DNA from: an uncultured Bacilli bacterium
Lineage (GTDB): Bacteria; Bacillota_I; Bacilli_A; RF39; UBA660
Assembly (NCBI GenBank): GCA_944358665.1
Contig: CALVRP010000092.1
Location: 1-34,650, forward strand
Length of the DNA stretch: 34,650 nucleotides
Direction of reading: 5' to 3'
The position numbers were made by a program, and so were the translations under genes. Of this stretch, positions 1 through 34,650 are shown piece by piece. Positions within the stretch are counted from its first letter, which is position 1; the number at the start of each line of letters is the position of its first letter. Under the pieces are notes generated by a model, which did not search any database, was not told the DNA's origin, and worked only from the letters and a program-made list of their open reading frames with translations.

Positions 1-120
1 ATAACACAAATCTATGACGAAGAAAAAAATCCAATAGATATTGTTAGGCATCCAAAACAAATTGTTTATTTAAAAGTACCACAAAAAGTAAAAAAAGATT
101 TTATGTTAAAAAAAGCTTGA
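1..120 (+). CDS. 3' end of a CDS that begins upstream of the window (…ITQIYDEEKNPIDIVRHPKQIVYLKVPQKVKKDFMLKKA*); possibly the C-terminal domain of a U32-family peptidase
   Basis: Frame 1 is open from base 1 to the TGA at 118-120. The tail resembles C-termini of Bacillus YrrO-type U32 peptidases, which sit near greA, but this is from memory only. Confidence 0.35.
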   Translation: MTQIYDEEKNPIDIVRHPKQIVYLKVPQKVKKDFMLKKA

Positions 121-145
121 CAAACATAAAAAAAAAGAGTATCAT
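117..145 (+). promoter_or_regulatory. sigma-A type promoter candidate for greA (TTGACA-17 nt-TATCAT)
   Basis: TTGACA at 117-122 and TATCAT at 140-145 with a 17-nt spacer, about 35 nt upstream of the greA start. Confidence 0.45.
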
Positions 146-180
146 TCCTAATAATGTAATTAGAATTGCGAGGTGAAATT

Positions 181-645
181 ATGAATGAAGAAGTTTATGT
201 AACAGCCGAAGGTCTAGAAGATATGGAAAAAGAACTTGAATATTTGAAGATGGAAAAAAGGCCTGCTGTTATTGAAGCTTTAAAAGAAGCTCGTGCTCTA
301 GGTGATTTGAGTGAAAATGCTGAATATGATGCCGCTCGTAATGAACAAGCGGAAGTTGAAAATAGAATTAAAACATTAGAACAAATGCTAGAGAAGGCTA
401 CTGTAATTGAAAAAATCTCGACCGATAAAGTTTCTATTGGTAATACTGTTGAAATAGAATACGTTGAGGATGGTGATAAAGACACTTATCATATTGTTGG
501 TAGTCAAGAAGCTGATCCTTTCGAAAACAAAATTTCCAATGAATCTCCCATTGCTCAGGCAATTCTTAATTTAAAAGTCGGAGATATAGGAAAAGTAGAA
601 AGTCCTAATGGAGAATATGAAGTAAAAATTTTAAATATACATTAA
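181..645 (+). CDS. greA: Transcription elongation factor GreA
   Basis: ORF 166..645; the probable start is ATG 181, preceded by GAGGTG (170-175). MNEEVYVTAEGLEDMEKELEYLK…LGDLSENAEYDAARNEQ is the GreA/GreB coiled-coil signature. The length of about 154 aa is typical. Confidence 0.92.
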   Translation: MNEEVYVTAEGLEDMEKELEYLKMEKRPAVIEALKEARALGDLSENAEYDAARNEQAEVENRIKTLEQMLEKATVIEKISTDKVSIGNTVEIEYVEDGDKDTYHIVGSQEADPFENKISNESPIAQAILNLKVGDIGKVESPNGEYEVKILNIH

Positions 646-646
646 G

Positions 647-680
647 AATATAGCTTTAAATAGCTATATTTTTATTTTAA
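647..680 (+). terminator. Rho-independent terminator after greA
   Basis: Perfect 9-bp stem aatatagct (647-655) / agctatatt (662-670), followed by a T-rich tail. Confidence 0.7.
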
Positions 681-772
681 AATTAAAAAATTTATTTAAA
701 AAATAATATTTGACATATTTTTTTTACTTTTGGTAATAATATTAATGTTATAAAATAGAAAGGATGGAAAAT

Positions 773-1348
773 ATGGAAGAAAAACATGACACTAGTCGTA
801 ACATTATTATTGCTATAATTGTTATTGCAATTATTGCTGTACTTGGTTACTTTATTTATAATAGTACTTTAGATAATGATGAAGAAGCTATTACAAATGA
901 GGTAGAAGATATGGTAGATGATAATGACAATAATAATGAATTTGATGAGGTTGGTGCTTACTCTGGTATGGAAACATATGGTGATGAAGAAGCAACTGGA
1001 ACCATTGAACTTGTTTTAGCAGATGATGGTACTGCAACATTAGTATTAGCATATGATGAAACAAGTGAATATACTGGTACTTATAATAAAAATGGTGATA
1101 GTATAACTTTTACAGCAGATACTGAAGAGGAAACAGACACTAATAACTCTGTAATTGACGATGCCACTAATGATAATGATACTACTACTGGTGACGATAC
1201 TACAGGAACTACAAATGAAAGTACTAGCAATACAACGTTTAACTTTAGAATAGATAATGATACACTTTATTACACTAGTAAGGAAACTAATGAAGAAGTA
1301 ATGCTTGATAAAGTTGAACGTAATACTTTACAGTATATTGAAGAATAA
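773..1348 (+). CDS. Hypothetical membrane-anchored protein with an acidic, D/T/N-rich low-complexity ectodomain
   Basis: ORF 764..1348; ATG 773 has better spacing to AAGGA (760-764). There is one N-terminal TM helix (IIIAIIVIAIIAVLGYFIY) followed by D/E/T/N-rich sequence. No family was recognised. Confidence 0.6.
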   Translation: MEEKHDTSRNIIIAIIVIAIIAVLGYFIYNSTLDNDEEAITNEVEDMVDDNDNNNEFDEVGAYSGMETYGDEEATGTIELVLADDGTATLVLAYDETSEYTGTYNKNGDSITFTADTEEETDTNNSVIDDATNDNDTTTGDDTTGTTNESTSNTTFNFRIDNDTLYYTSKETNEEVMLDKVERNTLQYIEE

Positions 1349-1349
1349 G

Positions 1350-1375
1350 AATACTAATATTTTAGTATTTTTTTT
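1350..1375 (+). terminator. Rho-independent terminator
   Basis: Stem aatactaa (1350-1357) / ttagtatt (1362-1369), followed by a T-run. Confidence 0.7.
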
Positions 1376-1383
1376 AAATGTCT

Positions 1384-1411
1384 TTGTTTATTTATGAAAA
1401 ATTGGTATAAT
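1384..1411 (+). promoter_or_regulatory. Promoter candidate for pyk (TTGTTT … TGgTATAAT extended -10)
   Basis: TATAAT at 1406-1411 with TG at 1403-1404; TTGTTT at 1384-1389. Confidence 0.4.
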
Positions 1412-1432
1412 TATAATAAGGAGGCGTTAATT

Positions 1433-2845
1433 ATGAATAAAACAAAAATAATCGCCACAGTCGGGCAAAATAATTGTGATGAAGAAACTTTAGAAGAATT
1501 AATAAAAGCCGGGACAGATGTTATTCGCTTTAATATGAGTTACGCTGATTATGATTTTTGTAAAGATGTAATTCTAACAATTGATAATTTAAATAAAAAA
1601 CTTGGAACATTTGTATCTACAATGATGGATCTTGAAGGTTCTTGTCTAAGAACTGGTAAATTCATTGGTGGAAAAGCAACTTTTAAAAAGAAAGATAAGA
1701 TAAGAATATATACTGATGATTCTCTTGGGGATTTAACGCATTTTAGTGTTAATTATCCAGGACTTATTAATGATCTTAAATATCAAAATGTTATTAAATT
1801 AAACGAGGGTTTAGTTGAAATGCAAGTTATTGAAAAAGGTATGGATTATGTTGTATGTCAAGTACTAAAAGGTGGTACGGTTAAAGATAACTCTAAAATA
1901 TATATTCCAAACCTTTCTTTAAATAAAAAATTTGTTACAAAAAAAGATAAAGAGGATATTTTGTTTGCTCATAAAATAGGTGTTGATTTTTTAGTCGTAT
2001 CAAATGTTTCTAGTAGTGAAGATGTTCTAGAAGTAAATGATTTATTAATTGAACTGGGGAATAATCATATGGCCATTTTGGCAAAGATTGAAAATAAAAA
2101 TGCCATATTAGATATGGATAATATTATCAATGTGGCTGATGGTATCGTTTTAGCTCGTAATGATGTGGCTGTAGAAATTCCGATGGAAGAGGTGCCGAGT
2201 GTTAAACATAAAGTAATAACTAAGTGTCAGCAAAAAGGAAAACTTAGTGTTATTAGCGCTGAGCTTACAAGTTTTATGCAAAAGGCTATTATTCCAAATA
2301 GGGCTGAGGTTTCAGATATTGCTAATGCCGTTACTGATGGTGTTGATGCTTTAATGTTAACTGCAGAGACAACAATTGGATTGCATCCAGTAGAAGCTGT
2401 AAAGACAATGGAAACTGTGATAACAGCTGCTGAAGAAAACATAAATTATGAATATTTTTTTGAAACTTCATTAAAAACAGAAGCTAAAAGTATTACTAAC
2501 ACTATTTCATCTAGTGTTGTATTAGGTGCAAGAGAGCTTGAATGTAAAGCTATTATTGTGGCTACTAATACTGGTTATACAGCTAAAAGAATGAGTCGTT
2601 TTAGACCACCTTGCCCAATCATTGCCGCTGCCCAAAATATAAATGTTGTTAAAAGTTTAACTTTACATTTTGGAATTTTACCAATAAAAGTGAATGAAGA
2701 TGATTTTGATTTATTAGCTGAAGAATCAAAACAAATTGTCGCTGAGAATTTAGGTTTAAAACCAGGTGACAAAGTAATTATTACAGGTGGTTTTCCGTTT
2801 AAAAAGGTAAAACACACTAACTTTATGAAAATCGAAGAAATATAA
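1433..2845 (+). CDS. pyk: Pyruvate kinase family protein (divergent motifs)
   Basis: ORF 1394..2845; the probable start is ATG 1433 after AAGGAGG. It is collinear with bacterial PK: KIIATVG…, RFNMSYA (cf. RLNFSHG), DLEGSCLR (cf. DTKGPEIR), AKIEN, LARNDVAVEIP (cf. ARGDLGVEIP), PNRAEVSDIANAV, MLTAETTIG. Confidence 0.8.
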   Translation: MNKTKIIATVGQNNCDEETLEELIKAGTDVIRFNMSYADYDFCKDVILTIDNLNKKLGTFVSTMMDLEGSCLRTGKFIGGKATFKKKDKIRIYTDDSLGDLTHFSVNYPGLINDLKYQNVIKLNEGLVEMQVIEKGMDYVVCQVLKGGTVKDNSKIYIPNLSLNKKFVTKKDKEDILFAHKIGVDFLVVSNVSSSEDVLEVNDLLIELGNNHMAILAKIENKNAILDMDNIINVADGIVLARNDVAVEIPMEEVPSVKHKVITKCQQKGKLSVISAELTSFMQKAIIPNRAEVSDIANAVTDGVDALMLTAETTIGLHPVEAVKTMETVITAAEENINYEYFFETSLKTEAKSITNTISSSVVLGARELECKAIIVATNTGYTAKRMSRFRPPCPIIAAAQNINVVKSLTLHFGILPIKVNEDDFDLLAEESKQIVAENLGLKPGDKVIITGGFPFKKVKHTNFMKIEEI

Positions 2846-2857
2846 GGGGTGAAGAAT

Positions 2858-5257
2858 ATGTATAATTTAGGGGAGCAGTTTAAGTTAAATATGGAGCGAG
2901 CTCTCGCGAAGCATGCAAATGTTACAGCGGGAACTAAATATCGTTTTACTGTTTTAACATCAAGAGTTATTAGATTAGAATATAGCCCTAGTGGTATTTT
3001 TACTGATGCTCCAACTGAACTTGTCTGGTATCGTGATTTGCCTAATGCTAAGTTTAAAGTAAACGAAAGTAATACGTCTTTAGAAATCGTTACAGATTAT
3101 TTTAAACTTATTTATGTTAAGGAGCAACCATTTGCTGGTAACAAAGTAAATCCTTCAGCTAATTTAAAAGTTGAACTTTTAGGGACGGATAGATATTGGT
3201 ATTTTGGTCATCCAGAAGTTCGTAACCTAGGTCTTCCACAAACCACGTTAGAAGGAATAAACATCAAACAAAAAGGTCTTTACTCAGCTGATGGTATTGC
3301 CAGTATTGATGATAGTAATAGTAAGATATTTAATGAAGATGGCACGGTATCTATAAGACAAAATGAAGAAATTGATATATATTTGTTTATGTATCATAAA
3401 GATTATGAAGAAGCTTTAAAAGATTATTATGAATTAACTGGTTATCCCGCATTAATTCCAAGATAAGCTTTAGGAAATTGGTGGAGTCGCAATAATAATT
3501 ATGATGATTTAGAATTGAAAGAATTAGTTGATAGTTTTGAAAAACAAGAAATACCGCTATCTATTGTTGTTTTAGATAAAGATTGGCATAAAAGGGCTTA
3601 TAATAAAAAAGAACATTTAAAAACTGGTTTTACCTTTAATGATGAATACTTTAAAAATCCGGCAGCTATGATTAATTATCTTCATGGAAAAAGCATTCGA
3701 TTAGGACTTAGTGTTGATCCTACAGAAGGAATTTATAATATCGACAATAATTATAGCGAGGCTTTAAAATATTTAGAGGAGCACGATGGTAAAATTCCGT
3801 TTAATGTTTATGATCCTAGATTTATTGATGTTTATTTAAAACTTTTTATTCATCCTTTAGATGAGATGGGAATTGATTTCTTTTGGTTAGACTTTTTTGA
3901 TAAAGATAAATTAGAAGAAGAGGCTTTATTGAAACACTATCAATTCTATGATATGATGCGTGATTATAAAAGAAGACCGATGGTTTTGGCAAAAAACACT
4001 TTAATAGCTCCACATCGTTATCCAGTGTTATATTCTGGTAAATCAGTTGTTAGCTGGGAAACTTTGAAACAAATTCCAAAACATAATATTATGTCATTTC
4101 ATAATGGAGCTAATATGTGGGCTCATGATATTGGAGGTTATTTTAAAGGAGCAGAAGATAGTGAACTATATACACGTTTTGTGCAGCTAGGATGTTTTTC
4201 ACCGATTTTAAAATTTGGCGCTGATAAAGGGAAATATTATAAGAGGGAGCCTTGGCGTTGGGATATTAAGACTTATACAATTGTTAAAGATTATCTAAAT
4301 CTTCGTCATAAATTAATTCCTTATATTTATAGTGAAGTTTATAAGTATCATAAATTTGGAACCCCACTTATTAAACCACTTTATTATACTAACCCTGATT
4401 TATATGACGATGTTCTTTATAGTAATGAATATTATTTTGGCGGAGGATTGTTTGTCTGTCCAATTATTACAAGTAAAGATTATGTCATGGATCGTTCTGT
4501 TCATAACTTCTATATTCCAGAAGGCACATGGTATGATTTTGTTACTGGGAAAAAATTCCCAGGAGGTAAAAATTATATATCATTCTTTAGAGATCAGGAA
4601 TATCCGGTTTTTGCCAAAGCTGGAGCAATTATTCAAATGAGAAAAAATGAAAGTATAAATGATACAACCCCACCAACTAATATGGAAATTGATATTTTCC
4701 CAGGCAAAAGCAATTCTTATACTTTGTTTGAAGATGATGGAGAAAGTGACTTGTATCGTAAAGACTTTTATTTACTTACTGAAATAGAATATAATTATTT
4801 GCCTAATAATTATAGTGTTATTATTAGAGCTAAAGAGGGTAAAAGTGGCATTATCCCTGAAAAAAGAAATTATAAAATTATTTTCAGGAACACTAAAAGA
4901 ACTGATGATGTTAAAGTTTACAGTAACAGAGATGAAATATCCTTTAAAACTTATGTTGATGGCCCAAACTTTGTTGTTGAAGTACCGGATGTTAACACAA
5001 TCGGACAGTTAACTGTTAATTGCAAAGGTAAAGATATTGAAATTGATGCTGTTCATTTAATTAATAAAGAGATAGAAGAAATTATTAGTGACTTGCAGAT
5101 TACTACTGAATTAAAAGAAAAGATTGATGACATCTTATTTGGCACCCTCGAAATTAAAAAGAAAAGAATTGAAATTAGAAAACTCGCTAAACAGGGCCTT
5201 GATAAGAAATTTATTAAAATGTTCTTAAAACTATTAGAATATATCGATCAAATATAA
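2858..5257 (+). pseudogene. GH31-family alpha-glucosidase/alpha-xylosidase interrupted by a single in-frame TAA (3467-3469)
   Basis: ORFs 2849..3466 and 3515..5257 are in the same frame. The sequence reads …GYPALIPR*ALGNWWSRNNNYDD…, so the stop sits where GH31 proteins carry the aromatic residue of the P-x-[WY]-ALG motif. Downstream GH31 hallmarks are intact (GIDFFWLDFFD, WAHDIGGY, RFVQLGCFSPILKF). The likely start is ATG 2858 after AAGGGG. Confidence 0.8.
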
Positions 5258-5307
5258 GATATTTTAGTATTTAATTTTATTAAAATACTTGAATATCTTT
5301 TTTTTTT
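5257..5307 (+). terminator. Rho-independent terminator after the GH31 gene
   Basis: Interrupted stem agatatt/agtattt (5257-5272) pairing with aaatact/aatatct (5283-5298), followed by T10. Confidence 0.65.
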
Positions 5308-5317
5308 ATAATATAAT
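5289..5317 (+). promoter_or_regulatory. Promoter of the T-box leader (TTGAAT-17 nt-TATAAT)
   Basis: TTGAAT at 5289-5294 and TATAAT at 5312-5317 with a 17-nt spacer. Confidence 0.55.
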
Positions 5318-5323
5318 GTAATA

Positions 5324-5537
5324 GACAAAGCGATGATTAAGAGTAGTAATAGTAAAGCCTTTTATAGAGAAAAAGTGGCCGGTGAAAACTTTTAAAGGAT
5401 AGCTGTGAACTTACTTATGAGCTGCATATATGATAAGTGTATGACGAATAGACGCGTTAAGTCTTGAGGTAATCAAAGTATTATGAAATAGGGTGGTACC
5501 ACGTTATAAACGTCCCTATATACATAATACTTTTTTG
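5324..5537 (+). promoter_or_regulatory. T-box riboswitch leader, leucine specifier (CUU)
   Basis: The conserved elements occur in the canonical order. AGCGATGA…AGAGTA is the GA/K-turn. AGAGA…GGTGAAA is the Stem I AG bulge and distal loop. GAA-CTT-A (specifier CTT at 5410-5412) sits on the 3' strand of Stem I. GCGTTA is F-box-like. AAATAGGGTGGTACCACG (5487-5503) is the T-box sequence. A hairpin and T-run (5531-5536) follow. Confidence 0.85.
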
Positions 5538-5569
5538 TTAAATTTTAGTAGTAAAGGTGGTGATTTATT

Positions 5570-6562
5570 GTGTTAGATTCTAATTTTAATCGAATAATTG
5601 AAATGATTGAAAAAAGAAAAAATAATGCTTATAGAAAAGTAAATGAAGAGATGATATTACTTTATCTAGATGTCGGCAAATTTTTATATGAATTAACAGA
5701 AAAAGGAAGTTATGGAGATAAAGTTATTGATAAGGCTGCTGATTTCATGAAAAATAATTATCCAGATATAAAAGGCTTTACTAAAAGAAATCTTTATAGA
5801 ATGGTTCAATTTTATAAAACGTATAAAAATTATCCAAAAGTGTCAACACTGTTGACACAATTGAGTTGGTCTGGTAATATGCTTATTTTAAGTAATACTA
5901 AAACATGGGAAGAAAGAGAATTTTATTTAAATTTAGCTATAAAAGAAAATTATTCTGTAAGAGAATTAAATAGACAGTTACAATCTTCATATTACCAAAG
6001 ATATATGTTATCTGATGGAAAGGTATTGCCAACCCAAAAGAAAACCATTGACGAAAGCGATTACCCAAACACAAGATTACTAGATACATATAGTTTAGAG
6101 TTTTTAGATTTGCCAAATGAGTATTCTGAGAATGATTTAAAAACCGCCATAATTAAAAACTTAAAAGATTTTATTTTAGAAATTGGCAAAGATTTTACCT
6201 TTATTGGTGATGAATACCGAATACAAGTTGGGAATCATGATTATTTTATAGATTTATTATTTTATAATAGAGAATTATCTTGTTTGGTGGCTTTCGAGTT
6301 AAAATTAGGTGAATTTATGCCAGAGTATTTAGGTAAAATGAATTTTTATTTGGAAGCTTTAGATCGTGATGTTAAAAAAGAAAATGAAAATCCAAGCGTT
6401 GGTATTATTTTATGTAGCTCAAAGGATAAAGATGTGGTAGAATATTCACTTAGTAAAACCATGTCACAAACATTAATTTCTGAATATAAATTAAAATTGA
6501 TTGATAAAAAAATATTAGAAGATAAATTAAGTGAAATGAAACAATTATTAGATAATAACTAA
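5570..6562 (+). CDS. PD-(D/E)XK nuclease family protein, DUF1016/YhcG-like
   Basis: GTG start after AAAGGTGGTGA. It has an N-terminal helical region and a C-terminal …IDLLFYNRELSCLVAFELKLGEF… (D…E-x-K nuclease core), the layout I recall for YhcG/DUF1016 proteins. Confidence 0.7.
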   Translation: MLDSNFNRIIEMIEKRKNNAYRKVNEEMILLYLDVGKFLYELTEKGSYGDKVIDKAADFMKNNYPDIKGFTKRNLYRMVQFYKTYKNYPKVSTLLTQLSWSGNMLILSNTKTWEEREFYLNLAIKENYSVRELNRQLQSSYYQRYMLSDGKVLPTQKKTIDESDYPNTRLLDTYSLEFLDLPNEYSENDLKTAIIKNLKDFILEIGKDFTFIGDEYRIQVGNHDYFIDLLFYNRELSCLVAFELKLGEFMPEYLGKMNFYLEALDRDVKKENENPSVGIILCSSKDKDVVEYSLSKTMSQTLISEYKLKLIDKKILEDKLSEMKQLLDNN

Positions 6563-6573
6563 AGGGAGGATTT

Positions 6574-6918
6574 ATGGATTATATATTTACATTTATATTT
6601 TGTTTTTTAGTAATTTATTTACTATATTTATTTGTTATTATTTTAAGAAAAAAAGGTTTAGAAAAATTTAAAACAAGTAAGCAATTAGAATATTTTAAAA
6701 TAAAATTTAAATTAGATACGACTAAGATAAATTTTAAAAAATTTGCAAATACACTAGCAATGACTAATGCATTTATAATTGCTTTTACGGTAACGGTTAT
6801 TGATATATTTGATAATTGGATTTTAAAAATCTTAGTGGCCTTTGTTATTTTACTGCCACTGATGTATTTATTATATACAATATTAGGAAACCATTATAAA
6901 AAGAAAGAAGGTAAATAA
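6574..6918 (+). CDS. Small integral membrane protein (about 3 TM), unknown function
   Basis: ATG follows GGGAGG. It has hydrophobic helices. Its stop TAA (6916-6918) overlaps the leuS ATG (6918-6920) as TAATG, implying translational coupling. Confidence 0.55.
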
Positions 6919-9314
6919 TGTATAATTTTAAAGAAATTGAAAAAAAGTGGCAAAAATATTGGGAAGAAAATGAAACATATAAATTTGATTTTAATGGCGA
7001 TAATAAAATATATTGTTTAGAAATGTTTTCTTATCCATCAGGAGCAAAATTACATCTAGGACATTGGTATAATTATTCAGTGCCTGATACTTGGGTAAGA
7101 TTTAAAAGAATGAATGGTTATAATGTTTATCAACCGATGGGCTTTGATGCGTTTGGCCTTCCTGCTGAAAATTACGCGATTAAAACCGGGATTCATCCCA
7201 AAGATAGTACTGAAGCTAATATTAAAAATATGATTGAGCAAATTAAAGCCATTGGTGGTACTTTTGATTGGCATAATGATGTTGTAACCTGTAGGCCTGA
7301 ATATTATAAATGGACGCAGTGGATGTTTTTAAAACTTTATGAACATGGTCTTGCTTATCAAAAAGAAGCACCTGTTAACTGGTGTCCATCTTGTAATACG
7401 GTTTTAGCCAATGAACAAGCTCAAGGCGGAATTTGTGAAAGATGTGGTAGTGAAGTTATTCATAAGAATTTAAAACAATGGTTGTTTAAAATTACTGATT
7501 ATGCGGATCAGTTAATTGATGACTTAGATAAAATTGATTGGCCTGAGAAAACTAAGACTGCGCAAAAAAATTGGATTGGTCGTAGTAAAGGCGCAATTAT
7601 TAAATTTAAAATAAAAGATTCTGAAGAAAGTTTTGAGGTTTTCACAACTAGATGTGATACTTTGTACGGTTGTACTTATTGTGTGTTGGCCCCTGAAAAT
7701 CCATTAGTTGATAAAATCGTTAAAGAAGAAAATTTAAATGCTGTGGAAAAATACAAAAAAGAAACATCTAAACTAAGTGAGATTGATAGGACTTCAACAG
7801 TAAAAGAAAAAACAGGTGTTTTTACGGGGGCTTATGCCATAAATCCAATAAATGGCAGAGAAGTACCAATTTGGATTTCTGATTATGTATTAGCAAGCTA
7901 TGGAACTGGTGCTGTAATGGCTGTTCCGGCTCATGATGAACGTGATTTTGAATTTGCTACTAAATTTAATTTACGAATTATTAGAGTTATTGAAGGCTGT
8001 GATCTTCCTTATATAGAAGAAGGTAAATATGTAAATTCTCCAATATTAGATGGATTTAGTAGTAAAGAAGAGGCTATTAATAAAATGATAGAATTTTTAG
8101 AAGAAAATAACTATGGTTACAAAAAAGTAAATTACCGTTTAAGAGACTGGTCTGTAGGCCGTCAAAGATATTGGGGAGCGCCAATTCCAATTATTTATTG
8201 TGATGATTGTGGTGTTGTACCAGTTCCTGAAGAAGATCTTCCAGTAGAGCTTCCTTATAATGTAGAATTCACACCAGATGGTGAAAGCCCTCTTGCTAAA
8301 TGTGAAGAATTTGTTAATTGTACTTGTCCAAAATGTGGCAAAAAAGCCAAAAGAGAAGTTGATACTTTAGATACCTTTGTATGTTCTTCTTGGTATCAAT
8401 TTAGATATGCTGATCCATTCAACAAGGAAATGCCTTTTTCAAAAGAAAAAGTAAATAAGATGCTTCCGGTCGATAAATATATTGGTGGAGCTGAACACTC
8501 TTGTATGCATTTAATTTATTCAAGGTTCTTTACTAAAGCACTTCGTGATATGGGCTATCTAGATTTTGATGAACCTTTTGCATCGCTTATTCACCAAGGT
8601 TTAATTTTAGATGCTAATGGTGCCAAAATGAGTAAATCAAAAGGCAATACAATTTCTCCAGATGATTATGTCGATAAATATGGCAGTGATATTTTAAGGA
8701 CATATCTAATGTTTGCTTTTAGTTATACCGATGGTGGCCCTTGGAGTGAAGAGGGTATTAAATCAATTGATAGATTTTATAAACGTATTTTAAATTTAAT
8801 TGAAGAATTTGATGGTAATGATTCCGATGAACGTTATGATGATGTCGATTATGTTTTAAATAATAGTATTAAATGTATAAGAAACGATTTAGATAATTTT
8901 CAATTTAATACTTCAATTTCGAGAATTATGGAATATTTAAATATTCTAATCAAAAAGAAAAGCGAAGGACTAAGTATTCCTAAGCATTATTTAGAACAAC
9001 TTATTCTTATTCTTGCGCCTTTTGCTCCGCATTTCACTGAAGAAATGTGGGAAAAATTAGGTCATACACCGAGTATTCATAATGAAAAATATCCAATGTA
9101 TGACGAAAGTAAAATGGTAAAAAATACTTTTGAATTAGTTGTTCAAGTAAATGGTAAAGTTCGCGGTAAAATAACCGTTTCTAGTGATATTAGTAAAGAA
9201 GAAATGGAAGAAATCGCACTAAAAAACGATAATGTTAAAAAGCATATAGAAGGTAAGGGAATCATTAAAGTGATTGTTATTCCTAAAAAGTTAGTTAATA
9301 TTGTAGTTAAATAA
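6918..9314 (+). CDS. leuS: Leucyl-tRNA synthetase
   Basis: 798 aa. It has the HIGH motif (HLGHWYNY), KMSKS (KMSKSKGN), an editing-domain region ([15 protein letters not shown]) and zinc-type CPSC/CERC cysteines. Confidence 0.95.
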
Positions 9315-9334
9315 GGAAAATTCCTTATTTTTTT
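9312..9334 (+). terminator. Rho-independent terminator after leuS
   Basis: taaggaa (9312-9318) / ttcctta (9321-9327) followed by T7. The stem includes the stop codon. Confidence 0.75.
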
Positions 9335-9426
9335 AATTTATATATAAATTAAAAAGGGTTTTAAAAACTTTTTTCTTATAATATTTATAGAGATAACTAG
9401 AAAAATATTATAAAGGAGGTTTTAGT

Positions 9427-10269
9427 ATAAAAAAGAAATTTTATACCGCAAAATACGATGCGGTTTTTAAGGCAATATTTTGTAATCCAAAAAATAGAGA
9501 TTTACTACAAACATTACTTGAAAGGTGTTTAAATCAAAAACTATCAATAATAAGTATAGAAGCCCCAGAAATAATAAAAAAGAATGTCTATATGAAAAAT
9601 AAAACTTTAGATGTTTTAGTAAAAGCAAAAGATAAATTAATTAATATTGAAGTAAATAGTGGCTATTATAATTCTTTAGATTATCGAAATAGTGTTTATA
9701 TATTTGAAAAGTATACTGAAGTGTTTAAAGCCGGAGATAAATATTCAAATAAAATAGATGTTATACAAATCAATTTTACAAGTGGCCTTCCTAAAGATGC
9801 ACCAGTAATAGATGAGTGTCAATATGGAAATTTAAAGACAGGAAAAGTAAAGGTGAAAAATTTAATATCCTATGAATATAATCTAGATAAAATAAAAGAA
9901 ATGTGCTACAATGGGAACAAGAAATATAATTATATTGCAGCCTTAGATTTTGAACAAAAAGATCTAGAAAAATATTGTAAAGGTGATGAATATATGGAGA
10001 GGTTTGAAAAAGAAGTTAATAAGTTAAATACCGATATTGAATTTACCGAATTTTTGAGTGCTGAAGAAGACAATGAAAGATTAAAAAACACATTAATTTA
10101 TGAAGCTGAAGAAAAAGGAAAAGCCGAAGGAATGATTGAAGGAAAAACTGAAGGTATTTTGACGGTGGCTAGAAACATGCTTGGTTTAAACATGAATATT
10201 GAGGATATTATGAAAGTTACAGGACTTACAGAAAAAGAAATACTTGCTTTAAAAGAAAATAATGGTTAA
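9427..10269 (+). CDS. Rpn-family recombination-promoting nuclease / PD-(D/E)XK 'putative transposase' (YhgA-like)
   Basis: The listed ORF 9592..10269 lacks the family's N-terminus, but the same frame is open from 9397. It encodes …KKKFYTAKYDAVFKAIFCNPKNRDLLQTLLERCL…, the typical Rpn N-terminus. AAAGGAGG (9411-9418) lies 8 nt before an ATA codon (9427) and there is no ATG/GTG/TTG in range. The core LDVLVKAKDKLINIEVNS and the C-terminal EGKAEG…GLTEKEI tail fit Rpn proteins. Confidence 0.65.
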   Translation: MKKKFYTAKYDAVFKAIFCNPKNRDLLQTLLERCLNQKLSIISIEAPEIIKKNVYMKNKTLDVLVKAKDKLINIEVNSGYYNSLDYRNSVYIFEKYTEVFKAGDKYSNKIDVIQINFTSGLPKDAPVIDECQYGNLKTGKVKVKNLISYEYNLDKIKEMCYNGNKKYNYIAALDFEQKDLEKYCKGDEYMERFEKEVNKLNTDIEFTEFLSAEEDNERLKNTLIYEAEEKGKAEGMIEGKTEGILTVARNMLGLNMNIEDIMKVTGLTEKEILALKENNG

Positions 10270-10309
10270 AAGAATTACAATAAATTAAGTTTTATTTAAT
10301 TCTTTTTTT
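10268..10309 (+). terminator. Rho-independent terminator
   Basis: aaagaatta / taattcttt outer stem with aataaa / tttatt inner stem, followed by a T-run. Confidence 0.7.
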
Positions 10310-10362
10310 ATGCCCAAAAATAATCTATTTCATATACTAAAGTGAGGGCATGGGGTGATCAG

Positions 10363-10590
10363 ATGAAATCATTAAATGATTTAAAGCTTGGAGAGGCTGG
10401 CAAAGTTATTAAAACTGAAGCTTCTCAAAATATAAGGAGAAGACTTTTGGACATTGGTCTAGTAAAAGGCAGTATTGTTAAACCAGTATTAATAAGCCCA
10501 GGCGGTGATATGGTGGCATATCAAATTAAAGGAGCTGTAGTGGCTATAAGAAAAAATGATACAAAGAAAATAATGGTGGAGGAAATTTAA
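10363..10590 (+). CDS. feoA: Ferrous iron transport protein A
   Basis: Small SH3-like FeoA sequence (LKLGEAGKVIK…RRRLLDIGLVKGSIV…). ATG 10363 follows GGGGTGA. Its stop overlaps the feoB ATG (TAATG). Confidence 0.85.
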   Translation: MKSLNDLKLGEAGKVIKTEASQNIRRRLLDIGLVKGSIVKPVLISPGGDMVAYQIKGAVVAIRKNDTKKIMVEEI

Positions 10591-12614
10591 TGAAAATTGG
10601 TTTAGTAGGAAACCCAAATGTTGGTAAAAGTACCATTTTTAATGCCTTGACCGGGTTGCACCAACACACTGGTAATTGGCCCGGTAAAACGGTTACTAAG
10701 GCTAGTGGATATAAAAAATATAAAGGAATCAATTATTTGATTGAAGATTTACCAGGAACATATTCCTTAATGGCTCATTCTAAAGAAGAAGAAGTAACTA
10801 GAGATTTTATTTATAACGGTGATTATGATGCTTTAATTATTGTTTGTGATGCCGTTTGTTTAGAAAGAAATCTAAATTTAGTTATGCAGATTTTAGAAAT
10901 AACGAATAAAGTTGTTGTTTGTATTAATTTAATGGATGAGGCTAAAAAGAAAAAGATTAATATTGATCTTAATAGACTTTCAGAAATTTTAAAAGTACCA
11001 GTTGTTCCAGCAACAGCTAGAAGTGGTAAGGGTCTTGAAGAGATTATGGAAAACTTAAGTAAAGTCGTTAAAAATGAAAATAGTTATTTTCAGATAAAAT
11101 ATAATGAATATTTAAAAGAAGCTATAGAAGAACTTGAAATATTTATTGACAACAATGAGTTAAATAAAGATGTTGTTTGTTTAAATTTACTAACTAATAA
11201 AAAAAGTACAGTTGGAAATTATCAAAAGTTATATAATGATAAAATCTTTTTAAATAAATTGTCGGAAGTAAAAAATAAACTTTATAAAAAGGGAATAAAA
11301 AACGAAGACATTGAAACTTTGATTACTGAGGAGATAGTTGCGCAAGCCAGCGCTATAGCAAGCAAAGTGGTTACGTTTGAAAAAAAAGATTATCAGAAAA
11401 GAGATCGGCTAATTGATAAAGTAGTAACCCATAAAATTTTTAGTATTCCAATTATGCTACTATTGCTTTTATTTATTTTTTGGATAACTATTACTGGCGC
11501 TAATGCACCATCACAAATTTTATATGATTTATTCTTCAGTATTGAAGATGATTTAACTAATATTTTAACTTATTTACATATTCCAGATAGTGTAAATAAT
11601 ATGTTAGTTTATGGTGTTTACCGGGTTTTAGCTTGGGTTATATCAGTGATGTTACCCCCAATGGCTATATTTTTTCCTTTATTTACTTTATTAGAAGATT
11701 TAGGGTATTTACCTAGAATCGCTTTTTGTCTAGATAAAGCATTTAAAAAATGTGCCTCTTGCGGAAAACAAGCATTAACTATGGCTATGGGGTTTGGGTG
11801 TAATGCGGTAGGTGTTACAGGTGCGAGAATAATAGATTCGCCAAGAGAAAGATTAATGGCTATTTTAACTAATGTTTTTGTACCTTGTAATGGTAGGTTC
11901 CCATTACTTATAACTATGATTACAATGTTTTTAATAGCTGGTGGAAACAGTTTTACTAGTTCTTTAGTTCTTACCTTATTTATAGTAATTGGAATAATGG
12001 TAACCTTTCTTGTTACTAAAATATTATCAAAAACGCTTTTAAAAGGTGTTCCTTCATCTTTTACTTTAGAGCTTCCGGCTTACAGAAGGCCACAAATAAC
12101 GAAAGTGATTGTTCGTTCCATATTTGATAGAACTATTTTTGTTTTAAAAAGAGCTATATGTGCTAGTGCACCAGCAGGCCTCGTTATCTGGCTTATGGCT
12201 AATATTAGTATAGAAAGTGAAAGTATTTTACAAATATGTGCCAATGCTTTAGATCCATTTGCTAATTTAATTGGTTTAGATGGTGTGATTTTAATGGCTT
12301 TTATTCTCGCGATTCCAGCTAATGAAATAGTTATTCCAATTATTATCATGGGATATATGTCTTTAGGTTACTTAACAGACATGAATGACTTAACAGCTTT
12401 AAAAGATTTATTTATTCAAAATGGATGGACACCATTAACAGCTATCTGTGTTATGCTATTTTCGCTTATGCATTGGCCTTGTTTAACAACTCTTCTAACT
12501 ATAAAAAAAGAAACCGGCAGTTTAAAGTGGACCATACTTGCATTTTTAATTCCAACAGTAGTCGGAATAACAATCTGTTTCTTGGTTACAACTATATATA
12601 ATTTAATTTTTTAA
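10590..12614 (+). CDS. feoB: Ferrous iron transporter FeoB
   Basis: N-terminal G-domain (GNPNVGKSTIFNALTG, DLPGTYSL) followed by a polytopic membrane domain with the gate motifs; 674 aa. Confidence 0.93.
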   Translation: MKIGLVGNPNVGKSTIFNALTGLHQHTGNWPGKTVTKASGYKKYKGINYLIEDLPGTYSLMAHSKEEEVTRDFIYNGDYDALIIVCDAVCLERNLNLVMQILEITNKVVVCINLMDEAKKKKINIDLNRLSEILKVPVVPATARSGKGLEEIMENLSKVVKNENSYFQIKYNEYLKEAIEELEIFIDNNELNKDVVCLNLLTNKKSTVGNYQKLYNDKIFLNKLSEVKNKLYKKGIKNEDIETLITEEIVAQASAIASKVVTFEKKDYQKRDRLIDKVVTHKIFSIPIMLLLLLFIFWITITGANAPSQILYDLFFSIEDDLTNILTYLHIPDSVNNMLVYGVYRVLAWVISVMLPPMAIFFPLFTLLEDLGYLPRIAFCLDKAFKKCASCGKQALTMAMGFGCNAVGVTGARIIDSPRERLMAILTNVFVPCNGRFPLLITMITMFLIAGGNSFTSSLVLTLFIVIGIMVTFLVTKILSKTLLKGVPSSFTLELPAYRRPQITKVIVRSIFDRTIFVLKRAICASAPAGLVIWLMANISIESESILQICANALDPFANLIGLDGVILMAFILAIPANEIVIPIIIMGYMSLGYLTDMNDLTALKDLFIQNGWTPLTAICVMLFSLMHWPCLTTLLTIKKETGSLKWTILAFLIPTVVGITICFLVTTIYNLIF

Positions 12615-12618
12615 AATA

Positions 12619-12651
12619 AAAAGTAAAGATTCAATTTTCATCTTTACTTTT
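12619..12651. terminator. Bidirectional terminator hairpin shared by feoB and the convergent HTH gene
   Basis: 12-bp stem aaaagtaaagat (12619-12630) / atctttactttt (12640-12651), with A/T runs on both sides. Confidence 0.7.
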
Positions 12652-12846
12652 TTCAATAGTTATTAATTCTCCTGGATTACAGTTTAAATAGTAACAAAAT
12701 TCTTCAATATATTTAAAGGAAATAGAAGTGGTTTCTCCGCGAATAATTTTATTTAAATTTCTAGAGGTAATATTCATCTTTTGCCTTAGCCAGTATTTAC
12801 TTTTTTTATTTTTTTTAAGCAGTTCTTCAATATTTATTTTAATCAT
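12631..12846 (-). CDS. XRE/Cro-type helix-turn-helix transcriptional regulator (about 71 aa)
   Basis: MIKINIEELLKKNKKSKYWLRQKMNITSRNLNKIIRGETTSISFKYIEEFCYYLNCNPGELI is a typical HTH_XRE/HTH_26 pattern. The start is probably ATG 12846 (GGTGA upstream) rather than 12858. Confidence 0.75.
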   Translation of the reverse strand: MIKINIEELLKKNKKSKYWLRQKMNITSRNLNKIIRGETTSISFKYIEEFCYYLNCNPGELITIEKSKDEN

Positions 12847-12862
12847 AGGTATCACCAACTTA

Positions 12863-12891
12863 ATTTTATATTTATATTAAAATGTTGTCAA
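12863..12891 (-). promoter_or_regulatory. Promoter of the HTH regulator (TTGACA-17 nt-TAAAAT on the minus strand)
   Basis: The reverse complement of 12886-12891 is TTGACA and that of 12863-12868 is TAAAAT, with an exact 17-nt spacer. Confidence 0.55.
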
Positions 12892-12920
12892 ATAAAATGA
12901 TTTATCAAAAATATTACTTG

Positions 12921-12951
<31 letters not shown>

Positions 12952-13021
12952 TTAATAAAAATAAAAATGTACTAGAAAGTATATAACCTTTCACAATACC
13001 ATAAAAATAAGAGGTGATTTT

Positions 13022-15910
13022 ATGAGGCGGGAGCGCAAAAGAAATAAAATAATAATAATGGTTAGTGCTGTTATATTATGTCTAATGGGAGTGGGTTATG
13101 CAGCTTTTCAAACCCAGTTAGATATTAAAGGAAATACCGAAATAAGTAGTGAGTGGAATATTAAAATAATAAGTGCCGAAGTAAGTGACATTGGTGGTTC
13201 TGGTGAGAATGTTAAAAATACTTATACTGATTTAACAGCTAATTTAGAAGCCAACTTATATAGTAAAGGTGATTATGTAGAGTATGAGGTTATAGTTGAA
13301 AACGCCGGAACTTTTGATGCGAAATTAGATACTTTAGGAATAACTAATAGTAATAATGAAGCGGTTAAAATAACATCATCAGGTTTAATAAAAGGTCAGC
13401 CTCTTTATAAAGGAGAGAGTGCTACTTTAACAGTAAGAATAGAATACAATAGTAATTACGAAGGAGACGCATCCGGAACTAGCGGAGAGACAACAGTAGA
13501 TTTAGGATTTGTTCAAAATAGTGAAGGAACAATAGTTCCAACAAATGATTATTTAGTAACTTATGATTACACTACTAATGGCGGAGAAAGTACAACTGCC
13601 GAGAATGAATATATAACTGAAGGCGAAAGTATTAATCTAAACTATACAGCTACTAAAACTAATTATGAATTTATAGGCTGGAATACAAATCAAGGGGCCT
13701 CAGAAGGATTAACTTCATTAACAATGGGAACAAGTGATATAACATTATATGCCATTTTTGAAGAGAGAATCCCACCAGAGATTAAACTATCTATTGGTGA
13801 TAATGTAGAAGGAGAAAATGATTGGTATAAAGGCTTAGATATAAATGTAGAAGCATCAGATAATGATAGTATAAAAGAAGCCTTATATTGTACAACTACA
13901 GAAGACACATGTACTCCAAATAAAAAGTTAGAACTTACAAATAATAAAGGAACAGTACAACTTGAAAGTAATAAAGATGCAAGTAAAGTATGCGTAAAGG
14001 CTACTGATAATGTTGGTAATGAAAGTACTACAAAATGCACAGATAGTTATAAAGTAGATGGAGAAGTTCCAACAATATCAAATATGACTGTAACTCCAGA
14101 TGATGATACCATGACAATAGAGTTAGAATCTAGTGACAATGAAAGTGGAATAGCTAAATATTATTTCAGTAAAGATAGTGGAAATAGTTATATAGAAAGT
14201 GATAATCCAAATTACACTTTTACATCACTAGATGAAGGAGATTATTTAGTAACTGCTTATGTTAAGGATAAAGCCGGAAATATCTCGGAGATAGAGGCTA
14301 AGTCAACTACTATAAGATATGCAGCCTTCTGTGAACATAATGACATAACTGATTTAGGAGACTGTATCATAGCTACCGAAGCTGGAAATGAAACTGATAT
14401 AGAACTTGCAAAATCCACTATAGAAGCTAAAGGGACACCTAATTTTAATACAACCAGTCCAAGCATTGTTTATAATGAATTACACGGAACAACAACATCG
14501 ACAACATCACATACATATTATGATAATATAGGAACAAATTATAGTTTTAATGCGACTACAGGAATATATACATTAAGAGATTATAGTTATGTCGATCCAT
14601 CTTCAATAGATTATAGTAGTGGAGATTATTATACTTGTATATCAACAGCTACAAGTTGTTCGACATTATATAAAATAACTGGAGTAACCACATCAACAAA
14701 CTCTTCCACTGGTCAAATCACGTATACAATAACAAAATATAACTACACCCAAACTCCAGCAAGTTATGATACAAGTGGAGTAGGAATGTATGCCGGAGAA
14801 GATAATGATGGAACTACCTATTATTACCGTGGCTCAGTTGGTGGAAACTACGTAAAATTTAATAATATGTACTGGCGAATAATAAGAGTAAATGGTGATG
14901 GCTCAGTTCGAATGATATATGATGGAACAAGTGCTCATGCTAATGGAGAGGCAAGCAGTAATAGACAAGTAACAACTAAAGCTTTTAATTCATATATCAA
15001 TGATAATGCCTATGTTGGTTATATGTATGGCGATGTCAATAATTTTGAGCAAACAGATAGTGGGTCTGTAACCTTTACCTATACTGGATTATCCAGCTCA
15101 GCAAGGTATTACTATGGTACGGATTATACTTTTAATGAAAGCACAAGAAGTTATACATTATCCGGAGATTTACACAATGGAACTTTAAGTAGTAGTCAAG
15201 TAGGATATTATACATGCTTTAGTACATCTAGTACGGCCTCATGCCAAAGATTATTCTATACTACAAGATATGCTTCAAGTACTTCAATGGTTGTAAGTGC
15301 AAGAGGTTACGGTTCAACATCATTAGAAGGAGCGCATGCCAATGTCACTGATAGTACAATGAAAACATACTTAGATAGTTGGTATAGTAGTAACTTAAGT
15401 AATCTCGATGATAAAATCTCTAAAGATGCAGTATTCTGTAATAACCGAAATAAATCAAGCAAAAATAGTGGAACATATACCAATACTGGTTATGGAATAA
15501 CACCAACAATCTATGGATATGAAAGATTCTGGAACTGGGCATCACAAGGAAAGTTAGATCCAACGTTAATGTGTGAAACGAATGATAGCTTTAGTGTTAA
15601 CCGGGGCAATAAAAAATTAACATACCCAGTTGGATTAATTACTGCTGATGAAGTAAACATAGCTGGCGGAATGACTGGTATGGTAAATTCGTTATATTAT
15701 TTATACACCGGAACTACATACTGGACCATGTCGCCGTCGTACTTCAGCAACTGGTTTAACGCTCTCGAGATGCTCGTCGACTCCTCAGGAGCGCTGGGCA
15801 GCAACGGCACCTCGAATGCGTACGGCGTGCGCCCAGTTATCAACCTAAATGCTGATAATCTGACGGTAACTGGATCTGGAACCATGGAAGACCCATTTGT
15901 TGTTTCGTAA
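13022..15910 (+). CDS. DGR target (variable) protein: N-terminal signal-anchor, Listeria-Bacteroides (InlB B-type) repeat, Ig-like domains, C-terminal lectin-like variable domain
   Basis: RBS AAGAGGTGA. The N-terminus is basic plus TM (MRRERKRNKIIIMVSAVILCLMGVGYAAF). YLVTYDYTTNGG…YEFIGWNT…ITLYAIF matches the Flg_new/InlB B-repeat. Two motifs of the form ATDNVGNES / VKDKAGNIS are typical of Ig-like surface domains. The C-terminus …YWTMSPS…AYGVRPVINL carries the VR. Confidence 0.85.
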   Translation: MRRERKRNKIIIMVSAVILCLMGVGYAAFQTQLDIKGNTEISSEWNIKIISAEVSDIGGSGENVKNTYTDLTANLEANLYSKGDYVEYEVIVENAGTFDAKLDTLGITNSNNEAVKITSSGLIKGQPLYKGESATLTVRIEYNSNYEGDASGTSGETTVDLGFVQNSEGTIVPTNDYLVTYDYTTNGGESTTAENEYITEGESINLNYTATKTNYEFIGWNTNQGASEGLTSLTMGTSDITLYAIFEERIPPEIKLSIGDNVEGENDWYKGLDINVEASDNDSIKEALYCTTTEDTCTPNKKLELTNNKGTVQLESNKDASKVCVKATDNVGNESTTKCTDSYKVDGEVPTISNMTVTPDDDTMTIELESSDNESGIAKYYFSKDSGNSYIESDNPNYTFTSLDEGDYLVTAYVKDKAGNISEIEAKSTTIRYAAFCEHNDITDLGDCIIATEAGNETDIELAKSTIEAKGTPNFNTTSPSIVYNELHGTTTSTTSHTYYDNIGTNYSFNATTGIYTLRDYSYVDPSSIDYSSGDYYTCISTATSCSTLYKITGVTTSTNSSTGQITYTITKYNYTQTPASYDTSGVGMYAGEDNDGTTYYYRGSVGGNYVKFNNMYWRIIRVNGDGSVRMIYDGTSAHANGEASSNRQVTTKAFNSYINDNAYVGYMYGDVNNFEQTDSGSVTFTYTGLSSSARYYYGTDYTFNESTRSYTLSGDLHNGTLSSSQVGYYTCFSTSSTASCQRLFYTTRYASSTSMVVSARGYGSTSLEGAHANVTDSTMKTYLDSWYSSNLSNLDDKISKDAVFCNNRNKSSKNSGTYTNTGYGITPTIYGYERFWNWASQGKLDPTLMCETNDSFSVNRGNKKLTYPVGLITADEVNIAGGMTGMVNSLYYLYTGTTYWTMSPSYFSNWFNALEMLVDSSGALGSNGTSNAYGVRPVINLNADNLTVTGSGTMEDPFVVS
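15728..15838 (+). repeat. DGR variable repeat (VR), codons 903-939 of the target gene
   Basis: 111 bp, 98/111 identical to 16010-16120. All 13 differences lie opposite TR adenines. Confidence 0.93.
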
Positions 15911-15947
15911 GAAACAACATTAAAAAACTTAATAATGATATATAATA

Positions 15948-15973
15948 GTCAAAAATGACTCTTCATTTTTGAC
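15948..15973 (+). terminator. Perfect 11-bp hairpin downstream of the target gene (terminator and/or DGR cis element)
   Basis: gtcaaaaatga (15948-15958) / tcatttttgac (15963-15973) with loop ctct. There is no T-tail after the stem. Confidence 0.45.
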
Positions 15974-16009
15974 CGGCATAGGGATTAGTCTCATAAGTGC
16001 GTGTGTGTT

Positions 16010-16120
16010 ATGTCGCCGTCGAACTTCAACAACTGGTTTAACGCTAACGAGATGAACGTCAACTCCTCAGGAGCGCTGAACAACAACAACACCTCGAATG
16101 CGTACGGCGTGCGCCCAATT
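16010..16120 (+). repeat. DGR template repeat (TR)
   Basis: Non-coding copy of the VR. In the VR reading frame it contains 11 AAC codons and 33 adenines in total. It is visibly GC-rich relative to its flanks. Confidence 0.93.
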
Positions 16121-16384
16121 TCCTACTACAATTAGTGATTATTTGCTAATGAACCGAGATGTTACAAGGCTACGGCTAATAACGGGAGGAAGTAGTTGCT
16201 GCAGGCAATAATCTATAAATTTAGATTGGAAACAAGATTAATTCCTTGGTCCTGCCTAAAAAGATAATATAGACGTTATATGACTATTTATAATATTTAT
16301 ATAACTACAGCTATATTGGTGGTAGAAATGTTAAGAGGTTTCTAGCCACACACCATAATTAAAATACTATTTTGGAGGAAATTT
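16121..16384 (+). ncRNA. Candidate DGR RNA spacer region downstream of TR (untranslated, several short hairpins)
   Basis: 264 nt with no credible ORF between TR and the accessory operon. It has nested stems gcagg (16201-05)/cctgc (16251-55), aatcta (16210-15)/tagatt (16222-27) and ggaa (16228-31)/ttcc (16242-45), plus a roughly 10-bp bulged stem at 16319-16349. Structure was judged by eye only. Confidence 0.3.
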
Positions 16385-16780
16385 ATGAAATTAATAGATA
16401 TTTATAACAGTTTAAAAGAACAGTATTTAGACGTAATAGTTTTAATGAAAAGTGGTAACTTTTATATAACTTATAATAATGATGCCCTAATATTAAATTA
16501 TCTCTTACACTATAAAAAGATAAATGGTAAAGTAGGTTTTCCTTTAAGTGCTTTAAAAACGGTGGAAAATAAGTTAAATGAAAAAGAAATAAGTTATATA
16601 GTTGCCCAAGAAAAAGAAAATTTAAAACAAAATAATAATTATTATATATATTTGCAAAAGGCTAATGAAAATTTAATAATCGATAATATGTGCGCCAATT
16701 TATTAAATAAAATAAAAGATAAAGTAGCTGAGAATTTTGATAATTATAAACAAATAAAGGAATATATAGATGAATTATAA
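16385..16780 (+). CDS. MutS domain I-like (mismatch-binding-domain-like) DGR accessory protein
   Basis: RBS GGAGG. LKEQYLDVIVLMKSGNFYITYNNDALILNYLL…GFPLSALKTVENKL parallels the MutS N-terminus (…QY…K…P…L…FRxGDFYELF…DA…LT…GvP…YL.KL). The Phe of the F-x-E mismatch motif is kept and the Glu is replaced (GNFYI, 16454-16468). It overlaps the next ORF by 11 nt. Confidence 0.6.
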   Translation: MKLIDIYNSLKEQYLDVIVLMKSGNFYITYNNDALILNYLLHYKKINGKVGFPLSALKTVENKLNEKEISYIVAQEKENLKQNNNYYIYLQKANENLIIDNMCANLLNKIKDKVAENFDNYKQIKEYIDEL

Positions 16781-17123
16781 TTTTAAAATTTTAAATAGTA
16801 CTTATAAAACTATTAATTATATAAATAAATTACTCGTAAATTTCCCCAAAAAAGAAGTTGTTCTTAAAAATAATATAGAAAAAACATGCTACGCAGCAAT
16901 TGAAAATATCTTCGCTTTTAACATTAATGACAGTATTCGTATTAAAGAAAAATATTTAAAAGATTTACTAGTAAAATTATCAATGTTAGATTTTTATACG
17001 AGAACTTCATATGATAAAAAAGTAATAAGTCGTCATCAATTCGAAGTTGTTAGTCGTTTTTTAATTCAAATAAGAAAGATGGCTTTTGGTTTAAAAAAGA
17101 AAGACGGTGAAGTAAGTGTCTAA
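16770..17123 (+). CDS. avd: Avd-like accessory variability determinant (four-helix-bundle protein)
   Basis: 117 aa. …INKLLVNFPKKEVVLKNNIEKTCYAAIENIFAF…LKDLLVKLSMLDFYTRTSY…ISRHQFEVVSRFLIQIRKMAFGLKK matches the FPK-x-E… / basic C-terminal pattern of Avd / 23S-IVS four-helix-bundle proteins. Its position in a DGR operon supports the call. Confidence 0.7.
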   Translation: MNYNFKILNSTYKTINYINKLLVNFPKKEVVLKNNIEKTCYAAIENIFAFNINDSIRIKEKYLKDLLVKLSMLDFYTRTSYDKKVISRHQFEVVSRFLIQIRKMAFGLKKKDGEVSV

Positions 17124-17763
17124 AAAAAAGATAATAATCATTATAATTATCGCGTTAATTATTTTAGGTATCATAATATATTTTGTAAATAAGAATTCTA
17201 ATGATCTTGCCATAAATAGTATAGTAAAACACGATGTAGCTGAAGATTTATATAAAGCAGTAGAACCAAATGAATGCGTTAATATAGATATAAATGAAAA
17301 GGTAAGTACACAAAAAATGAATGATGAAGTATTGCTTTATTTAATTTTCGGTCAAATGAACAAGGATAAATTGCTAACAGATAATATAAGTTTAAATGAC
17401 TTTAATAAGAGTGCAAAAAAAATATTAGGTGATGTAAAGATACCTAAACAAATTAAAAATTATGTATATGATGGTTATGTTTACAATTTAAATAATGATA
17501 AAATTACTAGGGAAAAGTATAATTGTGGTGATAAAAAATATGTGTCTAAATTATATGGGTACACAACTAATGAAAATCAGCTGATTTTAAATATTGCTGT
17601 CGCATATATTCAAAATGGTACTGTTTATAATTTAGATGATGAATTATTAGGTGAGTATGATGAAGAAAATTTAAATGAAATTTTAGATAAAGGTACGATG
17701 GAAGTATATACTTACACAAATACAAATGGTGATTATATTTTAGAAAGTATATCTTTAAAATAA
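17116..17763 (+). CDS. Membrane-anchored protein of unknown function embedded in the DGR operon
   Basis: GTG start overlapping the avd end by 8 nt. Its stop TAA (17761-63) overlaps the RT ATG (17763-65). It has an N-terminal TM (KKKIIIIIIIALIILGIIIYFV) and then a soluble domain of about 190 aa. No family was recognised. Confidence 0.55.
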   Translation: MSKKKIIIIIIIALIILGIIIYFVNKNSNDLAINSIVKHDVAEDLYKAVEPNECVNIDINEKVSTQKMNDEVLLYLIFGQMNKDKLLTDNISLNDFNKSAKKILGDVKIPKQIKNYVYDGYVYNLNNDKITREKYNCGDKKYVSKLYGYTTNENQLILNIAVAYIQNGTVYNLDDELLGEYDEENLNEILDKGTMEVYTYTNTNGDYILESISLK

Positions 17764-18875
17764 TGAGAGTAGAGTATAATGATATTTTATCCATAGATAA
17801 AATTATCGAAGTTTATAAAAATATTTGTTCAAATACTTGTCACAAGGCAAAGTTAGTTAAATTTGAATTAGCTTTTTCTTGTAATATAACAAAAATTCTA
17901 TGTTTGTTAAAAGAAAAAAAGTATAAACATAGTCATTACAGCACGTTTTTAATAAAAGAGCCAAAGTATCGGATAATTATGAGTGAATGTATATTTGATA
18001 AAATTGTCAATCATTTAATTAGTAAATACGTTCTTTTGCCATCTTTAATACCTAAGTTAATAAACATGAATGTCGCAACTAGAAAGTATAAAGGAAGTAA
18101 GGCTGGTATTAATTATTTGAAAAAATATATAAATAAATTAAAACAAAACTATGATAAAATTTATGTTTTAAAATGTGATATTAGTAAATACTTTTATAAT
18201 ATAAATCATGATATTCTAATAAAGAAATTACAAAAAGATATTCCTGATAAAGATTTGCAAAAAATAATTATTGAAATTATTAGTAGTACCAATTATGACT
18301 ATATAAATAAGCAAATAGATAGATTAATTGAAAAAGAAATTTTCCATTTGAAGGAAAAACAAATTTCTGATTTAGAAATAAAAATAAAAATAAAAGAACT
18401 GCATAGTTTACCGCGCTATAAAAAAGGAACTGGGTTACCTATAGGTAATGAAACAAGTCAAATTTTAGCTATATATTATTTAAATGAGCTTGATCATTAT
18501 ATAAAAGAAAAATTAAAAATAAAATATTATATAAGATATATGGATGATTTTATTTTACTGCATCGTGATAAAGAATATTTAAAATATTGTAAGGATAAAA
18601 TAAAAGAAAAAATAGAAGAGTTAGATTTAAAATTAAATAAAAAAACTCAAATATATGACTTAGATAAAGGTTTAAATTTTTTGGGTTATAAATTTAAATT
18701 AAAAGGTAAAAAATTAATTATTCTAATAAATAATCAAACCAAAAAAAGAGTAAAAAGAAAACTAAAAAAAATGAAAAAGAAAAATGTTAATAATTATAAG
18801 CAAGTAAAAGCAAGTTATAATGGTTATTTTAAAATAGCCAATACTAAAAACTTTTTATATAAAGCAAGATTTTAA
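17763..18875 (+). CDS. DGR-type reverse transcriptase
   Basis: RT motifs are present: KYRIIMSECIFDKIVNHLI (motifs 1-2), LKCDISKYFYNINH (motif 3), LPIGNETSQILAIYYLNELD (18441-18461; the [ILV]GxxxSQ signature of DGR RTs) and YMDD (18537-18548). No maturase/endonuclease or retron-like context. Confidence 0.88.
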   Translation: MRVEYNDILSIDKIIEVYKNICSNTCHKAKLVKFELAFSCNITKILCLLKEKKYKHSHYSTFLIKEPKYRIIMSECIFDKIVNHLISKYVLLPSLIPKLINMNVATRKYKGSKAGINYLKKYINKLKQNYDKIYVLKCDISKYFYNINHDILIKKLQKDIPDKDLQKIIIEIISSTNYDYINKQIDRLIEKEIFHLKEKQISDLEIKIKIKELHSLPRYKKGTGLPIGNETSQILAIYYLNELDHYIKEKLKIKYYIRYMDDFILLHRDKEYLKYCKDKIKEKIEELDLKLNKKTQIYDLDKGLNFLGYKFKLKGKKLIILINNQTKKRVKRKLKKMKKKNVNNYKQVKASYNGYFKIANTKNFLYKARF

Positions 18876-18879
18876 AAAA

Positions 18880-18924
18880 CACGGCCTATCTAATTTCCCG
18901 TCTCATTGGTAGGCCGTGCTTTTT
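18880..18924. terminator. Bidirectional terminator between the RT and the convergent radical SAM gene
   Basis: cacggccta (18880-18888) / taggccgtg (18910-18918) with a large loop, A-run upstream and T-run downstream. Confidence 0.55.
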
Positions 18925-19858
18925 AATGAATTTTTATTCCTTGATAAGAATTCCTTCTTACCATTTCTTTGTCAATATCATTTAAAACAATAGTTTTTTT
19001 TGGAAGCCATAAAGGCGCAATTAAATCAGTTTTATCAGGATCGCCAGTAAGTCTTTGAATAACAATTTTTGGATTTAAATATTCTAATTGATCGCAAACA
19101 ATGTCTACATATTCTTTTTCTGAAAGTAAAGGAAAAGGATTTTTTTCATACATTTTGGCTAGGGCCGTATTTTTAAGGACACTTAGCATATGAATTTTAA
19201 TACCATCAATATTTAATTTATTTAAATATTTGACCGTTTCTATCATCATCTCTTTAGTTTCATAAGGTAAGCCATTAATAATATGAATGACAGTAAAAAT
19301 ATTTCTTTCTTTTAATTTTTTAACCATTGTTTCAAAATTTTCTAAAGTATGACATCTGTTAATTAATTTAGTTGTTTTTTCATGAATTGTCTGCAAACCA
19401 AGTTCAATAGTGACAAAAGTTTTTTTATTTAGTTTTTCTAAATAATCTAAACATTTATCACTAATCGTATCACTTCTGGTTGCAATCGCAATTCCAACCA
19501 CATTATCAATTTTTAACACTTCTTCGTATTTTTCTTCTAAAATATTTAATGGAGCATAAGTATTAGTATGAGCTTGAAAGTAGGCAATATATTTACTATT
19601 TGGCCATTTTTTATCCATCATTTCTTTTTGTTTATAAAATTGAATAGTCAAACTGTCTAAAGGATTGCCACCATATTCACCGCTGCCACTTTTTGAGCAG
19701 TATATACAGCCACGAGTTCCAACCGTGCCATCAATGTTAGGACAACTAAAACCTGCGTTTAGACTTATTTTGCTCACTTTAGAGCCAAATTTATTTTTAT
19801 AAAAATAGTCTAAAGTGTGATATCTTTTATTAGTATTAGAGTAAATAAACTTATTCAT
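18923..19858 (-). CDS. Radical SAM protein, TIGR01212 (YhcC-like) family
   Basis: KISLNAGFSCPNIDGTVGTRGCIYCS… is the characteristic CPNxDG…GCxYC cluster region of the TIGR01212 family. ATG 19858 is preferred over TTG 19861 on RBS spacing. Confidence 0.8.
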   Translation of the reverse strand: MNKFIYSNTNKRYHTLDYFYKNKFGSKVSKISLNAGFSCPNIDGTVGTRGCIYCSKSGSGEYGGNPLDSLTIQFYKQKEMMDKKWPNSKYIAYFQAHTNTYAPLNILEEKYEEVLKIDNVVGIAIATRSDTISDKCLDYLEKLNKKTFVTIELGLQTIHEKTTKLINRCHTLENFETMVKKLKERNIFTVIHIINGLPYETKEMMIETVKYLNKLNIDGIKIHMLSVLKNTALAKMYEKNPFPLLSEKEYVDIVCDQLEYLNPKIVIQRLTGDPDKTDLIAPLWLPKKTIVLNDIDKEMVRRNSYQGIKIH

Positions 19859-20007
19859 CAAATCACCTAATTAGAATTATACTACAAATTATTTTTATTT
19901 AAAAATTTATAAATTTTGTGAAAACATTATGAAAAATATTGATTTTATTAAAAAAAACTTTATATTATAAGGAATTTTTGATATAATGACACTGGGAGGT
20001 AGAAAAA

Positions 20008-21582
20008 GTGAAAAGGAATTTATTAAAAGCTATTGGAATTTCATTCTTAATTTTTGTTATATTAAGTTGGATTATTCCGGTTGGTACTTACTCTGATGGA
20101 GAACTAACCACTAATGGCATTGACGCAGTTGGTATTTTCGATTTATTTAGTATTCCAATTTCAACATTATTAGTTTTCGCTTTATATATTATTGTATTTG
20201 CAGTAATTGGTGGACTATATGGTGTTATGGAAAAAACAGGAGCACTAGATAAATTAGTAGAAAAATTATCTGGTAAATTTACAGGTAAAGAAAAAGCTTT
20301 CTTAATCATTACTGTTATTTTCTACATAGTAGCATCATCAGTAACAGGATTAATTATACCTTTATTTGTACTTGTACCACTATCTGCAATGGTTTTATTT
20401 AAGTTTGGATATGATAAAATCACAGCGCTTGCTTCTACTGTTGGCGCAATGTTACTAGGTTCTGCAGCTTCAACTCTTGGTTTTAATATCTCAGGTTATA
20501 CTAAAAACTTATTAGCTTTAGATATGACAAACCAAATGGTGGCTAAAATTGTATTATTAGTAATTATAACTATTGCTTTAATTATCTTTGTTTTAAAATT
20601 TAGTAAGAGAACCGATAAAAAAGTTGCTCCTGCTAAAGCTGAAACAAAAGCTAAAAAAGTAGAAAAAGAAGAACCTAAAAAAGCTAGTACAAAAACTACT
20701 ACTAAAAAAGCGACTACTAAGAAAGGCACTACTAAAAAGACTTCAGCTGCGAAAGCTACTACAACTAAGAAAGGATCAAAAAAATCAACAAAGGCTATGG
20801 CCGTGGCTAAATCAGTTAAGAAAGTTGATGCTAAAAAAGGTGTTAGTGTAGTTCCACTTGTTGTTATTTTAGCGTTATTATTAATTGCTGGAATGATTGG
20901 CATGTATAACTGGTATTATGCTTTTGAAATCAATGTATTTAACGACATTTATGATAGTGTTATGGGCGTTAAAATTGGCGATTTTGCAATTTTCGAACAT
21001 TTATTTAGCGGTATTTCACAAATGGGATACTGGGGTAATACTGAATTCTCAGTATTAATGATAATTGCTGCTATCTTATTAGCATGGATTTATCGTTTAA
21101 AATTAAATGAATTTGTAGAAGCATTTATCGCTGGTGTTAAGAAAATGATGCCAACAGCTATTTATGCTGGACTTGCAAGCGTAATCCTTTATGTTCTTTA
21201 CCAAGCATCTTACAATGGTACAGGAACTTTAGTTGATACAATGTTTGCTAAAACATTTGGTTTAACTGATGATTTTAATGTTGTGACAACTGCTATTACT
21301 GCATTATATGGAAGCTTCTTCTATAATGACTTATACTACTTATTAGTTGGTATGTCATCTTATGTAACAAGTTTCGATGCATCTGCACTTTCAGTTGCCG
21401 GCTTATTAATTCAATCAGTGTATGCCGTTGGTATGTTAATATTCCCAACTAGTGTAATTTTAATTGCTGGTTTAAGTTTCTTTGATGTATCATTTAAACA
21501 ATGGTTTAAATATATCTGGAAATTTGCCTTGTTAATATTCCTAATTATCATATTAGTTTGTTGTATATTAACATTACTATAA
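20008..21582 (+). CDS. YfcC-family (DcuC-like) membrane transporter with an internal Lys/Thr/Ala-rich low-complexity insert
   Basis: GTG start after GGAGG. The N-terminus …FLIFVILSWIIPVGTYSDGE… is typical of YfcC proteins, and the protein is polytopic. The insert of about 75 aa (KKVAPAKAETKAKK…TTKKATTKKGTTKK…) is encoded at about 20605-20840. Confidence 0.6.
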   Translation: MKRNLLKAIGISFLIFVILSWIIPVGTYSDGELTTNGIDAVGIFDLFSIPISTLLVFALYIIVFAVIGGLYGVMEKTGALDKLVEKLSGKFTGKEKAFLIITVIFYIVASSVTGLIIPLFVLVPLSAMVLFKFGYDKITALASTVGAMLLGSAASTLGFNISGYTKNLLALDMTNQMVAKIVLLVIITIALIIFVLKFSKRTDKKVAPAKAETKAKKVEKEEPKKASTKTTTKKATTKKGTTKKTSAAKATTTKKGSKKSTKAMAVAKSVKKVDAKKGVSVVPLVVILALLLIAGMIGMYNWYYAFEINVFNDIYDSVMGVKIGDFAIFEHLFSGISQMGYWGNTEFSVLMIIAAILLAWIYRLKLNEFVEAFIAGVKKMMPTAIYAGLASVILYVLYQASYNGTGTLVDTMFAKTFGLTDDFNVVTTAITALYGSFFYNDLYYLLVGMSSYVTSFDASALSVAGLLIQSVYAVGMLIFPTSVILIAGLSFFDVSFKQWFKYIWKFALLIFLIIILVCCILTLL

Positions 21583-21608
21583 GAAGGTGTTTAACACTTT
21601 CTTTTTTT
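21581..21608 (+). terminator. Rho-independent terminator
   Basis: aagaaggtgt / acactttctt stem (one G-U pair) followed by a T-run. Confidence 0.65.
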
Positions 21609-21635
21609 GTGGTAAAATGTTATGGGTGATAATAT

Positions 21636-22283
21636 ATGTCGTATGATTTTGAATATAAAATAAATGGTGTTAAATATCCCGTAATTGTTGAAAAGAAAAA
21701 TAATAAGAATACGTATATCAAAATAAAAGAAGACATGACTATATATGTAACAACAAACTTTTTAACATCAAAATGGCAAATAAAAAATATGCTTGATAGT
21801 GAAAAAAGTTATTTAGAAAAAGCCTTAGAAAACGTTAAAAGAAAATATGAAAGAGAAAAAGACTTCTACTATTTAGGTGAAAAATATGATATAATAATAG
21901 TTGGTTTTGATAAGGTAGAAATAGATGATTATAAAATATATACGCCAAGTAATGATGCTTTAGAAAAATGGGTGAAAAAACAAATGTTAACAGTATTTAA
22001 AGAAAGATTAGAATACAATTATAATTTGTTTGATGAAGATATTCCTTTTCCAAAATTAAAAACAAGAAAAATGAAAACTCGCTGGGGTGTTTGTAATAAG
22101 AGAGATGATTCTGTCACTTTAAATTCTAAATTAATTAGGTATGATATAAATGAAATAGATTATGTTATTATCCATGAACTTAGTCATTTTGTTCATTTTG
22201 ATCACTCTAGAGAATTTTGGAATACTGTGGAAAAGTATATGCCAAATTATAAAAGATCAATAAAAGTATTAAAGGAGCAGTGA
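21636..22283 (+). CDS. DUF45/YgjP-like (M48-family) zinc metallopeptidase
   Basis: The C-terminal motif IIHELSHFVHFDHSREFW (HExxH…H) and the length of about 215 aa are typical of YgjP/DUF45. Confidence 0.75.
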   Translation: MSYDFEYKINGVKYPVIVEKKNNKNTYIKIKEDMTIYVTTNFLTSKWQIKNMLDSEKSYLEKALENVKRKYEREKDFYYLGEKYDIIIVGFDKVEIDDYKIYTPSNDALEKWVKKQMLTVFKERLEYNYNLFDEDIPFPKLKTRKMKTRWGVCNKRDDSVTLNSKLIRYDINEIDYVIIHELSHFVHFDHSREFWNTVEKYMPNYKRSIKVLKEQ

Positions 22284-22287
22284 TAAG

Positions 22288-23445
22288 ATGAAGATACTTT
22301 ATAAATTTTTCTTATGTTTAACTTTTATCTTTATATGTTTACCATTGTCGGTAAACGCTGAAACGTTAAATGAGATGCTTGCGAAAGCCCAGGCAAATCG
22401 TGATGCTTATGCTAAGGCTCAAAAAGAGAAAGAAATGACAGAAGCTGAACGTGATGAGGCGGTTAAAGAAAGAGATGAAGTACAGAAAGAAATTTCTAAT
22501 ATTAATAAAGAAGTTGAACAGATAGAAAAAGATATTGAGGAAACTCAAAAAAGTATTGAAAAAAAAGATGAAGAAATAAAAGAAATTATGCGCTTTGTTC
22601 AAATATCTGAAGGCTCTTCTACTTATCTTGAATATATTTTTGGCGCAAGTAGTTTTACGGATTTTATTTATAGGGTATCGGTAGCTGAGCAACTTGCTGA
22701 TTATAATGATGAGTTAATTACAGAATATAATAAGGAAGTTAAAAAGCTTGATCAACAGCAGGAAGAGCTTAGTAACAAAAGAACAGAGCTTACTCAAAAA
22801 GAACAAGAGTTAAATGTTTTAGAAGCTAGATTAAATAATGAAATCGAAGAGCTTCAAGATGGTATGCTTAGTAAAGATGAAGAATATAAAACTCAAATAA
22901 CTTTAATAAATAACATGCGGAAAATGGGCTGTGGTGGTAATGAAGAATATAGTGCCTGTCAGGCAAGATTATCGTCAACTGCTCCCAATGCTTATGGAAC
23001 TTATATGCCTTTAGCTAGAGGAACATTGACTAGTGATTATGGTCAGCGTACAGGTGAATTTCATACGGGTATTGATTTTGCTACTGGTGTTTGGGGGACC
23101 CCAGTTTATCCAGTTGCTGATGGAAGAGTGGTAGCTATAACTAGAAATCCAAGTTGTGGAAATAATATTATATATATATTACACAGTATTAATGGAGTGG
23201 CTTATACAACTTCATATTGGCATCTAATCAGCGTCTCTGTTAGCGTTGGACAAACAGTTACTTACAATACACAAATAGGAACAATAGCCGGTACTGGTTA
23301 TACTGAGTCTGGCGGTTGTGCTTATGGTGGTCATGTTCACTTAAATTTATTTAGAGGATTAACTACTAGTAATAGTGGACGTATAAATCCAAGGATAATA
23401 ATTCCACAAGCTCCATCTGCGGGTTCTTATTTTAGCCACAGATAA
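22288..23445 (+). CDS. Secreted coiled-coil + M23 (LytM-type) peptidoglycan endopeptidase
   Basis: Signal peptide (…LPLSVNA), a long E/K-rich coiled coil, then M23 motifs HTGIDFA (HxxxD), YWHL and GGHVHLNLF (HxH). Confidence 0.8.
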   Translation: MKILYKFFLCLTFIFICLPLSVNAETLNEMLAKAQANRDAYAKAQKEKEMTEAERDEAVKERDEVQKEISNINKEVEQIEKDIEETQKSIEKKDEEIKEIMRFVQISEGSSTYLEYIFGASSFTDFIYRVSVAEQLADYNDELITEYNKEVKKLDQQQEELSNKRTELTQKEQELNVLEARLNNEIEELQDGMLSKDEEYKTQITLINNMRKMGCGGNEEYSACQARLSSTAPNAYGTYMPLARGTLTSDYGQRTGEFHTGIDFATGVWGTPVYPVADGRVVAITRNPSCGNNIIYILHSINGVAYTTSYWHLISVSVSVGQTVTYNTQIGTIAGTGYTESGGCAYGGHVHLNLFRGLTTSNSGRINPRIIIPQAPSAGSYFSHR

Positions 23446-23451
23446 TACTTG

Positions 23452-23478
23452 ACTTTAGTTGACACTAAAGTTTTTTTA
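23452..23478 (+). terminator. Rho-independent terminator
   Basis: actttagt (23452-59) / actaaagt (23464-71) followed by a T-run. Confidence 0.7.
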
Positions 23479-23549
23479 TTGATTGTTAAAAATTTTTCTT
23501 TCTTTGTGAAATGTGTTATAATTCTATTAATAGGAAAGTGGGTGGTTAG

Positions 23550-24788
23550 ATGGTAAATAAAGTTAGAAATTTAGTATTAACATTTGTTTTTGGATTTATA
23601 TGTTTTCCGGCATTCGCAAATGCCGAAACATTAGATGAGTATATTGCTCAAGCGGAAGCTAAATTAAATCAAGAAAGAGCTGCTACTGAGAAAAAACAAA
23701 TGACTGAAGAAGAAAAAGAAGAAGCTTTAGCTGAAAAAGAAACAGTCACTAATGAAATTGATAGTATAGAAAACGAAATAACAACTTTAGAAAATGATAT
23801 TAAAGAGCTTGAGGATTCAATTGCAAAAAAAGATGACGAAATAAAACAACTTATGTCTTTTGTTCAAATAACAAATGGGGACTCTAGTTATTTAGAATAT
23901 ATTTTTGGCGCCCAAGATTTTACTGATTTTATTTATCGTATTTCCGTCGCTGAACAACTTTCTGATTATAATGATAATTTAATGGAAGAATATAATAATG
24001 CGGTAAAAGAGCAGGAAGCTAAACAGAAAGAACTTGATCAAAAACAAGAAGATTTATCGGCTAAAAATAAAGAATTGCAAGAACTAGTAAACAAACTTTC
24101 AGCTGAAATAGATGAACTTAATGATAATGTTCAAACATATCAAGCTGAATATGATAACCTTATGAATTATGTTAACGCTTTAAAAGAAATGGGTTGCCGA
24201 GGAAATGAAGATATGGATACTTGTGAAGCAAGAATTAATCCGCCTCAAGTAACAACTGGAGGTGGTTCTAGTAGTGGCTCTTCTGGTGGTAGCTCCGGTG
24301 GGTCTTCCGGTGGTAGTGTAACGGGTGGTGGAAGTAGTGGCTTTTATATTCCACTTACAAAAGGTAAAGTAACCCAAAACTATTATGGTAATAGTCATAA
24401 TGCTATTGATATAACTAATTATGAAGGTGCTCCTGTATATGCAATAACAACAGGAACCGTAATAACAATTTCAAGAAATCAATCATGTGGTAAAAATATT
24501 GTCTATATTCTTCATAATGTTAATGGTCAAAACTATACAACCGTTTACTACCATTTAAAAACAGTAACCGTATCAGTAGGCCAGACCGTTTACTACACAA
24601 CACAAATTGGTACACAAGGTGGTAATCCAAGTTATGATAGTTGTTCAACGGGCTCACATTTAGACTTTAAATTATTTAAGGGTCGTTATTTAAAGGATTT
24701 CTTTACCTTAAGCCGAGGACCACATATGGATCCAAGAACATGGCTTACACAATTACCTGGTGAAGGCAGTAAATTCTATAGTCGCTAA
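23550..24788 (+). CDS. Secreted coiled-coil + M23-like domain protein (paralog of 22288..23445; HxH replaced by HxD)
   Basis: Same architecture plus a G/S linker (GGGSSSGSSGGSSGGSSGGSVTGGGSSG). Motifs are HNAIDIT (HxxxD), YYHL and GSHLDFKLF. Confidence 0.75.
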   Translation: MVNKVRNLVLTFVFGFICFPAFANAETLDEYIAQAEAKLNQERAATEKKQMTEEEKEEALAEKETVTNEIDSIENEITTLENDIKELEDSIAKKDDEIKQLMSFVQITNGDSSYLEYIFGAQDFTDFIYRISVAEQLSDYNDNLMEEYNNAVKEQEAKQKELDQKQEDLSAKNKELQELVNKLSAEIDELNDNVQTYQAEYDNLMNYVNALKEMGCRGNEDMDTCEARINPPQVTTGGGSSSGSSGGSSGGSSGGSVTGGGSSGFYIPLTKGKVTQNYYGNSHNAIDITNYEGAPVYAITTGTVITISRNQSCGKNIVYILHNVNGQNYTTVYYHLKTVTVSVGQTVYYTTQIGTQGGNPSYDSCSTGSHLDFKLFKGRYLKDFFTLSRGPHMDPRTWLTQLPGEGSKFYSR

Positions 24789-24793
24789 TCATA

Positions 24794-24822
24794 AAGGAGT
24801 ATAAGTCTATATTCCTTTTTTT
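24794..24822 (+). terminator. Rho-independent terminator
   Basis: aaggagtata / tatattcctt (one G-U pair), loop agtc, followed by a T-run. Confidence 0.65.
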
Positions 24823-24868
24823 GACTTTTTCCACGATATTCTTTGTATAAAATAAAATTGGTGATATA

Positions 24869-25039
24869 ATGAAAGTAAAAGTTTTTGATGAAGGACATGA
24901 AAAAGATTTAGAAAATGCAATTAACAGTTTTATTACTGAAGCAAATCCAGAAATCATAGATATTCATTATGCGGTTAGTGTTAGTGTGTTTTCAGAAGAA
25001 CAAATATATTGTTTTTCAGCGTTAATCGTTTATAGGTAG
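24869..25039 (+). CDS. Small Cse60-like protein (56 aa), absent from the ORF track
   Basis: ATG follows GGTGA. MKVKVFDEGHEKDLENAINSFITEANPEIIDIHYAVSVSVFSEEQIYCFSALIVYR* matches the pattern I recall for the sporulation protein Cse60 family (KxFDxxHEKDLE…IYCFSAxIxY). Confidence 0.6.
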   Translation: MKVKVFDEGHEKDLENAINSFITEANPEIIDIHYAVSVSVFSEEQIYCFSALIVYR

Positions 25040-25050
25040 GGTGATTTAAA

Positions 25051-26700
25051 TTGAAAAAAACAGGTTTTTTAGCCGGTGCTGCTATTTCAACATTTGGAAT
25101 AGTCGTTTGTAAAATAATTGGTTTACTATATGTAATTCCATTTTATGCTATTATTGGTGTTCAGGGTGGAGCTTTATATAGTTATGCTTATTCAATATAT
25201 AATATGTTTTTAAATCTTGCAACTAGTGGTATTCCAGTAGCTATGAGTAAAGTAATTAGTGAATATAATGCTAAAGGATATTATAATACTAAAGAAAGAA
25301 CTTTTAAGGTTGGGCTTAAAATAATTACGGTTTTAGGAATATTGTCTTTTTTAGCTTTATTTATTTTCGCTCCACAAATTGCTTATTTAATAATTGGTGA
25401 TGTTAAAGGTGGAAATAGTATTGAAGATGTTACAATGGTTATTAGAGTTATTTCTACGGCTATTTTAGTAGTGCCTTTTTTAAGTGTATCTAAGGGGTAT
25501 TTACAAGGGCATAAGATTATGACAACCTCTTCTGTTGCTAATATTTTAGAGCAGGTAGTTCGTGTTATCGTAATTTTAGCTGGTTCATTCTTTGCTTTAA
25601 AAGTTTTCCATTTATCTTTAAATACGGCGGTTGGCGTTGCCGTATTTGGTGCCACAGTTGGTGCTATTGCGGCTTATTTCTATGTATCTAAGCAAATAAA
25701 AAAGAACAAAAAATCTTTAAAAAGAGATGTTAAGGCTACAACCGTTGAAACAAAAATTACTCCTAAAGATATTGCAAAAAAAATTATTTTTTATGCATTA
25801 CCATTCGTTGTTATTTCTGTTCTTCAGTCAGCTTTTACCATGGTTGATGTCTTTACGGTTGTTAAAAGTTTAGTAGATCTTGGATATACTACAGCCATTA
25901 GTGAAAATGTTATTAGTGTTATTTCTACTTGGGGTTCTAAATTAAATATGATTGTTATGGCTATTTCTACGGGAATTATAACAAGTTTAATTCCTGCAAT
26001 CGCAAGTGCCTATGCCATTAAAAACTTCAAAGAACTACATGGTAAAATTAATGAGGCTCTTCAGGTTTTAATGTTAATAACAATCCCACTTTCTGTTGGT
26101 ATTAGTTTTATGGCTGGTAGCGTTTGGACAGTATTCTATGGTTATGATGAATTAAATATTTCTATTTTTGCTTTACTCATATTATCTCAAATTCCACTAT
26201 CTATTTTTACGGTTATGATTAATACTAATCAAACTTTAAATAATACAAAAGATTCAATTATTGCTTTAGTGGGTTCTTTAATTGTTAAAATATGTTTAAA
26301 CGTTCCATTTATGACTTTATTTAATCATATCGGTATAGAAGCATATTTCGCAACAATTGTCTTAAACATTATTATTGATACATGTGCTAGTTTATTCTTA
26401 CTTTATAGAGTAAAAGTCAAAACCGGTATAAATTACTTTAAATCAATAAAAACTTTTATCAAAGTAATTTTATGTACAGCTATCATGGTTTTAGGCCTTT
26501 CAATCATTAATTTATTTATTCCAAATGTATCTCCGTCAAGATTTATTTCAATTTTGTATATAATTTTATATGGAATAATTGGTGTAATTATTTATTTCTT
26601 TGTTGCTTATAAATCTAATACTTTAGCTGAAATTTTTGGTAAAGATTTTTTAAGTAAAATAAAAGCAAAGATTCCGAAACTTAAAGTGGACAAAAAATAG
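25051..26700 (+). CDS. MurJ/SpoVB/YtgP-type polysaccharide (lipid II) flippase, MOP superfamily
   Basis: TTG start after AGGGTGA. 549 aa and about 14 TM. The N-terminus …GIVVCKIIGLLYVIPFYAIIG…GGALYSYAYSIYNMFLNLATSGIPVAMSKVISEY is typical of SpoVB/YtgP. Confidence 0.75.
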   Translation: MKKTGFLAGAAISTFGIVVCKIIGLLYVIPFYAIIGVQGGALYSYAYSIYNMFLNLATSGIPVAMSKVISEYNAKGYYNTKERTFKVGLKIITVLGILSFLALFIFAPQIAYLIIGDVKGGNSIEDVTMVIRVISTAILVVPFLSVSKGYLQGHKIMTTSSVANILEQVVRVIVILAGSFFALKVFHLSLNTAVGVAVFGATVGAIAAYFYVSKQIKKNKKSLKRDVKATTVETKITPKDIAKKIIFYALPFVVISVLQSAFTMVDVFTVVKSLVDLGYTTAISENVISVISTWGSKLNMIVMAISTGIITSLIPAIASAYAIKNFKELHGKINEALQVLMLITIPLSVGISFMAGSVWTVFYGYDELNISIFALLILSQIPLSIFTVMINTNQTLNNTKDSIIALVGSLIVKICLNVPFMTLFNHIGIEAYFATIVLNIIIDTCASLFLLYRVKVKTGINYFKSIKTFIKVILCTAIMVLGLSIINLFIPNVSPSRFISILYIILYGIIGVIIYFFVAYKSNTLAEIFGKDFLSKIKAKIPKLKVDKK

Positions 26701-26742
26701 TTTTATATGATATATTAATAAAGAGAAGTTAGGGGTGAAGTT

Positions 26743-27978
26743 ATGGAAGAACTTTCATTTTTAGAAAAATTACAAATCCTGGGTAACAATGTAATTGCTC
26801 ATCCCTTTTTTCTTATTATTTTGATTGTTCCGATGATTATTATGTTCTTAGAACGTGATACAACTAAGAAAGAGAAAGATATAAAAAAAATAATTTTATT
26901 AATATATATAATTGTTATTGCGGTTGTCTTATTTATTGGAGGTTCGACTTTGTTTGAACTTTTCGATAATGTTGTTGATGGCATATTTATGACTTTGTAT
27001 TTTCCAAACTTTATTACCTTATTTGTTGTAATTATTATTTCAGCGATTATATGTTTAATTACAGTTTTTAGAAAAAAAATGCCTAAGGCTATTAGAATTA
27101 CTAACTTTGTGGGTTTTGCAGTTGTTCAAACATTATTTTGTTTAGTCTTGGTTGCGATTCAATCTAACGATGTAAACATTTATAAGGAAAATGCTTTATA
27201 TAGTAATAGTGATGTTTTAACATTGATGCAATTATTGATGGGGGCTTTCCTTTTACAAATAGTAACGGTATGTGTTATCACTTTAATCAATAGAATTACA
27301 GAGATGATTGAAGAAAAAGATAATATTTTAAGTGAGGATAAAAAGCCCGTTACTAATAATGAACAATTAATAAGTAATGAAATTAAAGAACATACGGAGG
27401 GAAGACCGGTAGTTCTGCAAGCTAAATTAGTTAGTTTAAAAGATGTTTCATTAAAAGAAAAAACAAAAAAAGATGCTTTGGACGAAGAAAAAAAGAAAAA
27501 AGATTTGCCTGAGGCACAAGAGAATATATTTGAAACAAAACCAGAAAAAGTGAAAAAAGATAATTTCACAAAAGAAAAAGATAGTATTTTTAAAGCTAAG
27601 CCAGAAAAAGTAGTTACTCCTGTAGAACTTGGTGCTATGCCAAATATAGTATCAGTTAAACCGGCCAAGCCACAAGAAAGAACTGTTAAACCGAAGCCAG
27701 TTAAGCCAGATTTAATGAAACCGATGGAACCGCCAAAGCCGAAAAAAACTACAGATTTAAGGAATGTTGTTTTAACTGTATCTAATTTAAAGATATTTAA
27801 AACTAAAGAAACAATAAAACATTCTAGACATATGAAATACTATAAAAAAGCTATTATTAATACTTTTGAAAGTCATCCGATTGAAAATTTAGAAATTATT
27901 AATTTTAACTTAATGGTTGATACTTTGAAAACAATTAATATTAAAAATATTCATACAAATAAAAAAGTTCATATATAA
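26743..27978 (+). CDS. Polytopic membrane protein with a K/E/P-rich C-terminal region, unknown function
   Basis: RBS GGGGTGA. Five or six TM helices, then a charged repeat-like region (…KPEKV… twice, KPKPVKPDLMKPMEPPKPKK). Confidence 0.5.
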   Translation: MEELSFLEKLQILGNNVIAHPFFLIILIVPMIIMFLERDTTKKEKDIKKIILLIYIIVIAVVLFIGGSTLFELFDNVVDGIFMTLYFPNFITLFVVIIISAIICLITVFRKKMPKAIRITNFVGFAVVQTLFCLVLVAIQSNDVNIYKENALYSNSDVLTLMQLLMGAFLLQIVTVCVITLINRITEMIEEKDNILSEDKKPVTNNEQLISNEIKEHTEGRPVVLQAKLVSLKDVSLKEKTKKDALDEEKKKKDLPEAQENIFETKPEKVKKDNFTKEKDSIFKAKPEKVVTPVELGAMPNIVSVKPAKPQERTVKPKPVKPDLMKPMEPPKPKKTTDLRNVVLTVSNLKIFKTKETIKHSRHMKYYKKAIINTFESHPIENLEIINFNLMVDTLKTINIKNIHTNKKVHI

Positions 27979-28134
27979 ATCTTAAGAGAAAATATGAACT
28001 TTTTATTATACGAAGAAATTCATTATATATAAATTACACCGTGTTAAAAAAATTTTCTTTTAGCATAATTTGTTGATTAGAACATAAAATATTTGCTCAT
28101 TATATACATAGAATATAAAAGAAAGGAGCTAATA

Positions 28135-30426
28135 ATGTTTGGAAATTATGAAGAAAAGGCAAGGAAGGTATTAATTGATGCTAAAAAGGAAATGCAAGAA
28201 TTAAATCATCCTTATATCTCTTCGGAGCATCTTTTGCTTTCTCTTTTGAAAAATGATAAGGAAATTAGTGATAAGTTAAAAAAATATGATGTAGATTATC
28301 AAACTTTAAAAAAAGAAATTATTAAAGTGATAGGTAAGGGTTCAAAACCTAGCCCTTGGTTTTTATATACTCCATTATTAAAACGAATCTTAGAAACAGC
28401 AGGATTAGATGCGAAAGAAAATAATAATGGTACCGTAACTACTAGTCATCTAATGTCTTCTTTATTAGAAGAAGGGGAAGGAGTTGCGATTAGAATTTTA
28501 ATTGGTATGGATGTTGATGTCGATGATTTATATAGTGAATTTACTTACAAATTAATTACTCATCAAACTAATAAAAAGTTACTACTAGAAGAACTTGGGG
28601 TAAATTTAAATAAAAAAGCTTTAAATGGTAAATTAGATCCTGTAACAGGTAGGGATAAAGAGATTAAAAGAGTTCTTGAAATACTATCTAGAAGAACTAA
28701 GAATAATCCACTTTTAATTGGTCCGGCTGGTGTTGGAAAAACCGCTATTGTTGAACAGCTAGCAAATATGATAGTAAGTGGAAATGTTCCCGTGAGTTTA
28801 AGAGATAAAAAAATAATTAGTTTAGATATGGCCACATCGGTTGCCGGAACTAAATATCGCGGAGAATTTGAAGAACGCATGCGAAAAATAATTGATGAAA
28901 TAGAATCTAATGACGATATTATTTTATTTATCGATGAAATTCATACTTTAGTTGGAGCCGGTGGAGCCGAAGGAGCGATTGATGCTTCTAATATTTTCAA
29001 ACCCGCTTTAGCCAGAGGAAAACTAAGGTGTATTGGAGCTACTACAACAAGTGAATATAAAAAATATATTGAAAAAGATAGCGCTTTAGAGAGAAGGTTT
29101 CAAAAAGTTGTAATTGAAGAACCTAATAAAGAAACTGTTAAAGATATTTTAATGAACCTCAAAGATATATATGAAAGTTTTCATAAAGTAATTATTGATG
29201 AAGAGATTATTAATTTAATTATTAATCTTTCAGAAAAATATATTTATAATCGCAATGAGCCAGATAGATCAATTGATGTTTTGGATGAAGTATGTGCGCG
29301 CGTTAGTCTTAAAGAAAGCAAAAAATTAAAAGAATATCGTTTATATAATGAGAAATTAAAAGAAGTCATCGCGTGTAAAAAGAAATATATTTTAGATAGT
29401 GATTTTGATAAAGCTTCTGAATATAAAAATAAAGAATTTGAAATTATGAATAAAATAAATGAAATAGAACTTACTTTATATAAAGAGCATCGTAAAAAAG
29501 TTACAAAAATAGATGTAGCTAAAGTAGTTAGCGCTAAAACCGGTATTCCTGTTTATGAACTATTAAATGAAAAGAAAAAAGTTATTAAAGAAATTGAAAA
29601 GAAATTTAAAAAAAGTATTATCGGTCAAGATGAAGCAATTCATGAAGTAACTAGCATAGCGAAAAAAATTAAATTAGGTTTAAATGATAGATGTTATTCT
29701 CTTATGTTCTGTGGTCCATCTGGTGTTGGAAAAACTGAACTTGCGAAATTGTTTGGCGAAGCAGTTTCTGGTAAAAGAAATATAATCAAACTTGATATGA
29801 GTGAATATAAAGAAGCTCACAGTGCGAGTAAAATTATTGGAGCGCCTCCAGGATATGTTGGCTATGATGATGTGGATAATGTTTTAGAGGAAATAAAAAA
29901 CAAACCATTTTCAGTCTTAATATTAGATGAAATTGAAAAAGCCCACCCTAATATTATTAACTTGTTTTTAAGTGTTCTAGATGAAGGATGCCTCAAAGAT
30001 AGTAAAGGAACAACCGTACGATTTGATAATGTTATTATAATTATGACATCAAATGCGGGTTTTGATACTATTAATGTTGGTTTTAATAAAAATAACCAGC
30101 TGAATACAAAATTAAATGATAGCTTTTCGATTCCTTTTATGAATAGAGTTGATAATATTATAGAGTTTAATCGTTTAAAAGAAGAAGATATTGAAAAAAT
30201 TATAAATAATAAAATAAAAGAATTAAAAAATAAATATCAAGATAAGATAGATATTAAAGTATCTTCTAAAGTTTTAAAAGAATTAATTAATCTGACTGAT
30301 TATGAAGAGTATGGCGCAAGAAAAGTTAGTAAAGTAGTTAAAGATAAATTAGAAAATATTGTTATTGAAGCTTTACTTGATGATAAAAAAAGTATTTATA
30401 TTAAAGATATTATGCAGACAGTGTAA
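28135..30426 (+). CDS. clpC: ATP-dependent Clp protease ATP-binding subunit ClpC (class I AAA+)
   Basis: ATG follows AAAGGAG. Clp_N repeats, two Walker A motifs ([16 protein letters not shown]), a UVR-like linker, and DEIEKAH in NBD2. Confidence 0.9.
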
Positions 30427-30442
30427 ACCCACTGTTTTTTTT
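30418..30442 (+). terminator. Rho-independent terminator after clpC
   Basis: acagtg (30418-23) / cactgt (30430-35) followed by T8. Confidence 0.7.
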
Positions 30443-30548
30443 GAAAGATAAACTGTTGATTACAATCATTAATATTTTATTTATTATATCATCGAAAAGT
30501 GTTCTTATGAACAACATAGTAAACTTCATAAAAAGTTTAGTCAGTATA

Positions 30549-30575
30549 TTGAAAAAGAACAAAACGTGATATAAT
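30549..30575 (+). promoter_or_regulatory. Promoter candidate upstream of the RhuM gene (TTGAAA … TGaTATAAT)
   Basis: TTGAAA at 30549-54 and extended -10 TGATATAAT at 30567-75. The 15-nt spacer is short. Confidence 0.4.
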
Positions 30576-30670
30576 TTTATTTAGTAGGAGTTATGTAGAT
30601 TTAAATTAAAAATAGTTAAAAAATCAGATATTGTATAGTTTAATTTAAGAAAAGGAGATGATGAATTAGT

Positions 30671-31690
30671 ATGGCAAAAGATTTAATGATTAGAAGTAGT
30701 AGTGCTGAATTTTTAATTTTTGAAAGACAAACTCATGATAAGGGAATCCAAGTTAGATTTGAAAATGGAGATTTATGGTTAACTCAAAGAGCCATTGGCG
30801 AGCTCTATAATGTTGATCGTACTGTAATTACAAAACATATAAAAAATATATATTCTGAATTGGAATTGAATGAACAGTCAACTAGTGCAATTTTTGCACT
30901 AGTTCAACAGGAAGGAAATCGTAATATTGAAAGAAAATTAAAATATTATAATTTAGATATGGTTATTTCTGTTGGTTATCGGGTTAATTCGGACAGGGCA
31001 ATTCAGTTTAGAAGATGGGCCACAAATATATTAAAAGAATTTTCTAAAAAAGGATATATAATTGATAAAAGAAGAATGGCTAACGGAACATTCTTTGATG
31101 AAGATTATTATGATTTATTATTAGCAGAAATAAGAGAAATAAGGTTATCTGAAAGAAGGTTTTATCAAAAAATTACCGATATTTATGCTACTAGCATTGA
31201 TTATGATAGAAAATCGCCGACAACAATTAAATTTTTTAAAAAAGTACAAAACAAAATGCACTATGCAGTATCACATCAAACCGCTGCTGAAATTATTTAT
31301 AATAGATCAAATGCTGAAAATGAGCATATGGGGCTTACAAATTGGAAAAACTCACCAAAGGGTAAAATACTGGAAACAGATGTGATAATTGCTAAGAACT
31401 ATTTATCTAAAGATGAATTAGAACAACTAGAATTAATTGTTACAGCTTTTTTAGATTTGGCTGAAGCTAGAGCCAAAAGACATATACCTATGACTATGGA
31501 AGATTGGGCTACTAGAATCGATAAATTTTTATTGTCTGATGATAGAGATATATTAAAAGATGCTGGTAAAATATCTCATGAAATAGCTTGTGATAAGGCT
31601 TTAACTGAATTTGAAAGATATAGAGTGAAACAAGACAAATTATATAAATCAGATTTTGATTTATTGTTAGAAGAAATAGATAAATCATAA
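30671..31690 (+). CDS. RhuM-family (virulence protein RhuM-like) protein
   Basis: …FENGDLWLTQRAIGELYNVDRTVITKHIKNIY…YYNLDMVISVGYRVNSDRAIQFRRWATNILKEF…KGYIIDKRRM… is the conserved RhuM core as I recall it. Confidence 0.75.
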   Translation: MAKDLMIRSSSAEFLIFERQTHDKGIQVRFENGDLWLTQRAIGELYNVDRTVITKHIKNIYSELELNEQSTSAIFALVQQEGNRNIERKLKYYNLDMVISVGYRVNSDRAIQFRRWATNILKEFSKKGYIIDKRRMANGTFFDEDYYDLLLAEIREIRLSERRFYQKITDIYATSIDYDRKSPTTIKFFKKVQNKMHYAVSHQTAAEIIYNRSNAENEHMGLTNWKNSPKGKILETDVIIAKNYLSKDELEQLELIVTAFLDLAEARAKRHIPMTMEDWATRIDKFLLSDDRDILKDAGKISHEIACDKALTEFERYRVKQDKLYKSDFDLLLEEIDKS

Positions 31691-31804
31691 TTTAGGATAA
31701 TTTCAAATTGCATAGTAGCTAAACCCTGTTTTTTGTTTGAATTTGCAAAATATCAGAAAATATTATAAAATAGCATTCAATGAAAAAAGAAACAGGTGGT
31801 TGAT

Positions 31805-34650
31805 ATGGCTAATGAAATAGGATTATATAGGCATAACGCAAAAGCTTATGAAAAAGCAAAAAATAATTTAAAAAGTAATGATAGAACTTGTATTGTACAT
31901 GCAACTGGTACTGGTAAGTCCTTTATTGCTCTTCAGGTAATGTATGATTTTATTAAAAATAATCCTGGTAAAAAAATAATTTATTTAACACCACTTAGCG
32001 GAATTAAAGAGCAAGTAAAAGAACATATTAATAAAATAGAAAGAGATAATAAAGAAAAAGGGATAGAATTTCATAGAAAATATTTTGATAATGTAGAATT
32101 TCTTAATTATCAAGCTTTAATTACTAAAAGTGAGGCAGAATTAAAAGCATTAGAAGCAGATTTATTAATAACAGATGAGTTTCATCATATTGGCGCGCCA
32201 GAGTGGACAAGAGCTATTGATGTTTTAATAGAGAGTCACCCTAATATAAAAATATTTGGTATGAGTGCGACTAGGGTCAGAGAAAGAGGTACCGCCAATG
32301 AACAAGATGTTGTAAAGACGTTCTTTAATGGTAATATCGCAAGTGAGTACCCACTAGAAGAGGCTATTTCTGATGGAGTATTACCGGCTCCAAATTATCA
32401 TGCCACTTTAGTTTTTTTAGAAGATGAATGCAGAGAGTTAGAAGAAAAAGTAAAAGAGGGTAATTCTTCTAAAGAAGAAAAAGAAGAATTTAAAAAAGTA
32501 TTAAAAAATATAAAGAAAAAAATAGCTTCAATGGGAGAGAAAACAGTTCAAGATATAATAAATGAATATATAAAAAGAGATGGGAAATATATTTATTTTT
32601 GCCCGCAAGGCGTCGATATCAAAGAAATTCAAAATAATTTTTTAGAAATGTTTACCGAAGAAGAAAGAAAAAATATAGAATTTTATACAGTTCATAGTTC
32701 AAAATATACAAGCAAAGAAAATGAAACTATGTCAAATAATTTTTATCACAATATTACTAGTGATGGTAAGGATGCTAAAAGAAAATTAAGAATAATGTTT
32801 GCTATTAATATGTATAATGAAGGTATTCATGTTCCTGATATTGATGGAGTAATAATGGGAAGAAATACAGAGTCAGATATAATATTTTACCAACAATTAG
32901 GAAGAGCCTTAGCTGTTAAGAAAAAAGATGACAATGATGAAAGTATTATAGAATCACCATTAGTAATAGATCTTCAAGATAATTTTAGAAAAATATTAAA
33001 ATTATATAAAGAAGTCAAACGTAAAATCACGGAAAAGGAAAATTATTATCAAAACGAAACATCTGTAAAAGACAAAAGAGAATTGTTTTATACTTTCGGA
33101 ATAGATGATGAAATTATAAATATTGTAGAAGAGTTAGATAATGTAAAAGCAAGGCTTAATTTTAAATTAACCTTTGAAGAAAAAATGAAAGAATTTTTGG
33201 AATATATAAGAAATAACCCAATTCCCTCAAAGACTAATAAAACAGTAACATTTAATGATAACGTTCCAATGGGAAGTTGGTGGAATGTTAATAAGAAAAA
33301 AGTTTATGAAATGCAAGAAGAAAATAAAGTGGCTAAAGAAATAGTTGTTATAATATTAAAAAAAGAGCCAAATTATTTTTTAGAAAAATTAACCTTTGAA
33401 GAAAAAATGAAAGAGTTTTTGGAATATATTAAAAAAAATGAAATCCCAACTGATGATTCTCCTGCTTGCTTTTCAGATGGCACAAAAATGGGGTATTGGT
33501 GGAGTGATAATAAAAAAATAATATATAATTTACAAGCAGAAAGTGAAATTGCTAAACAAATTATTGAAATTTACAACAAAAAAAGAAGGTTAAGTAAAAA
33601 AGAAAAAAAGCAAAGATTTTTAGCATATATTAAAGAAAATTCTGTTCCAACGCAAAAAGATGGTGCGCTGTTTAGCGATGGCACTCAAATGTATGAATGG
33701 TGGCGGGGTAATAAAAAAATGATATCACAATCACAATACGAAGATGAATTAGCCCGGCAAATTATGGATGTAGTAAATTCACAACTACCATCATTAGAAA
33801 AAAAAATAGCTGAACTTTTAGACTTTATTGAAAAATACGGTTATATACCAACTAAAAGAGACCAAAAAGCTGAATTTACTGATGGTACTAAAATTGGATG
33901 TTGGTGGCATAATCATAAAAATGAAATCCTTGAAATATATGATATTAATGAAAATGCTAAAAAAGTCACAGACTTTTATATGGCTAACAGAAAATTATCG
34001 TTTAAAGAAAAGATGGCCGAGTTTTTAGAATATATTAAGAAATATACAATTTCTGAGATTTTAGCTGAAGAAATCAAATTTACAGATAATTCTCTAGTAG
34101 GTAAATGGTGGAAAAAGTACAAAAACAAAATTAACGATATAAAAGATACAAATGAACTAGCTAAAGAAATAATGCAAATAATAAATGAACTTACTGATGA
34201 AGAAAAAATAGCTGAAATATTTAAAATTTATGAAGCCACCGGTGAATTGCCTAATATGGATGACCCGGAAAAATTTAGCGATAATTCAGATGCAATAGGC
34301 TACTGGCTTTATAAAAATAAGAAAAAAATCATAAAATACGCCGCAACAAATTATAAAGCAAGAGTAATAGCCCAGGCAAATGGTTGGTTAAAATTAACCG
34401 ATGAAGAAAAGATAAATGAAATATATGAGATTTATGAAGAAACTGGTAATTTGCCTACTTTCCGTAATCCAAATAAATTTAGCGATGGTTCTGGTACAAT
34501 AGGTCACTGGCTTTATAAAAATAAGGAAAAAATCATAAAATACGCTGAAACAAATTATAAAGCAAGAGTAATAGCCCAGGAAAAAGGTTGGTCAAAACCT
34601 TCAGCGTTCCAAGAAGAAAAACCAAAGGTGATTAGTAAATTAATAATAAA
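31805..34650 (+). CDS. SF2 (DExH, ResIII-type) helicase with C-terminal tandem helicase-associated (HA) domains; 3' end beyond the window
   Basis: Open frame from ATG 31805 to the window end; it is absent from the ORF track because no stop is reached. Motif I is HATGTGKS, II DEFHH, III SAT (GMSAT) and VI QQLGRALA. At least 7 repeats of about 60-70 aa of the type L(T/S)xEEKxxEFLxYI…P…F(S/T)DG…G.WW…NK follow. Confidence 0.8.
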   Translation, partial: MANEIGLYRHNAKAYEKAKNNLKSNDRTCIVHATGTGKSFIALQVMYDFIKNNPGKKIIYLTPLSGIKEQVKEHINKIERDNKEKGIEFHRKYFDNVEFLNYQALITKSEAELKALEADLLITDEFHHIGAPEWTRAIDVLIESHPNIKIFGMSATRVRERGTANEQDVVKTFFNGNIASEYPLEEAISDGVLPAPNYHATLVFLEDECRELEEKVKEGNSSKEEKEEFKKVLKNIKKKIASMGEKTVQDIINEYIKRDGKYIYFCPQGVDIKEIQNNFLEMFTEEERKNIEFYTVHSSKYTSKENETMSNNFYHNITSDGKDAKRKLRIMFAINMYNEGIHVPDIDGVIMGRNTESDIIFYQQLGRALAVKKKDDNDESIIESPLVIDLQDNFRKILKLYKEVKRKITEKENYYQNETSVKDKRELFYTFGIDDEIINIVEELDNVKARLNFKLTFEEKMKEFLEYIRNNPIPSKTNKTVTFNDNVPMGSWWNVNKKKVYEMQEENKVAKEIVVIILKKEPNYFLEKLTFEEKMKEFLEYIKKNEIPTDDSPACFSDGTKMGYWWSDNKKIIYNLQAESEIAKQIIEIYNKKRRLSKKEKKQRFLAYIKENSVPTQKDGALFSDGTQMYEWWRGNKKMISQSQYEDELARQIMDVVNSQLPSLEKKIAELLDFIEKYGYIPTKRDQKAEFTDGTKIGCWWHNHKNEILEIYDINENAKKVTDFYMANRKLSFKEKMAEFLEYIKKYTISEILAEEIKFTDNSLVGKWWKKYKNKINDIKDTNELAKEIMQIINELTDEEKIAEIFKIYEATGELPNMDDPEKFSDNSDAIGYWLYKNKKKIIKYAATNYKARVIAQANGWLKLTDEEKINEIYEIYEETGNLPTFRNPNKFSDGSGTIGHWLYKNKEKIIKYAETNYKARVIAQEKGWSKPSAFQEEKPKVISKLII
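33167..34650 (+). repeat. Tandem array of at least 7 HA-domain coding repeats, two pairs nearly identical at DNA level
   Basis: Repeat starts at 33167 and 33389 share about 42 nt with one mismatch. 34302-34387 and 34506-34591 are 86-nt near-identical blocks with about 7 mismatches. Confidence 0.8.

Follow-up and report, generated by a model that had tools for sequence, protein, structure and literature searches.

The window analysed here, 34,650 nucleotides of a contig from an uncultured low-GC Bacilli, very probably contains a complete host-chromosomal diversity-generating retroelement (DGR) of the MSL-containing type, which would operate by a mechanism similar to that of the Bordetella phage BPP-1. 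The element is ordinary for its kind, which is well catalogued, and several papers have already surveyed DGR loci on a large scale. What is established here is the anatomy of the locus (Table 1), the family assignments of its products, covariation in its RNA, synteny, and adenine-directed variation of the variable repeat (VR) in a sister species.

Table 1. Features of the retroelement and its immediate surroundings; positions are those of the window
Feature	Position	Strand	Basis or remarks
Small Cro/C1-type HTH gene, divergent from target gene	12631..12858	-	Pfam HTH_26, E=1.3e-13
Target gene, 962-aa secreted or anchored surface protein	13022..15910	+	ORF list, Pfam, fold matches
VR (variable repeat)	15728..15838	+	Target codons 903-939; 13 differences, all opposite TR adenines
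G+C-rich 3' end common to VR and TR (…GCGTACGGCGTGCGCCCA), IMH / IMH*-like boundary	15811..15838	+	
Hairpin GTTGTTTC-GTAA-GAAACAAC, stop codon in loop	15898..15917	+	Read from sequence
Hairpin, 11-12 bp, CTCT loop, between target stop codon and TR	15947..15974	+	Hairpin scan
TR-bracketing RNA duplex, upstream arm (GGGATTAGTCT)	15981..15991	+	Pairs with 16235-16245
TR (template repeat)	16010..16120	+	33 adenines, 11 in-frame AAC codons
Helix 16118-16127 (AUUUCCUACU) with 16185-16193 (GGAGGAAGU, then A16194)	16118..16193	+	RNAalifold
Spacer RNA, structured, downstream part of DGR RNA	16121..16345	+	Conservation, covariation
TR-bracketing RNA duplex, downstream arm (AGATTAATTCC)	16235..16245	+	Pairs with 15981-15991
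MSL, 131-aa MutS-domain-I-like accessory protein, pI 6.6	16385..16780	+	Pfam MutS_I
avd, 117-aa accessory variability determinant, pI 9.8	16770..17123	+	Pfam bAvd, PHROG 3206
215-aa acidic protein, predicted N-terminal transmembrane helix and extracytoplasmic alpha/beta domain	17116..17763	+	Translation, AF2
DGR reverse transcriptase (RT), 370 aa, IGNETSQ and YMDD	17763..18875	+	Translation, RVT_1, fold search, PHROG 1423
Hairpin CACGGCCTA…TAGGCCGTG then TTTTT, between convergent RT and radical SAM genes	18880..18924	.	By eye

The repeat finder detects a pair of direct repeats of 111 nt with 88% identity, of which the first, VR, lies within the last 61 codons of the target ORF, and the second, the template repeat (TR), is non-coding and is found 100 nt past the stop codon of the same gene. 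The first-pass annotation, which suggested a search for TR/VR mismatches at adenines, had described the two copies as differing only at TR adenines, and base-by-base comparison bears this out: each of the 13 mismatches has A in the downstream copy, with 13 of the 33 TR adenines and none of the 78 other TR positions changed in VR. The chance that 13 random mismatches would all fall on A is (33/111)^13 = 1.4e-7. All but one of the changes affect the first or second position of an in-frame AAC codon; 8 of the 11 such codons are altered, always non-synonymously, and the 13th difference converts ATT to GTT. Inside AAC codons, 12 of 22 adenines are changed, versus 1 of 11 outside them (Fisher p=0.02); because these scaffold adenines are mostly spared, the pattern suggests that VR is under functional selection. 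The repeats have a G+C content of 51%, compared with 28.6% for the window. Beyond their common 3' end the sequences part, VR continuing with GTTATCAACC and TR with ATTTCCTACT; the VR and TR copies of all relatives, without exception, end with the motif GGCGT[CG]CGCCC, as do those of a Muribaculaceae DGR (L003). Relatives, unlike this window, also have alternative TR cassettes in tandem arrays.

Further evidence comes from the RT, in which both the YMDD and IGNETSQ motifs noted at first pass are present. The protein scores as Pfam RVT_1, matches PHROG 1423 with 277.6 bits, and has BPP-1 bRT (PDB structure: 8ub7, E=1.1e-25) as its best solved relative, compared with 2.4e-9 for group II intron RTs. 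An alternative is that the enzyme belongs to another class (group II intron, retron or DRT/Abi) and that the repeat pair is a coincidental partial duplication of the 3' end of the gene. Its best NCBIfam matches are in fact to group II intron RT/maturase (99.5 bits) and Drt3a (63 bits), and PADLOC returns generic RT and DRT matches, but the NCBIfam scores are far under the family cut-offs (300 and 200 bits), and bRT is the best solved relative, with an E-value lower by 16 orders of magnitude. The motif is IGNETSQ and not QGxxxSP, which is characteristic of group II and retron RTs; Rfam finds neither a group II intron nor a retron RNA; and neither the adjacent Avd nor adenine-only mismatches (p=1.4e-7) would be expected from a simple duplication. 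We regard this explanation as exceedingly improbable.

The RT gene is the last of four ORFs, from MSL onwards, that lie on one strand with overlapping ends, in agreement with the proposal of a same-strand operon containing MutS-like and Avd-like ORFs, and both family assignments also hold. The avd product matches Pfam bAvd at 44.8 bits (cut-off 40) and PHROG 3206, 'Avd protein of DGR', at E=9e-21, while its 47.9 bits against NCBIfam DivGenRetAVD are under the cut-off of 80. MSL matches Pfam MutS_I with E=9.4e-7 (29.5 bits, cut-off 20.6). The isoelectric points of both proteins fit the values given by Wu et al. 2018 (PMC5758913), 9.5±0.7 for Avd and 7.2±1.7 for MSL, the latter with a length of 112-283 aa, which speaks for the DGR reading. 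MSL is kept in three related loci (L001, L004 and L007) and probably in L022, which has a 147-aa ORF at the equivalent position; it is absent from L014 and from the L008-L010 clade. MSL is thus dispensable on the evolutionary scale, and may be an optional helper derived from MutS domain I.

The remaining gene of the operon, encoding the 215-aa protein, has no match in Pfam, PADLOC or PHROG, and its AF2 model (pLDDT 75) matches no PDB fold with E<1e-3. All related cassettes carry this ORF between their avd and RT genes, and its family has 122 representatives. Distant members adjoin large surface-protein genes, without RT (L011, L012 and L025); the surface proteins at these loci have the N-terminal signal type of the target, and those of L012 and L025 also share its Listeria-Bacteroides repeat. 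As the family occurs also outside DGRs, beside related surface-protein genes, this membrane protein most likely acts together with the surface protein and does not belong to the retrohoming machinery. The ORF might instead encode a new accessory factor that retrohoming requires, such as one that tethers the RNP or couples homing to the envelope: all cassettes of the lineage, even those that lost MSL, retain it in this place, with start and stop codons that overlap. The predicted membrane topology, the RT-less relatives beside surface-protein genes, and the lack of any match to a nucleic-acid-binding fold make such a role unlikely, and we prefer the surface-protein partnership.

The target protein consists of an N-terminal hydrophobic signal or anchor, a Listeria-Bacteroides repeat (Pfam Flg_new, 1.2e-9), a PKD/Ig-like domain (PKD, 1.6e-4), and, at the C-terminus, a DUF6273-like domain in which VR lies. 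The C-terminal 373 aa are modelled with pLDDT of 93, and a fold search ranks phage DUF6273 proteins first among their matches (E=3.7e-4, probability 0.95-0.98). The Pfam DUF6273 match is exactly over VR and weak (17 bits, cut-off 23.5), and matches of the VR domain to PDB folds are likewise weak, at E≥1. These matches suggest a DUF6273/C-type-lectin-like domain, the C-type-lectin part of this label coming from the weak ones. With 11 AAC codons, the exposed tip of the domain could take about 10^13 variant forms.

The locus is flanked upstream by feoA/feoB and downstream by a radical SAM tRNA-modification gene on the opposite strand (mnmL/ytqA; TIGR01212, 343 bits). The first-pass annotation considered the element host-resident, with these flanks, and the scanned parts of the window indeed contain no phage, integrase or transposase genes. 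Conceivably, the cassette could nevertheless be carried by a prophage or another mobile element: many DGRs are phage-borne, RT and Avd match phage families, as does the C-terminal fold of the target, and a RhuM-family gene is located 12 kb from the cassette. Such an origin is very improbable, since all neighbours of the cassette are housekeeping genes (greA, pyk, leuS, feoAB, mnmL/ytqA, dcuC, pcsB-like, murJ-like and clpC), no integrase, capsid, tail or transposase genes were found in the parts scanned, nor a flanking tRNA, and the same feoB…mnmL/ytqA…dcuC site holds the cassette, with its gene order, in related gut Bacilli whose RTs are 66-80% identical. As to the terminators claimed on both sides, a consensus terminator scan flagged neither site; by eye, an AT-rich hairpin with a T-run follows feoB (12620-12655), and the hairpin after the RT gene, with a loop of ~18 nt that exceeds the limits of the hairpin scan, is likely a bidirectional terminator. 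The HTH gene upstream of the target is a possible regulator, of uncertain membership in the element; it is found at the equivalent position in L001 and L008, and not in L004.

The ~230 nt 3' of TR are a conserved structured RNA, as supported by covariation. This spacer is 78-84% identical in nucleotide sequence among loci with RTs 66-80% identical; 19 of its 65 pairs predicted by RNAalifold from 12 distinct loci have compensatory changes, and pairing is kept in 97% of cells, against 35-52% for slid controls. A search of Rfam with the spacer gave no family match. The 11-bp duplex that brackets TR is paired in 100% of 110 cells in 10 sequences (slid controls 26-67%), with three pairs changed on both sides. 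Inside the helix that joins the TR 3' boundary to the spacer, directly after TR, is a stem-loop of 8 bp with a UUAU tetraloop (16131-16150), which has one compensatory and three one-sided changes among the 12 distinct loci; the enclosing helix is invariant in these loci and so has no covariation support. Both are recovered by single-sequence folding. No relative lacks the CTCT-loop hairpin, whose stem has compensatory changes in L001 (GGCAAAAATGA/TCATTTTTGCC) and L022. The stop-codon hairpin, a candidate target-site hairpin or cruciform, is kept, with no covariation, in L001, L004, L007 and L017, and is absent in L022.

These parts suggest the following course of events, in which we infer transcription, priming, homing and current activity of this copy. 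The non-coding region around 15980-16345 would be transcribed, and the bracketing duplex would enclose TR in the transcript; RNA just 3' of TR would fold into the tetraloop-capped stem-loop, and a further helix would return 16185-16194 onto the TR 3' boundary. A complex of RT and Avd may then bind the DGR RNA and copy TR into cDNA with misincorporation opposite adenines. The cDNA would replace VR at the 3' end of the target gene, beginning at the common G+C-rich 3' segment, where VR-specific sequence begins, possibly with the use of the stop-codon hairpin. The outcome would be a diversified exposed tip of the DUF6273/C-type-lectin-like domain on a cell-surface protein.

Adenine-directed VR variation is observed in the orthologue of a sister species with RT 71% identical. 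Two contigs from independent gut metagenomes (L004 and L016) show no difference in the 2,900 bp before VR or the 255 bp after it, yet 16 positions within VR differ, of which 15 are opposite TR adenines. The claim that the element is active, or was recently, is thus supported directly for this orthologue, but for the present copy indirectly, by the complete lack of non-A differences in 111 nt, intact ORFs and catalytic motifs, and conserved RNA flanking TR. The copy could also be a DGR in anatomy and yet now silent, domesticated or decaying, with VR fixed some time ago. A scan of metagenome contigs, in an index without the proteins of the window, gave no population variants of this VR, only 13 of 33 TR adenines differ, and some relatives have odd adenine-poor TR-like copies beside the spacer (16 A in the 114-nt stretch before it), possible signs of decay in the family. 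We consider silence quite unlikely, given the zero non-A differences, the four intact, translationally coupled downstream ORFs with catalytic YMDD, compensatory changes in the RNA elements, and demonstrably diversifying orthologues.

In its basic design the element resembles the BPP-1 DGR (mtd-avd-TR-brt). Both have adenine-specific differences between TR and VR that cluster in AAC codons, VR at the C-terminus of the target (a ligand-binding protein in BPP-1), an RT with [ILV]GxxxSQ and YMDD motifs, closest among solved structures to bRT, a basic Avd, and a G+C-rich 3' end common to TR and VR. The TR-bracketing duplex, the tetraloop stem-loop just after TR and the helix between the TR 3' end and spacer are also shared, the same RNA elements having been reported for BPP-1 and 207 other Avd-containing DGRs (bioRxiv 10.1101/2023.10.23.563531). 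Unlike phage-borne BPP-1, this element is chromosomal, has two extra genes and a spacer RNA of about 230 nt, and diversifies a DUF6273-like domain, not an Mtd-like one. Its candidate target hairpin is AT-rich, with a GTAA loop rather than GRNA, 59 nt past VR, whereas those of phage DGRs have G+C-rich stems and are 4-34 bp away (PMC3240598). The order target-TR-spacer-MSL-avd-ORF-RT, in which TR precedes avd and is 1.6 kb away from RT, does differ from the phage paradigm, as the first-pass annotation stated, but the MSL order is already published as 'Architecture D' in Wu et al. 2018 (PMC5758913), which lists 16 MSL DGRs, one MSL being in a Legionella pneumophila DGR. As far as Architecture D is described there, the two share a small near-neutral MutS-like protein encoded with avd, no HRDC gene, and a VR domain in the DUF1566/CLec2-like neighbourhood; the 215-aa membrane ORF is outside the four accessory classes named in that paper (avd, HRDC, MSL and CH1). 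Finally, like the Bacteroides DGRs (bioRxiv 10.1101/2024.11.15.621889) and Treponema denticola TvpA, the element is host-resident, in a human-gut or host-associated bacterium, and diversifies a cell-surface target with a C-terminal variable domain; unlike them, it belongs to a low-GC Bacilli, combines Listeria-Bacteroides repeat, PKD and DUF6273-like domains in its target, and employs another accessory set.

The element at 13022-18924 is a genuine and complete chromosomal diversity-generating retroelement (DGR) of the type that encodes a MutS-domain-I-like protein (MSL), and it is probably active. At its core is a pair of 111-nt repeats with 88% identity, the variable repeat (VR) inside the gene of a large surface protein, which is the target, and the template repeat (TR) downstream of that gene; a repeat finder returned this pair as the single long direct repeat in positions 12000-20000. 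Base by base comparison of VR and TR gives 13 mismatches, and at all 13 the downstream copy has an adenine. Put differently, 13 of the 33 TR adenines are mismatched, as against none of the 78 TR positions occupied by other bases; with mismatches distributed independently of the base, an all-A pattern like this would have a probability of (33/111)^13 = 1.4e-7. An adenine-only repeat pair had been described at these positions in the first-pass annotation, and the comparison confirms it.

In the reading frame of the target, AAC codons take 12 of the 13 changes, always at their first or second position; eight of the 11 AAC codons are altered and encode Y, S, L, L, D, G, S and G in VR. The remaining change turns ATT into GTT. 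Adenines are changed at 12 of 22 sites inside AAC codons and at one of 11 outside them (Fisher p=0.02), as would be expected if the scaffold residues of an expressed protein were under selection. The repeat has a G+C content of 51%, compared to 28.6% for the window, and VR and TR share a G+C-rich 3' end beyond which their sequences diverge, a putative boundary of the IMH/IMH* type. In a DGR from Muribaculaceae (locus L003, RT 46% identical), TR and VR at 8080-8205 and 9910-10035 both end with the same GGCGTCCGCCCA motif as the copies here, after which TR goes on with A and VR with G. With GGCGTCCGCCCA present in L003 too, the IMH-like 3' end and the G-V-R-P that it encodes are common to elements from different phyla.

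Coordinates of the repeats and genes of the element, and of the arrays of TR-like cassettes in related loci (L numbers)
Feature	Position	Strand	Remarks
Target gene	13022-15910		962 codons
VR	15728-15838		codons 903-939 of the target gene, within its last 61 codons
TR	16010-16120		non-coding; starts 100 nt past the target stop codon
MSL ORF	16385-16780	+	131 aa; Pfam MutS_I, 29.5 bits (cut-off 20.6)
avd	16770-17123	+	117 aa; Pfam bAvd, 44.8 bits (cut-off 40); PHROG 'Avd protein of DGR', 9e-21
215-aa ORF	17116-17763	+	
RT	17763-18875	+	370 aa; IGNETSQ and YMDD
TR-cassette array, L007	3160-3779		
TR-cassette array, L004	6099-6375		
TR-cassette array, L010	5850-6755		
TR-cassette array, L009	100-850		
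TR-cassette array, L022	1320-1600		
TR-cassette array, L017	4990-6220	reverse	
TR-cassette array, L019	40-1275	reverse	

The target/TR region is followed by four ORFs on the same strand with overlapping ends, which encode MSL, Avd, a 215-aa protein and the reverse transcriptase (RT). Avd is encoded in about 74% of DGRs. The calculated pI values of Avd (9.8) and MSL (6.6) fall within the ranges given for these accessory classes in PMC5758913 (9.5±0.7 and 7.2±1.7, respectively). An RT with both characteristic motifs and an Avd-like ORF had been read from the sequence alone; both are indeed present, Avd scoring above the Pfam cut-off. HRDC has no match in any ORF of the cassette, and sequence searches of PDB found nothing meaningful for MSL, Avd or the C-terminal part of the target.

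Among solved structures, the RT is closest to bRT, the RT of the Bordetella phage BPP-1 DGR (8ub7, E=1.1e-25), with group II intron RTs at 2.4e-9 and Drt3a at 1.7e-4; it also scores 277.6 bits against PHROG 1423. With [ILV]GxxxSQ in motif 4, YxDD, and a similarity to bRT that exceeds that to other RT classes, the enzyme is best placed in the DGR clade, as judged by its sequence. The RT of a group II intron would be expected to match the model TIGR04416 at family level, and the observed 99.5 bits are well short of the cut-off of 300; Rfam yields no group II intron or retron RNA, whether at the gathering score across the window or at E≤1 around TR. With a score below the cut-off and neither intron nor msr/msd RNA, both of these identities can be set aside. 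The same holds for a defence RT (DRT/UG, Abi), for which no model matches at family level: NCBIfam Drt3a gives 63 bits (cut-off 200), and in PADLOC a generic RT model is best, with DRT models at no more than 87 bits.

The approximately 200 nt that follow TR, the spacer, retain 78-84% nucleotide identity among loci whose RTs are only 66-80% identical at the protein level. Twelve distinct versions of this spacer were collected and aligned, and RNAalifold finds 65 base pairs in the alignment, 19 of them with compensatory changes; 97% of the alignment cells are paired, as opposed to 35-52% in controls with the 3' partners shifted 1-3 columns, and the observed covariation score was reached by no shuffle. 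TR itself is bracketed by an 11-bp duplex between 15981-15991, about 20 nt upstream of TR, and 16235-16245, which is 100% paired in 10 sequences, with both sides changed at three pairs (slid controls, 26-67%). A local hairpin at 16221-16241 (helix 7 of RNAalifold) would exclude this long-range duplex, and the duplex is preferred because its covariation support is better. Directly after TR there is a stem-loop (16131-16150) with an 8-bp stem and a UUAU tetraloop; covariation backs both this stem-loop and the spacer as a whole. Another predicted helix joins the 3' boundary of TR (16118-16127) to 16185-16193, followed by A16194, and covariation is silent on it because the helix never varies. The TR-flanking RNA has no counterpart in Rfam, either at the gathering score or in a search around TR with a limit of E≤1.

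Matching RNA elements have been described in the BPP-1 RNP and in 207 other Avd-containing DGRs (bioRxiv 10.1101/2023.10.23.563531). The bracketing duplex parallels the upstream/downstream 'stop' duplex of BPP-1, the stem-loop after TR would correspond to the Avd-binding stem-loop of that RNP, and the helix at the TR 3' end may be the counterpart of its template:primer duplex. The RNA around TR thus appears to be structured in the way seen by cryo-EM in BPP-1.

Two more hairpins were noted between VR and TR. One of them (15898-15917), AT-rich and located 59 nt from VR, has an 8-bp stem and a 4-nt GTAA loop that holds the stop codon; it is similar in size to the BPP-1 target hairpin, but the loop is GTAA and not GRNA. 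Its distance from VR also lies outside the 4-34 bp given for the hairpins of phage DGRs (PMC3240598). The other hairpin (15947-15974) is kept in all relatives, with compensatory changes in the stem; its interpretation as a terminator of the target gene was rejected, as no T-run follows it on the + strand.

The target protein is composed of an N-terminal hydrophobic signal or anchor, a Listeria-Bacteroides repeat, a PKD/Ig-like module and a C-terminal region of about 370 aa, which has thousands of homologues, some of them annotated as DUF6273. The structural model of the C-terminal region is confident (pLDDT 93) and is closest in fold to DUF6273 proteins of phages, at E=3.7e-4 and with probabilities reaching 0.98; DUF1566 proteins rank lower. 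When the model is compared with PDB, the C-terminal domain of Legionella Lcl and several C-type lectins come out on top, none of them significant (E≥1), perhaps because the model includes several domains. VR alone gives a sub-threshold Pfam match to the end of DUF6273. These matches suggest that VR is likely to be part of a lectin-like fold. Separately, we observed a homopolymer of 22 T at 12921-12942, followed by AAA and 8 T, about 80 nt before the target start codon. It lies in the intergenic region shared with a divergent HTH gene and is missing from the orthologous region of the related locus L001; a T tract of this length might make the target promoter phase-variable through strand slippage.

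The 215-aa protein has an N-terminal transmembrane helix and an acidic α/β domain. It has no match in Pfam, PADLOC or PHROGs, and fold search returns nothing at E<1e-3, only weak partial similarities to NTF2-like proteins on which we do not rely. The family, which has no name, counts only 122 members in a profile search of 1.84 billion representatives. Its member is kept in all related cassettes that were compared, with or without MSL, and none of the five more distant family members that were looked up has an RT as a neighbour. At three of these loci (L011, L012 and L025) the homologue adjoins genes for large surface proteins, whose N-terminal signal resembles that of the target and has a common G-x-Y-A-[WYA]-F type; at L012 and L025 these neighbours also contain the Listeria-Bacteroides repeat of the target. 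At L013 the adjacent genes are unrelated, and the contig of L024 is too short to inform on the neighbours. We infer that the 215-aa protein accompanies the surface protein, perhaps to help in its anchoring or assembly, and that its gene travels within the DGR operon; a role in retrohoming is improbable.

The other genes of the window are of housekeeping or ordinary chromosomal kinds: greA, pyruvate kinase, GH31 glycosidase, leuS behind a T-box leader, feoAB, mnmL/ytqA, dcuC, ygjP, two pcsB-like peptidases, a murJ-like flippase and clpC. The feoB-mnmL/ytqA interval is also where the cassette is found in an uncultured Bacilli MAG, whose RT is 80% identical to that of the window, and in several contigs from human-gut metagenomes, with RT identities of 66-71%. 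This conserved site indicates that the element is resident and vertically inherited, rather than the cargo of a prophage, in agreement with the host-resident status proposed in the first-pass annotation. A scan of genome contigs with the RT as query found only two loci, a sister MAG and the Muribaculaceae DGR. MSL is present in the window and at L001, L004, L007 and probably L022, and absent from L014 and from the clade of L008-L010. A 129-aa ORF after the RT of L008 was considered as a relocated MSL and discarded, having no similarity to it and no MutS_I match.

Two other parts of the window deserve a mention. The T-box leader (5324-5520, 121 bits) is followed by genes for a YhcG/DUF1016 PDDEXK nuclease (5570-6562) and a 114-aa ORF, and leuS begins only at 6918; possibly the nuclease gene and its neighbour were inserted here, separating the leader from leuS. 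At the 3' end, an ORF running off the window (31784-34650) has a helicase-like N-terminal part and then a series of repeats, at least seven in number and about 68 aa each, in which the motif F-x-D-G-x-x-x-G-x-W-W recurs, the last two repeats being 204 nt long and 82% identical in DNA; a RhuM-family gene (30671-31690) is located just upstream.

With regard to activity, a search of metagenome contigs for the window's own VR/TR, with N at every TR-adenine position, gave no matches, and exact look-ups in the contig index found neither the window RT nor its 215-aa protein. Two independent assemblies from a sister species (L004 and L016) agree at every base for 2,900 bp before VR and 255 bp after it, yet their VRs differ at 16 positions, 15 of which are opposite TR adenines. 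Because of this variation, together with the zero non-A differences between the window's two repeats and the intact genes and RNA, the window's copy is most likely to be recently or currently active.

In relatives, TR-like cassettes are repeated in tandem between the target gene and the spacer, 2-6 of them at intervals of about 165 nt, and the window TR is single. Each cassette is preceded by the GGG..TAATCT duplex arm and has GGCGTCCGCCCAATTTCC at its end, and the full structured spacer abuts only the last cassette of an array; two spacer copies are found in the group of L009, L010, L017 and L019. The order of cassettes varies by strain, in that the spacer-adjacent copy of L010 shows 100% identity with an internal copy of L017 and 97% identity with one of L019. 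VR matches the spacer-adjacent TR in most loci. At L017, VR matches an internal cassette, with 2 non-A and 14 A differences, and at L016 it matches a cassette that is found in L004 and missing from L016. The varying order and such matches to cassettes away from the spacer could be the result of template swapping by recombination, or of repeats mis-joined by the assembler. We regard it as a speculative and rather improbable scenario that the lineage runs a two-layer variation system, with cassette recombination swapping the VR scaffold and adenine mutagenesis acting on top of it, and with the 215-aa protein as an unrecognised companion of the target. The window may represent the simplest, single-template state of such a system.

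Some copies in these arrays are unusual. One is the TR-like copy that adjoins the duplicated second spacer in the RT-P0008 clade (L009:745-850, L010:6650-6755, and the last copy of L017 and L019). This copy is adenine-poor, with 16 A in the 114 nt that precede the spacer, it includes an in-frame TAG, and it would serve poorly as a template for diversification. At L008:5740-5860 and L018:1-190, the sequence of the target gene is directly joined to the 3' end of TR and the spacer, which could reflect either a VR/TR recombinant or a repeat-induced mis-assembly.

As a DGR, the element adds little, because such loci have been surveyed at large scale and the MSL architecture has been published. Its value lies in comparison: this chromosomal DGR is inherited vertically and occupies one locus in several species of gut Bacilli. 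Some of these cassettes have MSL and others lack it, so that nature itself offers a test of the contribution of the MutS-like protein; the covariation of the TR-flanking RNA suffices for a structure model that can be compared with the BPP-1 RNP; and the membrane protein that is always co-encoded gives a hint of the way in which the diversified surface protein is put to use. The arrays of TR cassettes in relatives would be the more interesting result, if confirmed by long reads.

By its analogy to known systems, the element appears to follow the BPP-1 paradigm and has the defining features of a DGR. The first-pass annotation had remarked that its gene order differs from that of the phage, which holds true; the order is not, however, a new kind of arrangement, being covered by the MSL class. 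In Wu et al. 2018 (PMC5758913), 16 examples with MSL are listed as 'Architecture D', and MSL co-occurs with avd and never with HRDC. The same paper places TR usually directly adjacent to RT, so that a TR located 1.6 kb upstream of the RT is a minority arrangement. In its small MutS-like gene, the adjacent avd and the absence of HRDC, the element corresponds to Architecture D.

Follow-up and report, generated by a model that had tools for sequence, protein, structure and literature searches.

Evidence for a complete diversity-generating retroelement in the chromosome of an uncultured gut Bacilli bacterium

We analyzed a 34,650-nt stretch of low-GC DNA (28%), hereafter the window, in which a gene for a long secreted or surface protein is followed, on the same strand, by a noncoding near-copy of its 3' end, a spacer and four further genes (Table 1). 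The four genes overlap by 11 nt (MSL/avd), 8 nt (avd/orfX) and 1 nt (orfX/RT), consistent with a single operon. A scan for promoters and terminators was uninformative in DNA this AT-rich, returning 50 sites versus 44 expected. Exact-sequence look-ups of the RT, Avd and orfX of the window returned no recorded gene. The neighboring genes encode or comprise pyruvate kinase, leuS with its T-box, feoB, a radical-SAM enzyme, dcuC, PcsB-like peptidases, a MurJ-like flippase and a Clp ATPase, and on the strength of these housekeeping neighbors we rejected a prophage or plasmid context. The cassette occupies the same chromosomal position in four related loci (L001, L009, L016 and L025).

Table 1. Features of the cassette, with positions in the window
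Feature	Position	Strand	Description and basis
DGR cassette		+	Order: target (with VR)-TR-spacer-MSL-avd-orfX-RT
Target (variable-protein) gene	13022..15910	+	962 aa, secreted or surface; ORF list, translation, Pfam and NCBIfam matches
VR	15728..15838	+	37 full codons, ligand-binding tip; changes span 15740-15807
Inverted repeat	15898..15919	.	TGTTGTTTC-GTAA-GAAACAACA; 9-bp stem, 4-nt loop; DNA fold
Hairpin	15948..15973	+	GTCAAAAATGA-CTCT-TCATTTTTGAC; conserved, between target gene and TR
Bracketing duplex around TR	15981..15991, pairs with 16235-16245	+	5' strand GGGAUUAGUCU; covariation and single-sequence MFE fold
TR	16010..16120	+	Noncoding; 33 adenines in 111 nt; 11 in-frame AAC codons
TR 3'-end duplex	16118..16193	+	16118-16127 (AUUUCCUACU) with 16185-16193 (GGAGGAAGU); encloses two hairpins
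Spacer of DGR RNA	16121..16358	+	Structured, about 230 nt; RNAalifold
Spacer hairpins	16131-16150, 16161-16183, 16195-16209, 16248-16256, 16265-16318, 16319-16349	+	RNAalifold
MSL (MutS domain I-like)	16385..16780	+	131 aa, pI 6.6; Pfam MutS_I, E 9e-7
avd	16770..17123	+	117 aa, pI 9.8; Pfam bAvd PF22296, 44.8 bits (cutoff 40)
orfX	17116..17763	+	215 aa, acidic (pI 4.9); N-terminal transmembrane helix and alpha/beta domain
DGR reverse transcriptase	17763..18875	+	370 aa, intact; Pfam RVT_1; PHROG RT, E 5e-82

The diversity-generating retroelement (DGR) is a known system in which an error-prone reverse transcriptase (RT) copies a template and rewrites the tip of a surface protein. The original prediction had read the two repeats as such a variable (VR) and template (TR) pair, and recomputing the alignment reproduced its counts. 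At an offset of 282, VR and TR are identical at 98 of 111 positions. All 13 mismatches (VR positions 15740, 15747, 15764, 15765, 15773, 15774, 15779, 15797, 15798, 15801, 15806, 15807 and 15836) lie opposite a TR adenine, with eight A>G, three A>T and two A>C changes and none at a TR C, G or T. The probability of this pattern arising by chance, put earlier at ~1e-7, is slightly lower by an exact hypergeometric calculation (p = 1.9e-8). The VR lies in frame 0 of the target ORF and ends 24 codons ahead of the stop codon. In this frame, 8 of the 11 AAC codons of the TR are altered in the VR (to Y, S, L, L, D, G, S and G) and three are kept. The claimed concentration in AAC codons likewise holds: 12 of the 13 changes fall among the 22 AAC adenines, versus 0 at the 10 other non-boundary adenines (p = 0.003). 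The repertoire of 15^11 should be read as no more than the theoretical maximum that the AAC codons allow. A search of both strands of the whole window found no further TR-like or VR-like copy, and a second VR or remote target inside the window was rejected on that basis.

Could this pair be a plain segmental duplication of the 3' end of the gene that later diverged, by random mutation or through gene conversion, and owes nothing to reverse transcription? Duplication can produce direct repeats 282 nt apart. Yet the differences are confined to adenines of one copy only, at the hypergeometric probability given above, and an RT and Avd of DGR type adjoin the repeat. Furthermore, the same asymmetry is seen in L001, L025, L009/L010 and other relatives, with each VR tracking its cognate TR. 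We regard this explanation as effectively refuted.

The 3' end of the repeat behaves differently from the rest. As predicted, VR 15808-15835 and TR 16090-16117 show no difference despite five adenines; this invariant VR segment is GC-rich. The abrupt loss of homology noted beyond it is also seen at the other end of the repeat. The mismatch at 15836 had been suspected of belonging to the boundary rather than to mutagenesis, and the relatives bear this out. TR units in relatives end in CCCAATT in 83/83 cases and VRs end in CCC[A/C]GTT in 11/11, with G at the position of 15836 fixed in the VR of every relative. Because the A/G difference is fixed in all relatives, we assign 15836 to the boundary. 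At the 3' end of the TR, a conserved RNA duplex includes the adenine opposite this position. On sequence grounds, the GC-rich identical 3' segment together with a single fixed difference is consistent with an IMH/IMH*-like element.

The target protein begins with a basic and hydrophobic signal or anchor sequence and continues with a Listeria-Bacteroides repeat and then a PKD/OmpL47-like Ig domain; the VR is housed in the C-terminal domain of 366 aa. Over the VR region there is a sub-threshold Pfam match to DUF6273 (E 0.003). An AF2 model of the C-terminal domain (pLDDT 92) gave structural matches to viral DUF6273 proteins, with E values from 2e-4 to 1e-2. A fold search of this domain against the PDB gave no significant match; the Lcl C-terminal domain (8q4e, prob 0.2) and CLEC9A showed only a weak local resemblance. 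At the sequence level, searches of the PDB with the target domain, MSL and Avd returned nothing meaningful. The domain resembles the DUF6273/DUF1566 C-type-lectin-like variable proteins of DGRs (Legionella Lcl/LdtA-type) in that its last C-terminal strands, which end in ...YGVRPV, are made up of the VR. It differs in being large (~366 aa), with an N-terminal beta-rich part outside DUF6273. A boundary pattern identical to that at 15836 would also result if Val were under selection in the GVRPV motif.

The genes downstream of the spacer include an RT and accessory proteins of recognizable type. The RT gene starts 1.6 kb downstream of the TR, on the same strand, and its product contains the fingertip motif KYRII at residue 68, IGNETSQ at 227 and YMDD at 259. 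Its best PDB match is the Bordetella phage bRT (8ub7, E 1e-25), with group II intron RTs at 2e-9. Avd also matched the PHROG family 'Avd protein of DGR' (E 9e-21), whereas its NCBIfam DivGenRetAVD score of 47.9 bits lies under the cutoff of 80. MSL, which is kept in relatives, scored 29.5 bits against Pfam MutS_I, above the cutoff of 20.6. It retains the mismatch-stacking Phe (GNFYITY) and has lost the Glu of the Phe-X-Glu motif of MutS. Possibly, MSL shields cDNA:VR mismatches from repair.

The product of orfX matches no known family. An AF2 model of medium confidence (pLDDT 70) gave only weak NTF2-like or IseA-like matches in a fold search. In all clade members examined, avd and RT flank the gene, and its homologs number 15 close ones and 126 family representatives among 1.84 billion proteins. 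The notion of a DGR-exclusive family was rejected because one remote homolog, matching the profile at E 2e-27, is surrounded by unrelated genes and has neither RT nor Avd in its vicinity.

To look at the TR and its surroundings as RNA, we relied on comparisons among relatives. RNAalifold identified 71 pairs in the spacer, 26 of them with compensatory changes. Paired cells amounted to 97%, versus ~40% when partners were slid, and the observed covariation was reached in 0 of 500 shuffles. A covariance model found a single copy in the window, at 16112-16358, with a score of 247 bits. Searches of the TR/spacer region against Rfam gave no family, either at gathering thresholds or at E <= 1. The bracketing duplex has 11 pairs, 100% paired in 11 sequences, with two compensatory and three one-sided compatible changes. 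The duplex joining the TR 3' end to the spacer has nine pairs, also 100% paired in all sequences; it is invariant and therefore without covariation support. By analogy, this second duplex is a candidate counterpart of Bordetella's template-primer duplex (TR:Sp).

Two further hairpins lie between the VR and the TR. The inverted repeat at 15898 spans the target stop codon, 60 nt past the VR, and its sequence is conserved in L001 and L009. It is a candidate for either a hairpin/cruciform element of target recognition or a terminator of the target gene. The hairpin at 15948 shows one compensatory change, in L001 and L014 (GGC...GCC), and may be an insulator or terminator of target transcription or else a 5' element of the TR RNA.

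Comparisons between strains bear directly on whether information flows from TR to VR. Peptides of the window RT found no relatives in JGI metagenomes or IMG/VR. A sister strain (L025) was reached through a cluster member of orfX, and 10 more loci were retrieved with a DNA pattern taken from the TR 3' end and the spacer. The flanks of L025 and the window are 98.8% identical, and the TR segment is 94-100% identical per 100-nt block, whereas the target gene is ~85% identical. The two VRs differ at 20 positions, of which 15 are shared TR adenines and five are sites where the TRs themselves differ; 0 fall elsewhere. At those five sites, each VR matches its own TR. Within L025, 16 of 17 VR/TR differences are A-specific. 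In the more distant L001 (RT 80% identical), 17 of 18 VR/TR mismatches are at adenines. The comparison of sister VRs over a constant TR, proposed as a check in the original prediction, was afforded by L009 and L010, which come from different samples and have identical RT proteins and identical TRs. Over 12,107 nt these two loci differ at 14 positions, and 14/14 are in the VR at TR adenines. These data show TR-to-VR information flow, with variation between strains at A sites only.

The VR of the window could in principle be an assembly consensus of a mixed population, such that its eight substitutions may not coexist in one cell. DGR VRs are typically polymorphic within populations, the relatives derive from metagenome assemblies, and the contig of the window was probably also assembled from a metagenome. 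However, the VR is clean and in frame, contains no ambiguous bases, and differs from the TR only by legitimate A-site changes. We consider a mixed consensus improbable, and it would leave the identification of the DGR unchanged.

A different concern is that the element is a relic, its VR/TR pattern left by past mutagenic retrohoming and the cassette now dead in this strain because its regulation was silently lost or missense changes did subtle damage. For the window strain there is a single consensus sequence. The RT of L025 is interrupted by a nonsense codon (Q157*) and also by a frameshift, showing that the element can decay in this lineage. Since L025 keeps its A-specific pattern despite a broken RT, the pattern outlives activity. 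On the other hand, the RT (370 aa, all motifs), Avd, MSL, orfX, target ORF and TR RNA helices are all intact in the window. The decay in L025 is recent, because the part of its RT that escaped damage is still 99% identical to the RT of the window. Overall, loss of activity in the window strain seems unlikely, if less readily dismissed than a duplication.

The adenine-specific pattern is backed by the full adjacent gene set and by the strain comparisons, and we conclude, with a probability of roughly 0.93, that repeats and genes together make up a complete chromosomal DGR of an uncultured gut Bacilli/Mycoplasmatota-like bacterium, which we propose to operate as follows. An RNA spanning at least 15981-16350 would be transcribed, with the TR held inside the long-range duplex and followed by the structured spacer. 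By analogy with the cis-primed Bordetella system, RT and Avd would reverse-transcribe the TR from near its 3' end, at ~16116-16117, with the RT misincorporating opposite template adenines. The mutagenized cDNA would then take the place of the homologous VR in the 3'-terminal part of the target gene; the GC-rich conserved 3' segment, together with the A/G difference fixed at the boundary, presumably sets the direction. The expected outcome is that as many as 11 Asn (AAC) codons are recoded in the C-terminal DUF6273-like binding domain.

The element is an ordinary, complete copy of a DGR type that has already been catalogued. Wu et al. (2018, Nucleic Acids Res 46:11; PMC5758913) grouped MSL-containing DGRs, a set of 16, as 'Architecture D', with MSL proteins of 112-283 aa and a pI of about 7.2. 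Like these, the window has an RT, avd and a small neutral MSL, lacks HRDC (0 matches in the cassette), and has the TR adjoining the cassette, all on one strand. Unlike them, it has a fourth gene, orfX, between avd and RT, and its TR lies upstream of the four genes rather than beside the RT. Beyond the catalogued type, the lineage adds orfX, a covariation-supported RNA structure absent from Rfam, and, in relatives, tandem TR arrays. A possible relative of orfX is CH1, described as a protein of 160-169 aa with a pI of 4.7 +/- 0.2 that occurs only in DGRs without avd, HRDC and MSL (PMC5758913). Both are small, acidic, devoid of identifiable motifs and encoded inside a DGR cassette; judged by the published description of CH1 alone, orfX differs in its length (215 aa), its transmembrane helix and its co-occurrence with avd and MSL.

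Similarities to the prototype, the DGR of Bordetella phage BPP-1 (mtd/avd/TR/brt), extend to adenine-specific differences concentrated in AAC codons, a VR that lies at the target's 3' end and contains an invariant, GC-rich 3' segment, the presence of Avd and of an RT with IGxxxSQ and YMDD, and an inverted repeat with a 4-nt loop overlapping the target stop codon. In BPP-1, the recognition element combines a stem of 8 bp with a GRNA loop and is adjacent to the VR (PMC3240598), whereas the hairpin in the window lies 60 nt away and its GTAA loop falls outside the GRNA consensus. Other differences from BPP-1 are the chromosomal housekeeping setting in place of a phage, the gene order (target-TR-MSL-avd-orfX-RT), a spacer of about 230 nt versus 140 nt, one fixed A/G as the candidate IMH/IMH* difference versus several positions, and a target domain that is DUF6273-like rather than Mtd-like. 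In Bordetella-type DGR RNA, the TR 3' region forms a template:primer duplex with the spacer, and an adenosine primes via its 2'-OH (Handa et al., bioRxiv 10.1101/2023.10.23.563531). The 11-bp duplex of 15981-15991 with 16235-16245 resembles an element of that RNA and may be its functional equivalent. Covariation in this duplex lends independent support to the idea that the RNA architecture seen by cryo-EM for Bordetella phage, with a TR-bracketing duplex and a TR 3'-end duplex, recurs in a distant Bacilli DGR.

The value of the window itself is mainly one of annotation: it provides a hypervariable surface protein and its diversifier for an uncultured, small-genome gut bacterium otherwise uncharacterized, with exact coordinates for each component, including the RNA element absent from Rfam. 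The lineage also constitutes a natural set of cassettes for probing the functions of MSL and orfX.

The window has one TR, whereas some relatives have tandem arrays of 2-6 TR units, A-poor units among them. The 5' half of the bracketing duplex (GGGRCUAAUCU) precedes every TR unit in the lineage, and every unit ends in the primer-pairing sequence AAUUUCC. With a duplex half and a primer-pairing end on each unit, members of an array could be chosen via alternative folding. It is possible, though we hold this tentatively, that the window represents the one-template form of a lineage of template-choice DGRs, in which alternative RNA folding would pick units of an array for successive use on one VR, A-poor units would serve as stored variants, and orfX would be a genuine fourth component. 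Unit switching, if confirmed, would add framework switching to adenine mutagenesis and be of interest for the engineering of DGRs for directed evolution. Among different strains that carry an identical array, different units template the same VR.

A repeat search of the window returned one 111-nt direct repeat, with copies spaced by 282 nt and sharing 88% identity. Base-by-base realignment gave 13 mismatches, at precisely the positions originally listed; at every one of them the downstream base is A (8 A>G, 3 A>T, 2 A>C). With 33 adenines among the 111 bases of the downstream copy, the chance that 13/13 mismatches fall on adenines is 1.9e-8. The upstream copy lies in frame 0 of the target ORF. 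Read in this frame, the downstream copy has 11 AAC codons, 8 of which are altered upstream. Homology is lost abruptly on both sides. The repeat pair is real, as first described, and these data support its interpretation as the variable repeat (VR) and template repeat (TR) of a diversity-generating retroelement (DGR). The 22 adenines within AAC codons of TR take 12 of the 13 changes, and the 10 other non-boundary adenines take none (P = 0.003), a bias that suggests selection or a context preference in addition to adenine specificity. No further TR- or VR-like copy was found on either strand of the window, even with adenine positions left free. A 106-nt direct repeat at the contig end (34271–34376 and 34475–34580) has 10 mismatches with no adenine bias (counts of 2 and 5), and is unrelated to the DGR.

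Comparisons between strains show the same specificity. The sister strain (L025) is 98.8% identical to the window over the flanks and the four cassette genes, versus only ~85% in the target gene, and its TR differs at six positions. The two VRs differ at 20 positions, of which 15 are adenines in both TRs. The other five are sites of TR difference, and at these each VR carries the base of its own TR; no VR difference lies elsewhere. In the lineage of the window itself, this pattern is the signature of directional TR-to-VR transfer accompanied by adenine mutagenesis, and it answers the refutation test proposed for the pair. L009 and L010, two contigs of human-gut origin from different samples, encode mutually identical reverse transcriptases (RTs) 71% identical to that of the window. 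Over 12,107 aligned bases they differ at 14, all of them in VR and opposite TR adenines; their TRs are the same. The nearest species-level relative, an 'uncultured Bacilli bacterium' MAG (L001; RT 80% identical), has the same cassette between feoB and a radical-SAM gene, with 17 of its 18 VR/TR mismatches at adenines. The window RT is intact. In L025, the RT gene (6648–7800, corresponding to window 17763–18875) is interrupted by an in-frame stop (Q157*) and, in the A-run encoding KKMKKK, by a frameshift, so the element looks to have decayed recently; despite this damage, 16 of 17 VR/TR mismatches in L025 are adenine-specific. Along the target gene (window 12900–15700 versus L025 1740–4520), identity is <70% with indels in the N-terminal third and 65–99% elsewhere, compared to 98.8% in the flanks and 92–100% in TR and the initial 200 nt of the spacer. 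This divergence outside VR points to recombination, or to strong diversifying selection acting on the surface protein.

The full set of genes required by a DGR lies directly downstream of the repeat pair, on the same strand (see table). Overlaps of 11, 8 and 1 nt among MSL, avd, orfX and RT indicate a single operon. The top solved-structure match of the RT is Bordetella phage bRT (8ub7, E 1e-25), far ahead of group II intron RTs. MSL, a MutS-domain-I-like protein, has the sequence GNFYITY, in which the Phe of the Phe-X-Glu motif is kept and the Glu is not; relatives are similar. Phe-X-Glu is the mismatch-binding motif of MutS. The target protein comprises a basic and hydrophobic N-terminus, a Listeria-Bacteroides repeat, a PKD/OmpL47-like domain and the C-terminal domain, which has >7,000 homologs. 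A confident model of this last domain (pLDDT 92) gave hits to DUF6273 proteins of viruses at E 2e-4 to 1e-2. Against solved structures the domain gave no significant match, the best local ones being the Legionella Lcl C-terminal domain and C-type lectins. Proteins of the MSL type are a DGR accessory class that occurs invariably together with avd (Wu et al. 2018). By all sequence-level criteria the window element is a DGR whose layout agrees with the MSL-containing architecture described in that study.

Coordinates of DGR features in the window and of TR arrays in related loci
Feature	Position	Strand	Remarks
Target gene	13022–15910		ORF, 962 aa; VR ends 366-aa C-terminal domain
VR	15728–15838
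Stop-codon hairpin	15898–15919		9-bp stem, 4-nt loop
Second hairpin	15948–15973		Upstream of TR RNA; conserved
Bracketing duplex	15981–15991 with 16235–16245		GGGAUUAGUCU with AGAUUAAUUCC; 11 bp
TR	16010–16120
Second duplex	16118–16127 with 16185–16193		TR 3' end and flank; invariant
Spacer RNA (covariance model)	16112–16358		247 bits
MSL	16385–16780	Same as VR/TR	131 aa; MutS domain I match above Pfam cutoff
Avd	16770–17123	Same	Pfam bAvd above cutoff; PHROG 'Avd protein of DGR' E 9e-21; NCBIfam below cutoff
orfX	17116–17763	Same	215 aa, no family
RT	17763–18875	Same	DGR signature IGNETSQ, catalytic YMDD
TR arrays in relatives	L003–L008, 4284–5015		L009/L010, 2 units; L016, 4; L029, 6; also L021, L026, L027, L031, L034

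The orfX product is acidic (pI 4.9), with a predicted N-terminal transmembrane helix and an alpha/beta domain of weak NTF2-like resemblance. The gene lies between avd and RT in all clade members examined, including one locus with MSL downstream of RT (L003) and one with no MSL (L017). Its wider family has 126 representatives, including one member without a DGR nearby. This distant homolog (L036 4001–4738, 245 aa) has LysM, short-chain dehydrogenase and HSP90 genes as neighbors and no RT or Avd gene in its vicinity, indicating that the family is not restricted to DGRs. Given its constant placement in the clade and the family member away from any DGR, orfX could serve as an accessory factor or as a partner of the surface protein, or could be carried along as a passenger.

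A 264-nt non-coding stretch 3' of TR retains 74–86% nucleotide identity in loci whose RTs are 64–80% identical. From an alignment of 12 distinct sequences, RNAalifold gave a consensus of 71 pairs, 26 with compensatory double changes. Paired cells made up 97% in this structure versus ~40% with the partners slid by 1–3 columns, and 0/500 shuffles matched the observed covariation. Extending the alignment upstream revealed a duplex that brackets TR, paired in 11/11 sequences with two compensatory pairs and recovered independently in a single-sequence MFE fold. A second duplex involves the TR 3' end itself. By analogy with Bordetella, cDNA synthesis would start just 5' of 16118, consistent with the fixed 15836/16118 position and the variable A before it. 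Rfam held no family for the TR/spacer RNA element. A covariance model built from the spacer RNA found exactly one copy in the window and one or two per relative. Three relatives (L019, L029 and L031) have two full structured-spacer copies ~630 nt apart, each after a TR unit, which implies two TR-RNA modules per one RT.

The mismatch at 15836 had been suspected to belong to the repeat boundary rather than to mutagenesis, and the relatives bear this out: TR units end in CCCAATT (83/83) and VRs in CCC(A/C)GTT (11/11), a fixed distinction. The first of the two boundary positions varies in VRs, being C in L009, L010, L028 and L032, and the second is always G. This constant G argues against ongoing mutagenesis as its source. 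It could reflect an IMH/IMH* boundary or selection for Val in a GVRPV motif; either fits the data. A distant DGR binned as Muribaculaceae (L002 6860–11106; RT 46% identical; order MSL-avd-RT-TR-target, no orfX) shows the same difference, with CCCAA in TR and CCCAG in VR; the spacer-RNA model had no match in this locus. Downstream of VR, the target stop codon falls within a hairpin that is also conserved in L001 and L009. In BPP-1, the Bordetella phage prototype, a hairpin/cruciform with an 8-bp stem and 4-nt loop is required downstream of VR, at the stop codon. The window hairpin resembles it in loop length and stop-codon site, but lies 60 nt from VR, and its GTAA loop departs from GRNA; it could just as well be a terminator. 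A second hairpin lies farther downstream.

As far as can be judged, the window DGR works like the Bordetella prototype. It differs in its chromosomal location, gene order, extra orfX, longer spacer RNA, single-base IMH/IMH* distinction and DUF6273-like rather than Mtd-like target. These differences leave the kind of system unchanged, and the element thus belongs to a known kind: it is a complete, ordinary and probably functional DGR. Its interest lies mainly in lineage-level extras.

One of these is seen in the relatives. The window has one TR, versus two to six tandem TR-like units in many related loci. GGGRCTAATCT stands before each unit and CGCCCAATTTCC at its end; the spacer comes after the last unit only. 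Four loci (L003, L004, L005 and L008) have identical five-unit arrays (0 differences in 1,100 nt) and, outside VR, just 1–4 differences in 8.1 kb. Unit 4 is the source of the L003 VR, which inside the boundary departs from it at 12 adenine sites and nowhere else; unit 2 is the source in the other three, and unit 1 in L006. Different units of one array thus appear to have templated the same VR. We found no description of this in the literature searched; one paper reports a DGR with two TRs serving six VRs. Alternative RNA folds could join any unit to the single spacer, or the array could be rearranged. Units 1 and 3 are adenine-poor (22–23 A versus 28–31). In L017 (4140–4260), the target VR region is continuous with the TR 3' end and spacer and has a premature stop, as if VR and TR had recombined with deletion of the intervening stretch.

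The neighbors of the DGR are chromosomal housekeeping genes, not phage genes: pyruvate kinase, leuS with a T-box leader, feoB, a radical-SAM enzyme, dcuC, PcsB-like peptidases, a MurJ-like flippase and a Clp ATPase. GC content is ~28%. The T-box leader (5324–5520, 121 bits) is followed by a YhcG/DUF1016 PD-(D/E)XK nuclease gene (5570–6562), a 114-aa ORF and then leuS (6918–9314); the nuclease gene and ORF may be an insertion separating the riboswitch from the synthetase gene. The window and the otherwise non-syntenic L003-type loci both have a PD-(D/E)XK 'transposase'/Rpn-like gene within a few kb of the DGR (window 9592–10269; L003 8103–8933).

Follow-up and report, generated by a model that had tools for sequence, protein, structure and literature searches.

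Four accessory classes have been published for DGRs (Avd, HRDC, MSL and CH1), of which MSL comprises proteins of small size (112-283 aa), near-neutral, homologous to MutS and encoded together with avd and without HRDC (Wu et al., 2018, PMC5758913). In the same survey, avd accompanies MSL in all the DGRs that contain the latter, an arrangement designated 'Architecture D' (Wu et al., 2018, PMC5758913). The name Msl has been used for DGRs of Bacteroides as well. The region described here, part of a 34,650-nt window (the whole stretch of DNA that was analyzed), is a chromosomal DGR of a gut Bacilli bacterium and belongs to the Architecture D type of Wu et al. As in Architecture D DGRs (e.g., that of Legionella pneumophila) and in the Bacteroides elements Bfr, Bth and Bun, the TR, the RT, avd and Msl are gathered in one cassette, and, like the Architecture D elements, it is cellular (non-phage) and targets a surface protein whose C-terminus becomes diversified. 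Unlike them, however, it carries an extra gene for a 215-aa membrane protein (ORF3) between avd and the RT, resides in a low-GC (28.6%), uncultured gut Bacilli host and acts on a ~970-aa, multi-domain target with a clade-specific N-terminal module. An earlier, sequence-only reading of this DNA had presented the combination of MSL and Avd as unusual. That view has to be abandoned, because the pair is the published Architecture D and is carried by ~50 of 80 related loci (scored with a clean MSL profile), where MSL lies directly upstream of avd and MSL-Avd-RT is the commonest layout among relatives of the RT. The new part of the cassette is ORF3; the MSL and Avd pair was already known.

Two further described systems resemble the locus in part. 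Like the prototype, the element of Bordetella phage BPP-1 (mtd-avd-TR-brt), it shows adenine-specific transfer from TR to VR, pairs Avd with an RT and has a target gene whose 3' end holds the VR. In contrast, BPP-1 is phage-borne, lacks both Msl and a membrane-protein gene and has avd upstream of the TR, whereas here the TR lies upstream of msl-avd. We considered and rejected a phage origin for the present element: ORF3 was absent from IMG/VR and the other genes of the window are housekeeping genes only. ORF3 itself is similar to the CH1 proteins in being small, acidic (CH1 pI ~4.7), motif-less and encoded beside DGR genes (Wu et al., 2018). Yet CH1 proteins are described as 160-169 aa long and as occurring solely in DGRs without avd, HRDC and MSL (Wu et al., 2018), a description that sets them apart from ORF3 (205-222 aa, with a TM anchor and accompanied by avd and MSL). 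No ORF3-like gene was found in the DGR literature that could be searched; within that scope, ORF3 has no counterpart in described DGRs, as the sequence-only reading had proposed.

Layout of the cassette

The locus combines an adenine-only TR/VR pair with an adjoining DGR-type RT, two of the features by which a DGR is recognized. All of its elements lie on the + strand. Comparison of the two repeats placed the TR at 16010..16120 and the VR at 15728..15838, within the 3' end of the target gene (13022..15910). The repeats are 88% identical; each of their 13 differences concerns an adenine of the TR and affects the first or second position of a codon in the target gene. The latter, delimited from the ORF listing and family scans, encodes a variable surface protein of 962 aa with an N-terminal hydrophobic signal or anchor, Flg_new and PKD/Ig-like domains, and a C-terminal VR-bearing domain (a weak match to DUF6273). 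The RT (370 aa, 17763..18875) matches RVT_1 (E 7e-16) and phrog_1423 (E 4.9e-82), and its translation shows the IGNETSQ and YMDD motifs. Relatives of the RT in 80 loci are flanked by avd and TR/VR, and the VRs of related contigs vary among themselves and from the TR at adenine sites. As family membership suggests, the RT and Avd would copy the TR RNA into cDNA with adenine errors, and the mutagenized cDNA would then replace the VR. The clade is hosted by gut Bacilli that are uncultured and poorly known (Mycoplasma sp. CAG and 'uncultured Bacilli' MAGs), with CALVIK01, CALVVT01 and HF990856 among the carriers.

The cassette is ordered target(VR)-TR-spacer-msl-avd-orf3-RT. The ORF listing of the window confirmed the last four genes as + strand ORFs chained by overlaps, exactly as first described: msl (ORF1, 131 aa, ATG start, 16385..16780) overlaps avd (ORF2, 117 aa, ATG start, pI 9.79, 16770..17123) by 11 nt, avd overlaps orf3 (215 aa, GTG start, 17116..17763) by 8 nt, and orf3 joins the RT gene by 1 nt (TAATG). 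Overlapping junctions (TAATG, ATGA or ATGAnTAA) were present in 18 of the 18 distinct related loci with the msl-avd-orf3 genes. Because this geometry recurs in all of them, the overlaps are not due to chance, and the proposal that the chain is one unit stands. A terminator scan found none on the + strand within the cassette, and a promoter scan was uninformative at this low GC content (28.6%), with 56 promoter-like sites against 50 expected. The msl-avd-orf3-RT cassette is best explained as one translationally coupled operon. Between the TR and msl lies a non-coding spacer (16121..16384) without an ORF of at least 50 aa. The TR-spacer RNA of BPP-1 provides a model for its role, and by analogy the spacer presumably belongs to the DGR RNA, as the region for priming or Avd-RT binding.

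Msl and Avd

Family profiles identify ORF2 as Avd. Its product scored 44.8 bits against bAvd (PF22296; cut-off 40), matched phrog_3206 ('Avd protein of DGR', E 9e-21) and reached 47.9 bits against NCBIfam DivGenRetAVD (NF033474), which is below the equivalog cut-off of 80. ORF1 agrees with the published description of MSL in length (131 aa), pI (6.59), MutS homology and the presence of avd, and the family scan found no HRDC match in any ORF of the cassette. The sequence-only reading had called ORF1 a look-alike of MutS domain I that keeps the Phe of the F-x-E motif and has lost its Glu, and had named profile searches as the means of showing the two to be unrelated. Three such searches agreed that they are related: ORF1 matched Pfam MutS_I (PF01624) with 29.5 bits (cut-off 20.6, E 9.4e-7, residues 4-70), the MSL family profile matched domain I of MSH6/MutS in a search of PDB sequences, and an hhalign comparison with residues 12-95 of Escherichia coli MutS gave E 1.8e-5. 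The ORF1/MutS alignment spans ~70-75 residues, including G-x-F-Y...D-D-A. Within the GNFYI segment (residues 24-28), F26 aligns with MutS F36 and MSH6 F432, and I28 with E38; with the Phe kept and the Glu replaced by Ile28, one of the two residues of the MutS motif is present. Across 20 aligned MSLs, the mismatch-stacking Phe is invariant (20/20), and the Glu position is hydrophobic or aromatic in 15 and Glu in one. By sequence, Msl has only domain I of MutS, without the connector, core, clamp, ABC ATPase and HTH domains, followed by a family-specific, helical C-terminal half that ends in ...IDEL. An AF2 model built from a 5-sequence alignment (4 close homologues retrieved) had a pLDDT of 58.8, and Foldseek searches with this low-confidence model returned unrelated folds (KCTD, LOV), MutS not being among them.

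The most likely role of Msl is to bind the cDNA:VR heteroduplex, which would be dense in mismatches, and to shield it from the mismatch repair of the host while triggering no repair of its own. Msl has no ATPase, clamp or MutL-signaling parts, and its 'authorizing' Glu is replaced by a hydrophobic residue. In Bacteroides, host MutS lowers retrohoming 5-10-fold, which provides a rationale for a MutS-domain decoy. A positive contribution to homing, for example by recognizing or stabilizing the heteroduplex for strand exchange or cDNA integration, is possible and in our estimation on the unlikely side. The invariance of the stacking Phe and the fixed place of Msl directly upstream of avd in ~50 loci would suit such a role. 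BPP-1 homing also needs no MutS, and in a reconstitution assay in E. coli the deletion of mutS made no difference, so shielding is not always needed. The suppression of Bacteroides retrohoming by host MutS, on the other hand, favors shielding, and MSL has been lost repeatedly inside the ORF3-bearing RT clade (L001, L017, L020, L023 and L008-L011) while RT and Avd are still intact. Given these losses, Msl must be dispensable or replaceable. Within this one clade Msl can be present, lost or moved downstream of the RT, a natural experiment that could help assign its mechanism.

The ORF3 protein and its genomic distribution

The product of orf3 matched no family in Pfam, NCBIfam or PHROGs, in keeping with the initial impression that it has no recognizable family, and belongs to an unnamed family of ~120 clusters. 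With intact copies at more than 20 distinct loci and dN/dS values of 0.13-0.41, it is a real gene under purifying selection. Its AF2 model (pLDDT 76) has a TM helix at residues 3-30 and an ectodomain composed of a helical hairpin and a curved beta-sheet domain. The predicted cytoplasmic tail is ~5 residues long (MSKKK); the charge is +4 in this N-tail vs. +1 after the TM helix, and 90% of the family are likewise positive-inside. The pI is 4.88 for the whole protein and 4.6 for the ectodomain. As these predictions indicate, ORF3 is probably a type II (N-in/C-out) anchored protein with an acidic, extracytoplasmic ectodomain, which bears out the suggestion that it is membrane-anchored and probably extracytoplasmic. 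Cys54 and Cys137 co-occur across the family (both in 63 members, neither in 8, one in 5), and the two are probably disulfide-bonded. Foldseek searches of the model against PDB and BFVD gave no significant structural match (best E 0.018); the weak NTF2/SnoaL/cystatin-like hits covered ~75-80 columns only, with TM-scores of 0.2-0.23 (normalized to query length).

Within DGRs, ORF3 is limited in the RT tree to one monophyletic clade, across which it is kept down to ~61% RT identity. A survey for the same three ORFs in the same order, as the sequence-only reading had advised, recovered the 18 distinct loci with orf3 between avd and the RT and overlapping stop/start codons; L105 differs in having ORF3 after the RT. 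The arrangement did not extend to the sister DGRs (RT 47-60% identical), which have MSL-Avd-RT or Avd-RT without ORF3 and with avd overlapping the RT directly. One carrier of ORF3 (L017) is Firmicutes bacterium CAG:822. A candidate for an ORF3-less member of the clade (L087) was rejected as decayed, its RT being 5'-truncated and preceded by fragments of other surface-protein genes. We also rejected as displaced copies of ORF3 several ~215-aa TM ORFs downstream of RTs (L058, L061 and others), which had no profile similarity to it and look like other kinds of protein, such as an amidase-type enzyme or a multi-pass membrane protein. Outside DGRs, two distant family members (L103 and L104) have non-DGR neighborhoods, with no target-like neighbor in the short contigs at hand. 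In L106, a distant relative lies upstream of a similar large surface protein, at a distance of 19 nt.

Five contigs (L005, L094, L095, L097 and L100) from two sub-lineages and with unrelated flanks carry an intact ORF3 2-18 nt behind the VR-bearing 3' end of a target, without TR, Avd or RT. The differences between these VRs and the TRs of related loci bear the mark of mutagenesis at adenines: 15 of 15 between the L097 VR and the L098 TR, and 15 of 17 between the L094 VR and the L007 TR, fall at TR adenines. In L095, ORF3 is preceded by the remnant of a collapsed target together with a TR-flank/VR hybrid, so ORF3 can persist intact beside a non-functional target. The other four resemble remote (non-adjacent) DGR targets in having VR-bearing 3' ends away from RT and Avd. 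Unlike known remote targets, however, each of these copies is trailed by its own ORF3, an arrangement that none of the searched papers describes. The possibility that L005 and L094 are RT-deletion alleles of a DGR locus was discarded, their downstream flanks being unrelated to DGR loci and to each other. The targets themselves share an N-terminal 260-aa module in 12 of the 12 ORF3 loci where this part is visible, compared with 0 of the ~30 loci that have the VR domain but lack ORF3; the correlation is confounded by phylogeny, as it reflects a single evolutionary event in one clade. A weak test of co-evolution leaned toward the target over the RT (partial r 0.48 vs. 0.23) but covered 8 taxa with non-independent pairs, and we gave it no weight.

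ORF3 as a proposed partner of the variable protein

The absence of ORF3 from related DGRs shows that it is not a general, core homing factor. It could instead be a clade-specific accessory or regulatory factor, needed for retrohoming or gating it, for example by tethering the RT-Avd-RNA complex to the membrane or by making the activity of the DGR depend on the state of the envelope. Across the clade, ORF3 is sandwiched by avd and the RT through overlaps of stop and start codons and is retained down to ~61% RT identity, as such a factor would predict. We nonetheless regard this explanation as very improbable. A cytoplasmic part of about five residues and an acidic, probably disulfide-bonded ectodomain are poorly suited to contacts with nucleic acids or the RT, sister DGRs with the same MSL/Avd/RT set do without ORF3, and the gene is found at loci without RT and Avd and in non-DGR contexts.

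ORF3 may also be a hitch-hiking envelope gene unrelated to the DGR or to the variable protein, which landed once in the cassette and was kept by a housekeeping-type role of its own and by its RT-coupled ends. The family members outside DGRs and the sister elements that work without ORF3 agree with this view, as do the rate of evolution of the protein (2-6 times faster than Avd and RT) and the intact ORF3 beside the collapsed target of L095. A further point in its favor is that, in L019 and L022, 80 residues of the ectodomain have been deleted in frame while both coupled ends were retained. Still, ORF3 is found in three different positions relative to DGR parts (enclosed by avd and the RT, after the RT and after RT-less targets), and trapping alone hardly explains this linkage. 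Moreover, copies with no RT downstream have stayed intact, and the preservation of the gene is thus not owed to RT coupling, and the distant relative in L106 again adjoins a similar large surface protein. We thus find hitch-hiking rather unlikely. The sequence-only reading had proposed that related DGRs lacking ORF3 would mark it as a passenger; the absence was borne out in the sister clades, but a random passenger is not supported, because ORF3 is fixed in its RT clade, is under purifying selection and recurs beside targets without RT and Avd.

Among the roles first suggested for ORF3 (passenger, partner of the surface target or new accessory factor), that of partner fits best. On the basis of genomic association, we judge the case evenly balanced that ORF3 is a surface partner of the hypervariable protein and takes no part in mutagenesis. 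ORF3 would derive from a broader group of envelope proteins, from which a single DGR clade recruited it once, and would act at the cell surface with the ~970-aa variable protein, where it may serve the clade-specific N-terminal module of the target as anchor, docking partner or chaperone. A more specific proposal, toward which we lean a little less than evenly, is that the DGR-diversified protein has in ORF3 a dedicated and invariant membrane adaptor, which duplicates with the VR-bearing genes, one for each variable copy. If so, DGR cassettes would contain genes of a third functional class, represented by ORF3 and acting on the protein product instead of on retrohoming.

In DGR surveys, the genes of a cassette are sorted by what they presumably do in retrohoming (Avd, HRDC, MSL and CH1), and ORF3 may be an exception. 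It sits in the middle of an enzymatic operon, and its topology, its relatives and the loci with remote targets point to a role at the cell surface with the variable protein. If this is true, it would caution against assuming that a conserved, 'sandwiched' DGR gene always serves homing, and it would offer a way into the display of large, variable, adhesin-like proteins by uncultured gut Bacilli.

A DGR with overlapping msl, avd, orf3 and RT genes

The window carries a bona fide diversity-generating retroelement (DGR) in which the genes for a MutS-like protein (msl), Avd, a 215-aa protein (ORF3) and a reverse transcriptase (RT) overlap one another. All four lie on the + strand where the sequence-only reading had placed them: msl (ORF1) at 16385-16780 (131 aa), avd (ORF2) at 16770-17123 (117 aa), orf3 at 17116-17763 (215 aa, GTG start) and the RT gene at 17763-18875 (370 aa), with the claimed overlaps of 11, 8 and 1 nt, the last in the form TAATG. 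Upstream of them is a genuine pair of DGR repeats. The variable repeat (VR, 15728-15838, + strand) is within the 3' end of the target gene (13022-15910, + strand), which encodes a 962-aa surface protein, and the template repeat (TR, 16010-16120, + strand) follows 282 nt further on. TR and VR differ at 13 positions, all at TR adenines and all on codon position 1 or 2. Family matches identify the 370-aa ORF as a DGR-type RT and ORF2 as Avd (bAvd over the cut-off, NCBIfam DivGenRetAVD and phrog_3206; pI 9.8); by homology, the two would carry out adenine-mutagenic retrohoming. The same junction geometry (TAATG, ATGA or ATGAnTAA) recurs in all 18 distinct related loci having all three genes. Thus, the chaining is a conserved feature and no accident of AT-rich DNA (the window has a GC content of 28.6%).

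Other elements flank the target gene. A 12-bp inverted repeat (AGTCAAAAATGA...TCATTTTTGACC, 15947-15974) between its stop codon and the TR could be a target terminator or a DGR cis element. Just upstream of the target gene and divergent from it, a gene on the - strand (12631-12858) encodes a 75-aa helix-turn-helix protein that may regulate the target/DGR operon; its counterpart, annotated HTH_26, is placed likewise in the syntenic loci L001 and L002. The N-terminus of the target (13022-13150, MRRERKRNKIIIMVSAVILCLMGVGYAAFQTQ...) presumably resembles the signal region of camelysin/TasA (SipW-type).

To collect relatives, one genome per species was searched with an RT profile. The resulting 80 loci, nearly all from gut MAGs (with labels such as uncultured Bacilli, Mycoplasma sp. 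CAG:776/956, Firmicutes bacterium CAG:822, Candidatus Faecimonas and similar), were annotated with profiles for MSL, Avd, ORF3, RT and target, and the RTs were arranged in a neighbour-joining tree. The window's locus is chromosomal and syntenic with those of its closest relatives, in the order FeoB, small HTH gene, target, ..., RT, radical SAM, DcuC-like, YgjP-like and M23 peptidases. No phage genes were found in the window, which holds housekeeping genes, and ORF3 is absent from IMG/VR. Amid the housekeeping genes are a RhuM-family gene (30671-31690) and a YhcG/DUF1016 PDDEXK nuclease gene (5570-6562) that may be mobile-element or defence remnants, apparently unrelated to the DGR.

The MutS-like protein and its pairing with Avd

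ORF1 is a MutS domain-I homologue that lacks all other MutS domains and the Glu of the F-x-E motif. It matches Pfam MutS_I over residues 4-70 (29.5 bits, gathering score 20.6; E 9.4e-7). A 20-sequence profile of its family matches domain I of MSH6 and Taq MutS, as sequences of solved structures (E 6.5e-4 to 2.4e-3), and also residues 12-95 of an E. coli MutS sequence (hhalign E 1.8e-5, probability 78%). With only five close sequences behind it, the AF2 model was of low quality (pLDDT 59), and a structure search with it did not return MutS. The alignments place the invariant F26 on the stacking Phe and I28 on the Glu, in agreement with the earlier description of a domain-I look-alike that kept the former and lost the latter. 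Of the 20 aligned MSLs, 15 have a hydrophobic or aromatic residue at the Glu position, one has Glu (L067) and one Asp (L070). MSL C-termini (A3 alignment) carry a conserved NY-x-KIK-x-FIDEL motif overlapping the avd start codon, and either the protein or the avd start/RBS in the overlap may account for its conservation.

The co-occurrence of MSL and Avd, which had been called unusual, is real and already known. DGR accessory proteins fall into four classes (Avd, HRDC, MSL and CH1), of which MSL consists of small (112-283 aa), near-neutral, MutS-like proteins, and avd is present in all MSL-containing DGRs (Architecture D), including that of Legionella (Wu et al., 2018; PMC5758913). ORF1 (131 aa, pI 6.6) has every feature stated for the MSL class. 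Further, MSL-Avd-RT with a direct avd/RT overlap was the commonest layout in our survey, with 54 matches to a clean MSL profile.

In MutS, Glu38 is required to authorise repair and not for DNA binding. Msl would bind the mismatch-laden heteroduplex without licensing its repair, and probably protects it from the host's MutS. This reading draws on the role of Glu38 and on Bacteroides, where Msl is also named in DGRs and where retrohoming increased 5-10-fold, in an all-or-nothing fashion, once the host's mutS was deleted (bioRxiv 10.1101/2024.11.15.621889). An insertion-repair reporter in a reconstituted E. coli system was unaffected by mutS (PMC12875486).

ORF3 is a conserved, selected, membrane-anchored protein

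As the sequence-only reading had it, ORF3 belongs to no recognisable family (no match in Pfam, NCBIfam or PHROGs). A word-indexed search returned 14 homologues (37-69% identity) and a full profile search returned 122 representative clusters, 85 with E <1e-10, including forms of 230-275 aa whose Lys-rich N-tails are longer, and short forms with the C-terminal domain only. The AF2 model (pLDDT 76, pTM 0.69) comprises a TM helix (3-30), a low-confidence linker, helices 71-83 and 93-104, and a nine beta-strand sheet with one more helix. It had no significant structural match in PDB or BFVD; weak matches were NTF2/SnoaL/cystatin-like over ~75-80 columns. The TM helix and the charge pattern of the N-tail support the proposal of a membrane-anchored, probably extracytoplasmic protein, and four features of the sequence point to an N-in/C-out topology: an N-tail charge of +4 vs +1 post-TM in the window, with the N-tail more positive in 90% of 76 full-length members; a predicted cytoplasmic tail of only ~5 residues; an acidic ectodomain (pI 4.6); and the joint occurrence of Cys54 and Cys137 (both in 63 members, neither in 8, one in 5), as expected of a disulphide.

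Pairwise dN/dS values of 0.13-0.41 indicate purifying selection, and ORF3 evolves faster than its neighbours (window vs L002 identity of 59%, compared to 76% for MSL, 87% for Avd and 80% for RT). In the sub-lineage of loci L019 and L022 (6598-6993 and 8034/8124-8537), where msl is displaced as well, it has lost profile positions 55-134 in frame (80 ectodomain residues), leaving 131 aa. In L001 (9506-9949; the same gene at L018:9874-10317), a membrane-anchored ORF of 147 aa sits between the DcuC-like gene and the YgjP-like one. Absent from the window, it matches the ORF3 profile weakly (E 3e-4) and in the N-terminal anchor region only.

Within the RT tree, ORF3 is confined to one monophyletic clade (RTs sharing at least 61% identity with that of the window), every intact member of which has it. 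L087, considered as an ORF3-less member, was rejected because its RT is 5'-truncated and the element decayed. Relatives lacking ORF3 had been proposed as the mark of a passenger; they exist in the sister clades (47-60% identical RT) but not among intact members of its own. In the ORF3 clade, msl is missing upstream of avd in L001, L017, L020, L023 and L008-L011, and lies downstream of the RT in L019/L022.

ORF3 and the variable surface protein

Restricted to this clade within DGRs, ORF3 also occurs beside diversified targets without DGR enzymes, and its family extends outside DGRs. In L005 and L094, an intact ORF3 with its own RBS lies 2 nt past the target stop codon, with no TR, avd or RT. 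Their DNA is 95-98% identical to the DGR-bearing L007/L008 across target and ORF3, and the downstream flanks are related neither to the DGR locus nor to each other (L005 continues into a two-component system; in L094 a terminator-like hairpin ends ORF3). Fifteen of the 17 differences between the L094 VR and the L007 TR are at TR adenines. In a second sub-lineage (L095, L097, L100), ORF3 follows the 3' end of a VR-bearing target by 18 nt, again without avd or RT. The downstream flanks of L097 and L100 are alike (82% identity; SpoU, TrmD) and unrelated to the DGR loci L096/L098. L097 and L098 belong to the same assembly, and the L097 VR departs from the second L098 TR at 15 positions, each of them a TR adenine. 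Two tandem TR-like copies are present in both L098 (1285-1432, 1457-1603) and L007 (3061-3200, 3215-3342); the second L098 copy fits the remote L097 VR better than the adjacent VR (3 non-adenine differences), which suggests one TR per target. In L105, an ORF3 gene with its own AGGAGG lies 18 nt 3' of an RT ~60% identical to those of the clade, and rpmE comes next. In the decaying DGR of L006 (2495-5086), where an IS (DDE_Tnp_1 transposase) has shortened avd to 44 aa and a frameshift disrupts the RT, ORF3 is intact.

These genomic associations make it about an even call that ORF3 is a partner of the variable surface protein, with which it would act outside the cytoplasm and not in retrohoming. 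A profile built on the first 260 residues of the target matched 12 of 12 ORF3-bearing loci with the region in reach and none of ~30 ORF3-less loci (shorter targets sharing the middle and VR domains), a correlation that represents one evolutionary event. In L106, a distant family member precedes by 19 nt the gene of a surface protein of >871 aa with a camelysin-type N-terminus (Peptidase_M73, residues 14-91) and a Flg_new repeat, 34% identical over 152 aa to the window target. There are caveats to this link: the ORF3-target co-evolution signal is weak, the L019/L022 proteins lost 80 ectodomain residues, and ORF3 survives beside a degenerate target in L095 (1-450). There the target has collapsed to a 49-aa remnant, its signal peptide joined to the last ~15 residues, followed by a hybrid (5' flank of TR, 3' end of VR/target) and an intact ORF3, in what looks like TR x VR recombination.

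It is possible, but less likely, that ORF3 is a hitch-hiker unrelated to both the DGR and the variable protein. Distant members on short contigs (L103, L104) lack any DGR or target-like gene nearby; one has an HD-like gene and ClpB beside it, the other a LysM protein. That ORF3 is a true homing or regulatory factor is very improbable, because the 5-residue cytoplasmic tail and acidic ectodomain offer hardly anything that could contact the RT-Avd-RNA complex. Neither the insertion of ORF3 nor its association with target genes is described in the literature searched. For DGR specialists, the window offers a solid and clearly bounded lead rather than a new kind of system.
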